DNA of 58,758 bases, counting the filler, from Sphacelaria rigidula (Eukaryota), in assembly GCA_964200075.2 (NCBI GenBank). It is 9 parts of 9 records of this genome, joined end to end, with 100 filler letters (N's around TTAATTAATTAA, not from the genome) between each part and the next. Parts side by side here need not be neighbours in the genome. Positions count along the whole stretch, not along the records: positions 39,242 to 45,680 come from CAXNAA020020052.1; 8 more parts are not named here. One strand, 5' to 3'. Below are positions 1 to 58,758 of the stretch, piece by piece. The notes beneath the pieces were generated by a model, which was given only the letters and a program-made list of their open reading frames with translations, had not been told where the DNA came from and did no database searches. Numbering within the stretch: the stretch's first letter is position 1; every line of letters begins with the position of its first letter. The position numbers and the translations under genes are program-made.

Positions 1-3000
1 GACTGAACGTCTGAGGAGCGCCTGGGGACAGGTCGGGTTATACTTTGACGTATAGCGTGCAGAAAGGCGCATTTTGTGATTCCCAGCGTCCCCCGAGTTT
101 GTTCATGTGGCATTTCGTGCTTCAATTCACTTCAGCGTTTTTTTTGTCGGCATTAGCCTTAACCCTAACCTGTACCTCACCTCCGCTCCCCCCTCCGGCT
201 CCCCCCCTCCGTACCCCGGGTCCCCAGGCAAAACGACAAGCTCCCTCGACCCACCTCTCTTTCGCGCCGCAATGGAGGAGTCAATAGTCCGTTCGCGATC
301 ACCCCCCAGCATTCCAGCTCGCAAGACGGTGAAATATGGTTTTCAGTGCTTACATAAACACAAGTCTCGGGAAGACGCTTGACATGGTGGAGAGCAGGCC
401 CTGAGCTCGGCTCACCATGGGTGCTCCGAAAACAACACAAGCCCCCTCGACCCAACTTCCTCCGCCCTACCCAGGGGTGTCAAGGGCCTCAATAGCAAGT
501 TACAATAGAAAGCGTTCCTAATAGAAAAAGAATACAGTACTATTGCCGAGGGGTTAGCGTAGCAATGATAGTATCATGAGAATATACCGTCGTTTATTTC
601 ACGAAATTTGCGCCTCATAAATGAAGGAAACGTTGGCCTAGCATTGGACCGACATTTGTGTTACGGGTTGCACGGTCTCAAAATTGTTTGATGAAGGCTG
701 AAACTTCGAACGGACTGAAGGTTTTCAGGGCTACTGTCGTCGATGGCATCGGAGGCTGCTGATATCCCCAAGGATGATCAACCGTACTTCAGCGCTCAAT
801 TTTGAACCGTGAGCCATGTTGATTTGTTCCAACTTCCTCCCGCAGGTCGATATCCTACCCAGGAGTTCTGGAGCCGTGAGTTGTATTGGTTCGTCCCTGT
901 TGCTGTTGTGGCGTTCGATCCTCGGCTGAGGTCGCTTCGATCGTGGCGGAAACATTCCCAACATTGCGTCTGTATTCCTCCTCGCCTCGGTCAAGACAGC
1001 ATGCAACAAAGTTGTCGTTAGATTGAGAGTACAGCGCTGATGGAGAGTGGCTTCGGCCATCCGCTCACACTAGTCGACTTCTTCATTCTCTGTGTGCTGT
1101 CCTTTCCCTTGATCACTAGCGTGTGCTTACGGATTCACGTCGAGACTTCTTTCCGTTGTGTATTCCTGGGTGGCTGGACTTCGATTATCACGACAGCAGT
1201 ATAACAACATACAGCAGTAAACAGCAGACAGCAGTTTTCAACAAGTAACTTCGTGCTACAGGCTGTGCTACTGAACAAGCACAGGCTGTGCTTTGCAAAC
1301 GTAACTCTTTGCGATGCTGATGGATGAGGAGATGAAAACAGTACGGAAATCTAAACACGACGTTGATCCCACCTCCCTTTAACTCCAAGCAAATACACTA
1401 GCCCGAGGAACTGGGGATTTCTGGTCATTCGACCCAACATAATCAGACACCACAACGGAACAAGCATCATACCTGGGGGTCAAATTCACCTAATATGAGT
1501 AGAAACGACCTGCACGACATCAAAAGGGTATGGTGTCTGTGAGAAAAGCACAGGATAGCGTGTACCCATTTCGGTTACCCCTGGTTTAGGTGTATGCCGA
1601 AATTGTTCTGTTAACGCGGCAAGTCTTTTTTATCAGTGCATGACACCCCAATCCAACGGAGAAACAGTACGGTTTACTACTCCCATTCCACAGGAGTCAT
1701 CCTGGCGAATATTTTCCACATACAAAACCAAACAAGACGGAGGAATCACAATCGCGACGATAACCTCAACACTGACCCCGGACCAGTCCACATGTATCAG
1801 GAGTGTGCTGACTAACGCGTAGTCTGTAGGAAACGAGTATTGGTAGACCCGAAAACAGCGCACGAGAGCCGATGGTCTAAGGAAACACACTTTCTATGAG
1901 GATAGGGATAACCCTTACACGCTCGAGGACACGACCTTCGCACAAGTCGTTCCAAGTGCAGATGCCAATATCATATGAATATCAACCATCGTGTACGGAT
2001 ATAGCGTTCAAAACCGATGAGAGACAAATACGGGGATATCAACCCACATTCAACAGTTTCGGATCCATACAAGGCGCTTAGCGATTTGGAACCCCCTTCT
2101 GCATGGCTTCGCGTTCCCCTGACTGCCGTACAATGTATGAAAACGAAAAAATGAAGGCGGCCGGAAATAGGAAGAGGTACGTTCATCGTGTGGGAGAGAG
2201 AGGAACTTCTCGGATATTTTAATTTCCGACCAAACTTTAACCGTAACACCAACCACAACCCGGAACCCAAACAAAGACATCCGGAGATACCCCGGGGAAG
2301 GGGGTGAAACATATTTCCCGCACAGTGTGTGCGTCGCAAGACCTTAACTCGGCGCCACAGGCATAGGTGTCGGCACGAACACGTTATGCGCACGGTAGAA
2401 GCACGCTTGGAGCGTAGGCCCACTAAAATCTGGATTTATATTCCGTACACGGAAATCATGTCATTTATATTCGAGGAGGATCTCACCCTCTCAAGTCACA
2501 AATTGTACCAGATCGAAAACGCACATGATCCAATAGACAATCATATAGCCCCCCTCCCGTTCACCACAACGAGAGACCACACGCTGGATGAACTTCAGGA
2601 TTCTCCTGAAAGAAATATAGTAATGAGATGGACTACCCACACACGGCGGATATAGGCAATCTGGGGAACCAGCATCAATGTCGCCTAACGAAAAAAAGCC
2701 GTGACCAACCTAGACCACCCTCATTGTCCCAAGGTCAAGCATGCGTCTGCGACATCCAACCGAAAGCTCAACATTACAAAAAAAGAATGTACTGCACATA
2801 GGAGTGGGCCTAAAAACATTTCGGCAATCCAGACAACAAGCGTGAATAGAGGGGAACAAAACTTTACAATCTTCGTTGAAATTTTATATCTTCAATCTAA
2901 TGCTATTCTACTTTCATTCGGTTCCCATATTCCTATACAATTACTTCACATAATGTTGTTTCCCACATAATAGTATACTATACACTTATGCCCACCTGCA

Positions 3001-3704
3001 TTTTTACCATCAATTACTTATTCCATTCCTCGCGGACTATATTTGTCGGCCTTATTACATATATATATATATAGATCGCATGAACACGACTGGATCCGGG
3101 GGGGGTCAGTGCAGGCGACACTATCAACCAAATTAATCAAGAAATCATCCATACTGTAGCAAGGATCCGGTTTGACAAATTGACTAGTTTTGTAGATGAG
3201 AAGCAACGCATATCATGTGTCACAGCCTACATCGCAGCAGCCATTCACCCAATCGTTTCAGAATATACAATAAATCGCCGGACAACATACACACATTGAC
3301 AAACGTTACATCACGTAAAGACATGGTAACTTCTGGACCCTCAAGGACAACGAGACAAATGGCCAGTTTCTTGAACCAACGAAAGGCCACAAAGTAACTG
3401 TTACCACATGCTCATCACAGCGACCCAAAAATGACTAGACCGACATAACTCGGAGTGACACTGGTTGCCGACATTGGTGACGTTGATAAGCCGACGGTGA
3501 AGTGGTGGACCCGCTCCCTTCAGTACCCGCGATCATTTTATACAGCGCACGGTTGGAACCGAATACGATATGGCGATAACAAGAGAATTATATAAGAATA
3601 AAAGTATACGGCGTATATAAAATAGTATTTGAGAGTACATGTCCATATCGACCTGAAGCACAACATCGCTCAGCATTTATGAGCATGAATCCCCATATAT
3701 TAAC

Positions 3705-5866
3705 ATGGACTCATTAGACAGGATAGCAGAATGTACTCAACATCCACCAACAATCGCACATCATTCGAGTCGTGAAATCCAAGACGAAACTACCGCCCAA
3801 ACGCCGTTTCGCAAAACCGACGACGAGACAAACATGATGCATCAGTTACCGAATATTGTTGCAATTGGACATCATATACGCAGTATGGAGCCTGCGTCAT
3901 CAGCCGCACCAACACGGAGACATTCTAGATCCGATGCTATACAGCGAAACATCTTGGAATCTATCGACAACGCCGTAACGACCCTACGTGAAAGATATGA
4001 GGATGGCAAATCAGAGGAGGATGATGCCATCCGAGATAAGGTTATCAAGACGCTCATCGACCACAGATACTTTGAGAAGTTTCGCAAGAAGGGTGTAGCC
4101 CATGCCGATGGGCCATCGAATGAAGATATGGTGGCGATCGTCGAGGCTATCAAGGAGATGAACCAATGGCTATCTACTCGTGCCATTGTAGCCTCGAGGG
4201 CACGGTCACGTGCTCGTTGAGTACTCGGCGCAGCAATATCGGCGAGTGGAGTATCACACGGAGCCCTCACCCAAGCAATCGGGCCACTACGGAGACCTTT
4301 CGTGGGAGAGTGTTCAACCAGAAGAAGACGAGCATTGACTGCCGGAGACGCCCCTGAATTGTAAGTACAAGACCGGAAGGTTTACACTAGCGGCATCCGA
4401 TATCGCGTACGGAAACAGTGGCGAGTGTGTGGAAAGAGATCGACACCAGAATATCGAGCGACGGCCACTCATGACATGTACGCGTTCGTCAATAGATAAA
4501 TGGGCTGTATTTCGGTATCATGACAATAACATTGTTCCTCTCACTGTGTATCGTATATAGACCTTCTCAAAAGACCCCCTTCATTCGCGACAGGGCGGGG
4601 AAACGGCGGAGACGTTGTGACTGCTTCGATATCCGGAACCCCAAGGCAACAGCGATGATAGCCGACGTCATCGACGATAATACGCAACCATCTCCCTGTG
4701 ATACGAAGACGAAACACGATTTTAGTGCAGGACCGTATCGCCGATCCCCTGTAGACCGGTCCCTCCAATGCCTCCAACCCAACAGATGCCCTACGTTGGG
4801 CGTGCGGTTTCTGTTGGGCTCCGAGACGGACCGACACGAGAAAGTTAACAATTCCCTACAAGAGGCGGTAAGCTCGACATATTCATCACGTAGTACATAT
4901 ACAGTGCAGCATACTTGTAACATTCGACGTCACCGCCCGATGTCAATTATGACGTCGTTGTTCGCTTCGGAGCGAATGAGAATGCAGCTTAGTGTCGACA
5001 CTCCACTAGTGAACGAGGATAGGGCGCCCTGTGTCCACAACGCATGGACGAGCGTACGTAACAAAGTTTAACAGAGTTGACGTAGCAGCATGTGACAGCC
5101 GACCGGCGAGTCCATCATATGCTAACCCGCGTGGAAGGAGTGCCATGTCGTGTTAGACCAGCCCTCCCGCCGTGAACCTCGTGTGAAACATCTGTTACTG
5201 TCCCGCGCTGCTGCCTCCGCGATGACCAGGAGGGAAAAGTGGAGACTGGTCACATATCACGATCTACCTTCGCGAACTTGATGCCATTCAATGTAGTCAA
5301 ACAGACTGCGAGATGCTGTCTGTACCCACATTGCTACAAGGGTAAGCTGATCATGAGATCGCCCGCGCGAATGTGGCCACGACTTCACTGCGGCGAAACT
5401 ACTGGGTTGCCATGCACATGCCTGTGTGACCTTTGCGCCAACGGCGGATGTAGAGCTTTCCTGCCAACCATGAGCGTTAAAGACGTCTACAGCATGGGAG
5501 AGCTCTGCGACAAGCTCCTCTGTGAGAAGGTGAAACAATACAAGACCACGAGAGGGAGTGAGGTCACAGCACACCTGAACGCATGTGCAATGGGGTCATG
5601 CCGAGAATGCGACAAACATCGACGGCGCTTCTTCGACTGCCCTCGTCATCGACAGTCTGCGGAAGATGTGGAGAGTATACCGGACATCGTTCGAAGATCA
5701 GAAATGAAAATGGGAGGCGTTCGTCCCTGTGGATGAGAAGGGGAACGAGATTTGGCGACCGCAACGGCAGGGTAGACGTCCCCGAGCCAACGATGACAAC
5801 GACGGCGATGAGTCATGGGAGCCTCAAGGAACAGGGACGCAAAAAATATCTCGAAAGGTGTGTTTT
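3705..5866 (+). pseudogene. Degenerate Sola-like (Sola2-type) DNA transposase, N-terminal/Cys-rich part
   Basis: Ordered, frameshifted motifs: ORF 3705-4220, then 'EIDTRISSD' (~4436-4463), 'VKHLLL' (~5183), 'ISRSTFANLMPFNVVKQTARCCLYPHC', 'LCDKLLC', 'ACAMGSCREC', then 'KWEAF' after a frameshift. This resembles the SR.SP / KHLLL / I.FS.F..LRP / C.C..H / C....C..C / W order I recall for Sola2 transposases. No DDD core seen. Confidence 0.5.
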
Positions 5867-6283
5867 ACGTTAATGTGATCCAGATGGAAAGAGCCATCTT
5901 ACGACAGAGAAGGGGGGGGGGGTTCTTGGGCGTCTTCCTTCTTCACGAAAACGAAAGTCGAACCCATCCAGACTCTGTCGATAATGCATGTTGGTATCAA
6001 CAAATATACGTATTCCCACTCGCGTAGTATCTCGCGAGTTTCACCACTGAGAATAAGGAAAACAAACGCTGTGTATAGTCCTACACACAATCACCACATA
6101 CACCGCATTTATCAAAGCCATCCAAACCTGTAGTCATTCAATACGTTTCCGCTCGCCCAGCTTTCGGAACCGGGAATGACGACATCACACGTGAATAACG
6201 TCATGAATTAGCGCGAAAATGAACACAGAAGAAGCGTAGCTGCAATCACCTCCTTAGTGGCGGCTACCGTGAACGATGATAAA

Positions 6284-6441
6284 GACTAATGCCGAGATAG
6301 CCCCCCCACATAAAGTGCGCCCGATTGGTCCGACGAACCGACTGCTATCCCAATATTGGGCTCGTTTGCAGCAATTTCGCTCACATGAGAGGCGTGTAGC
6401 AGTCCGAAATCAGCTATAACGCCCAAATGAGTCGCGTCGTG
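6284..6441 (-). mobile_element. MITE family A (GAC termini), partial, cut by contig end
   Basis: Starts with GACTAATGCCGAGATAGCCCCCCC and matches the reverse complement of the copies at 21392-21640 and 53698-53946. Confidence 0.85.
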
Positions 6442-6541
6442 NNNNNNNNNNNNNNNNNNNNNNNNNNNNNNNNNNNNNNNNNNNNTTAATTAATTAANNN
6501 NNNNNNNNNNNNNNNNNNNNNNNNNNNNNNNNNNNNNNNNN
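6442..6541. other. Artificial contig linker (44 N + TTAATTAATTAA + 44 N)
   Basis: Identical 100-bp spacer with stops in all six frames. It recurs at 12982-13081, 19522-19621, 26062-26161, 32602-32701, 39142-39241, 45681-45780 and 52220-52319, separating contigs of 6441-6439 bp. Confidence 0.98.
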
Positions 6542-7336
6542 GACTTCCAGGGCAAAGACACCAAACCCCGCGTCTCCGTGCACAGATGCAAACCCTGCAC
6601 GAACCCGCATGATACAAGTGACATGCCCAAGTACCTGCCTGCCGGACTCACACAGTATGTTCTCAACAGCTACTCGACCAAGTCCCCGCCCTACCACGTT
6701 ACCACCGACGACGTGACGGAACAGCCCCTTCGATTGACCGTGTCCACCATCTCCGGCCACCAGATAACCCGTGGTCGAGGCGGCGAAATCGCTGTCATGT
6801 ATAAGACACACTGGACCGGTCTTCGGAGAGCATCTTGGGAACGCGAATCCGACCTTCAACTGCACCGCCGTGCAATCCTCTTGTACTGGACGCAATCCTA
6901 ACATCAGCATCTTGCTCACAACAAGAAATATCGCAACATGCGTCGTGGCTCAGCAGCCCGCGAACTTCTCCGCGATCAAGGACTACGCTTCGTCGCCGAT
7001 GGTTACGAACCTGTACCCACCAAGACTTGGAAGACGAAGTTCTTCGCAAACCATCGACTCCTGCCCAAGGGCAGCTACCTTTGGTTCAAAGGCAGCGACA
7101 ACCTCTGGTGGTTGGGTCAGACCCACTCCGCTAACCTGGTTTCGGCCGACACACAGATTGTGCGCTTCATCGATGACCCTGGACCCATACAGCTCAAGCG
7201 TCGGCCAGCACTATACACCACCAGCCCATTTTCACCACGCGGATCCTGGTGCCTCCAGCGCCTTAAGTTCAAAGGACTTCGCCGCGGTCTCCAGCGCAAC
7301 ATCGACCACACCCACGACGTCCACGCCCCGCTTTGA
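6542..7336 (+). pseudogene. Ty3/Gypsy pol C-terminus: chromodomain followed by a PWWP/Tudor-like domain
   Basis: One reading frame from the contig start with a single in-frame TAA (6899-6901). Chromodomain pattern 'ISGHQITRGRGG...MYKTHWTG...SWERESDL...ILLYW'. Homologous to 23520-24508, which is linked to Gypsy RT motifs. Confidence 0.8.
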
Positions 7337-8344
7337 ACCGCGCTCCCCTGTCGCAACTGTTGCCCCCCCCCCCTACCATTTTTCCTGTAAGCACTGTTTG
7401 CCCCCCCCTTCTCCACCAGGACCCTCCTCTACGACATCACAACCACGCGACTTACATCGGACGTGGATCAAGAATTACTGAGACGATCACCATCTACGAC
7501 TACTGGAGCTATAGTATCCCCTTGCGGCTGGCGCTCGATCTCGTTCGATCACCGATTTTCAGATTTCTGTACTTGCAGATTTTGGCACCTTTGGATTCCC
7601 CCAGGTTGAAGCTCTGCTCCCTGTTTTACCTTTGGCTTTCCCCAGGTTAGAGCTCTGCTTCCTGTTGGGGCTTTTAGGGGTCTGATCGGACGCCAAAATT
7701 GGTTTTTCACCTAGGACCCAGACATTTTGGTTATCGAAATCCAATTCGTATAACGGGTAGTAGCTGTCAATAGCTACCAGCAAGTGAAGAAATAGAAGCA
7801 TACTTTGAAGATTTGGTGTGGATACGTAGATTCTAGTTCTCCGGGTTTTCATCCCCAATTGAAGTATCATGAACTTCGGCTAGTCGGCTTGGAGAAGGCA
7901 GCCTCAGTCCACCTTTGCCCTGGTATGTTCTCACGAACAGAGGCTCAAGTCGTGTGTGCCCGATTGCAATGCACGGCAGCTGCGCAAAAACAAATAAATC
8001 CAGGTGTTCACACAAAGAAAATAGAAGTGAGCTCAGATGGGAGCTCGGAACGCCAGCGTGACCTTACGCAGGAATAATATCCGAAACTAATCATGATACA
8101 ATAGCCAAATATCAGATATCCTCCATCCAACGAACGTTTCCGGGAATACTATCCGTTGTGCACATGATCATTCGATGTGCAGACGTCAACCATACTGTAT
8201 TTCCCATCGATTACTCAGAACATCGAAATGGATCTTCCAACAAGCTGACATCCCTCGACGGCTAACCAAGAGTCATCTGTATATGCGGAGCGCTGCGGTA
8301 CCTTATCGACGCTAGACCCTTCAAATACCATAACAGAAGATGCA

Positions 8345-8570
8345 TGCCCAATTTGTAAAATCCCGTGTTCTCTAGAGGGTATTTCATACTCACTTCCGGT
8401 CATAGAACGAATCCTCTGGAGGGTATCTGTTCCTCCAGTGACTTCTGAAGTCTGAATCCCTCCAGAGTACCAAAAATATGATGCTCTGGACGACGTGTTT
8501 TTCGTGAACGCCCCTTAGAGGGAAATATGAGCATCGTTCCTCTGGAGGAGGGACCGACTATAGCCTCTAG
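8345..8570. repeat. Cluster of CCTCYRGAGG-type palindromic motifs (subterminal-repeat-like relic)
   Basis: CTCTAGAGGG, CCTCTGGAGG, CCCTCCAGAG, CCTCTGGAGG and CCTCTAGGG within ~220 bp. The same motif fills the elements at 29473-29908 and 39478-39865. Confidence 0.5.
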
Positions 8571-9924
8571 GGTATTTGTTACGATTCCGGGGGACATAGT
8601 CGTGCAGTATCCTCCACCGTGTAAACTTACACGTATGCACTTGTGTCCTAACTGCTTCCAGGGCACCTTTTGGGCCCCAGCAATCTTGTGGTATGGGCCA
8701 TCGCGCCGGATTTATTACCTGCCGTTCACAGATTGAACCATGCAAACCCCACAACACTCATCCCCAGCTACTACCACAACCTTGCATTAAAGAGCACGAG
8801 TTGGGCACAGGGATATAGATACACAGTGCCGTAATTGGGTATGATGTATTTCTTGTTGATGAAAGTTCGAACTTGAGCATCTTCTCCCATGGTCGCGGAA
8901 TCGCGCGGCGCCGGAACCACGCGGGATAGGATGCGGGCAATAACCGGGCGGCTTATTGCATGCACACTCATGGACAGTGTAGGCAGACAAAGCTGCATAC
9001 ACTGTTCAAGTCCTTTTCGCGTCGTACTGGGAGCAGAAAACATATATATATAGTCCTGCGCTGCCTGTACTGTACTGTGCCCGCTTCCCCTTCACGTCTC
9101 ACTGACTGCAGTAGTGCGCACGTTGCAAGAACGGGCGTCGCGATGTACACCTTAGCTGACGGTATATGACACCCCCGTGTACCGAAAGTTACAGGCATCC
9201 ACTTTATTTAGCCATACGTAGCGCATATGCCGCGCTAACTCTGCAGTATATAGCACCGCACGTATAGGCACGGCATAGCACTGTCCTGCATGGTATTGTA
9301 CAGTCCGGTGCAGTATATTGTTGTGATCATATATCCCCATCAAAATACAGTATCGACCCCGATGAGATGTTTCGCGTTTTTAATGAAAAAACTATTTCGT
9401 GTTTTGTTCTGGTCGACATAGGACTACCGGTTTTTCATCAGCTATGTGCATACATCAGCGAGGTATACACCGCTTCTTCATCATCACCACAGCTGCAGCT
9501 AAAGCTTCATGCTTCGGAGCACAGCCGTGTGGACATGCACTCGCAATCAGTGTATGGGATTTGCGTACAGCCGAGGCTGGTGAAGAATTCTATCTCCTTG
9601 CCCAATTGATATATGAATTGGGGGGCAAAGGATGAGTTTTCAACAATTTCCGCTGCCTCTCGAATCTCATCCGCTGATACGGTGCAGTATGTGGGACTTG
9701 AACAGCAGAAGCTGCTCGCAAATAAGTTTTTTCTTTGCACAAACCGACAGTTTAAGGTTCGTCTTAGAAAGCAAAGGGCATACAACTGTTTGCAGGTAAG
9801 AGAACGGGGATTTTCATACACACGAAACTCTGTGTTCCCCCGTGAGCGTTACATGCACTCCCAGAAGCTCTGTCGTCCTTCTTTCATACCTGACGGGGGG
9901 ATGGGGAAGCCGTAGTGCCTCGGG

Positions 9925-10850
9925 TAACAAGAGCCGATTTAATGATCTGGACGTAGTTTCGAAAACCGAACTGTTTTGTTTCCATAGCTGTTCCGAATTT
10001 GGGTACAAAATAACATGTTACCGTGTGTGACATGTCGGCATACGCTCTGCAGACGGGAGTCAGTAGAATATAGAGTAACACAAGCTCAAGATTGCAGCTG
10101 ACGCATCCTCCTGCACCACGCTAGCAACAGTTAGGTCACCACCATAGGTACCTTTTTTCACTCCACATGTCAAGAAGGTCTTCACAAGTGTTTGACCTCT
10201 CTCTCACACACACCCCAACTGGCCTGTGACAGGCTCTCGGGGTCGGGCGCCTGGATGATCAGATACGTCATGTCGGGTAAAAACAACGATGGATAACACC
10301 CCCCAAGTTCAAATTGGACCATCTGTTATTTTTTCCGCAGCGTACCGTCCTTGCTAGCATGTGTGTGACAGAAAACAGTAGTAGCGGTGACTGGCGAACA
10401 TTGCCCTGTTTTTCAGCGCACAGGAGCACGTCCAGCCCAAAAAGAGAGGCAGAGAGAAATCGATCTTCGCATTAGTGACCTCCAGAGACAAGAAGAGATG
10501 AAATCTCTCCGCAGCTTAATGTTCTTTGGGGATATCTACCGGCACATGAGAAATTCGGTACGTGCTGGTAACATGCATGATGCCAGTCTCTCGAGCGATT
10601 AGTAATCGCCCAGCGAGGGCGCACAAAGGATAGTGGCGAGGAGCTTCCTCTCTGGCGTTGCTTCTCTCTCCGGTGATATCGTCATCGACACCCGTGTACA
10701 CCGCAGTCGTTCGGTGCATTTAGCCACAACTGATGATTCACAGTTGCAGAATTTTGGGGGGAAATGTGGTTTTGACCTGTGTTACTGTTTCGCGTCATCC
10801 CTGCAAAAAAGATATGCCACTTGAACCTCATATTTGAGATCGACCCCATT
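9925..10850 (+). repeat. Interspersed non-coding repeat R1 (~0.9 kb)
   Basis: Homologous to 42325-43482 (reverse complement) and 52320-52760 (same strand), e.g. the shared GAGAGGCAGAGAGAAATCGAT and GTCATCGACAC.CGTGTACACCGCA. Confidence 0.9.
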
Positions 10851-10984
10851 TTTCAGGATCCGCTGTTGAGTGGCTCAAACGTCCCAAAAGTGAACAATCC
10901 ATGGACCAAAAATCTGTGTGCCATGACATCCGGGCTAAGGCTCATATATTTGAGCTCCTACAAAAAGACACCCAGAAACAAAAA

Positions 10985-11010
10985 GTGCAACCCCTATCGT
11001 AGCATTGCTC
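10985..11010. mobile_element. Isolated right TIR of MITE family B type
   Basis: GTGCAACCCCTATCGTAGCATTGCTC matches the family B terminus GTGCACCCCTACCGTAGCATTGCTC. No partner TIR found. Confidence 0.6.
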
Positions 11011-12133
11011 AGTAGCAGAGATGAACACATGCACAAATGTGCATGTTACAGCCTGGCTTGGATTTACGTTGCGTCACATTTGATCTTCACACAAATATTC
11101 CACATTATTCATGAGTTTCCTCCGTTCCCCGTCCTCCGACGTAGGTCAAAACCGGTGTTGTCGGTACGACGTGGAAAGGGTCTTTTAGGCGGGTGTAGGG
11201 CCGGAATCACCTTCCAGGAGTAATTCCTTCTCACTACCACCCTTGGCTCAGGCCGTGGTGTGGTACTAGAGCTGGGTCAGCGCGGTGCTCATCAGGCACA
11301 CTCACCCCTGATGTAATACAGCAGTACAATATGTCAATACCCTGAGCGCGGGCATACCCTGCGCTACAAGTAGTGCAATTTGTCTACACTCTGAGTGTGG
11401 GCATCTTGGGATACGGTGTGTGCGCGGAGGCAGTTAGTTGACACCGCTGTCGAAAGCTGGCACGCACACTATTGATATAAAGGAGCGTGTGCCGGTGTGT
11501 AGACTGGATTCGGCGACAAGGATGGAGGAGGAGCGTTCGTCGACGGACGGGTTAGGTCTGCTTGTGTCTCCTGGACGAGAAACTTACCACAGACCAGAAT
11601 CAGAGTACATAACGAAGGAGAAAGTGTTTTATCACGAAAGGAAGCAGAGGGGACACTGTTCGGGGATCATGGATACCGGAGAGGATGGGCGGTTGGGTTG
11701 ACCATGGACGCTGGAGAGGACAGCTGGGAGCGTCAGGGGGTCAACTTCGAAGAGGATCTTGCAGCGGAGAAGAACAGAGCAGGCGCATAATTTCGTTGAG
11801 GGCGGAATAATGTTGTCTGTTGGGTTTCTGGTACAGTTGTTTGTTGTGGATACTACGTACAGATGGTATCCCATGTTTTCATGGTTGATTATGAGACACT
11901 CTGAACAGATTCTGTTTTTTGCTGATAGCGGTATGCCGTGTGTAGGCTAGACACGCCCTGTCTGTTGTGTTTCCATGATGATGCTACTTGACCAGAACCT
12001 GAGGAAGGTCATAGTTCCTCGCTTTCCCTCCTCGTTACCATCAGGTTGTCCTTTTTTGTTCTTCTTGTAATTTGTTCATCTTCCTATCTAGCGTTGTTCA
12101 GTCTCCGGTGCGCAGGCTCTGTAGAGCACTTCT

Positions 12134-12312
12134 GAGCAATGCTATGGTAGGGGTGCCCTTTTCCCGCGAAATTATGTCTAGTTCAGGGGCTGCTAACGAC
12201 TCTATAGGCACAAAAATATGGGTCGGGCATCCCCGTTTGCATATTCATTCGGGATATCCCCAGCACATTGGAGTAGTAATCCTGGCGTACTTTCACATAA
12301 TTTCGTAGGTCG
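12134..12312 (-). mobile_element. MITE family B (GAG termini), truncated by a Copia LTR
   Basis: Begins GAGCAATGCTATGGTAGGGGTGCCC and matches the reverse complement of 27250-27506 up to the LTR boundary. Confidence 0.85.
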
Positions 12313-12680
12313 TGTTTGCTGGAAATGGTGTCGCTAGGACCCCTTTGCCGTGATCGCTAGAGTTGGCGCATTGGCACTTAAGCCAAGCAAGCAGACAAGC
12401 TGCTTTGGAGTCTAGACAGAAGATGATGTTCAAGGTGCCGGTTGCGGGCAAGACAGTCCAAACAGCCCACCGTATTGAACGGTCAACCGTGGAGAGTGAA
12501 AGCAACCCGACTACTACTGCTATGCTCCATATCAGACCAAACTATCGTGAGCAGTACCGGCGATCCATACAATGCCTCCATACAAATACAATACCATACG
12601 AAGCATTGGCGAGAGTAGGCCCCACAGCCTGATCTTCTAACACTGCTCCTCAACGCAAGTAGAAATCTTACTCCCTCACA
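12313..12680 (-). mobile_element. Ty1/Copia 3' LTR (~368 bp, TG...CA)
   Basis: On the minus strand it starts with TG immediately after the polypurine tract TTGAGGGGGAG (12681-12691) and ends ...CAGCAAACA where MITE B homology resumes. Confidence 0.65.
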
Positions 12681-12784
12681 CTCCCCCTCAATACAAATAC
12701 ATACTAGTTCCAACTACCTAGCTCAGTACAATCGTCCCGGCGCTCGAGAACGGAACAAGAACAGGTCCCACAGCCAGACGGAGC

Positions 12785-12916
12785 TCAGATTTTGAATGTG
12801 TTGACCAGCTTGACGAGATGGCTGTACCTGTGTCTGCTGAGGTACTTGGTTCCTATGTCGGCGAGTTGGTCTTCGGTCTTGACGTAACGAATGTAGATCC
12901 TTCCCTCCTTCACTAA
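12785..12916 (-). pseudogene. Ty1/Copia pol, RNase H C-terminal fragment
   Basis: Translates to LVKEGRIYIRYVKTEDQLADIGTKYLSRHRYSHLVKLVNTFKI*, containing the Copia 'Q.AD..TK' motif, followed by PPT and LTR. Too short for the ORF track. Confidence 0.9.
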
Positions 12917-13084
12917 TTAACAGCCGATCCTAATTTTTGGGGTTGAAACAAAATATGAGGTTGAAGTCCCATCCCTTCATANNNNNNNNNNNNNNNNNNN
13001 NNNNNNNNNNNNNNNNNNNNNNNNNTTAATTAATTAANNNNNNNNNNNNNNNNNNNNNNNNNNNNNNNNNNNNNNNNNNNNTTA

Positions 13085-13590
13085 GATGTCGAGTTTCGGA
13101 ACCCACCTCAAATTTTGTGGTCTCAACCATCATTCATCCGCATACCCCTCTGCGGAACATTTTACCGACATCACCCTCTAGTCTAGTCAGACAGCAGTGC
13201 CCCACGTGCCTGTTCTCACCAAGGCGACGAACAAGGTTCCACCTCAATCGATCGAGTAAGGGTGTGGTGCCCCACAGTCCTGTGCTCATCGGGGTGGCAA
13301 CAATTTTACACATGAGCGTTGAGTTTCGGCATCCATTTCAAAACATGTTCTCAACACTCGTCACGCACTTCACTCTGTGCAATTTTACCGACACCATTCC
13401 ACAGTCAAGTCAAGTCGCGGTGCCCCGCTCTCCTCACACTTACAAAAACGGTAGACGATTATCTATTAATCGATCTAGTCAAACAAACGCGCAAAGTAAG
13501 TCTACACTCATCAAGACAGAAATTCGTCAAACATCAACACTGAGTTTCGGTGTCCATATCAAAAATATGATCTCAGCATTGTCCAGAGAT
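13085..13590. repeat. Diverged tandem repeat, ~222-230 bp period, ~2.3 copies
   Basis: GAGTTTCGG at 13091/13321/13542, TTTTACCGACA at 13160/13383, and AATCGATC.AGT at 13246/13468. Confidence 0.65.
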
Positions 13591-13699
13591 ATTTAACATC
13601 TCGATCCACCTGGGCAACAACCTTTCCTCGGGTACATGAATCGCTATCTGCATGACGGTCACAAACACTCAAAACATAAAAACAAAGGGGTATTTGAGT

Positions 13700-14613
13700 C
13701 ATGCATAGGTCTCATGCCATCATTTTTCAAAAAGCTTCTGCGTCCGCTTCCGAACATACTGAAGAATCGGTACTACCCGACGACCCTACTGCCATCGCTG
13801 TATCTTCGTTTTCTCCTGTATTTCAATCCTGATAAGAGTGTCCCTTCTTTCCGCATATCATACAATGTCGTTCCGGACAGTCACGCGCGAAGTGTGTTGT
13901 TTGCTTCCTGCAAATCCAACATCGCCTCTCCTTTGCAGAACCATTTCCACGCCCGTCTACTTTTCAATCCCCCGTATCTCCCGAGGTCCCTTGTAAATTC
14001 GTAAATTCCTTTTTCGACTTCCCTTGCCACTTCACGGGGGTCCTGGCCAGTTACCTGTGTCATACGGAAATATTTCCCGTCTTTCACGTGAGGCGCTTAT
14101 AAAAACTGCGGCACGAACTTGTGTCAGGGAATCATCATCACGGAACAACGGCCAATTTTTCTCCTTACTGTCAAACTTCTCATCGAACCTTTCATCAACA
14201 TGAAAACAACTCTTCACGCCTAAATGAGGGTAGTATGCCGGGGACTCCTCGTTCATACTTACATGGGCGGATCCATCGCCCGTGGATCCTCGGAGAGGGC
14301 CTGATGTAATCCCTACACCGAGTGGTGACCGGACCCTCCCTGTTCCGGCACCGGCGACGGTGTGCCTTCCGTCGCCTGCCTCCCCCTCCTCGTCCGCTGC
14401 CGCTCCGGGGCCAGTGGACGTTGTCCCGCGCACTAACTGGGACACCATCATCGTCTTCAGCTCCGCCAACGGCTCGGTGATATCCGCCATCGAGTCTTGC
14501 AAGCTGGCGACATTCTCTTTCACCTCCAGCATCTCCGTTGGAGACGATGTGTCTCCTACGATAGCCGAGTGTCTTTCCGCAGTGCTCCAGTCCGCCATCG
14601 GTCCCTTGGCCAC
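13700..14613 (-). pseudogene. Degenerate gag-like retroelement ORF
   Basis: ORF 14032-14613 has a coiled-coil-like start, a low-complexity linker and 'FDSKEKNWPLFRDD', which resembles a gag F.G...W..F start. It continues by frameshift into 13881-14087. Confidence 0.35.
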
Positions 14614-15678
14614 AAAGCTCCCAAGTTGGGTAGGGTTTGGCTCTAGAATGTTTGTACCTTCGTGACCCCGAGAGAGGATGGGGTATAGACTCGACTCAGG
14701 TAGTCGATCAATGGACGCGACTGCGATAGTCGATCAATGGACACGGCTGACTGCCGATCAAGATGAGGTAGAAATGTGTATGAAGCTTTGTTGATGAAGA
14801 GGGAAGGAAGGGGAGTGGGCCCAGTAGGCGCCAAAGTCTCAGGTTGTGACAAGCACCACTCACGTATGTCCAGTCACTAACATCACAATATAAAGTCATT
14901 CCGCGTAGTACCCGGAACTCAAACAGGTATATCACTAGACTGTTGTACCTTACCCTGACTAGGTGTATCTTACTGAACACCGCAGGCCATCCTACGAACA
15001 GCGTCATGGACTAGCAGCCAATTAATGTGCTCTTGGGCCTTCGCACACACATGTTTGGTAGCGTACTCTTACATGATCAGGGCGGCGCGCTTTCCCCCGC
15101 ATTTTCCTCACGAAGTAGTATTATTGTCGTTACCAAGGATCTATCGGGAGAAGATTTTCGGACACGGAGCCCCCGCCCCCCCTCCCGGGGGGCAATTTTC
15201 CGAAAAATGTCAGGATTTTTGTTGTTGTGAATACTGTTGACGAAATCGATCAACACTGACAAAAACTGAGAAGTCTGGTGGGCTTTGCGAGGTTCGTGTA
15301 TTTGCTCTGCTCCTTGCACGCTCTGTCCCGATGACCTCAGATGCCGGCCACGCTCACACACATGTATGCACGCGAGCGCACGGTTGTGACAGTCTGCAAC
15401 CAAAGTAGCAACATTATCTCGCGCCTCGTCGAACTTGCCCGGACCACCGGTAGGCACTCGAGGCACACGACACGGAACATGACCCCATAAATATAATCAT
15501 GGTGAGTGATGAGCTTGGGGGCGTGGCATGTCCGCCATCTCATCGATCTCCATGCCGCAGGGATTTGTGTACACGGCAGCTGACTGCATCCGCCAACGTC
15601 TGAGCAATAAACTAGGGGACAGAAGGCTGGGTGTCCCCCCCCCTCCCCGCCCCCTTTTCTCAAAATCTCACAGTTTCC

Positions 15679-15917
15679 AAGGGTCTACACGTTACATTCG
15701 TTACCTTCACGTTTCACGTCAAAGGTCGTCAAAAGTTAAGCCAAGCTAGTACTACGGTGAGGGGCCATGAGGAAAGTCCTGATTTAACTTGATTTTTGAA
15801 CAAAGCTTCTCACTCCCCCCGTGGTCCCTGTCCCTCACTGTAGTACTAGCCCGGCTTAACTTTTGACGTGAAACGTGACACGACGTGACACGTAACGAGT
15901 GTAACGTGTAGACCCTT
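15679..15917. mobile_element. Foldback/MITE-like element, ~239 bp
   Basis: Ends AAGGGTCTACACGTTACATTCGTTAC / GTAACGAGTGTAACGTGTAGACCCTT, plus an inner inverted block GTCAAAAGTTAAGCC..GCTAGTACTAC / GTAGTACTAGC..GGCTTAACTTTTGAC. No clean TSD. Confidence 0.75.
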
Positions 15918-16351
15918 AATTTTTTCGATCTTGGGACCTACGTGCCCGAAATCGTTTTTCGACAGACCCGTGTTGTTACTATTATTTTCTTCTGGTTGTC
16001 CAAGCTTGATGGGTTTGCTATGTGCCTCTAAGAGGTGCTGTTATGCATTTACCCAGCGCCACGGTGGTTGTCCGAACAACAAGACTTGTTCATGTTTTTG
16101 TTAATGTACAACCCCCCCGGGGAGAGATGGGTTGGTTCCTCGAGATCATGGACTCGTCCCGAGGAAGGTGAGGGGTTGAAAGTGTGATGGAAAATAAAAG
16201 GTCGCACCGCATGTTTGAGATCGACCTGCGTTGCCGTCCCACTCCCCCCACACAACGTCGCTTAATGTCCCGTCCATACATGGCCGCTGGCGCAGCCGGT
16301 TTACACTTTACTGGCCAGAGCTGCCAGTTCACAGCCTCAAGTTCGGGAGAT

Positions 16352-16814
16352 CTACTGCAGCGCAATAAACAGGTGGAAAAAAAAGAGAAAAATATCTCCC
16401 TCTTCATTTGTTCTCAAGAACGATTGGGATTGCATTCACGGGTGGCCACTGGGGTCTGTAACCTGGCCAGTTTGGGACCTTATCCACCTTTGGTAGAGTC
16501 CACGGATTGGGTAGACAACTGAAGAGCATTCGCACAGCATGGACAGGATCGAAACAAAACATGTCTCACTCTATAGGCGGGTGACTCCCCTGTAGACTGG
16601 AGCATGCTTTGTTTCGATCCTGTCCATGCTGTGCGAATGCTCTTCAGTTGTCTACCCAATCCGTGGACTCTACCAAGGGTGGATAAGGTCCCAAACTGGC
16701 CAGGTTACAGACCCCAGTGGCCACCCGTGAATGCAATCCTAGTCGTTCTTGTGAACAAATGAAGAGGGAGATATTTTTCTCTTTTTTTTCCACCTGTTTA
16801 TTGCGCTACAGTAG
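16352..16814. repeat. Long near-perfect inverted repeat (two ~212-bp arms, ~39-bp spacer)
   Basis: 16352-16563 is the reverse complement of 16603-16814 with about 6 mismatches. A further diverged direct copy of 16580-16729 follows at 16814-16962. Confidence 0.95.
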
Positions 16815-17741
16815 GTGACTCCCCTGTAGACTGGAGCATGCTTTGTTTCGATCCTGTCCATGCTGTGCGAATGCTCTTCAGTTGTCCACCTAATTCGCGG
16901 ACCTTACCAAATGCGGATAAGGTCCCACAATGGCCAGCTTACAGACCCAGTGGCCACCCGTGTTTGTAGAGCAAAACTACTCACGGGTCAGAACCTGGGG
17001 CTGGGTAGTTTTATGGCCCTTATCTGTGTGTGGGAGGTCTGGCTTGTGTTGCGGGCCTCGCCCGCCGATTTAATTAATTCAATTCTCTCCCGGTACAAGG
17101 ATCTTCAGTTTTCCTATTTTGAAAAAATTACGAAAATCTCCTAATTCAGATGAAAATCTCCTCATTTAGATTGGCCCACACATTGCGCCACTGCGAGTCC
17201 CAAATACGCTACCATCAATTGCTGGGAATACTGTTACACAAGAAAGGCTTACGCATACGTGAGACGTGGAGGGTAGTCTACTAGATGGGTACATTCTCTA
17301 CGCAAGGCTTCTCGACGCAAGGCGTCCACGTACTCTCTAATTACCGTGACTACATCACTCTGCAGCGACAACGGTTACCGTAGCGAACCTACAGATAGAT
17401 TGGACCTCGCCTGCGTGAGTCCCGTGGTAGAAGGAATGACGCACGTAAACATAGTGCTCAGCATGTAGGTCGATCCTTGGCGGAAAGTGGTGGTGTCGTC
17501 AGCGGTCAGCAAAGGTGAAGTAAGTGCAATGCAATGATTGGGAGACGATATATACATATTTATTGCTTTCGGATTGGGTTGGAATTGCGTCGGTCTGATA
17601 TTTTTCTGGTCACAGGGGGGTGTCCCCACGCAGTTTATACTTCAATATTCTTCCACTCATCAGTAGGCTGAAGACGGGTAGTCCCGCGATCGCAGTGCTC
17701 TATAGTCTTCTATACAGGGTCATTATCCACCCCGTAACAAT

Positions 17742-18905
17742 ACGGCAGCTCCGTGCTGGCTCAATTTGTTTGCCCCAACCTGCACGCCCCCGCCTTGCGT
17801 GTCTTCTCCGATCACAGCACCCGACTACAACTGGAGTACCAGAGAAGACGCAACAAACAGCTGCACAACCGTCACGTAATTGTTTCAACTTTGTGTAGAC
17901 AGCACTTTGATTCCACCCCAATTCTGTGCAGACCGAAACACGGCATGTAGCAGTACAAACGTTCAGGCACTCTCCAGCGCACATCACACCATGTTCGTCA
18001 TAGAGTGTTCGAATTCACAACAGCATAGCGACAACTACAGCAAAGAAATGATGGGTGTGGGAAGCGCCTTGTTCGTTTGACGGAAGACGGAACAACGCGA
18101 TACACAATACACCATGAAGGTTTCAGCAACAACAACTGTGTGTACACAGCACTGCGTATCGACGAACTGTGTTCCTTCTGTTTTCTGTAAAGACGAACGT
18201 AGTGACAACATTATATAAGGCAATTTCTCGAGCAGTCCCAGCGGAGACCAAACCGCCGTCTTCGCAAAGGTCTGAACCGTCACAAAAGTTCGTCGTGGGG
18301 ATTCAATCCCCGTCACTTTCATTCCGAGGAGGGCGACTCCCCTTGTCAGCGCTCTATCGACTGCAATCAGGACCTCTAATGTTGTCACTCTCACCGTACC
18401 CTTGAGTTACTCGTTTCCCCCACTCATTCCAGAGTGTGTGCCCTGGAGTCTTTAGCAGTACACTCCAAACATAGCCGCCAGGTTATACCCCACCCTTTTT
18501 CTTTGGGCCAATTGTTTACAGGGGGTTTCTCTCCTTTTTTTCTTCAAAGAAAGTGCGTCCGACGGGAATCGAACCAGCAATTAACGTTTGTGAGGGTTTA
18601 AGAGACAACCAACTGGACTACTGACCAGTCAGCGCTGATTGGTCAGTAGTGCAGTTGGTTGTCTCTTAAACCGTGACAGAACACACCACAGCGCAGTGAC
18701 GGCCACAGCATATGAGAGAAGGCGTGAGTGTGTGCTGCAGCACAGTGAAACAGGACATGTCCCATGTAACAGTTCTTCCCCTGAATTCGGACAGGTGCTC
18801 AATTTTTGCCAAGTGCCGCCGATTTTTGAACGCTAGGACATAATCGCGCTTCGCGCGAAAATCTTTTACTGCAATTCACTTTGAGTTTCCCTACTGTTGA
18901 AGGTG
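17742..18905 (+). repeat. Interspersed non-coding repeat R2, interrupted by a 401-bp insertion
   Basis: Homologous to 48785-49500 and 47480-48030, e.g. GCAGCTCCGTGCTGGCTCA.TT and ACCGAAACACGGCA. Confidence 0.9.
18278..18678. mobile_element. Solo-LTR-like insertion (YGTCAC...GTGACA, 4-bp TSD GAAC) carrying a tRNA-like head and a 78-bp palindrome
   Basis: Absent from the R2 paralog at ~49270 (AAGGTCCGAACACACC). GAAC flanks it at 18274-18277 and 18679-18682. The minus strand has A-box-like TAGTCCAGTTGG and B-box-like GGTTCGATTCCC. Confidence 0.7.
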
Positions 18906-19813
18906 AGCCCATTTTGGAACGTCTTCCTCTCGCATTCTCTCATGTCATTCGTGAGGTTACACCTTGGGTGCATGGGACGATAGGAAAGTTGTGTCTGGTT
19001 ATATGTCTGCCCGCTACATTTTTCGACAGTCAGAAAACACTACAACCTACCAACTCTACGACAGCAACAGTAAACAGGAGAGAGAGGAGAGGATAGAGAA
19101 GAGAGGATAGGAAAATCGTGTCCGGTGATACGTCTACTCGCCACTTACCGACAGTTCGTATACACTACAGTCTACTCTACAGTAAACAGGACCGTTGGGG
19201 TTGAAGCAAAGGTTATGGCGTATATAGCACAAGCAAAGGTCATGACATACTACGTAGTGTATTGTGGAGGTCGTGAGACTCCCGGCGACGGCAGGAACCG
19301 TCGAAGGTGGCCAATGATTTTCCTCGTGTTATGTAGTCAAGGATAGACCATAAGTCGTTGTGATGTGAAGGGGAGAAGGCACCTTGTGGGGGTTATTATA
19401 ATGGTGTTCACTCCGAGATTGTTCCAGGTTCAGACCTCTGCGTACGTTGTTTGGTAACTCAGCTCAGCAGCGCAGGAGACAACGAGCAAATAATACAGAC
19501 CAGAATAGCACACTTTTATCCNNNNNNNNNNNNNNNNNNNNNNNNNNNNNNNNNNNNNNNNNNNNTTAATTAATTAANNNNNNNNNNNNNNNNNNNNNNN
19601 NNNNNNNNNNNNNNNNNNNNNGTAGAGACCAAGGCAAGCCGGTAACTGATTGAGATGGGTCAACGCCCTGTGGCGAAGCCGGAACAATCCCAACTAATGA
19701 CAATAGCAAGCGCGATAACAACGCGTCACGGAACTCAGGATCTACGAGCAGACCCGCACAGCGTATATCTTGTAACGCCTGCGAGCTTCATCACATTTGA
19801 TGGGTTGGTGTCG

Positions 19814-19994
19814 CTGCTCACTGTGCTTTACGAGTACAGTGGTTATTTTTCATGGCGGCATGATTTAAACTTCGTCGTTGCTCACTGTGCTTCACGAGTA
19901 CAGTGATTATTTTCACGGAGGCATGATTTAAACTTCGTCACTGCTCACTGTGCTTCACGAGTACAGTATTTATTTCTCATGGTAGGATGATTTA
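19814..19994. repeat. Minisatellite, 63-64 bp unit, ~2.8 copies
   Basis: TGCTCACTGTGCTTYACGAGTACAGT...GCATGATTTAAACTTCGTC units start at 19814, 19878 and 19941. Confidence 0.92.
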
Positions 19995-20017
19995 TACCTC
20001 CGACATCTCTGTACAGT

Positions 20018-20246
20018 GTGTGTTGTGTGTTGTCGTTCCATCTATTCTGGGCGCCGGTCTACACCCTTCGGTATATGTGGGCGCACCAGCCGGGGTCACA
20101 CAGGAGGAAGTCAACACAGGAGCTTTTTTTTGTCTTCTTTTTTGTTTGTTTGTCGTACCTCACCTTCCTTCTGCGGTGCTTGCTTTATTTTTTATCGCGA
20201 GGGAAATTTAGTAGTCTCTTTCCCTCGTCGACCGTCAAGTCGTTTT
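20018..20246 (-). mobile_element. 5'-truncated copy of the tRNA-headed SINE
   Basis: Body matches 37712-37925, has an (ACA/CA)-rich 3' tail, and is flanked by the 8-bp direct repeat TGTACAGT (20010-20017, 20247-20254). Confidence 0.85.
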
Positions 20247-21391
20247 TGTACAGTACTGCATGGAATAGTCCCTTTATACCAGGAACTATTGAGATTGTGT
20301 CGTACACCAATTTGTTTTTCTGATATTCTTGCGATCGTTTCTTCATTTTCTGCGTTCAGCTCGCCCCAACACCTCATTAATTAGGTGGCGGGCCGGGTAA
20401 ATGTGCGGTGTGCATTAAGCTGCATGTCTTTAGCGACGGTATCAACCACCGTCGTGATCACCAGTCTATTCTCGGCTTTTCGCACCATGAAAATGGCGAT
20501 AAGCCCATCAAATCAGCACGTCCACGGACCTCATCGAAACACCGATGTGGAACCCTTACGTCGACCCTCTCCTTCAAGCTGACTAGATCTGCCCCCGTAA
20601 GGATACATGTCAATGTTGTGGCATTTGGTTTCACGAAGATACTGGGCATACCGCGGCCGATTGCGTACCCATGCATTTGATGCGCACCTGTGAGAAGCTT
20701 TTCACCAAGGCGTTGGATGTGCTCATATTATTTTCTTTTGACCAAATCCTCACGATACGGGCGTATGCGTTAAAGCTGTCGCCCTCAACATCGCGATTCG
20801 CGCGATTCAAACAACCGCCCCCGATTTGGTATTGTAACCACGGTAGTGATCACAGCGATCTCAACCCACAGTGCGATCAATCTATGAGGCTCGGGCGCAA
20901 AAGCTTTCGGCCCAAGCCTACACATATCTCATTCTGGCGCTTTTCACCCGTATGCACAGGGACAATCATAAAACGGCACACGCCCACTTGTGGTGGACTT
21001 GCAGAACGGTTGAGCAGCGCCAAATTGATTTCTGTCCCTCCACTGCTGCACGCGCCAATTGACGCTGTTTTGAAAATTACCAAACACCGCGTTTTCACGT
21101 AAGCATACAGTGGGGCGATTCAGCGTGTACCACTGCCTTGAAATTAGGCCGTCGTCCTCTACCCGTTTTGAATACACTTCTTCGCGTTCATTCCTCAATG
21201 TCTGCTACAGGCCCACATTAGGGAACCATCGATTAAAAGTGCCCCCTCTTTTCTTTCGCTCGGCCAGTAGACACACAGCACAGAACTGAATCAATGTCGT
21301 ACGGCACAGGTTCAGGTTTGTGGTGCGGGTACACTGGGCTCGATCCGACTGTCATGATGGGTTCCATGGCAACAGAATCCCGTGCATCGTT

Positions 21392-21640
21392 AACTGCTGC
21401 CGAGATAGCCCCCCCCCGAACCGGCCAAAAAAGTGCACGAAGGCGATGATCATAAATGCCGTTTGAGCTGGTTTGGTGTTGCACGACGCGACTCATTTGG
21501 GCATTATGGCTGGTTTTGGATTGCTACAGGCCTCCCGCGTGGGCGAAATTGCTGCAAACGAGCCCAGTAATGAGATCGCAGCCGGTTTGTCCGCCGGTCT
21601 CCGGTGCACGTTTTGTGGGGGGGCTATCTCGGCATTAGTC
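21392..21640 (+). mobile_element. MITE family A, full length 249 bp, TSD CGTT
   Basis: ~24-bp TIRs (A)ACTGCTGCCGAGATAGCCCCCCC / GGGGGGGCTATCTCGGCATTAGTC, with CGTT at 21388-21391 and 21641-21644. Confidence 0.92.
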
Positions 21641-21934
21641 CGTTGCATGACTCCCAATTGCGCAATGACCAACCCTAGTGTTTTAACTCTAGAGCTGATC
21701 ACCTAGTTTCACTTCCAAGTGGTATTAATCATAGCCAGTTGGATCCTTTCTCCTCGCGGGATCGGCAGTCATGTAGTGTAAGACCTCCCGCCCCCGAAGC
21801 AGGAACACCTTTTTTTGTTGCGGTAGCTGTTACCTCTGCGACCGTTCATTGCAGGACAAAAACAATCAAGGCCACACACCAGCCCCCAAACATGCCTAGG
21901 TGCCAAGCCGACCCCTGTTACACCCACGAACGAA

Positions 21935-24508
21935 ATGACGTCGATGCCCGGTCCCCTTTTATTTGGTGAGCGTAATTTTCGAGCACGAAGCGCAACCGTT
22001 TCGAACCCGGCTTTCCGCCGCTCAGCGGGTGGGGAAGGAACCCCAAGTACAGCGCCGATGGAGCGCCACGAGCGTGACCGAGGGCGGACTGTCCTTGACC
22101 AATTCCCAATAGCCCCCGGAGCAGCCGAACGTTTGGTGCGCTATACGCGTTACCCTCGGCGGGCTCCTCCGGATGACCCTGTAGATATCCCTGATGACGC
22201 AGTTGCACCCGTTTACCGAAGTCGTGAACGGGTGTGGGTTTCATTAGATGACGACGATCCTGTCGACCAGACCGGTGTTTCCCAGATTTCGAACATATCA
22301 ACACTGCTCCCTGCCGACCCCTCACATACTATGTTAGAACCCACCACTAAAATAGCGTTGTCATCTCTTGGGTCAGATACCTCGCTGCTAGTTGGGGATT
22401 CGCCTCCTCGTCATAAAAACCCCCCGTCTGAGTCTTCATCACAAGGAAAACGTAGCGTAGTGACCGACGAGCTATCGACGCTTGACCGCTCGTCCCCTAT
22501 TCTACCAACAATGTTGTCCCCGCCCAAGACGGGTAGCGAATTGACTCAAGTGTAGCCAGATCGCCTTCACCCTTTGCCGAAAGGTCCCTTCGTTTGCCTG
22601 TACTAGATGCTGTAACCTCGCCAGCTTCGCAAATAAACGCTTCGCTACTTGTTGCGGCCGAAGGAGGTATCTCAAACCAAACGCAACAGTTGTCGCGACC
22701 AGCCACGACAACTGCCCTTCCCAGGCATCATCCATCCATACAGGACACGAAATTCAACTCTCGACAGATTCACCAATACTGCAATAGACACTCCGTGTCC
22801 CAACCCACCTTCGGACAGAAATCTTGCTCCGAAGGATCATCAGCGTGTGTATTTCAGCGCAGCCGCTCACAATCACAAGCACGGTTTGTCCACAGAGTTC
22901 TTGCCAGGATTTGGATCCGATCTATTCAGCGGAACTGCAATCATGGATGATGCCTCCCTTCCCAACAAAACTAGTGCGTCAGCTTACCACCAACTTGTGA
23001 TGGACCTGCAATCTAAAGAACTGGCAGCGTGTTGTACACAGTCAGGCTTACGAATGGCTGGTAACACCACGAGGTGCAGCCGGCGCCCCCGGGGCGTTTT
23101 AACGCGTGTGATGTTTTTGGTGAGTGATGGATTCTCCAAGTGCCATGTGTACCCGGAGGATGTGGTAATGCATGGTAGCACACTTCCCAACATGCCGAGC
23201 ACTTGGCGTCTTTCTTCGCTCTAATCCAACAGCACAACTCGAAACTTGCCCCATCCAAACCCCGCGTTGGAGCGACTAGCATCGAATTCCTGGGCCACTG
23301 TATCACTCGTGATGGTCGTAGTCCAAATCTCGACAAGGTTGCCGCACTTGCAGATGTGCCCATGCCACAGGATACATCTAAACTGCGCTCCTTGCTCGGT
23401 GGTTTGAGCTACTACCGACAGCACTTGCCGAACCTAGCCCAAATCTTTAAACCTCTCACCTCTCTCCTGAAGAAAATAAGGAGTGAAATTCGCGTTCACG
23501 TCGGTGTGGAAGGTAGATCAATGGGCATGGGTGTGCAATGATGTGAAGACCGTAACTCAGGGGGCTAGCTCCAATAAGTCGTCGTTGGATAAGGTGTTAA
23601 AGTCGAAACTATCCTTGAATTGGACTGGCCCCTGGAAAATCTTGGCGGTAGGGCCCTGTGACGCCGCACCCGACAATAGGCCGGTAGGCCAGAAACTTTT
23701 GTATTTGTATTTTCCCACTCACTGATTAAGTTGGCATCAGACCCAAATCCCGAGTATCGATGCTGAAGTGTAAATCGTGTCTGCCCCCGCATGATGCATC
23801 CGACATGCCCAAGCAATTGCCAATGGGTCTCAGTCAGTACGTGTTGACCAACTATGCAGCCAAAGCCCCCCCGTATCACATGACGGTTGAAGATGCCAAC
23901 GACCCCCTTGAGCGAGTAGTGGTAGATCCCATCTCGGGCCATCAGTTAGTCTGAGATCGAGGAGGTAAATAGCGGTTATGTAATAGGCCTATTGGAAGGG
24001 TATCATGCGTGTTACATGGGAGCGTGAGGTCGACTTACGTCACTTTCGTCGGGGAAATATTGCTGTACTGGGTAGGAGATGCCGTCCAACACCGCCCGTT
24101 GAATAAGAGATATAGGTCGATGCGCAAGGGGGCGGCCGCTCGGGAACTGGTACGAGAGCACTCGGCGCGGTTTGTTGTGGCAGGATATAGCCTTCTCTCG
24201 CGTTCACAATACATGCAGTCTTTTCACGGACAACATCTGCCGAAGGGGGCGTATTTTTGGTATAAGGCTTGGATTTACTGTGGTGGTTGGGTAAGATTTA
24301 TTTGGTTGATCCTGCTTCTGACCATTCCTACTTTATCCGTTTCCTCGATGACTCGAGCCCCGTTAAGATTCGCTTGGATGATACGTACTACACCGAGGTG
24401 CCGACCGCTCGCCGAGGATCCTGGTGTCTCCAACGACATGACCAAGGCGAACTCGACATAGCCGTTCTATGCAACACGGACACCGCTTGGGAGGCAGAAC
24501 GCTCATGA
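21935..24508 (+). pseudogene. Degenerate, internally deleted Ty3/Gypsy retrotransposon pol (RT + integrase C-terminus + chromodomain + PWWP/Tudor-like)
   Basis: RT motifs across frameshifts: 'SAYHQL', 'AACCTQSGL/YEWLVTPRGAAGAPG', 'YPED' in place of YLDD, 'IEFLGHCI', 'LRSLLGGLSYYRQHLPNLAQIFKPLTSLLKK'. Then 'KLSLNWTGPWKIL' (GPY/F module) and a tail homologous to 6542-7336. The 5' limit is uncertain. Confidence 0.88.
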
Positions 24509-24599
24509 TGCCAAATCCGAGTCTGCTTCCCCACTCACTTTGTGTAGCGTATCATGTTCGTGTGGCTGGTCTTACGCCGTAGCGTCGTTGGATAACTAT

Positions 24600-24634
<35 letters not shown>

Positions 24635-24635
<1 letters not shown>

Positions 24636-24672
24636 ATGGTCTGATGACTATGGCATGCATGATCATGAGTAC
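24635..24672 (+). mobile_element. GAGTAC-end element, severely 5'-truncated (type B), inside a C-tract
   Basis: GATGGTCTGATGACTATGGCATGCATGATCATGAGTAC flanked by poly-C on both sides. Confidence 0.8.
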
Positions 24673-25417
24673 CCCCCCCCCCCCTCCCCCACTTCATTTT
24701 TTTTCCGTACGGTTGTAGCCCCCGTTCTTCTAGTGGTTGCATATGGTATTTCGTATTTATGTTTGGCTTCGGACCTTCTATTTGTGTTTTGATTTCCTTT
24801 TCTTTTTGTTTTGCTTCTTTTTTTTTCGTATTTGTGATGTAATATATATATATATTCCTGGGGTCATGTATCGGTGTATTCCGTGACGACTGTTCCACAA
24901 ACATTCCTGATCCCGAGTCTGGAACATTTTGAACCTTCGTCGTCCGCGCCGTGCATTCACGACCAATCCGTATACTGGAACGGTCATCATGAGTCGTTCT
25001 TTTTCCTTCCTTCGTTATACGCACCTTTGTCGAGTTGGTTTATTTGGCTGTTTTTGTTTTTGTCATTGTTTTGGTCGAGAGTTTCCGGAGCGAGCGCTAG
25101 ACATACCTGACCCCGCCGTCTGAAATGTTTGCGCTCTTGTCCAATCGTTCCGCACACGACTACCACCTCCCTCTTGAGGATCGGTCGTCACGTGTCTTCT
25201 TTTTGTGTGTGTGTTCACGTCGTGTTTTGGCATCATGGGCGATAGCAACCAAGGTCGAGAGTTTGAAATGTTTTGACCTACTCGGCTAAAACACTTGACT
25301 CTACGTGCTTCGTATACGCGATCACCGCTTCCATTTACAGGGCCGGTCGACATGTGTTATTTTTTCTGCTTCATGTTTCTGATATCTTGTTTTCGCTGTT
25401 GCCAAGCGTACTCCTGG

Positions 25418-25456
<39 letters not shown>

Positions 25457-26161
25457 GTTTCGATTTTTGCATCTATGTCGGGAAACGCCATGAGTGTTCC
25501 AGCGTTCCTGAGCCTCGAGTCTCGGAACACTTGGCCTACTTTTTCTGCGAGTACGTCACACACGCGACCGTTCTCGTTTATATGAAGGGTCACGTGTGAT
25601 GCGACGCAACGGGTGGTTTATACTTTGGTGATTGATAAGTTACGACGAGATCACCGCTGGCCACGTCGTACGTAACGATGATGAGGAATTGTCCTTACAT
25701 TAGTGGAATGTTTGTTGCAAACGTCTCCTCATACAGGACCATTGCGTATCATGATAGGATAGATCGCTCTGGAACAGACCGTTCCGCCATGTCGATATTC
25801 GACCATTGGTACAGCCTACAGGCTCAGAGTCAGCCACTCGCTATTTTCTTTGTCACTGCTTACACCAGTTGTTTTGAGCACGGTTACCCGCCCATAAATC
25901 GGTCGGTGGTGTTTTGTTTTCATCAGGGATTATTGGACGAAGTAACGTGACGGTGCGACCGGCTGTGGTTTTTACCTCAGTTTGTGTTCGAGCCAGTCTC
26001 GTTTTAGTCCTGTGACGCTAGCAGGTCTGCTAGTACTGCAGCGTCTAAATGCTGTTGAGGGNNNNNNNNNNNNNNNNNNNNNNNNNNNNNNNNNNNNNNN
26101 NNNNNTTAATTAATTAANNNNNNNNNNNNNNNNNNNNNNNNNNNNNNNNNNNNNNNNNNNN

Positions 26162-26214
26162 AAAGGGATGCGTGGTCAATGGTCAAACGACTAAGGCAAG
26201 CAACAAATGAGTAC
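26162..26214 (+). mobile_element. GAGTAC-end element (type A), at contig start
   Basis: Identical to 39257-39309 over the overlap and followed by GCCCCCCC. Confidence 0.85.
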
Positions 26215-27249
26215 GCCCCCCCACACACACACACACCTTACCTGCTCTTCTCTCTTCTCTTTGTTTAGTCAGTTACCCTGTTAATTCGCTCCTTCTCTCG
26301 TAATCATGTTTACCCTCTCCCGGATCTGGTTCAGCGACTGTTTATGTGCTTTTTCGCCTTGGGTATGCTTACCGTATGGCCTCGGCTGACTTCGCAGCTG
26401 GTTACCCCATGTGTGACAATCAATCACTAAATATGCTGTACATGGATGTGTGCGTGCTGTATACCATGCCGTTTCTTTTCGTGGCCTGGTCATGCACCGA
26501 TCTGGTTGTGCCGCTTTCACGCGCATGGCCTGCTCGGGGGAAATATCGCAGCGTACACGTACCGTAGGCAATACGGTATGTTGCCATGAAGATATCTCAA
26601 ACGATGTTTTTGTCCTGTCCCTACTTTTCGACTGGAGCGTTGTTCGAGCGGGTGTTTCCGATTCCGGTTTTTCATTTGCAGTAGGTGCGTCAGGCTTGAG
26701 GTCACAGCTGTAGTTCGGGTTGATGTGAGACGCAATAATACAAGAAATTCCTCCCCCAGTCAAAGCAATTGCTCAATCAACGCTTGTTTCGCCAATGGCA
26801 TGCTCTCACCCTAACGTCACGTCTCCAAAAGATCGAGGACGTGTGCATCATACCTCAAACCGTGGCTTGACTCCATCGGCTTGTCCTCGCGAAGTCGGAC
26901 GATCGGTCGAAGTACAGTACTGTACTCTACACCAGGGTTTCCTCGGTTTCCAACGCATTCGCAGTACCGAGTACACAAGGACATCTAAGGCACCGCCTCC
27001 AGGGTCCCTGAAATACAGAGCCATAAAGCCATCCCACGATAGGGGGAGACGGGTGTATATCGGCCATTTTTTTGTCCCAATAAGGGCATTTTGATACGTT
27101 GCCTGATGTAGTAACTGGATAGAGACGAGTTGAATTAGATGATGCCGACGTCAATGGTCGGCGTCGTACTGTACCACCGTGCCCCGATGGCTCAATGAAC
27201 AATTTGACTCCCTATTAGGGTGGAAAGAAGGTCGGTTCCATTCTCGCCA

Positions 27250-27506
27250 AAGCGATGCTACGGTAGGGCTGCACAAATATTTTCTGAGGTTAGAATTGTT
27301 AGGAGCCCTTTATCTCATGTAAATCACGGCCCATGAAAATATGTGAAAGTACGCCAGGATTACTACTCCAATGTGCTGGGGATATCCCAAATGAGTATGT
27401 AAACGGGGATGCCCTGACCCATATTTTTTTGCATGTAGAATCGTTGGGAGCCCCTGAACTAGACATAATTTTACGGAAAAAGTGCACCCCTACCGTAGCA
27501 TTGCTC
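27250..27506 (+). mobile_element. MITE family B, full length ~257 bp
   Basis: TIRs ~GAGCAATGCTACGGTAGGGGTGCAC. Flanks GCCA/GACA form a 4-bp TSD with one mismatch. Homologous to 28157-28412 and 12134-12312. Confidence 0.9.
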
Positions 27507-28156
27507 GACAGATGCGTTTGAGGTTTCCCCTGCAAAGTACCTGATGCCCGTCCTTGATAGCGTGAGGACGTGAAAAGACCAAACGTATTCGACTGAGTTT
27601 GTTAGACGAGAGTCGGCGCGGAGCGGTTGTGCTGGTCATGATCCAACCCTTGAGACCACGGACACGTCCCGAGGAGGGGGGGGGAGGGGGGGGTTGAGAC
27701 GGTGACTGATATGTATATAATATTATATATACCTTATCCTTGAAAGCGAGTGCTTTCCCTCACGAAAATGCACGAAACAGGAAGGACCGCGTCGCTGTGC
27801 ATCGATGACTCGCATGAAGCCTAATGTTTCGGCCAACATGTGGATACGCACGCTTCCGTGAGATGACTCCGTAGCCACACCCTCACCTACCGGCGAATCG
27901 GCATCGAAATCCCGGACCCTCCCCCCAACTGCGTTTGGTTCGTTTAATGACCTGCTTTTACAGGTTTGGAGAGGTGTGGTGATTGACCCCGAACCAAGTC
28001 CAGAGCACGTTGAGCCCAGCACGGTCAGCATGACGTGGGGTGCAGAGTGTAGTGCGGAGGTGCGTGGCTGACCCACCGATCGTCTGCTGTAGGTCATGCA
28101 CGGTACTTTGAGGCCGAATGAAGATCTAGATATTACTCCGGTTCGCGTTGATGAAT

Positions 28157-28412
28157 GAGGGGTGCTACGGTAAGGGTGCACAAATATTTTCTGATATTTG
28201 ATTTTTTAGGAGCCCTTCATCTCAACCAAAACACGACTTATGAAATATGTGAGAGTATGCTAGGATTACTAGTCCAACGTGCTAGGGGTGTCCCAAATGA
28301 ATTCGCAAACGGGGGTGCCCTTAACCATGTTCTTCTGCATCTAGAATTTTCAGGAGCCCCTGACCCAGACAAGATTTCGCGCAAAAAGTGTATCCCTACC
28401 GTAGCATTGCCC
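28157..28412 (+). mobile_element. MITE family B, full length ~256 bp
   Basis: Same TIRs and body as 27250-27506, flanks GAAT/AAAT. Confidence 0.88.
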
Positions 28413-29472
28413 AAATGAAAATACAAGATGGAAAAAAGTGTGTCTTCCGGCCGCAGTTGTTGTAGTGCTGGAGTACAAGATGCTGGGTGCTTCGTACAAG
28501 TTTTTGTGTGCGTGATCCGTCTAGAAGTGTTACCATACATGTTGGCTTTGTTCGTTATACATCTGCTCTACCAGTAGAAGCATAGCGCCCGATCATTTTG
28601 CTGATTCTTCGCCTTCCGCAAACATTCCAGACTCTGTCTATTCAAGGAATAGTGCTACATGCTTTCCCCCCCTATCTTGTTGTAGTACGGACGTTCAAGT
28701 ATGTCGTGTTTTTGATATCTTTAGGAGGAACGCTATCGCTATCGCACTGAATCCACTATGTTCGGTTGTACTGTGTTGACCCCCACGTCCCGCCCCGCCA
28801 ATGCGCGTGAGCCTCCCTCGCGTTGAGTTGGTAGTCCCAAGGGGTTTTTCATTTCATTTCTCCCCACCATACGTTACCTACCTTTCAATCTGTCATCGGG
28901 TATTAGACCGCCCTTCCGTGGCTGGTGCACGTTTACCGAATCTTGATATACTAACCCTCGTTCTCACGTTATTTTGCGGCGAAACCAGAACAAAGAGTGA
29001 CTTCCGCCGGGATTGAAGCGCAAAATATTCGACGAAGATGGTTTTGATGCGCCAGGTTTCGATACTATCGCTTGACTACCGAAAATTATTCGTGTTCGGA
29101 TATGTTTACACGTTTCGGGCGATGTTTCATGCTGGGTGGGGAAGGTTTTCTCGGTCGGATTTTGTCTGCGAGAACCCGTCCAACCGACCCACAGGACGAC
29201 CTTCTTGTGTTTTGATGCCGCAGTTGAACATTCCCACAAACACCTATAACTTGCCGCACAGAGGGAGGATTGGAGCCAGCGGCGTCCTGCTACGGTAGGG
29301 GTGGGTCTCACATTTAGACCCAGACCTTTCTCATTCAGCGGCTCTTAAAAGTTAGGAGCTACAAAAGAATATGGGTGAGGACGGCATTTCCGTTTTTAAA
29401 ATCCATTCCGAATATCCCTAGCCTATTGAAATGCTATTGGAGGCGCGCTCTCACATATGTCATATATCGGCG

Positions 29473-29908
29473 TATACGCGGCCATTTGGCTACCCCCCAC
29501 AAGTGCTCCGTCTCGAAAGGGATGCGTGGTCAGTGGTCAAATGACGAAGGCGAGCAACAAATGAGTACGCCCCCCCCCCCACAATGCCCCCGGAGAGATC
29601 CGCGGCCCTCCCGGGACAAAACAAGCCTCCGGAGGCCTTGAATCCCTCTGGAGGAAACCAAACAGTACCAACCTGGAGGGCCGCACACCCCTCCGGAGGA
29701 ATTTGGGGGTAGAGAAATTCGTTCGGAGAGATGCGCGACCCTCCAGGGGCTAAAACAAGCCTCCGGGGGCCTTCAATGCCTCTGGAGGAAACCAAACACT
29801 ACCAACCTGGAGGGCCGCGCACCGCTCCGGCGGCGTTTAATTCCTCTGAATGCTCGAAAAGTTGACCGACCTGAAGGGATTTGGAAAGGAATCAAATGGC
29901 CGCGTGTG
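29473..29908. mobile_element. Non-autonomous TIR element with CACACGCGGCCATTTG-type ends and internal CCTCYRGAGG repeats
   Basis: TATACGCGGCCATTTG / CAAATGGCCGCGTGTG ends and an internal ~133-bp duplication (29592, 29725). It carries a nested GAGTAC-end element. A relative lies at 39478-39865. Confidence 0.75.
29503..29569 (+). mobile_element. GAGTAC-end element (type A), 5'-truncated, TSD CCCCCCACAA
   Basis: CCCCCCACAA at 29493-29502 and 29575-29584. An empty-site paralog TGGCTACCCCCCACAAT is at 39481-39497. Confidence 0.9.
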
Positions 29909-32900
29909 TGTATTGAAAATTGTTAGGGGCCCTCTCTTTCATCCATACTGTCACCTGTGCTCACGTATCTCGGCTGTCGATGGACTGAGCCTGGCGGCAC
30001 AGCCGCCGAAACCCTTGTTCTGTATTTGTGTGTTGTAGTTCAAACTCTATTGTTGTCTCTATTGGTTTAATAGGCGTTGCTGCGTTGTGCTCAAGGAAAG
30101 CTGGTGATGACTCGTGTATAGATTGAATGCGAGTGTGTACATTTATAATTCGAATGCTATGCACCCTCACCTTCTTTACCTTGCCCACAGACGTTTCTGT
30201 GGAAGCAAACGACCAGGCTGCGGGACGGCACCACGGTGGTTCTCAAGACTATCCCTTGCGAAGCAGGAGAGGCCGACGATGTCTGCCTGGTGGAGGTGAT
30301 GGGAGTGCCAAAGAGAACTTGATTTTCTCACAATGTGGAGGAGTGCACACCGATCATCTAAACGGATTACACCTAGTAGAAGCGCGTGGTAGAGAGTATA
30401 TTTTTTAGTGTTGACACGGTGTGTTTGTTACATACGAAAATTCATTTTCACGTTGGTGTCGTCCGGAGGGGTGGGGGGAAAGGGGGTCGCGGTTCACCGA
30501 AGACACGATCCGTGTCTGGTGAGGAGGAAGAGTTATGGTATAATAGTAGTTTCTTTTTTTTTGCTCTGTACTTTCCTTTTATTTTCCTTTTTTTCTTATT
30601 CTAGGTCGGCCATTTTTTTCTGTGCTTTGCTTGTGTTGACTTTTTCATTACCCTTTTTCTTTGTCACGACTTAGTCTGCTATGTCGTTCTGTTCGACCCC
30701 CCCTTTTTTTCTGCTCCTTCTTTTTCTCAGAGCGTGTTTCAGTTTCGTTTTTGTTGGGTACATCTACCATGAGACCACGGCTGGACCCCTGGGGGGTCAA
30801 TTAAAGTGCGACTATCAATCAATCAATCAAGTAGTGATATAAAACTCCACCGTTTCGTGCTACAGCGGGACGAGATACCACACACACGAAACGCGCCATA
30901 TCGAGCCACTTGAAAGCAAATTCTACAGAACGACTCCGACCTCGATAAAAATGACGCCTCGACTTCTTGGGCGCCAAGTTCCGCGAGATCGTACCACCCC
31001 AGGCAGAGTACTGAAGAATACAGGGGAACAACTGCCGTTTTTTTACAACACGCATACGGGTCAGCAGCAGCTAGGCACCACGGAGTATGTTCGACAGTGC
31101 TCCAACCTGTTGCGTGCCTAAGTGAAGCCTGGGAAACGACACATATGTGTCAAGAGGTGGTTGCGATAACTTAACCCAGTTGGCGTCGCGGTGATGGTAG
31201 TAATTACCGGCAAAACGCCTTCTCTTGTTGTTTCATTTTGTGTGATGGTCGCCCGTTTTGTCGTGTGATTGAAACCTGAGCATTTACACCAAATATATAT
31301 GTGTATATTTCTTTTTCTTCAAGCGGTTTGTTTTTTGTTATGTTTCTACTCCCGAGCGCGCCATGTACATGTTTCTATGTAGAATATCCTATAATGTACA
31401 TCCAACGACAGATGTCACTCGACCTGACCGGCAGAGGAGACTGACCCTCCTCAAGACACGGCGCACCTCGAGACAGAAGATCATTGTTGGTACCCTGTTC
31501 GCCTAGCCATTTTGTGCTAAAGACTTTGAGCAGTCATGTCGTAGTCACGGGGTCAGTATGTGGCTCATCTAAAACAATCTGAAGCCAGCAAGCCTCACGC
31601 ATCGTGGATGATGGCTCTGTCCCGCGTATACCCATACTGTGGTTAATGACATTCTCGCGTTGCGTGGCCCTAGTACGCGTGCGCAACATCTGAGCAGTGG
31701 GCGCCGCGTCAGATATTTTGCTTGCTGTTTTTGGTTAGACGTAAGATCCAGGAAGGCGTTCACCTCAGTTTTGGGGTATTTTCAACACCGTTGTACTCGT
31801 GTTCCAGGGTCATGAGCCCTTACAACAGCGTGATTGATGTCTCAATAGAGCCCTATGAAGAGACCGCTGCGACCACTGCGGGTCTGGCCGAAAACATTGT
31901 TGAAAAAGAACATGTCCCGCCAATATTCGACTTTGCTATCGCGTGCTTGCGTTGTGAACAGAGGCCTGAAATATTTTAGAGTTCTGTGTGCTCGTGTCTC
32001 CTTCCCGAATGTTACGTGCGTGATATATCGGTGCATCGTCTACAAAAACCGCCAACAGATGTCTCGTGATCCTCCCGACAAGGACGGTCTCCCTCAAGAG
32101 ATTGTATCCACTGCCTCAAGCTTCATTGACAACTCGGGTGTCAACCGCAGGCTCCGGGGAATGGATGACTCTATCGCGCCTGCGGCGGTTGACCGCAGGC
32201 TGCAGGAGGATGAAAAGGTAGATCGTGACATGGCGTCCAAAACGGAACTTTTGCATTCTTGTTTCACAAGAAAAAAGTGGATGGTTTCTGTCGGAGGGGG
32301 CGAGCGTGGGGGATAGCTGTTGGAGTTGTGACAATTGAAATCGATCACAGCTTGATTGTGAGTTGTTGTGCCTCAAGGTTTTCAGTGGGTGACACCCATG
32401 GTAAAAGAGAAGTCCACCCGACAAATCCATTTGTTTTATTTTGCTGTTTCTCGGCAGTATACCCTTCCCTGTGTTTTGACCCGAATGCTTCGCATTGCTA
32501 TCGTTTTATGTTTGTTCTTATCCTCCCCCCCCCCCCTCCCCACCCCTCTCCCCCCCCCCTCTCCCCTCCCCCCACCTACCTTGCTACTCTCCCCCCCCGC
32601 CNNNNNNNNNNNNNNNNNNNNNNNNNNNNNNNNNNNNNNNNNNNNTTAATTAATTAANNNNNNNNNNNNNNNNNNNNNNNNNNNNNNNNNNNNNNNNNNN
32701 NCGCAACCGCCACCCACACCCTACACCCTCTTTTCTTCCCGCCGCGCGGGGTCGGGGGGGGGTTGGGGGTGGGGGCGGGGGGGGGGGGGGGGGGGGGGGG
32801 GGAATCACGCACACGCCGACTGAACTTTATCCTAGTGCTGAGTCAGCACCCCCAGCCAACGTTTTGCCTTGATTTGTGGACAGGCAATCCGTCGCCGCGC

Positions 32901-33268
32901 CCTGGAGGTTCAACGGTACAACTTCACTTGCACCACTGGGTCAGAAGAATGCGGGTTCCATTCCGGAAGATTATCCTTTTTTTTTCTGCAAAGTACAAGT
33001 ATGTGATTTGTGATTCCTGTCATTGTAAACGGGAGAACGGGAGCAACAAATAACATCATATTTCACAACAGTCGACGCGATGCGGAGGTACTCACTCAAT
33101 CCATGATATTAATATTGCAAGGCGTGTACCGGGGCAGAGATAGATTAATCACTTGAGACGACGGACTCGCCTCAAGAAATGGGGGGAACTTGAAAGCATG
33201 CCATAAACATAAGCAGACAAAAAAACTACAACGAAATTACGGCGTGGCGCGGTGAATTCCGCACTCAC

Positions 33269-33472
33269 ATTCGTCCGTCCGGCAATTCCTCTTGGATCGC
33301 AGGCAAGGCCCCCGCTTCCAACAGCTCCTTAATCACGGCGGGATGGTTTTGCATGGCCGCGCGCGAAAGTGGTGGGATATTTGTCGCCTGATGGTTGACG
33401 TCAGCACCGTACTTGATCAGCTCACGCAACACCTCGAGATGCCCTTTTCCCGCCGCCCATCCGAGCGCCGTC
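33269..33472 (-). CDS. Ankyrin-repeat protein, internal exon (third of three seen)
   Basis: 'TALGWAAGKGHLEVLRELIKYGADVN...PPLSRAAMQNHPAVIKELLEAGA'. TGTAG acceptor and GTGAGT donor. Phase joins the upstream exon as KGER|TAL. Confidence 0.88.
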
Positions 33473-35225
33473 CTACAGACGTACGTACGCGAGGAAGTTC
33501 GCGAGACGGAAGACGGCAAGCTTTTCCATAATTGTTTTGTGATCTCCCTCTCCAATAAGCCTCTTCCTTGGAATTCTGGGTATCTTTCACGAGTAATTTG
33601 GCTGCTCGTTCTACGAAATGTCACGGTTCCAAAAACAAAATGGGGTTTTTCCAAAGAATTCATATACAAACACTTTTTGTCGTGGGACAGTTTTCCCGAC
33701 ATAACATTGTGTTGGAAATTGACTTCTCTCCGACGATGGAAAGTTCCCCAAGGGATCGATCAGAACACGACATCATATCTCACATTGTTTCAAAACCGTT
33801 TTGGGGATTATCAGTAATCTCATCGTGAATGATCCAGTACACGCACGCCGCCTGAGAATTCAATACCGCCGCTCGCGTGTTAGTGTTAACGTGGAAATCC
33901 CGTCATAACGAAAATGGCTTTGGAAACAGGTCCCTCGAAGGGAACTGCGCGGGAAAATATGCCCAAGATTTCTCGAACTATTGATTTCTCAAACGCAAAA
34001 AAGCGACCGTAGGGTAGAGTACTATACCCAGGTACCCTGCTGGTGCTTCAGGGTATTTGCAGCAGCCAGTACCGCCGGGTACCCGGGATATCCACTGCCG
34101 AAAGATACGGCGTATTTCAGGGTACCTTACTTTAACCATGGACACCTCAATACTCCTGCATTCGTCCCCCAACCTACCTCAAATCATCTCAGGTAACGCT
34201 GCATAGAGCTAATTGTAAAATTTTGGAAGCGCTTCAATCAAGGGTGATGATGCCAACCAGCTCCTGCCTAGAGCAGCTCCTGGTGCCTTACTACGAAACC
34301 CACTGCTGAAGATACGTGTCGCACCACAATATTACACACGATGTGTGCCTTTCCTTTCATCGGACATGTTTGCCATCTACATTCTACATATGTATACGTG
34401 TGTGCGTACAACTTACGAGGCGACTACGCCGAATGAGCCCGAGCCCCTCAAGACTTGAGAAAGGTACTCGAGGAGCAGTGTGTTTCAAAAATAAGTTTCT
34501 TGCAACTCGTGTAGCCTACGCTCAATAACGTGGTGTGCTCGTGAGATCACGGGAGAAGGGCAACAGCACCTAAAGGTAGCATATATGTGCGAGGGTAGAT
34601 ACAACAGCACCTAGGGGTGCACATGAGGGTATATGCGGTGGAAAAGCATCGTAGATCATGTCACGGTGACTATCTTGGCCGCTTCCGACTGCAAGTGGTC
34701 ATGATCTTCACCTGTACCTTTCTCTAGGCCATGCACATCATAGTGGATCATTCTCAACTCTTCTTGCCCCCAGGCGGTACCGTTCACAACATCTCGTGTC
34801 TACATTCCCAGCACAGCCTGCTTGTTCGGTTCACTTCACTGCTGGCAGCGTCAGCCTTTGCGACCACCCATGATAGTGTCTGGGGACATTTTGTCAACAT
34901 TGTGCACACGTGCAGGGTGCGAAGGTTGAGGAGAAAGTCGCTGTTCAGGCTTCCAAAACTAGGGGTTGGACCATTCCAACCAGAGATCCCGGCAACAATC
35001 TCACGGCCGTTTCCCCTGCATTGTCCGTTTCGCTCACAAATGTCACGTCAACGACGCTCGGGGCTCCGCGAGAAGTAATGGAGCATTTCTCGAGGCCCCA
35101 TCATCATTTAAGATATTCTTTGCTTTTTTTCCCGCCATACCTTCAACCCCTGTCATACCTTCAACCCCTGTCCTTCCTCGGGACGAGTATATCCGTAGTA
35201 GCCAGAAGGGATCAACCCATCTCTC

Positions 35226-36009
35226 CGACAAAGGCAAGCAACAAATGAGTACGCACACCCCCCTCCCTCAACCCCCTGATACTGTGCCATACTAGGATAT
35301 AGATCATGACCATTGACGGCGAATCACGAAGGGGATAAGAAAAGTACGAGAATTTTTGTATGGAAGACGCGTGATGAGCGCCCAAATGTTGGAGGTGTCT
35401 CTATTAGGAGTAGGAACGGTGCTCCGTCTCAAGAAGGATACGTCGTCAACGGTCAGACAACAAAGGCAAGCAGCACATGAGTACCCCCCCCTCCCCTGGT
35501 ACTGTACCTCCCCTGTGGATTGGGGTCGGTTGGCAACAACGCTGTAAAATACGCCACTCACCGTGTAAGCCAGGCAACCAGGTTGCCGGGGTTTTTTGCG
35601 CTTGCGATAACCATGATGGCGGTCGAGCTAGATCATATTGTGCGGGGTTGGAGAACCTCAATTCCGCTCAAAAAGGATGATCATACTGCGTAGTCTTTAA
35701 ATGGTGAGACACCCATGAGGCAGTGTGAAAGCCGTGACTATCTCTGTAAGTGATGATACGACGGAATGAAGCAACACATTGAAGGCTGCCATCCATATGC
35801 AAGATAAGATAATCAGTACGCGTCGGGCGGAACAGGACAATCGTGGCAGGATGCAGCTCACCCGTCATGCGACTCGCCGAACACATCACAGCACATCGCG
35901 CTTGGTGATTGCGAGCCTGTTCCAGCGAAAATCCGGCGTGCTCCGTCCCGGTTTGTAAGGGATGCGAGGTCAATGGTCAGGTGACTACGGCATGCAATAT
36001 CATGAGTAC
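35226..36009 (+). mobile_element. Stack of three GAGTAC-end elements (A truncated, A ~190 bp, B ~490 bp) in an ankyrin-gene intron
   Basis: GAGTAC ends at 35247-35252, 35479-35484 and 36004-36009, each followed by a C-rich run and TGRTACTGTRC. Confidence 0.85.
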
Positions 36010-36274
36010 GCCCCCGCACCTTCGATGGTACTGTACATGGCTGATATTTCGGTATCATAGATTGACTGAATCAGACCTCCCTACACCGAGTCGACTCTCG
36101 GCGAGGGTATTTTGCAAGTCATATCCTCACGTCTTGAGCAGGTGATTGTAATTATCGGGGGAAAACGACTGTCCTAAACCTTCCGCCCAAGTCGGCGAGA
36201 GATGTAATTATTTAATTTAGACTACCGGGTGGCAGAGGCGTTATGTAAAAGTGAAAAGAGCATGGGTACTGCAC

Positions 36275-36414
36275 CTTTCACCCTTGACGTGGACATCGAC
36301 CCCGGCGCCCGCCTTGAGTAATGTCTTGAGCACGTTGATGCGGTTATTCTCTGCTGCCGCACAAAGGGGGGTGATCGTACAGTTCGGACCCTGGTCGTCC
36401 AAGGGGACTCCAAA
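36275..36414 (-). CDS. Ankyrin-repeat protein, internal exon (second of three seen)
   Basis: 'FGVPLDDQGPNCTITPLCAAAENNRINVLKTLLKAGAGVDVHVKGE'. CCCAG acceptor and AG|GTGCAG donor. Phase 0 in and phase 2 out match both neighbours. Confidence 0.88.
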
Positions 36415-37422
36415 CTGGGCGGGGTGGTGAGCAAGCAAGGCGCCGTGCGTCGAGTTAGGAAAAAACGAAGGGGGCGATCGCATATTCCCGAGTATTTTCG
36501 GCGTAGGGCGTATCCTGTTCGTTCCTTCGGACATTTTCGTTCGGGTTCGGCTCTTGCAACCGTGAGTAGACAACGGTTCGAGTAGGAGCATGCGAAAAAA
36601 ATAAAACAGCACAGTTGTAGCGCGCTAGCAAGTGTGGCTAGTCAATCTGCCACCAAACGTGTGTATCCTTTCTTCGGGTCCAGCGATAACCATTCCGTAC
36701 CCCACGCACCCTGAAGTAATTAGTACTTCGGCTCTGGGTTACGCCGGGTACTCCGAAGCTCTCAGTGCTTCGGAGGGGTCAATACTCAGCAATCTGGAGT
36801 CCTCAGTACCAGAAATCGCCCGAAACTCCAGGGTATCGGGCGCACGGTACCCTGCCCTGCACTCTCTTTCAATTTTTTTTTCCCATTCATGCACTTTCAA
36901 CCCCCCCCCCCCGGTCCCTCTTCGGGACAAATTCACCATCTCAGCCTCGAGGGGTGAATCACTCATCACACTATATCTCTCCCGCTATAGCACTTACCAT
37001 GCGCTTCATTGTCCAGTCATTGGATCAGTGTTTGCGCAGGGCGTCAACCTTCATCAGACCACGCAATGCGAGGCGGAGAAAATAATGATGAAGTACTTCA
37101 TTGCTATCGGCGCTCTAACCTTTGACCCACAAACTCCGCCTGAACTAGTGGTGATGTCCCGCCTAATCTCCGAAAGTGTGTCACGAAGAATTGGGTGGAG
37201 AGTAGTAAGCCATACACGTGATGACATTTGTCGGTAGCCCTTTCTCAGGCCATCTTCAACAAACAGGGGACGGAATTCGACACATGTAGTACCCGAAGGA
37301 TAGCCCGGCCTCCTTGGTGCCCCAACCCTCACTCATTTCGCTCAGGTGAGAATGCTTCCCGGGGATAAAAAATACGTGCGCAAGAGAGGAAGAAAGGAAG
37401 GGGGAAAAAATCCGGAGTTCAC

Positions 37423-37589
37423 CTTGATGAGCATTTTCAGGCAGGCTGTTTCGTCATCCCAAACGCAAGTCATGAGCAGCGGCGTAGCTCCATCGTTGGC
37501 GGGGATGAGCGGATTGGCGCCCATGTCTAGAAGCATCTTGACGATCTGAGGCTTCCCGGCTTCCGCCGCTATCAACAGCACAGTGCAAC
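37423..37589 (-). CDS. Ankyrin-repeat protein, internal exon (first of three seen)
   Basis: 'CTVLLIAAEAGKPQIVKMLLDMGANPLIPANDGATPLLMTCVWDDETACLKMLIK'. ATCAG acceptor and AAG|GTGAAC donor. Splices in frame to give LIK|FGVP. Confidence 0.88.
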
Positions 37590-37711
37590 CTGATCAATCA
37601 ACACACGTACGGCACAATGATGAGTGAATCGGGAGCGTACTGACACAGTGAGCTTGGCGTAGGATGCAGCCAGCGGCTTGCCGTCGTCTCCGCAATGTGA
37701 AACCCCGAGTG

Positions 37712-38062
37712 TGTTGTCGTCCCATTTTTTCTGTACGTCGGTCTACACCTCGCCATATATGTGGGCGCACCAGCCGGGGTAACACAGGAGGAAGGCCAGC
37801 ACAGGAGTTCTTCATTTTTCTTGGTTTTAGCTCTCCACCTTCCTTCTGCGGTGCTTGCCTTTATTTTTTTGTCGCGAAAGGGGTTCAGCAATCCCTTTCC
37901 CTCGTCGATCGTTGAGTCGAATTTTGTGTACCCACGACATAGTCGCTCTCCACTGTTGTGCACTGTGTGATAAACATTCCTAGATCGCTCCGAGGTTCGA
38001 ACCCAACAACCCAACCTGTCAAAAGGTTTCGAGATTACCAACTGAGCCACCGGGGCGACCGG
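37712..38062 (-). mobile_element. Full-length tRNA-derived SINE (~350 bp), TSD CCCGAGTG
   Basis: 5' head with A box TGGCTCAGTTGG and B box GGTTCGAACC. Body shared with 20018-20246. CCCGAGTG at 37704-37711 and 38063-38070. Confidence 0.9.
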
Positions 38063-38829
38063 CCCGAGTGATAGCTGTCGTTGCCCCCCCGAAAACTCAT
38101 GACCCGGACGTCTTATTTAGGGGGCGCGGTGGTAAAAACGTACCCCGATGCAGCACCGTAGATAAGAGAGCCATAATGCCACATTCAGTCAAAATTCCAT
38201 CACCGGGATGAAGGGGGGTGGTACACAAAGTACTCGTTTCATGTTGTAGTGTACAACAGTTTTCAGCTGAAAAATGGGATTTTGTATGTGTTTCGTAGTC
38301 GGCGACTTTTGATAGTGTTTTCGCGTGGCATCGCTCATCCCAGAGAACGTTTGATGCCAAAATTTGGGGATGGGGAGATACTAGGCATTTACTTTACGTT
38401 CCGAAACAAAATCATCCCTGCACTCACCATTCGAACGACGAACGAGCTGACCGGGGTTCGGGGGTCCTGCGACTACCCAGCCCCAGGTTTTGACCCTTCA
38501 GTACTCTTGCTCGATTGAAGCGATCCCGATCATTCTCGTGAGAATATGAAACCTAATATCTTTTTTACCTTCTACCTATTCAGTGCGCCAGAGCCGAAAA
38601 ACTGCGTTTATTGAACCAGTAACGGTCGATAACACCCCCTGATGAACGAGATACTCACTCCGTATCACCTCGACAACATTTGAGGATTTTGTCCTGAGCA
38701 CGACCTGATTTTTTTCCCAACATCTATCGACGCTAGGACTTTCGAGTGAGGAAGAACCATACACGAGAAAACTAGAAAAACGCAAAAAAGAAAATTGCCC
38801 AACCGAGTTCTGCACGGGAGGGGGCGGGG

Positions 38830-39141
38830 GTACTCATGATATTGCATGCCATAGTCATAAGACTGTTGACCTCGCATCCCTACAAACCCGGGACGGAGCA
38901 CAGCGGGTTTTCGTCGGACCAGGCTCGCAATCGATCGCCAAGCGCGAAGCGCCGTGACGTATTCGGCGAGCCGCATGAAGGGTGTGCTTCATTCTGCTAA
39001 GATTGTTCGGCCCGAAGCGTACTGATTATCTTGCATTCGGATGACAGCCACCAATGCGTTGCTTTATTTTCTGGCATCGCCACTTCCAGAGACAGCTAGC
39101 ACGGAACGGGGGGGGGTGTACTCATGATCATGCATGCCATC
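38830..39141 (-). mobile_element. Two tandem GAGTAC-end elements (type B), second cut by contig end
   Basis: GTACTC at 38830 and 39118, each preceded by GCACGG..G-run. Body matches the reverse complement of 35735-36009 and 45395-45663. Confidence 0.85.
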
Positions 39142-39241
39142 NNNNNNNNNNNNNNNNNNNNNNNNNNNNNNNNNNNNNNNNNNNNTTAATTAATTAANNN
39201 NNNNNNNNNNNNNNNNNNNNNNNNNNNNNNNNNNNNNNNNN

Positions 39242-39309
39242 CGGTGCTCCGTCTCGAAAGGGATGCGTGGTCAATGGTCAAACGACTAAGGCAAGCAACA
39301 AATGAGTAC
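39242..39309 (+). mobile_element. GAGTAC-end element (type A), at contig start
   Basis: CGGTGCTCCGTCTCGAAAGGGATGCGTGGTCAATGGTCAAACGACTAAGGCAAGCAACAAATGAGTAC followed by GCCCCC. Confidence 0.88.
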
Positions 39310-39477
39310 GCCCCCTGTGCTTGCCGTGCATTTTGGTCTCCGGGGTTGGCTTATGGCTATCAACACTCTTGCATCGTGTGGACACTCGTCAAACGAATTC
39401 AGACAACCACTTTTGTTCACTCACGTACTCACGTTTTCGACGTTAAAAATCAGATACAACTCGAACAATTATCCATG

Positions 39478-39865
39478 CATTGGCTACCCCCCACAATCCC
39501 TCCACACGAAAATCTACCGCTCCAGAGGGAAAAAACCTCTTGAGTTGTTCAATCCATCTGGAGGGTGGATGATAACTCCCTCCACACAGTTCAAACACTG
39601 CTAGAGGAATAATAGCCCACACAAAGTTACTCTAGAGGTAGTGGGGAGATGGAGCCCTCCTAGAGGGTTTATGTGCACTTTGAAGGATCCAACACAATAT
39701 GAAATCCCTCTAGAGGTCACTGCTCCTCTAGCGGTGTTTAACCCCTGTGGAGCGGTCAATTTTGACCCCTCCACAAGAATTAAACACCTCCACGGACAAA
39801 ATTCACCCCTCCAGAGGGGTCAATATGTGGAGGGATTTTTGGGGATAGTCAAATGGCCGCGTGTG
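39478..39865. mobile_element. Non-autonomous TIR element related to 29473-29908
   Basis: Right end GGGGATAGTCAAATGGCCGCGTGTG, left remnant CATTGGCTACCCCCCA, and many CCTCYAGAGG motifs inside. Confidence 0.7.
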
Positions 39866-41133
39866 TTGCATCGATAACCGAACCCACGTTCTCTCCATGT
39901 GACTTATCAGACCCCTATCCCCCACGAGACAGCTGTTGATTTGGAGCATGACCTTGGTTCCTTTCACTACTCTTCTAATTATATATACATATATTCTCGT
40001 TTATTTTCTTTCTTCGCCATGCGTTCACAACGCAGCCCAATATGTGGACTTTTTTTCTTGCTGTAGTATGTGGACTTTTTCTCGCACGAATGAATTGAGG
40101 CGTTTTCGAAAACAACAAAACCGTTGATCGGATCTTCACTCAGCCTCCGGTCTGAGAAACTCAAAGGTGGCGCCGAGGAAACGAAAAAAGAGGGGATTTC
40201 AATATGTCTGGAGTAAAATTATAGTGTGGAACAACGCGCTTCACACGTTGAACGAGTTATGACACCTGGTGGTTTCTATCCTTCGACTTATTTGAAAAAA
40301 AATGACAAAGCATCACGACGGGAATAACACGAGTCATTCTGAACAACAACGAGTGATCGAGTCATGCGAGTCATTGAGGAGAATGAGAGATTCGATTGTG
40401 GCGGGCTATTTCCGAAAATGAGGAAACGTCTGACCCAAGTCGAACCAGCCACTCCGAACGGACCAGTCTGGACTCGTGACTCGAGTCGTACGAGTCATGG
40501 AATATCCAGTCCAATAGAAGAAGTGCCCACGAGTCCGGGTCGCACGAGCAAGATTCAGACTCGCTCGAAGTGTTCGAGATTCGTAGTCTTACCCCTCCGC
40601 TGTGAGTGTGTTCGCACACAAGATGTGTTATTGGGATGCATGTAGTACGCGCAGAAGAAATATGCACCTGAACGGGGACTGACTGCACATATCCTCGCCA
40701 CACACCGTTTGACGTTGCATTTCCTTACTTCCTTCCTATGATGATGTATGAGTGCAGACGCTTCGTTTGATCTGGTACATGAAGTCGCCGTTGCTGCTGC
40801 TCCTGCTGCTATTGTTGTTGTTCTTCTTCTTATGGCCCACGCCCTTTTTAGAGTCATTGATTGTTGTTTACGGTTTACTCTTGTGAGTGTACCGCAATAA
40901 ATCGCACGTCAAACCTGTTGACAGAAGTTCTACGTACCACACGTAAACCGCCCTGCTTTCCCCTGAAGGGATGTCATGAAGTGTTATCCATTTTGAGTAT
41001 ACAAAGGCATAATCAAGCGCATCCAAGTCGTATCTCTGTCTTAGAAGAAGGTCCCTGGTCCATGCTTCTGCCCCCTCCCCACCCCGCGCGCGCCCTCTCC
41101 TCCTCCTCCTTCGCACAAAAACACAAACAAAAG

Positions 41134-41593
41134 GTGGGAGAAAGGCGACGGACGCCTCCTGCCAGAGTTCCAATGCTACCGCGACCTGTACGAGCACAAG
41201 CTGCGCCAGCAAGAGGCCCTCAGCAAACAGCTCCGGCGCCAGCAGCGGAACATCAAAGAAAGCGAGGGGGATAGCACCACGCAGCGCAAGATGTTCGCGG
41301 GCCTGCACACCCTCCTCAAGTGCAAGCTCGAGATTACCGTGCGCGCAGCCTCCGGCAGTGGCATCGGCGGGAGTATAGACGGGTTGAGCGGTGCAGGAAC
41401 GGGCGGCGGCGATGTCTTCGGCAGCGGCGGTCTCGGAGGTCGGGCTCGAGGTGGCGGCGGGGCAGGGGGGGGCGCAGGCGGTAAAAGATTCATCGGGAAT
41501 AGTGGAGGGATTGACGAGGCGTATCTAAAGGCGATTGATGCGCAGAGTGGGCGTGGTGGTGGTGCGCCTGATATTATGACCCTTGAAGACTGA
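41134..41593 (+). CDS. IFT81: Intraflagellar transport protein 81, terminal exon
   Basis: After an AAG acceptor it reads 'WEKGDGRLLPEFQCYRDLYEHKLRQQEALSKQLRRQQRNIKESEGDSTTQRKMFAGLHTLLKCKLE...DIMTLED*'. This matches the IFT81 C-terminal pattern Y...QE.L.K.LR..Q..I.E......Q..M...L..L..CK as I recall it. Codons are GC3-rich. Confidence 0.8.
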
Positions 41594-42324
41594 GATTGAA
41601 TCGTCCGAACGGTCGGTCGATCGGTCGGTCGATGTTGTTTCTGGTGGTGGTGGTTGGTGGTGGTCGCAATCGTGCTGTGTCCCCGAGCACCAGGAGGCAG
41701 AAGCGAGAAAGAAGATAAGACTTCATTAAACAAGATACATATTTTTTGTGCGTGCATAAGTAACTTCAATCTGAGTGATATATTTTTTCGTCACTCCCGT
41801 GATATGTCATGCACATACACGCACATATGTATATATATATATATGCACCATGGGTACGTACGTCTATCTAGTGTATAATGACTACTGTACTGCTGGGTCC
41901 CTCGCGGATCAGTCAATGCGCGACAATCAAACAAATGTATACTATGTCGTATATATTAGGAGCACCTGATTCTTTGGCAGGAAAAAGGCACCTCGTTTAA
42001 CGAAATTGATTATATGCTTCAAGGGCGCGTGCGTCTGGTCGTCGTAGTACGTTGGATGACACGATTTGGAACACATACGATCATCGAATTCGGCTGAATA
42101 ACGACCAATGGGAGCTGTCAATGGATGAAAGTCGGTCGAGTTGTTGGCAGGTGTGACAGCTGATCGAATCGTCAAAGACCGTCGTATCTGCCATGCTCTT
42201 TCATGGTTTGGATGATGCCGAGTGTATGTCCATGTAGTCTGCGTTGTCGACAACGTGTCCCCTTGGACGCTGTTGTGCTTCCCTGTCAGACAGCAAAACT
42301 GTATGAAAGTGGATCGTGGGAAAC

Positions 42325-43482
42325 AGGATCGATCTCAAAAGTGAGGTTCAAGTGACATATCTTTTTTTCACGGATGACGCGAAACAGTAACACAGCGCGA
42401 AGCTATATTCCCCCCCAAAACTCTGCAACTGTGAATGAGTTGTGGCTAGGCGCACCGAACGAATGCGGTGTACACGTGTGTCGATGACGATACCACCAGA
42501 GAGAGAAGCAACGACAGAGAGGAAGCTCCTCACCCATGTCCTTTGTGTGTCCTCGCTCGGCGACTACCAATCGCTCGAGAGACTGGCATCATGCATGTTA
42601 CCAGCATCTACCGAATTTCTCATAATATGCCGTTATTATATTGCTGCGCACAACCCCCCAAAGAACATCGAGCTGCGGAAAGATTTCGTCTCTTCTTGTC
42701 TCTGGAGCTCACCAATGCAAAAATCGATTTCTCTCTGCCTCTCTTTTTGGACAGGACGCGCCTCTGTGCGCTGAAAAATATGTCGTTGAAAAACAGGGCA
42801 ATGTTCCCGTCACCGCTACTGTTCCCTGCCACACACATGCCAGCAAGGACGGCGCGCTGCGGCAAAATTAACAGATCCAATTTGAACTTGGGGGGTGTTA
42901 TTCATCGTTGATTTTACCCGACATGACATATGTGACCATCCAGGTGCCCGACCACAAGAGCCTGCCAGAGGCCAGTTGGGGGGGGGGGGGCTGAGAGATC
43001 AAACACTTGTGGAGACTTTCTTGACATGCCGAATGAAAAAAGTGCACCGGAGACCGTCCGACAAAGCGGCTGCGACCCCACTATTGAGCTCGTTTGCAGA
43101 AATTCCGCACACATGAGAGGCGTGTAGCAGTCCAAAACCAGCTATAACGCCCAAATGATTCGCGTCGTGCAGCATAATACCAGCTCTCACGGCATTTATG
43201 ATCATCACCTCCGTGCACCTTTTTTGGCCGGTTCGGGGGGGGGGGCTATCTCGGCAGCAGTCGATGGTGACCTAACTGTTGCTAGCGTGGTGCAGAGGGG
43301 TGCGTCAATGATGCAATCTAGAGCTTTCGTTGCTCTACTCTACTGACTCCCGTCTACAGAGAATCTGCAGAGAGGTCACACACGGTAACAACATGTTACG
43401 TACCGAATTTTGGAACAGCTATATAGAAACAAAACAATTCGATTTTCTAAACTACGTCCACATCATTGAAATGACTCTTGTC
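42325..43482 (-). repeat. Interspersed repeat R1 with nested MITE A
   Basis: Reverse complement of 9925-10850, interrupted at ~43035-43262. Confidence 0.9.
43035..43262 (-). mobile_element. MITE family A, one TIR lost
   Basis: Ends GGGGGCTATCTCGGCAGCAGTC and the body matches 21392-21640. Absent from the R1 copy at ~10140. Confidence 0.88.
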
Positions 43483-45021
43483 ACATGAGGAAAAATGACC
43501 GCTTTGGGTCCGTCCGAACGTTCGGAGATACTGTCGAACAGCACCACCAAACTTTCTGGCATTGACATCCGCTAATCAGTACAGAACCGAACAGAAATCG
43601 ACACTTTAACGTTCTTATTAGAAAACAACAGGCATAAAACGGTTGGTAGGTAGGAAAACGGGATTTTCGTACAGGAGAAACTCTGTGTTCCCCCGTGGGT
43701 GTTACATGTACTCGCAATAACTCTGTCGTTGTTCTTTCATACCTGGCGGGGGAACGGGGAAGCCAACAAGTTCTTCATCTGCCTCGCCCCTTGAAGAAGG
43801 TGCGATTTGCGGTTGAATCACTTGAACTGCATCTCAAGGAGGACTCCGCATACATCTGATACTCAGATCCTCAAGAGGTATAGTTTGACCGCAAAAAACA
43901 ACACTCTAGTCCTCCCTATTTCAGCCCACACGTAGGTACAGCAAATTGGAGCTGTCCGTGCTAGGCCCAAACTACTCAAATATTAATCTCCACGCAAAGG
44001 CAAGGGGCCCACACTTCACGCCGAGCATGTACACCAACTTTCGCGAAAAACGAACAGGGTTTCACGGCCGAGAAGCGCCGCGAGAATCAAGCGCCTTGCA
44101 AAGTATCCTATTTTGTCCGACAATGGGGGTAGGTGTACCCAGCAAACACTACTACTGTAATTTTGTTTTCTTGTACCCTAATTCTGTCTTTTGCTATCTC
44201 ATGTTATGTCCAGAGTATACGAGCTGGTTCATGCTTTTCACCCAAAAGACACTCATCGGCAAAACCTCACGCCGTTTTAAGCAGTTAAACCCTGAAATTT
44301 TTCACACATGTTCTGTGGGTCATTACGCAGCTTTCGAAGATCGATTTTTTTCACCGCTTTTTGGGGGTCCCAGTTTGGGGGGGGGAACTTCGATGCAGTC
44401 GGGCCCCCGTAAAACGGTAAACAAATTAAGTAAAAAACCTCGTTCATCCAAAGTTGCGAAATGACTCAGCATAGTTGTTGAAAAAAATCAGGGTCTAACT
44501 CTTCAAAACGGCGTGAGGGTTCTCGCGTTTGTGCAATGAACTTTGCCGTGCCACGGTGAAGCCGCAAACTGCTTGATTTTAGTACGAAAATGGCGTTTTC
44601 GGGACTGCTCTGACGTGAACATATTCGACCCCGTTGTAACCGTTTTCAAATCTGTTTTTCCCGTCAGATTCTCGAGCTGATGGCGGTTACAACGATTTAA
44701 AGCATGTGATTCGATGAAAATTGAGCTTCGAATTTTTTCTTCAATTTCAGAACAATTTGAAGGGCGCTGATTGGTCGAAGTACCAATTCGCCCTTGGCGC
44801 TACCAGCATGCCGCTGAACACAAATCCGGCTTTGTCACGCTCTTCAGCTGTTGATGGTGGTCAGTATGATATCATCATATGTGACTATTGGGCAGGTATT
44901 CCGCAAGACATTTGCTGATGACACAATTCTGGGCTGAAACAGGGGGGACTAGACCCACTTTTGTGGTTTGCCCCCCCAAAAGGTCCCGCACACCAACGTA
45001 CCCCTCCTCCCCATTCCCCCC

Positions 45022-45663
45022 CTCCGCCTCGAAAGGGATGCGTGGCCAATGGTTGAACGACTAAGGCATGTACCGAATGAGTACCCCCCCTCCCCCCCCC
45101 CCTGGTCCGGCAAGAACCCGGCGCGCTCCGTCCTGGCTTTGTAGGGGCGGATCCCCGATGGTGTTGGCGTCGCGTGGCGATGACGCTGTGGAACACGCCA
45201 CTCACTGCGTAAGCTAGGCAACCAGGTCACCGATGTTTTTTTGCGCCTGCGTTGTTTTTGCAGTATCCACGGTGGTGGTCGAGCTAGATCATGTTGTGCG
45301 GCGTGGGAGAACCTCATTTCCGCATAGTGAGGATGATCGTACTACGTACTGTAGTGTGTAAATGGTGAGACACCCATGAGGCATTGTGTTAGCCGTGGCT
45401 GTCTCTGGAAATGGCGATACCAGAAAATGAGGCTTCTATTTGTAGACTGACATCTAAATGCAAGATAATCCGTAGGCTTTGGGCCGGACAATCTCAGCAG
45501 GATGCAGCTCACCCTTCATGCGACTCGCCGAACACACCACGGCGCTTCGCTTTTGGTGATTGATTGCGAGCCTGGTCCGGCGGAAACTCGGCGTGCTCCG
45601 TCCCGGCTTAGTAGGGATGCGAGGTCAATGGTCATATGAATATGGCATGCGTAATGATGAGTA
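45022..45663 (+). mobile_element. Stack of GAGTAC-end elements (A truncated, then B ~560 bp) in a C-tract
   Basis: GAGTAC at 45079-45084 followed by a C-run. The B body matches 35525-36009 and ends GAGTA at 45659-45663. Confidence 0.85.
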
Positions 45664-46502
45664 AAACGCGATGGCCCGGGNNNNNNNNNNNNNNNNNNNN
45701 NNNNNNNNNNNNNNNNNNNNNNNNTTAATTAATTAANNNNNNNNNNNNNNNNNNNNNNNNNNNNNNNNNNNNNNNNNNNNTTGTAGATCCGTCTTGATGT
45801 ACACGTACAACACGTGCCTCCCGAAATGTCAGTGGGCATCGAACGAGGCAAACGCGCTAGTGCCACCCCCGGTAGTGCAATCGTACTTGAGCTATTTCCA
45901 CTGCAAACGGAACTGCGTGACGTAGTGGGCGCCCACCCAGACGACTTACACAACCGAGATCAAGGAGTACTCTACGCCAAAAGAGAGAGTCTCGGACGCG
46001 TCGCGGGGAACGCCAACGACTGCGTCGACGGCATGTGCATGTAGTACTGCGCGTGTACATGTCGTGGTCTGTTCGCATTATGATGCTTCGTCACTAATGG
46101 GGGTGGTGGGTGAATTTAAGAATGTGTTCGGTTTTAGATTGGCGGGTCTGCTCAAAAGTAGTATGGAACTGGTTCAATGGTACAGGCAGGTATACGCCGG
46201 CCGGAAATGAACTATATTTCTGGTACATTCATTCACGCAAAGCGTATATCCACCTATATAGCTGGATCCTTATTTCCACTGAGACCTTTTATCATGACCG
46301 ATCCCGCGTTGTTTTTTTCTAATTCGGGAGCCCACATTTTTTTAATCAGCTGCCCATTACGGATGTTTTCAAACAAAGTGGGTTCGGGTTACGAGCAAAA
46401 CCAGAGCCAAGTTTTTGAATTTGAGAGCGCCACCTCTACAAACCCGCTCAGCGGGCAGGTGAACAGCACGCACATAGTTCACATGAACACAGCTACACGC
46501 AT

Positions 46503-46553
46503 AGAAGGTCAGAAGGTTTCGAGGTTACAAACTGAGCCACCGGGGCGACCGGC
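46503..46553 (-). mobile_element. tRNA-derived SINE head with a different body
   Basis: AAGGTTTCGAGGTTACAAACTGAGCCACCGGGGCGACCGGC matches 38023-38063, but the adjacent sequence does not match the 37712 body. Confidence 0.75.
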
Positions 46554-46804
46554 ATACAGCAGAGACAAACACAAAGAGGACCGACGGAGTATCGAAGTCC
46601 AGCCAGCACGAGTCAATACGGTGTTTGCGGAGACCAAATTCGGGTCAGGACTTGGACTTTGTAATTCCCCCGAAGTCCAAAGTCAGCCCAACGTGCGATG
46701 GTTGCGTTTCGCTCGGGTTGGACTTTCAATAGGAGATACTATGGGCCGACCAATGTGCGGAAATAATAATAATAATTGACCAACAGGCGTGACGTGTAGC
46801 GTGT

Positions 46805-47020
46805 AACCGTCCTCCCGACAACGCATACCACACCAGCCACCTCGCTGCTCTCGCGAATACCAGAGCACACGCCCAGAACATGGCGAATCAACGGGGGATG
46901 GTGTGGCAGTGGTGTTCTTTTGAGGTCAGCACAGCAACATATGCCCAAAGAAACAGTATTTTGAGCACAACTTGACACAGAGAGCGATTGACGTGACGTG
47001 TATCCGCTTGGCACAGAAGT
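46805..47020 (-). repeat. Fragment of repeat R2 (distal part)
   Basis: Reverse complement of ~49548-49765, sharing TGTGTCAAGTTGTGCTCAA and GATACACGTCACGT. Confidence 0.8.
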
Positions 47021-47479
47021 TGTTGCAAACCAGGAGAATCATTTTGATAACAAGTCATAAATCATATGGGCACAAACGACGTACTTTTTATTTGTGGCCT
47101 GTCTTTGCCGCCTGCCTGACCCCTCTTGTGTTGACCAACATAGCTTCACACTGCAGTGTTGTGCAAGATTAAGCAGAGACACTAGTAGCGTGCAGTAGAC
47201 TGTGTTCAGTGCAGAACGATGCACGCTCACTGTTTCTTGCTGCTGAGTCCACCGAAGATATACATCTGACACTGACTTTGTCCGCACTTGAGTCCGGGTG
47301 GGAGTAAACTCGTGAGGGTTTCTCCTGTACTATTTTCTCTATATTCGCGGAGCATCCAGGTAAACTCCACGTAGGTGAATAACAGACAGTAGGTCGTAGC
47401 GTAAAGTGTATTACCCGTGTTTAGTCCCAAGCCAAGTATGATTTCTCCAAGGGGCGGTAAGTACTTTGGTCCCACCTCA

Positions 47480-48030
47480 ACTCTGTCCAGACCGAAACAC
47501 CGCACGCAGCACTACAACTGTCCAGGAACTCTCCAGTGCACATCGCACCGTGATCATCATGAACTGTTTAGATGCGCGACAGCACAGCGACAACTACAGC
47601 ACATAAATTGTGGGTTTGGGAAGCAGCTTGTTCGTTTGACTCGAGACGAAACAGCCAACACACCATGAAGGTGTCAACAGAGTCTATTGTAGAGAACACT
47701 GCGTGTTGACAGCATTATTTTTCGAAGAGACGAACGCCACGACAGTAATGAAGCAACTCTCGCTGCCCGTCGCAACGGAGACCAAACCGTCTTCAAAAAG
47801 ACCTGGAGACACCCCAACGCAGCGACTGCTAGAGCACAAGAGACAGCGCATGAGTGTGTCTGTTCTGCAGCATAGTGATACAGGACATATCCCATGCGAT
47901 AGGTCTTCCCCTGATTTCGGATGGGCTAGATTTTGGCCGAGTGGCGGTTTGAAAACGCAGCGCTATATTTGCGCTTCGCGCGAAAATAATTTATGTTCAC
48001 TTTGGGTTATCCCCATCTTTCGGAGGTGAG
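47480..48030 (+). repeat. Partial copy of repeat R2
   Basis: Colinear with 17920-18905 (minus the insertion) and 48950-49500. Confidence 0.8.
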
Positions 48031-48784
48031 CCCATAATTAGCTGACTGGAGCACATCCAACAGACAACAGTGTACAACAGTAGTACTGACTGTACACAAC
48101 AGCGATTAGCACAAACAACGTAATTGCGCAGTGTCAAGTTTTGGACCCCCAACGCGCTTAGAGAGGCATGCGGCTACGCATCGAGTTTGCTGACTACTTC
48201 TGAGACTTGAGCAACTCCCGAGGTCACGGCCTTGAAAAACGACACACCCTGGCCAACGGTCTACATCGGAAGAACAGTGTACCGCGTACCGGAGAAACAG
48301 TTTTTCCGCTCCTGTACTGTACGCAGTACACTTCTATTCATGTTGTCTACTGTTATCGAGGGTGCGCCATGACCTTGTGACATGCTTTCCTTCGCCGGCT
48401 TTTGGGGGCCATTACAGCAGATCCGCGCCGCTTTCTGCTCTCGGCATAGCTTCAAGCGTCACTCGCAATGCACCTACCAACTCTTCAACACCGTCCAGCA
48501 CAACGGGGGACGCACTGCTCGGGAGGCCGACCTTGGGCAACACTGCCTGTCCAACGTGTTCAGAAAGCAGTGATCGACCTCTGCCCGACTGTCCGAAAAA
48601 TTGTCTCACCCTGCACCTCCCACAGATGAGGATGACTCGAGGTGGGGTACAAGATTTTGGCGCGAAGCGCGATCATCGCCGCGCGTTTAAACATCGGCAC
48701 TCGTCAGTAAAGGAGGACCCGTCTGAAATAAGGTAGAGAATGGGGCATCAAGGCAGTTTGCTGCTACCATCAACCGCTTGGGAT

Positions 48785-49765
48785 ACAGCAGCTCCGTGCT
48801 GGCTCAGTTTGATTGCCCCAACCTGCACGCGTCCACCTTGCGTGTCATTCTGATCACAGCACCTGACTACAACTGAACTACCAAAGACCAGCTGCACAGT
48901 CGTCCCGTACGTGATAATTTCAACTTTATGAACAGCACCTTGATCCCACCCAAATTCTGTGCAAACCGAAACACGGCACACAGCAGTACAACTGTTCAGG
49001 CCGTCTCCAGCGCACATCACGCCATGTTCATCGTGGAGTGCTTGAATGCACAACAGTATAGCGACAACTAAATACAGCATAAAAATGACGGGTGTGGGAA
49101 GCACCTTCTTCGTTTGACGTGAGACGAAACAGTCAACAACGACAACAGTAGTGTATACAGCACTGCCTGCCGAAAAACAAAATTTCGCTGATTTTCTGTC
49201 AAGACTAATGCAGTGACAGTCAGGCAACCGACGCACTCCCAGCGGAGATCAAACCGTCTTCCCAAAGGTCCGAACACACCACAGCACAAGTGACAGCTAC
49301 AGCACATGAGAGAGCGCGTGAGTATGTTTGTGCTGCAGCACGGTGAAACAGCACATGTCCAATGTGATAGGTCTTCCCCTCATTTCAGATGGATCCTCAA
49401 TTTTTGCCGAGGGCCGATTTTCAAACACCCGGCCATGATCGTAGTTTGCGCGAAAACCTTTCAATTCACCTCGACTCAGCCCTATCTGTTGGAGGTGAAC
49501 CGAAAAACGTGTCCTGCTGTATCCCATGTTTCCTTCCTTCTTCTCTGAACTTCCATGCAAGCCGGATACACGTCACGTTTGTCTCATGTTGTTCGTGCTA
49601 CTCGCTGTCTGTGTCAAGTTGTGCTCAACACTCTTTCTTTGTGCATATGCTGCTGTGCTGACTTCATGTGAACACCAATGTTACACCAAGCGTCTTCGGC
49701 GTATGGTGTGGTGTACGCCCTACGCGCGATGATAGAGCTGGTGTGGTATGTGCCGGGAAGACGGA
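48785..49765 (+). repeat. Repeat R2, longest uninterrupted copy
   Basis: Colinear with 17742-18905. Confidence 0.88.
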
Positions 49766-50550
49766 GAACCCTTCGGGTCTGTCGACCAATAGTATGAACA
49801 TCTCAAAGACCAAACCGAGGGAAGATCAAAAGCATCTTTTTGCTACGGACTTTGGGGGAAAATTTGCTTCCCGAAACACCGTACTGGTGAAGATCGAGAG
49901 GACTTGAGATTGTTGGCCAATAGGAAAGACCGAGCCCAACCTGGCCCAACACACATATTTGGTCTTCACATCGCCATAGCCGATGGGCTCTTTAAAAGCT
50001 AGTTGTTTAACCGAAGTAGAGTGACAGTTGCATCTTGCTCTGAACTTCACGACCAAACCCGAGTATCATCCGCGCAAACACCCCCATGTTGACCACGACG
50101 GAAAACACCCACTTTGATCTTTCATCATCCAGCTGGTGCCGTGGATGAGAATTTTTTTCTCGAGATGATGGGCACAAAACATACTGTAAGATATAGACTT
50201 TACGGTAAACCGGTAGTACAATGAAGTGCCGGGGTGTTGCAGCAGGCAAGAGTATTTATTCACAATACAGGCCGTGGATTTTGCGAACAGTACGACATTA
50301 CAAGTATAGACTATGCTTCGCAAACACGACACAGCTGTAGCCTGTACTTGTTATTTTGTACTACTCCATTTCCGAGTACAGGCTGTACTCTGCCAGGTTA
50401 CAAGCACGGGCTGTACTCGCGAGCACAGTAGGTAGCTGTGCTTTGCCAATACAGTACAGTACTATACCGTCTTCACTGTAGGGTTCGAGGTCACATTCAG
50501 ATCTACGTCAATGGCAGTGGATGCAGATGCAGAGGATATGACTACTGACT

Positions 50551-50662
50551 ACTGCCTGCACTACGGTACTACACGTGAAGGCTTCACTCTGTTTACTGTG
50601 TGTGTGTTACTGCTGTGTACTGCCTGCACTCCGGTACTACGCGTGAAGGCTTCACCCTGTTT
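50551..50662. repeat. 44-bp direct repeat, two copies
   Basis: ACTGCCTGCACT.CGGTACTAC.CGTGAAGGCTTCAC.CTGTTT at 50551 and 50619. Confidence 0.85.
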
Positions 50663-52319
50663 GAAAACATCCGTGACGGGTAGCTGATTAAAAAAATGTG
50701 GGTCCCCATAGGTGGATAAACTTTTTGCGCATTTATTCAAGTCTGGGAGTGGTCGGTGTTGAGGTGATTTTGTTCCTCCAGAAAGCTCGCTCCACATCAG
50801 TAGATGGACAATCTTGTTGCACTAGCGAGTGTCCTCCCTTTGTCTGTACCAGTCGGGAAGCACACGCTCCGAGCGGCCACCCCACGTTTACCGTCATTGC
50901 GAAAATAATAAGACAAGAGCACGAACAGCAACTGTTGTGGCCGCTACACACCAACGTAACTACAGTGACTTACGAGTGATAGCCATCGTGCTGGACAGCG
51001 CTGACACACACACGAATCGGCACCGGCTGATTTAGACCTACCCCCAGCCGCGTACATCTACTGGCAGTAAAGATGCTGCTGATACTGCTGCTGTTGCTTC
51101 TCCTCCTGCTCGTGCGGAACGCGATTAGAACGGCGCGTAATTTCTCGTGATGCTGCAGAACATCTGTGTTGTTTTCTGTTGAGTGTGGTCCTCCGCCGCA
51201 TCTCTCAACGTGCAGATCTGGGTTGCAAGTTTTTGCAGTCGAATACACCGTCACGAGCGACCAGAAAACACGGCATAATTGCCTTGTCTGGTGTTGAGAG
51301 TAGTACTCTGCAGTTCATACACCACTGCAGAGTTGTCTGGTTCTGAGTGTACCACCCTGTAGTCAAGATAATAGGGTCATCTTTTGAGCAGGTTCTGCTG
51401 GTTTTTTTAGAGGTTCTGCTGGGGTTTTTCCAAGTATTCCGAAAAAAACTAGAGTGTTTTCTGTCACAGAAATCTACAGCAGAATCTGGAATAGCCTGAG
51501 ACAACAACCAATTTAAAAATTGGAATTGGAACGAGCCAGCACCTCCCTGCGGCTTGACTGATTTCCCTCCTCCGTCATGATTTCGTGTTGACACAATGCA
51601 AAAACCGGCGGAGATTTCGTTGCGTCTCCACCAACATCATTGTATGGTCAAAAGACGAGAAAAAAAGTAGCTACGATCGATACCCAAGAAAAGGAACGGC
51701 GAAAACAAAAAAAAGATTGAGTGTGGCATGGTGAAAATGCAATAGTTGTTTACGCACAAACATCTGATTTCCTGTCTTCGACCAAGGAATCACAGCACCT
51801 AGGAAACCAACCGCTCCCCGAGACGTTTTGTCTACGGCTGCAACTCCCGGTATGGCAGTGGGACTGGCTGGCACGAGGGTACTAAGGGTAAAGGACTGGA
51901 GGCACCTACAAAGAGCGAGCGTTGGGGCTCAAGAAGTGAAACCTAACATTACCCTTTGTGATTATTCTTCATACCTCCTTGCCTTAACGACAGATGCAAG
52001 AAAAATAGTTCATAGATACTGTGTACATGTACATGTATAATTTCACATGTTTCACCACTTTTGCCGAGTCTTCTCTGGCGGCAAGAAATCGTTTCCCGCG
52101 CTTTCTTTTGCAGCGCACCAAGAAGGCTTAGGGGTACATTACCGTTCAGGTTTGGGTGTCATATGATACCTGCGGCGCGTGTTCTGGCAACCGAAGGTCG
52201 CTCAAACCGGCCCTTTTTCNNNNNNNNNNNNNNNNNNNNNNNNNNNNNNNNNNNNNNNNNNNNTTAATTAATTAANNNNNNNNNNNNNNNNNNNNNNNNN
52301 NNNNNNNNNNNNNNNNNNN

Positions 52320-52760
52320 GTGGGTAAACTCAGTGATGAATAACAGCCCCCTGAGTTCAAATTGGATCTATATGTTATTGCCGCAGCACCGTCGTTGCTG
52401 GCATATGTGTGTGACAGAAAACAGTAGTAGCGGTGACGGGAACATTGCCCTATTTTTTCAACACGGTTTTCAGCGCACAGAGGCACGTCCTGTCCAAAAG
52501 GAGAGGCAGAGAGAAATCGATCTTCGCGTTGGCAACAGGCAAGAAGAGACTACGGGATTTCTCCGCACGTCGATGCTCTGGCATATGAGGAATTTGGCAC
52601 ATGCTGGTAAGATCAAGGATGCCAGTCTCTCGAGAGTTTGGTAATCGCTGAGCGGGGACACACAAAGGGCACGGGCGAGGAGCTTCCTCTCTGTCATTGC
52701 TTCTCTGTGTGGTGATATCGTCATCGACACGCGTGTACACCGCATTTCGTTGGGTGCACT
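52320..52760 (+). repeat. Partial copy of repeat R1
   Basis: Colinear with ~10275-10720. Confidence 0.88.
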
Positions 52761-53697
52761 TACCCAGAGTTGCTTAACCCTTGGACCGCGGTGCCCGTAG
52801 TCCATCTGGACCACGAGGGTACTTTTTCCAAGTACATTTTGATGCCGATTCAGCAGGTGACCTACTTTCGCGGTCTGACGGTCAAGTCCTTCTGCGGAAG
52901 TCGGGGGGGAAGATACTTTCGCTCTGTGTTACTCTTTCGTATCTTCCCTGCAAAAGAGAAACGCGACTTCATCCCCATTCTAGTGTTGAACCCCAAAATT
53001 TAAAATCGGCTGTTCATAGCTGCTAGCAAGTGAAGTTATGGAACTATGTTTCCAAGATTTGGTGTGGATCCAAACATTTTCTGGGTTTTCATCCCCACTA
53101 AAAAATCCATACCCAATATGTAAAATCCCGTGTTGCAAGTATTTACAGGTTCCCAATGTGATGGGCGGTGCAAAGGGAACTAACCGAAGAAAATCACCAA
53201 CCACGAAGAAATAATCAGACACTCAATTGATCGGCCTGTTATTCAAGACGCCGCAGCAACCCTCAACATTTGTTTCCCTCGGGAAATTGCCATGAGAAGT
53301 GGTCGAAGAAAAACGAGTGATTGATTCGGTTCAACAGAAAGGCACGATAAATATTTCTGTCTGAACGTGATTCTTGTTCACCACAAGAGGCGATCTTATC
53401 CTGTATCGACCTGCAAAAAACACAACTTGGCGAGCGATACAAGAATATTTGGCCTGAAAAGAATGTATGAGCCGCAGTCACTGCTTTTTTTTCGCCAGAA
53501 TTGCCCTAATTCCGCCAATTCTCCATGCCGTCGGCACGCAAGATCTACACTAGATTCACAGACGGTCATCTTTAGCCGATCTTGAGGGCTTGAGGGTTTC
53601 GTTGTGATCTTAAATGCAACTCGTTTATTTCACTCCAAGACAACTCGGGTCCAAGTGCGAGAAGTCGCACCCGAGCTCGAAGAAAGATGGCGTGAGG

Positions 53698-53946
53698 GAC
53701 TGCTGCCGAGTTAGCCCCCCCACGAACCGGCCAAAAAAGTGCACGCACGCGATGATCATGAATGCCGTTGGAGCTGGTTTTGTGCTGCACGACGCGACTT
53801 AGTTGGACGTCATCGCTGATTTCGTATTGCTACACGCCTCTCATGTGGGCGAAATTGCTGCAAACAAGCCCAACAGTGGGTTCGCAGTCGGTATGTCGGA
53901 CGGTCTCCGGTGCACTTTTCGTGGGGGGGCTATCTCGGCATTAGTC
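53698..53946 (+). mobile_element. MITE family A, full length 249 bp, TSD GAGG
   Basis: GACTGCTGCCGAG...CTCGGCATTAGTC, with GAGG at 53694-53697 and 53947-53950. Confidence 0.92.
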
Positions 53947-54440
53947 GAGGGCTGAAACTGTGGCATCTGTCGAGGGCGCCGCAAAAGCATGCCACCGGCG
54001 AAAACATTTCAAGACTTGGCGAAGTCACGGCCCGTCAAATGAAAAAAGATGCCTCATAGATTCTTTCGGGACGTTGCGACAATGCTCAACTGGCACAGTG
54101 TCGTCAAAAACACCAACATTTTGATAATTTTGAGGGTATGTTGAAGGGAGAAAACATTCCCCCCCCCGCTCAGCAGGGCCCCTGCGGGGGGTGCATATCG
54201 CCTTCGACTCTGGTCTGCGCAAGCGCAGACCGAGCATCCGGACTTTTCAAGACCCTGGTGCACAGCAACGAAAGCACCTTCAACCATGCGCTGACAAGCG
54301 GGGTCGTGATTCGTGATCGTGCACCCGCCAGCATAATGGATCCTCGCAAGAGAGGTTGCATCCGTAGTACCATGAGGGAGAAGAGCAGGTCGAATCACAC
54401 CCGCCACGTATACACACGATAACAAAAACAGCAACAGGGG

Positions 54441-54537
54441 GTGCTCACGATCTTGCACTCCGTAGTCAAGAGATCGTTGACCTCGCATTCCTACAAAGCC
54501 GGGACGGAGCACTTCGGGTTTTCGCCGGACCAGCTCG
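54441..54537 (-). mobile_element. GAGTAC-end element (type B), 5'-truncated, GAGCAC variant
   Basis: Reverse complement of the B 3' module, adjoining a G-run at 54437-54441. Confidence 0.8.
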
Positions 54538-54549
54538 AAACAGTAGTGA

Positions 54550-57382
54550 CGGGTGGGGGATGCCTTGACTTGTGCCTTTTGTTGCCAAGTCTCTTCCCCG
54601 CGGGAACACGTACAGTCTGACGGTTGCGTACGATAACCCCTGTGCCCCCCGCGATTCTTGCTGCCTCGTCTACTTGAGCCACAAAAGTCGCCACGATGTG
54701 ACGCAATGTCATAGGATCTAAAGTGCCAACTCCCTTCGCCACGGCTGCTGTACATTCTTCCATCATGTCGACGTATAGTATGCGATGGTCCTGCGCCGTA
54801 GGGCCGCCGTCGGTCATTTGCGTCAACTCCGGCTGAATTGTTGCCCCCTCCGCCATCGTCTCCCAACTGCTCTTGCTTGTCAGCATGGGGTCCTTCTCGA
54901 CACGATCTAACCCCTCTGAATTTAGCCTTTCACGTCTGGAATCCATGTCCTGGAGGGAAGACAGAGTAGTTCCGAATTCCGTGGGATTTGCGCCAAAAGG
55001 TTCAGGCCACGATTTTTTTCTAGGCACGGGCACATCGCCGGTGTTCACGAACAGGAACATCGGGCGGATGCAACCCCATGCCACACCTCTTGCGGTCAAA
55101 AGATTAATCATATGTACTGTCGGAGTCACTACTCACGGCAAGGAGTTCAGGGATCCTACCGTTCTTTTTGGCAGCGAGAGCGAGACGGGCACGAAACGTG
55201 TCGTTGGGAGGCCCTCACCGTCGCCGTGTTTGACACCTACTGCGTTTCATCTCTCGTACAAGGTATCGTCTAGGACTGCGCTGTACACCGACAGGTGCAC
55301 CAAAGTGCTACGCTAAACAAATGTACTCGTGTGAATCGGAAATGGAACCGTACCACGATGGCGAACGAATCGCTGCATTGCAGGCATCACTACCACATAC
55401 GAACCAGTACCTTCTTCAGCAAGTCCTCTGCGTCGTACAGGCATTCCTCGCCACTGCAACGGGGTGCAGCGCTCTGAACGGCCCGAGGGCTGCCTCGACG
55501 CTCGTGCAGGGCTTTTAGCACCCTCGTTTGCATCGCTGGCGGAAGTCCCGCATCTGCCCGAAGGGTGCAATACGTGGATTGCGGTGCTGAGCTTTCGATA
55601 TACTGCACCTCAGAGCATGAACATTTCACGGCTACACCACCTCTTATTTTACCCACTTGGACCGTTCCGTAGAAGTAACGGCGTCCGCGACGACAAGGAC
55701 GAGTGAACTACTGAAGCACTACCGCGGCGTCTACTACACGAGGAAAAACGCTACATACCACCCGCCTGTGAGCTTTGCCGCATCAGCCTCTATTTGAGAT
55801 GACAGGGGCGCCCTCATCCGCTCCTGAAGGGTGTTCATCGCCACTTTGTCCACCTCATGTCGGTGCTCCAGATGCATCGTCGTCAGTCGGGGGTGCTTGT
55901 TCACCGGACATCTAAGAGGCCATCGGGCGGTAATCTGCGGTGTGCGTGTCGATTGTTTGTGCGTTTAATTCATGTTTCAATACTGAATCATCATCGTTTC
56001 ACTGACATCAAATGCCCCTGCATCAATCTTGAGTTAACCCTCATGAAACCAAGGCGGCGCAACAGATGCGTGTTTTTGCACACATTGATTGCCAACCCGT
56101 GGACCCTGCATCGTGTACAGCAGCACATCCATAGAGCAGCAAGAAACACACACGACCCCAAAAAATCCATTTTTTCACCTCAGAATACCAGGATAAGGTA
56201 CAACCACGCGATGGTGCACATATGAAGTACCACTCTACCTTGAAGTCGCAGCCTGTTCTCTGGCTGGAGTACTTCCGTCGAGCCGCATGAGGACCTGAGG
56301 CGCAAGGCAGGACAACAAATACGATCGTTTATCCGACAATGTTACGCTCCATGTCAACGCTGCTCGGGAAAGTTGAATACAATTATTGTATTACGAGCGA
56401 TTGCCGGACTCTTATTCACATAGCGCCAGAAAAATGGGCTCATTTCATCTCTATTTGAAGGCGAACAAGTTTTCATGCGATAGGACAATCTATGGACCCT
56501 CGATAAAAGAAAGGATGAACTGCCAGCACGGACTCTGGGCAGGGGTGGTATGCTGGAAGCTGGGAGTCGCGAAGTAGTGACGAAGTACAAAAAACACGAC
56601 ACGACAAATACCAATGATTCGGGATTTTACAAATCAATGATGGAATTGTTTGAGGGCGGACTTTGTAAACTTCATTTGCAACGAAATATCATCGGAAATA
56701 AAATGCAAATGCACTAACCGACTGTGATGTGTGGCCTCGCCCATCCTAAAAAATGAATCCATCCGCAATTTGTAAAATCCCGTGCGTCGACAGGGTATTC
56801 TGAAAAATGAGATAATGTTTTGTACGAAGATGAACGGGGATTGAAATTGCTTGGTTTCAACACGGGATTCTACAATTCGCTGATGGATAATTTTGAGGAT
56901 GTGCGAGGCCACACATCACAACCGGAGAGCGCATTTGAATTCATGTTTTCGAAGTATTTCGGTGACTATGGAGATCCCCAAGGTTCATCACCAATAAAGG
57001 AAATCCATCCTCAAATCGAACAGTGCTGTGTCAAATGCCAGTGCACGCAAGTTGACGACAAATAAGGAAATTATGCCGAGCGAGTTCCAAGCAAAACCCA
57101 TACTTCTTCACCCCAGTACTTGGGTAAAATACTAACCCTTATCCTATCTTCTTCCATAAAAGACTCACGGGAGGAGCTCTCCTTGTGTTGGGCCTGCCGG
57201 TTCGGCATGCCATGCACGCACCTCCAAGCGATCATGACGAGGCGGCCTCCCTCCGCTCTCTCCTTTCTCGAACTTTCACGTGCGAGCTTCACACCATGCG
57301 CTGAGCAAGTCTTCTTCACCGCCACTTCAATTTCTTCCAAGTTTTTCCGTTCCGTCGGAATGCTTTTCAACGCAACACCCAA
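54550..57382 (-). pseudogene. Possible highly degenerate MULE/FAR1-like transposase
   Basis: 57071-57382 resembles a FAR1-type DNA-binding domain ('EEIEVAVKKTCSAHGVKLARESSRK...GGRLVMIAWRCVHG...RES'). Near 55960-56010, 'SETM/DSVLKHELNAQT' recalls the MULE SES.NS.LK motif. There is a weak SWIM-like remnant near 55115-55190 and a basic tail 'RN..V..P.GKR..KR.KS'. Confidence 0.4.
56620..56920. repeat. Alternating-orientation ~60-bp repeats
   Basis: 56723-56784 is an inverted copy of 56861-56920, and 56620-56660 is a partial third copy. Core motif CACGGGATTYTACAA.T. Confidence 0.75.
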
Positions 57383-58758
57383 CGCTTCGGCACAGTAGGA
57401 GAACTGCCGACGCTAAACGCAAGCAGCGGTGGACATGAAGCAAAATACACAGTGTCAAAGTTGGCAGGTATGTGCAATGCGCCCCTATTGCTGTATGCAG
57501 ACGCCAGTGTTTTTTTTTCGATAATATGGGGGCGGTGTTTCGAGGGTTAAGCGTCAAGATAATCCGCACCTCGGCTGCGATGGCGCCGAAACTTGGAGGA
57601 TGTGTAGATGGGTACTACAGCAAGATGTCACAGGCACAGCCGTAGCCGCGCAAGGCGCTGAGGGCCCGGTCTGCATTGGAACGGTGGATACCGGGGGTGG
57701 CAGTACATATTTTCTTCAGCACTTTCTGTCTGATGATTATACTAGGTATGGCATCGGTCGGGCCAGCAGGCTGCAACGGATCCTGTTGGCCTCATAATCA
57801 ACCCTCGCCCAGTCAGGGATGAACGCCCGCAGAAACCCAGCAAATCTGCATCGCTTAGGCTCCGTTATATATTGAGGGCCGGGGGCTGAAAGTTCCCGGT
57901 CAAAGTCGGTCGACAGGTCAGGTTTAAGCTTCTGTCGCGCGACCACTGCATTCTGCCACGGACCCTTGACGGTATACCCGGCAGGGGGCAACGTCCCCGT
58001 ACAGATAGTAGCACTGGTAATGTATCCAAGTTGCTGACAGCCTGGTAGCCGGCAAGGCGGTTGCAGTGGTGCTCTTCTAGCGATATCAAGTTACAGTGGA
58101 CTGGAGGGGAGTTTGTACGTGAATATTTTGGCGATTGCCTCACTTACATTTCGCCCACATCTTGCGATTTTTTTCACGATCTCACCGCGTTAGGATATAT
58201 GTGGAAATATACCACGCCCTGGGCGAGAGATTCCTACAGTCATTACCTATACGGTGCAAAAAAGTGTACTGCGCATAGTGTGGGGTCTGTTTCCTGCTGC
58301 AATTTGCGCAAAATATACTCGCAGTCCGTAGCCCTACACTTTGGTTGCACTACAAGGATCTGCGTTCAGGCTGTGATGAACTGCATAAGACAGCGGGGTA
58401 TCAATACAGCACAGGGATAGGCTAAGGATGTGACGTTTTGCGGTGTGCTACAGGCTGCTTCACGGAAAACCCCCCAAGTTCTGTCATCAGCAAATGACTT
58501 TTGCAATACGCACCCAATACAGTTGCGGCCCACAATTAAGAAAACTTTATTGAAGAAAATGAGGCTGGGCCTTTCACGGAAATGAGAAAAATGGACTAAG
58601 AAACACACCTCAATTTGGGCCACAAGAAAAGAAACATGAAAATAAGAAACAGCGCGGATACATACCTAAAATAGGCATGAGAAATAAGAAACTAGGTGAC
58701 TGGGGAGCCCCTTCCCAACTAAGAAACGTACCCTCTATATCTAGACCCCCCCCCGCCC

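Follow-up and report, generated by a model that had tools for sequence, protein, structure and literature searches.

What brought a 66-nt sequence ending in GAGTAC into a MITE-like element at position 29503, beside a run of C, and what relation does it bear to the other sequences with the same 3' end in this DNA from the brown alga Sphacelaria rigidula? The window, by which we mean the whole stretch analysed, is 58,758 bases long. It comprises nine pieces of ~6.44 kb with 100-nt linkers (N44 TTAATTAATTAA N44) between them, at 6442, 12982, 19522, 26062, 32602, 39142, 45681 and 52220. GC content is ~49%. A Pfam search of 42 frames of at least 135 aa and 150 of the 288 frames of 70-134 aa gave a single match in the window, an ankyrin repeat at 33268-33759, and the whole window gave no Rfam match at gathering thresholds. 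Behaviour across the genome was assessed from the contigs of four public runs (X1, X3, X4 and X5), compared with piece 5 at 90% likeness or better. The features are collected in Table 1.

Table 1. The insert at 29503 with its host element, and the other copies of the shared 3' end in the window, assigned to subfamilies A and B. L070 and L121 are the copies of the parent LINE described in the text.
Positions	Strand	Feature	Remarks
29479..29905	.	Host MITE-like element, inverted ends CGCGGCCATTTGGCTACCCCCC ... CAAATGGCCGCG	Carries the insert; paralog at 39478-39862
29493..29502	+	Upstream TSD CCCCCCACAA	Within the end of the host MITE-like element; once in the paralog, at 39487
29503..29568	+	A copy, last 66 nt of the LINE (GTGCTCC...AAATGAGTAC)	96% identical to L121 and L070
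29569..29574	+	Tail: G and ~5 C unaccounted for by the target	C-run of 11, compared with 6 in the empty paralog
29575..29584	+	Downstream TSD CCCCCCACAA	From sequence comparison
24635..24672	+	B copy, 38 nt	Between C33 (24602-24634) and C12TC5 (24673-24690)
26162..26222	+	A copy cut by piece start	Ends GAGTAC G C7, then (AC)n
35227..35267	+	Short or diverged A copy, 3' end 35252	Tail GCACACCCCCCTCCC
35286..35484	+	A copy, 199 nt	~80% identical to the LINE; flanks CCCCCTGATACTGT (35272) and CCCCTGGTACTGT (35493)
35508..36025	+	B copy, apparently full length, ~502 nt to GAGTAC at 36009	Tail GCCCCCGCACCTTCGA
38830..39098	-	B copy, 5'-truncated, ~266 nt	From flank comparison and blastn
39118..39141	-	B copy cut by piece end	Head to tail with the 38830..39098 copy, whose 5' end its A + C9 tail adjoins
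39242..39315	+	A copy cut by piece start	98.6% identical to L070 and L121; tail G C5
45022..45102	+	A copy, 63 nt, 3' end 45084	Then C6TC11; upstream flank C-rich
45103..45146	+	Internal B fragment, 44 nt	Between the A-copy tail and the next B copy
45151..45663	+	B copy, apparently full length	Ends GAGTA, C-run absent; flank cut by piece end at 45680
54441..54540	-	B copy, 5'-truncated, ~100 nt	Ends GAGCAC, then C4

The coding content of the insert at 29503 is the final 19 residues of a LINE protein with its TGA stop, and tblastn matches it to residues 1235-1253 of the frame P0001 described below. The earlier note on this DNA had reported that it is flanked on both sides by one sequence that stands single at an empty site, and that 11 C are found here as against 6 C there. 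Both observations are borne out; CCCCCCACAA is found twice here and once at 39487, and the counts of C are the same on recounting. The diverged paralog of the host has GGCTACCCCCCACAAT once and lacks the insert. The empty site is that of a paralog, and not an orthologous allele. As the tail is C-rich, the length of the target-site duplication (TSD) at 29503 is ambiguous, from 4 bp (ACAA) to 10 bp. In all four runs, contigs that start from the unique left flank reach 18-27 nt into the insert. That is below the threshold of 31 nt, and gives only a hint that the insert is present in all four. Among the matches listed for the contigs of X1, X3, X4 and X5 there was no empty allele at 29503.

All 12 of the copies of one 3' end that had been claimed for the window are present at their positions. 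Six belong to subfamily A, which ends ...GGCAAGCAACAAATGAGTAC (3' ends at 26214, 29568, 35252, 35484, 39309 and 45084), and six to subfamily B, which ends ...GGCATGCAATATCATGAGTAC (24672, 36009 and 45663, with 38830, 39118 and 54441 on the minus strand). The 20-mer GGCGAGCAACAAATGAGTAC from the 3' end has 5 matches in the window at up to 3 mismatches, where 0.01 are expected, and the remaining 3' ends were recovered by blastn. The 3' end is followed by G, by A or by neither, and then by a C-run where a poly(A) tail would stand. Four or more C begin within one base of the 3' end in 10/12 copies (binomial P ~1e-18, against a background of 1216 in 115928 positions, or 0.0105). Eleven ends with a C-run had been counted earlier, and the eleventh is that at 35252, where C6 follows GCACA, five bases on. 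Copy 45663 has no C-run after its 3' end; the flank there is cut after 17 nt by the end of the piece. The flanks inspected around the 12 ends contain no poly(A), TIR or LTR ends, in agreement with the earlier claim. An L1-type LINE was considered and rejected, since it should have a poly(A) tail and an A-run follows the 3' end in 0/12 copies in the window.

Variable 5' truncation, which had also been proposed, is confirmed, with a caveat for three copies. The 5' starts do differ, giving copies of 38, 63, 199 and 266 nt. The copies at 26162, 39242 and 39141 end at piece borders, so these are short by cutting and not by 5' truncation. The two full-length B copies, 35508-36009 and 45151-45663, are 76% identical over 510 nt. 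Two further candidates were rejected. A repeat ending GCCGAGATAG was examined as a second (C)n-tailed family, but its homology continues past the C-run and its ends form inverted pairs, so it is a MITE instead. The true 3' end might have been the GCACCT that follows the C-run in L070 and in the B copy at 36009, but L121 lacks it.

The contigs of the four runs extend these observations. Loose contig ends behind 26219-26222, i.e. after GAGTACG and C4-C7, share a consensus of 16-25 C, beyond which their sequences differ. There are 135+164+178+832 such records in X1, with similar numbers in X3 and X4, and the 16-25 C consensus is found in X1, X3, X4 and X5. A long C-run thus normally follows the 3' end. 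Further loose ends lie before 29503 (134, 126, 106 and 35 records in the four runs), and their consensus equals the LINE's own 30 nt just upstream of the module, as found in L070. Many other copies thus extend further in the 5' direction than the one at 29503, which is truncated. Summed contig depth, which is no copy number, is ~2.2 million and 0.9 million in X1 for the two bins that hold the module, compared with 25-60 for unique bins, and shows that the module is a very abundant repeat.

The earlier note had advised extending copies in the 5' direction to find a reverse transcriptase and endonuclease ORF with this 3' end. The module proved to be the end of just such a frame at two loci, L070 and L121. 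A metagenome scan with a 16-nt motif gave at least 119 loci, among which blastn identified one true copy, L070, the others being chance matches. Its module is 98.6% identical to 39242-39315, and ends a 1253-aa frame (P0001) that is open on its 5' side at the contig edge. By Pfam, the frame contains Exo_endo_phos at residues 64-285 (E 3e-11) and RVT_1 at residues 634-883 (E 8e-33). The TGA stop lies within AAATGAGTAC, 4 nt before the 3' end, and G and C8 come next. Loci L120 and L121 come from a 22-mer scan of genome contigs (contig of 5259 bp). Over 3031 nt L121 and L070 are 95.9% identical; L121 has a stop-free frame of 1382 aa and ends GAGTAC G C13. Both L070 and L121 have a single ORF in which an N-terminal APE-type endonuclease is followed by the reverse transcriptase. 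The first 1300 nt of L121 yielded no TSD word as long as 8 nt, and the 5' end of L121 may lie beyond the contig. The 22-mer scan gave 0 matches in viral contigs, and in G001 no copy was found besides that in C43. The nearest named relatives of the LINE protein are unnamed products of Ectocarpus sp., with 55-71% identity; unnamed relatives are closer than those of Ectocarpus, at 88% and 73%.

The A copies in the window map by tblastn to residues 1188-1253 of the LINE protein, and no reverse transcriptase was detected in the window beyond these last 66 residues. For the copy 35286-35484, ~200 nt align with the LINE at 80% identity. The homology of B to the LINE is confined to the last ~72 nt, at 79%, and the head of B (region 35380-36060) has no match in Rfam at E values up to 10. 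These are therefore a LINE and a passenger, probably non-coding, that borrows its 3' end. The only reading frame of at least 110 codons recorded wholly inside a B copy is 44952-45341. From the sequence comparison B is a putative non-coding passenger with the LINE's 3' end, where "non-coding" refers to its having no similarity to the LINE frame. Other identities for the repeat were considered and set aside. A strict SINE would have a head derived from tRNA, 5S, 7SL or snRNA and carrying a pol III promoter; ARAGORN found no tRNA in the window, and 35380-36060 has no Rfam match. A hammerhead or other known ribozyme was likewise rejected, within the reach of the models, with no Rfam match in the window at gathering thresholds or in 35380-36060 at E≤10.

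Two very different origins have to be weighed against a LINE and its passenger. The repeats might have arisen at the DNA level. They could then be a satellite or a segmental duplication, or else belong to the end of a DNA transposon, for instance a Helitron. C-runs are indeed also found inside the inverted ends of MITE families in the window, and some copies are clustered. Yet the copies have a common 3' end with differing 5' ends and flanks and with short duplications, and the sequence is the end of an intact frame encoding a reverse transcriptase. We regard a DNA-level origin as very improbable.

The second is that they are non-autonomous Penelope-like elements of the Chlamys clade. From the part of the source available, Chlamys elements have an insertion bias for (CA)n and (C)n, form pseudo-LTRs from partial tandems, cluster in tandem or inverted arrangement, and have non-autonomous families with common 3' ends (PMC8557442). 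The repeats of the window resemble them in their C-run sites, in clustered copies that stand head to tail, in having non-autonomous relatives with a common 3' end, and in one (AC)n flank. However, Chlamys elements combine a GIY-YIG endonuclease with a PLE-type reverse transcriptase, whereas in the parent frame of the window's LINE an APE-type endonuclease lies N-terminal to the reverse transcriptase and Pfam finds no GIY-YIG. In addition, the row for Chlamys-1 of Ectocarpus, in the portion of the table at hand, notes an (A)n 3' end (PMC12477816). The APE-type endonuclease in the parent frame excludes identity with Chlamys elements, and we give that origin scarcely any credence.

We therefore conclude, with a probability of about 0.85, that the repeats stem from a LINE with one ORF and an APE-type endonuclease, which belongs to the RTE-X kind known from brown algae and is represented here by 5'-truncated copies (A), together with a ~500-bp non-coding passenger that has the same ~70-nt 3' end (B). 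The RTE-X label comes from the architecture, the type of tail, the partner element and the Ectocarpus relatives, and is well supported but not proven. The earlier proposal had been a retroposon resembling a LINE 3' end or SINE, inserted by target-primed reverse transcription, with a C-rich tail and landing at C-runs. It is upheld by the LINE parent, the tails of 16-25 C and the C-led TSDs.

The common 3' module may be preserved for its RNA structure. Its start, GUGCUC, can pair with its end, GAGUAC, and in copy 54441 a G-U pair has become G-C by a change from U to C. The predicted fold has three helices, comprising this terminal stem, a hairpin GUCYC/GGGAU and a longer arm. It is the minimum-energy structure in 5/8 copies, and all three loops differ between A and B. 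Single-copy folds are no better than shuffles in 5/7 cases. The fold therefore has modest support, which comes from comparison between copies. In the protein, the core of the module specifies the C-terminal [CR][VE]VNG, a motif that related LINE proteins with as little as ~35-40% identity, those of Ectocarpus included, also have near their ends. The non-coding B keeps the same core nucleotides, which suggests that the constraint on the core acts on the RNA. The module would then be the part recognised by the reverse transcriptase.

Are the C-runs a target, or only a tail? At 29503 the insert sits exactly at a C6 that is also present in the empty paralog. C-runs contain or adjoin the insertions at 24635, 35286 and 39098 (minus strand). 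Where a TSD can be resolved, it begins with the C-run or abuts it, and C-run-led flanks are found at 35272/35493 and at 39116/38829. For the latter pair, the flanks of the B copy 38830..39098, C9GTTCCGTGC (39116-39099) and C4GC5TCCCGTGC (38829-38812), agree at 15/18 positions. The short A copy 35227..35267 has TCAACCCC(C)TG upstream (35143, 35161) and downstream (35268). The B copy 35508..36025 is flanked by TGGTACTGTAC at 35497 and 36026, a sequence with no other occurrence in the window. The three insertions that end at 35252, 35484 and 36009 have in common overlapping duplications of one original site, TCAACCCCCTGATACTGTAC.

On the alternative reading, the C-run is no more than a tail that the element carries or acquires. 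Integration would not be aimed at C-runs, and the C-rich TSDs and the clusters would result from older tails and from the ambiguity between tail and TSD. The TSD of the B copy at 36009 does lack a C-run of its own, with 16 nt (GCCCCCGCACCTTCGA) between GAGTAC and the duplication, that at 29493 is possibly just ACAA, tails elsewhere in the genome have 16-25 C, much more than the C6 at the target, and the resolvable sites are few. Nevertheless TGGTACTGTAC stands directly after a C-run, the empty paralog carries its C6 at the very position of the insert, and the head of B follows the tail of an A copy or LINE within 0-60 nt at three independent loci (35484 to 35508, 45084 to 45151, and in L121). 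The curators of the Ectocarpus table also recorded "C-rich" TSDs, in the rows seen (PMC12477816). We consider a tail without targeting to be unlikely. Support for C-runs as preferred targets comes from only a few sites, about five that can be resolved and a single paralogous site that is empty.

The copies may also be arranged in arrays. In the contigs, joints that connect 26214-26222 (the module end and C-run) to 29503-29505 occur in at least 102 contigs of X1, at least 76 of X3, at least 48 of X4 and at least 9 of X5. A joint that goes back 76 nt, from 29579 to 29504, occurs in 9 contigs of X1 and 7 of X3. In our reading the joints mark modules set head to tail, whose 5' end falls repeatedly at GTGCTCC. 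Their sides are short, 19-35 nt (51 nt in X1 for the joint that goes back 76), and derive from repeats, and such joints need caution.

It is conceivable that the 66-nt module is in addition a discrete minimal unit that builds head-to-tail arrays, with its 5' end fixed at GTGCTCC because it is a processed or separate RNA, or a preferred point of template jumping. Both kinds of joint would fit this, the copy at 29503 begins at the same base, and the pairing of GUGCUC with the 3' GAGUAC closes the predicted fold. Yet the evidence from the joints is tempered by their short, repeat-derived sides, such arrays are absent from the window, and the other copies of the window start elsewhere (38, 63, 199 and 266 nt). 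On balance we hold the discrete unit to be possible, and rather doubtful. In the stronger form of the idea, the last 66 nt would suffice as a minimal retroposon. Their RNA, closed into three helices, always beginning at GUGCUCC and ending in oligo(C), would be recopied onto earlier C-tails by template jumping or serial insertion. This is a speculative suggestion, and probably not correct. If true, the family would make its own landing sites and 72-80-bp arrays, and would be a main source of long poly(C)/poly(G) tracts in the genome.

For the LINE and its passenger, the observations can be accommodated by a simple scheme of insertion. The endonuclease of the LINE would nick the G-rich strand at a C-run, and the oligo(G) 3' end so exposed could pair with the RNA where it ends in oligo(C). 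From there the RNA would be copied by the reverse transcriptase, placed on the structured 3' module with its terminal stem GUGCUC/GAGUAC and two arms, by analogy with L1. A nick of the second strand 4-18 nt away would give the duplication. Each insertion would renew or add a C-run and draw the next copy alongside. Later copies would thus come to lie beside earlier ones, and head-to-tail clusters would result.

L1 has a poly(A) tail, and its T-rich primer is generated at TTTT/AA. The tail pairs with the nicked strand, the TSD begins with the base of the tail, and copies are 5'-truncated. The proposed logic is similar here, in that a homopolymer tail would pair with the complementary strand of a nicked target. 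Unlike L1, the tail of the window's LINE is C, and there is a conserved, structured 3' module that is common to the passenger. The latter suggests stringent 3' recognition, which is usual in the RTE group. LINEs specific for microsatellites were reportedly described by Kojima and Fujiwara in 2004, among them Kibi and Koshi of the Tx1 clade and Waldo of the R1 clade. These are also said to be non-LTR elements with tails matching the repeat at the insertion site. They belong to other clades and use di- to tetranucleotide repeats, by this account, whereas the target here is mononucleotide C.

A literature search combining poly C, non-LTR and target-primed reverse transcription found no paper, although the parentheses of "poly(C)" may have hidden some. 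The closest counterparts come from the brown alga Ectocarpus. In the available rows of supplementary file 1 of PMC12477816, RTEX-1_Ec32 is described as "single EN-RT ORF; (C)n 3'" with "C-rich" TSD, and RTEX-2_Ec32 as having "(C)n termini/TSD". The same study lists RTEX-N1_Ec32, a non-autonomous element of 604-607 bp with "60 bp 3' end 83% RTEX-1/2" that "can be present in tandem", and, in supplementary file 1, the non-autonomous RTEX-N2 of 188 bp. The part of its main text at hand gives RTEX-N1 as the most abundant family in the Ectocarpus genome (PMC12477816), and is silent on the C-tail, with 0 occurrences each of "C-rich" and "insertion preference".

Judged from these descriptions in the table, the LINE of the window is like RTEX-1_Ec32 and RTEX-2_Ec32 in its single endonuclease-reverse transcriptase frame, (C)n 3' end, C-rich TSDs, high copy number and brown-alga host lineage. 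The (C)n end and C-rich TSD are seen here at 10/12 ends, and as C8 in L070 and C13 in L121. It differs in being another family, the best Ectocarpus protein match having only 55% identity over 76% of the query. Matched in the same way, B is like RTEX-N1 and RTEX-N2, being ~500 bp and apparently non-coding, with LINE homology only in its last ~72 nt (79%), a head-to-tail arrangement and C-rich flanks; it is ~100 bp shorter than RTEX-N1. Architecture, tail, TSDs and partner element all match the Ectocarpus entries, as far as these are available, and so the elements are of the same kind. The earlier note had not recognised a described family. In this respect it must be corrected; an RTE-X element with "(C)n 3'", "C-rich" TSDs and a non-autonomous partner is already in the Ectocarpus table. 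This is therefore not a new kind of element, and is a member of a kind catalogued in Ectocarpus. LINEs with oligo(C) tails are rare, and in the sources at hand were found recorded only as curators' notes in that one supplementary table (PMC12477816).

The window provides a worked example of this kind of element. It offers a parent LINE, a passenger with a structured 3' module, a filled site with its paralogous empty site, nested insertions at one C-run, and contig evidence for long C-tails and head-to-tail units. It should be useful in annotating the genomes of brown algae; copies sit at the ends of pieces, so that C-runs and clusters appear to break short-read assemblies. Elements of this kind might further allow a natural test of the extent to which the pairing of tail and primer sets the choice of target by a LINE.

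The MITE-like element that hosts the insert at 29503 is present twice in the window, the second time without the insert, and contains internal palindromes of the CCTCYGGAGG type. By the depth of contigs from four runs aligned to piece 5, the element at 29479-29905 is also repeated. The joint of 29499 to 29617 probably derives from other copies of this element. Within piece 5, 27237-27881, 28097-28526 and 30462-30891 have a summed contig depth thousands-fold above that of unique bins in four of four runs, and are additional abundant repeats.

C-runs occur in two further families. Those of C7 to C11 in a second MITE-like family are transposon-end sequence and not retroposon tails. In a dispersed repeat with an internal C7 the copies stay homologous beyond the run.

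At 45103-45146, 44 nt from the interior of subfamily B, the non-coding passenger (B positions about 426-471), separate the C-tail of a subfamily A (LINE 3' end) copy from the 5' end of an apparently full-length B copy. This fragment may have originated by template switching in reverse transcription. In the public contig L121 the LINE frame is preceded, at a distance of ~600 nt, by a module-like sequence, inverted and diverged, and a B-like 5' head (74% identity to B 21-63) starts immediately past the LINE's C13 tail.

A 164-codon frame encoding an ankyrin repeat (E 2e-10) gave the sole Pfam match among the frames scanned and is probably a host-gene exon. There is also a 63-bp tandem repeat.

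The window comprises nine pieces of ~6.44 kb with a linker N44-TTAATTAATTAA-N44 between each. Several piece ends are occupied by retroposon copies or C/G-rich tracts, a placement that fits contig breakage at these sequences.

Coordinates of repeats, linkers and other features (window positions, except L121)
Feature	Position	Details
MITE-like element	29479-29905 and 39478-39862	inverted ends CGCGGCCATTTGGCTACCCCCC ... CAAATGGCCGCG
Second MITE-like family, ~250 bp	21392-21640 and 53697-53946	inverted ends GACTRMTGCCGAGATAG then C7-C11
Second MITE-like family, single ends	6284-6307 and 43239-43262	
Dispersed repeat, internal C7	42308-42436; 10736-10864 (-); 52903-52977 (-)	…GTAACACAGNGCGAA…TT CCCCCCC…
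L121 (reverse complement), beside LINE	about 470-535; 5165-5259	module-like; B-like head
Ankyrin-repeat frame	33268-33759 (-)	
Tandem repeat	19810-19994	2.9 copies, 88% matches
Linkers	6442-6541, 12982-13081, 19522-19621, 26062-26161, 32602-32701, 39142-39241, 45681-45780, 52220-52319	
Retroposon copies or C/G-rich tracts at piece ends	26162, 39141, 39242, 45663-45680, 32522-32598, 32748-32802, 58746

Follow-up and report, generated by a model that had tools for sequence, protein, structure and literature searches.

The DNA analysed here, a stretch of 58,758 nt from Sphacelaria rigidula (the window), contains 12 copies or fragments of a module of ~66 nt, which were detected by BLAST, a pattern search and a covariance model, and whose 3' end is ATGAGTAC followed by a C-run. 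The module very probably represents the 3'-terminal RNA of a brown-alga-type LINE of the RTE-X clade and of short non-autonomous elements that use the LINE machinery, and by analogy with other LINEs it would serve for recognition by the reverse transcriptase (RT). In the sense RNA, a closing helix (P1) would enclose two arms, a hairpin with a variable loop (P2) and a longer, interrupted hairpin (P3). The 5' strand of P3 is nearly invariant (GCGUGGUCAAUGG). Copies forming the tail of the LINE are designated type A, and those forming the tail of the non-autonomous partner type B.

The type A copy at 39244-39309 (+), which scored 81.9 bits (E 3.9e-19) with the covariance model, reads GTGCTC-CGTCTC-GAAA-GGGATG-CG-TGGTCAATGGTC-AAAC-GACTA-AGGCAAGCAACAAAT-GAGTAC, then GCCCCC. 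P1 is made up of GTGCTC (39244-39249) and GAGTAC (39304-39309), and P2 (hairpin 1) of CGTCTC (39250-39255) and GGGATG (39260-39265) with the loop GAAA. The lower part of P3 pairs GTC (39270-39272) with GGC (39290-39292), and its apical part (hairpin 2) pairs TGGTC (39275-39279) with GACTA (39284-39288) around the loop AAAC. An ORF stop codon, TGA, occupies 39303-39305, and the tail, a G and a C-run, starts at 39310. The outer stem and both hairpins that an initial annotation of this DNA had described for the copy were all found, and its four non-Watson-Crick pairs are, as claimed there, all G-U on the sense strand.

The window consists of nine chunks of ~6440 nt joined by eight TTAATTAATTAA linkers, which are flanked by 16 runs of 44 N (N44-TTAATTAATTAA-N44) and give spacers at 6442-6541, 12982-13081, 19522-19621, 26062-26161, 32602-32701, 39142-39241, 45681-45780, and 52220-52319. 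Copy 39244 begins 2 bases past a spacer, at the start of chunk 7, and its readable context is downstream only. The chunks starting at 26162 and 39242 open within or at the start of a module, as assembly breaks in repeats would. GC content is ~50% throughout the window, which looks largely non-coding and repeat-rich; a search of 16 long stop-free frames for Pfam families found none.

Further type A copies, all on the plus strand, lie at 26162-26216 (BLAST and covariance model), where the start is lost at a chunk boundary and a C-run and (CA)n follow; at 29503-29568 (73.8 bits), with a 5' truncation precisely at the first base of P1; and at 45022-45084 (A3; covariance model), truncated at the 5' end within P1 and placed in C-rich surroundings. 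A 5'-truncated LINE copy at 35286-35484 (+) retains the last ~65 codons of the ORF and a decayed module (35419-35484), and a partial, rearranged type A tail is present at 35226-35254 (+). Type B is represented by B1 (35509-36012, +; ~505 nt, module 35938-36009), B2 (45146-45665, +; module 45593-45664), the 5'-truncated B3 (38830-39098, -; module 38830-38901), and the B4 module (54441-54512, -; covariance model). A 5'-truncated type B tail lies between C-runs at 24630-24672 (+; pattern search and covariance model), and another type B tail, at 39118-39141 (-; pattern search), is lost at a chunk end and stands head-to-tail with B3. A 21-nt degenerate tail pattern gave 4 matches as compared with 0.03 expected, a number reached in 0 of 100 shuffles. 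The covariance model of the fold recovered 9 window copies at E <= 2.7e-6, one weak match to a truncated copy and one match (E 0.2) that is probably noise. A C-run follows each complete tail but one, the exception being the decayed copy at 45593, which ends in GAGTAA.

Type A is interpreted, from the sequences of its relatives, as the very 3' end of a LINE from the RTE-X clade. An exact 21-mer from the module matches two contigs, one of them in a prokaryote-labelled MAG (L001/L004) and the other from a marine metagenome (L002). L004 carries a full-length relative with one ORF of 1382 aa for an N-terminal AP-type endonuclease and a reverse transcriptase (PF03372 Exo_endo_phos, E 8.1e-11; PF14529; PF00078 RVT_1, E 6.7e-32). 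The protein terminates in ...GCVVNGQMTKASNK (frame end ...RNGAPSRKGCVVNGQMTKASNK), its stop codon TGA is the TGA within ATGAGTAC, and the C-run begins four bases on. The type A module corresponds to the last 22 LINE codons, the stop codon and GTAC, so that in autonomous copies it also codes for the last ~20 residues (...GCVVNG...) and the stop lies inside P1. The same position of the stop codon within P1 was found in every autonomous lineage examined.

The window has 3' fragments of this ORF only. Three tblastn matches, at 29505, 35286, and 39243, all fall within residues 1317-1382, and since just the last 19-65 ORF residues are present, the type A window copies are strongly 5'-truncated. The segment 35286-35474 aligns to residues 1317-1381 of the protein P0001, and what had been described as the type A body (35296-35416) is the end of the LINE ORF. 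A homologue search gave 178 matches at E <= 1e-3. The closest named proteins are those of Ectocarpus sp. CCAP 1310/34, with P0004 showing 59% identity over 99% of the query region. The element was provisionally assigned to RTE-X on the anatomy that it has in common with published elements and on its nearest named homologues. Upstream of the LINE in L004, in the opposite orientation (L004:4764-4830, +), there is a degenerate variant of the module, GGTGCTCCGTCTC...GGTCAATGGCAAGGCA...CATGAGTTC, which is devoid of apical P3 and escapes the covariance model R1.

Type B is a non-coding, non-autonomous element of ~520 bp whose sole part in common with the LINE is the tail. B1 and B2 can be aligned with each other over about 505-520 nt, and no long ORF was found in the type B bodies. 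The two match the LINE contig only at the tail, over 75 nt (80%) and 38 nt (87%), respectively, and share nothing significant with it beyond; the bodies located 5' of the module in the two types are unrelated, as had been noted. Hairpin 1 of the type B copies has the form CGTCCC-(GGTTTGTAA or GGCTTAGTA)-GGGATG, and the outer stem is longer at 35935-36012 (GGCGTGCTC/GAGTACGCC). In the copy at 54441-54512 (-), the variant GAGCAC in the 3' strand of P1 converts a G-U pair to G-C. The loops AAAC, AGGT, and TGAT of hairpin 2 each occur among the copies. All these details agree with the initial annotation, and so does its expectation that stems would be steadier than loops: the stems persist in both types, whereas loop 1 lengthens from 4 to 9 nt and loop 2 is variable.

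The copies show a common pattern of insertion. Copy 29503 lies between direct repeats CCCCCCACAA (29493-29502 and 29575-29584), which are read as a target-site duplication (TSD), the mark left by target-primed insertion into a C-tract. Copies are often truncated at the 5' end, and truncated ones lie within C-tracts. New copies are located directly behind the C-tails of older ones, as in a series of three at 35185-36012 and in the succession of A3 and B2 at 45022-45665. A 12-mer TG[GA]TACTGT[AG]C[CA] recurs at 35277-35288, 35497-35508, and 36026-36037, in each case 10-20 nt after one of three successive tails; this has the appearance of a single target site that was duplicated as insertions recurred at one place, a process that would build a tandem array. 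A fragment of a type B tail (TGGTCCGGCAAGAACCCGGCGCGCTCCGTCCTGGCTTTGTAGGGG), truncated at its 3' end, lies at 45100-45145, after the A3 tail and ahead of the full-length B2, and suggests nested or aborted insertions. A 5'-truncated type B tail is immediately preceded by a run of ~33 C (about 24600-24632), and at about 26217-26240 a C-tail passes into (CA)n.

A protein-alignment search of genome contigs for related LINEs gave 31 loci, mostly in G002, a 16-Mb bin labelled Nitrospirales, and otherwise in G003 and G004. The proteins of the LINE lineages that carry the module are only 32-58% identical; in the best segment, the identity is 48% between lineages X and A and 35% between Y and A. The distant loci have a GC content of 34-45% and a CpG observed/expected ratio of 0.39-0.47, as compared with 0.96 in the window. 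They belong to another kind of eukaryotic genome, binned into prokaryotic MAGs. When up to 150 candidates per genome were scored with model R1, at least 139 matches were obtained in G002, 16 in G004, and 1 each in G003 and G001; the covariance model in this way exposed eukaryotic DNA mis-binned in bacterial MAGs. Such public prokaryote MAGs contain eukaryotic contigs, some of megabase size, that are full of RTE-X LINEs; among the bins with matches besides G001, G004 (8 Mb) is labelled 'bacterium' and G003 (2.9 Mb) Nitrososphaerales. In G004:C64, tubulin is encoded in three pieces, consistent with introns, and a search for HSP90 in G002 and G004 found none.

The 3' ends of the distant LINEs retain nucleotides of the module, with the stems altered pairwise. 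The window has TGGTC/GACTA as apical P3, X has TGGCG/CGCTA, and both Y and Z have TGGCA/TGCTA. For P2, the window sequence (CG)TCTC/GGGA(TG) corresponds to CCTGC/GTGGG in X, to CCTA/TGGG in Z and to CCCAG/CTGGG in Z3/Z4; Y has a short P2, and the two outermost P1 pairs are absent in X, Y, and Z. The tails in the distant lineages are ATT/TATT-like repeats, not (C)n. One locus, L264 (G002:C17:1051553-1052789), is a tandem array of at least 7 module-bearing units of about 140-165 nt. In another, L143, the ORF is broken, and comparison with a protein atlas gave generic RT clusters only.

Pairing was assessed in alignment A4, made with MAFFT from 17 sequences of five lineages, and with a structure of 18 pairs derived from the very sequences scored. 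In A4, 89.8% of the cells are paired, as compared with 33-47% when the partners are slid by 1-3 columns, and 6 of the 18 pairs show change on both sides. The covariation score of 0.290 (0.147 for shuffled alignments) was reached by none of 500 shuffles, a control that overstates significance because copies of one lineage share descent and decay neutrally. The 52-row alignment A5, which was fitted to model R1, gave 87.2% pairing as against 32-49% for slid partners. RNAalifold, run with no structure input, returned the same helices, including a hairpin 1 of 6 bp, with 16 pairs, 4 of them compensatory.

The compensatory series are as follows: in P3, the apical pair is C-G, G-C or A-U and the next pair U-A or C-G; in P2, one pair is U-A or C-G and another C-G, G-U or A-U; and in P1, the outer pair is G-C or A-U. 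Most pairs are invariant and hence uninformative, all covariation being confined to 6-7 pairs, and the independent lineages number only about five to eight. The case for the fold accordingly rests on double changes of paired bases, at least five or six of them independent, in a set of five to eight lineages, and at this level the sequence comparison supports the predicted structure. An additional helix, TGC/GCA, at the base of P3 was considered and rejected; it competes with the two outer P2 pairs and is without covariation, and its third pair is C-C in the majority of Z sequences.

Between types A and B themselves, the stem differences are one-sided (U-G to C-G; G-U to G-C or A-U) and accompanied by loop indels. 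The covariation looked for between the two types therefore did not appear as any full compensatory change, but it is present between distant lineages, and the evidence for the fold from the window taken by itself is no more than suggestive. RNAfold gave modest z-scores for the sense strand of 8 copies (-2.40 to +0.28), with the same architecture in A and B. In 7 of these 8 copies the predicted stability of the sense strand exceeded that of the antisense strand; for copy 39244, the minimum free energies were -17.3 and -6.0 kcal/mol, respectively. On the sense strand, G-U or U-G stands at five helix positions, and these would be A-C mismatches on the complement, which points to a single-stranded sense RNA. 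The strand-specific structured RNA proposed by the initial annotation is hence supported by compensatory substitutions across distant LINE lineages and by wobble pairs that are possible on the sense strand only.

In a comparison of the assembled copies with majority reads of a DNA run from the likely host, each of the seven differences listed for the B1 module concerned a loop or a bulge, and three of the six listed for the decayed copy 35419 restore broken pairs. Contigs from two RNA libraries cover 35370-35449 and 35849-35907 and, as contigs, carry no strand, RNA-end or transcription information.

As the module forms the end of an ORF, it might be kept purely for the C-terminal peptide (...SAxxxGCVVNGxxAMAA), with the RNA fold being incidental. 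The last ~20 codons of autonomous copies do coincide with the module. The C-termini of homologues that are ~38-43% identical to P0001 read ...SAxxxGCVVNGxxAMAAx, the residues just before being unalignable, and the C-terminal motif [CR][VAEM][VA][NDY]G occurs in 21 of the 120 homologues listed, all of them within the best 32. However, the codons TGC GTG GTC AAT, which encode the C-V-V-N part of this peptide, are identical in lineages A, X, and Y including their synonymous sites, and GCTCC is kept in two reading frames, as GAP in A and as SS(A/I) in X, Y, and Z. The paired apical positions co-vary though they alter the peptide (QMTK, VSAT, and RDAM). Type B, like the tandem and short derivatives, retains the nucleotides of the module outside any ORF, and in type B this is so despite a frame-shifting 5-nt insertion in the loop. 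These comparisons support a constraint on the module that acts at the nucleotide rather than the peptide level, and make a purely coding explanation very improbable. It is also quite improbable that the similarity of the two types and the fold reflect common ancestry only, type B being a recent chimera with a LINE tail and the module having descended without selection. Such an origin would account for A-B differences that are mostly one-sided or loop indels, with no full compensatory change, and for neutral decay of genomic copies, but not for a module kept between LINEs with 32-58% protein identity when the low-complexity coding DNA immediately preceding it cannot be aligned. Nor does it fit the compensatory changes between distant lineages, which moreover reside in genomes as different in composition as the CpG ratios given above indicate.

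The position of the module exactly at the 3' boundary of the element, and a compact multi-helix fold with invariant unpaired nucleotides, would suit a small self-cleaving ribozyme or another 3'-processing signal that sets the RNA terminus, and other LINEs are known to have ribozymes. A search with 4227 Rfam models, the described self-cleaving classes among them, gave no match at the gathering score for the whole window and none at E <= 10 for 35200-36100, a region with one A and one B copy; the Rfam match that would have counted against the initial interpretation thus did not appear. The C-tail is downstream of the module and is retained in copies, and hence an RNA cut at the module would lose its priming tail. 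A processing role is thus highly unlikely. Of the two functions initially put forward, 3' processing or self-cleavage found nothing in its support, whereas RT recognition is favoured by a module that adjoins the tail of a LINE with endonuclease and RT and that is common to its non-autonomous partner. A role at the DNA level, as a target-site mimic, a site for priming of the second strand or an internal promoter, would be in keeping with repeated insertions into the tails of earlier copies, which form tandem arrays. Yet the C-tract target itself explains tandem insertions, and the five wobble positions would be mismatched on the complementary strand, so that this possibility appears extremely remote.

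With the module regarded as a 3'-terminal recognition RNA, the following course of retrotransposition may be proposed. The endonuclease-RT protein of the LINE would bind the module, and its endonuclease would nick a C/G tract. The G-rich 3' end of the nicked strand would then anneal to the (C)n tail of the RNA, and reverse transcription would begin just downstream of GAGUAC. Type B RNAs, bearing the same module, would be mobilised in trans. Recognition, annealing, the start of reverse transcription and mobilisation in trans are the most likely steps by analogy with stringent-type LINEs, as far as these are treated in the accessible portions of the literature (PMC3747384, PMC4176376, PMC11194090). 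Given the stop codon in P1, a terminating ribosome would release the protein on its own binding site, and, speculatively, this may favour action in cis.

A broader proposal, which is tentative and rather doubtful at present, is that the module represents a hitherto undescribed RNA family which is deeply conserved within one RTE-X subclade, occurs in eukaryotic genomes with and without CpG depletion, and overlaps the last ~20 codons and the stop codon of the LINE ORF, and that termination inside the RT-binding fold loads the protein onto its own RNA. If true, the fold would constitute a built-in cis-preference device that has been copied by non-autonomous elements.

The window elements have the anatomy of families known from another brown alga. 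In the accessible text of the Ectocarpus survey (PMC12477816), RTEX-1_Ec32 and RTEX-2_Ec32 are described by 'single EN-RT ORF; (C)n 3'' and have C-rich TSDs. RTEX-N1 is there an element of 607 bp with unknown 5' head, which 'can be present in tandem' and has a '60 bp 3' end 83% RTEX-1/RTEX-2', and RTEX-N2, of 188 bp, has a similar tail (PMC12477816). RTEX-N1 exceeds 6000 copies in Ectocarpus, the RTE-X elements and their partner being among its most abundant repeats (PMC12477816). When compared by description, the window elements share with RTEX-1/2 and RTEX-N1 a single EN-RT ORF, the (C)n end, a C-rich TSD, a partner with a common tail and occurrence in tandem; the L264 array, too, parallels RTEX-N1, which was noted as tandem-capable. 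Tail sharing as such is therefore already published for a related alga. With the nearest Ectocarpus protein just 59% identical, the window elements probably come from another brown alga or another family. The accessible text of the survey notes sequence conservation of the tail and is silent on an RNA fold, on any overlap with the end of the ORF and on conservation beyond brown algae (PMC12477816).

Stem-loops in the 3' tails of stringent-type LINEs and SINEs have been described for eel UnaL2/UnaSINE1 and zebrafish ZfL2 (PMC4176376; PMC3747384, from the accessible parts of both). As in UnaL2 and ZfL2, a stem-loop at the extreme 3' end precedes a short repeat tail, is common to a LINE and its partner, and shows compensatory changes. 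In contrast to these L2-clade elements, the module belongs to RTE-X, is unrelated in sequence, has two arms closed by P1, and is followed by a homopolymer C tail; it also overlaps the ORF end, whereas the stem-loops of UnaL2 and ZfL2 lie in the 3' UTR. In a monocot L1 lineage, a 3' hairpin with variable stems, compensatory mutations and conserved nucleotides in the loop and flank was taken as a sign of stringent recognition, according to the accessible part of the source (PMC3747384). That hairpin resembles the module in being a LINE 3'-end fold with compensatory mutations and differs in belonging to the L1 clade, in consisting of a single hairpin, in having another tail and in the lack of an overlap with the ORF. 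The R2 protein binds the RNA of the R2 3' UTR for target-primed reverse transcription, as stated in the accessible text (PMC11194090), and the module would have in common with it a structured 3' RNA for RT recognition in that process. R2 differs in being site-specific, in its restriction-like endonuclease, and in a far larger 3' UTR structure, and the Rfam models revealed no similarity between R2 and the module.

The RTEX family of Ectocarpus with its shared tail is already known, and 3' stem-loops of LINEs and SINEs are a long-established concept. Rfam 15 and the accessible parts of the open full-text literature yielded no description of this fold, of the way it overlaps the end of the ORF and the stop codon, or of its retention by further RTE-X lineages. 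The general picture of how LINEs and SINEs work is unchanged by these data; the idea of stringent 3' recognition is extended to the RTE-X clade. The module is a clear case of double constraint, with coding and RNA structure acting on one sequence and the stop codon placed in the closing helix. A covariance model of the shared tail can find LINE-dependent non-autonomous elements with unrelated bodies and can explain tandem arrays.

In the contig collections, a loose DNA pattern gave at least 120 genome-contig loci and 16 viral-contig loci, which were dismissed as chance, as BLAST detected the module in none of them. A stricter pattern gave 50 genome-contig loci and 1 viral locus; about half of the genome loci were judged to hold the module, most of them in G002, and the remainder, together with the viral locus, were set aside as chance matches in prokaryotic-looking sequence. 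Five near-identical matches to the strict pattern, three of them from Luminiphilus MAGs, presumably reflect a conserved enzyme motif. Within the window, other repeats of 150-750 nt, which are unrelated to the module, are common to chunks 2, 7, and 9 at 70-89% identity (for example, 10152-10864 and 42308-43042), and chunks 3 and 8 also have such repeats in common.
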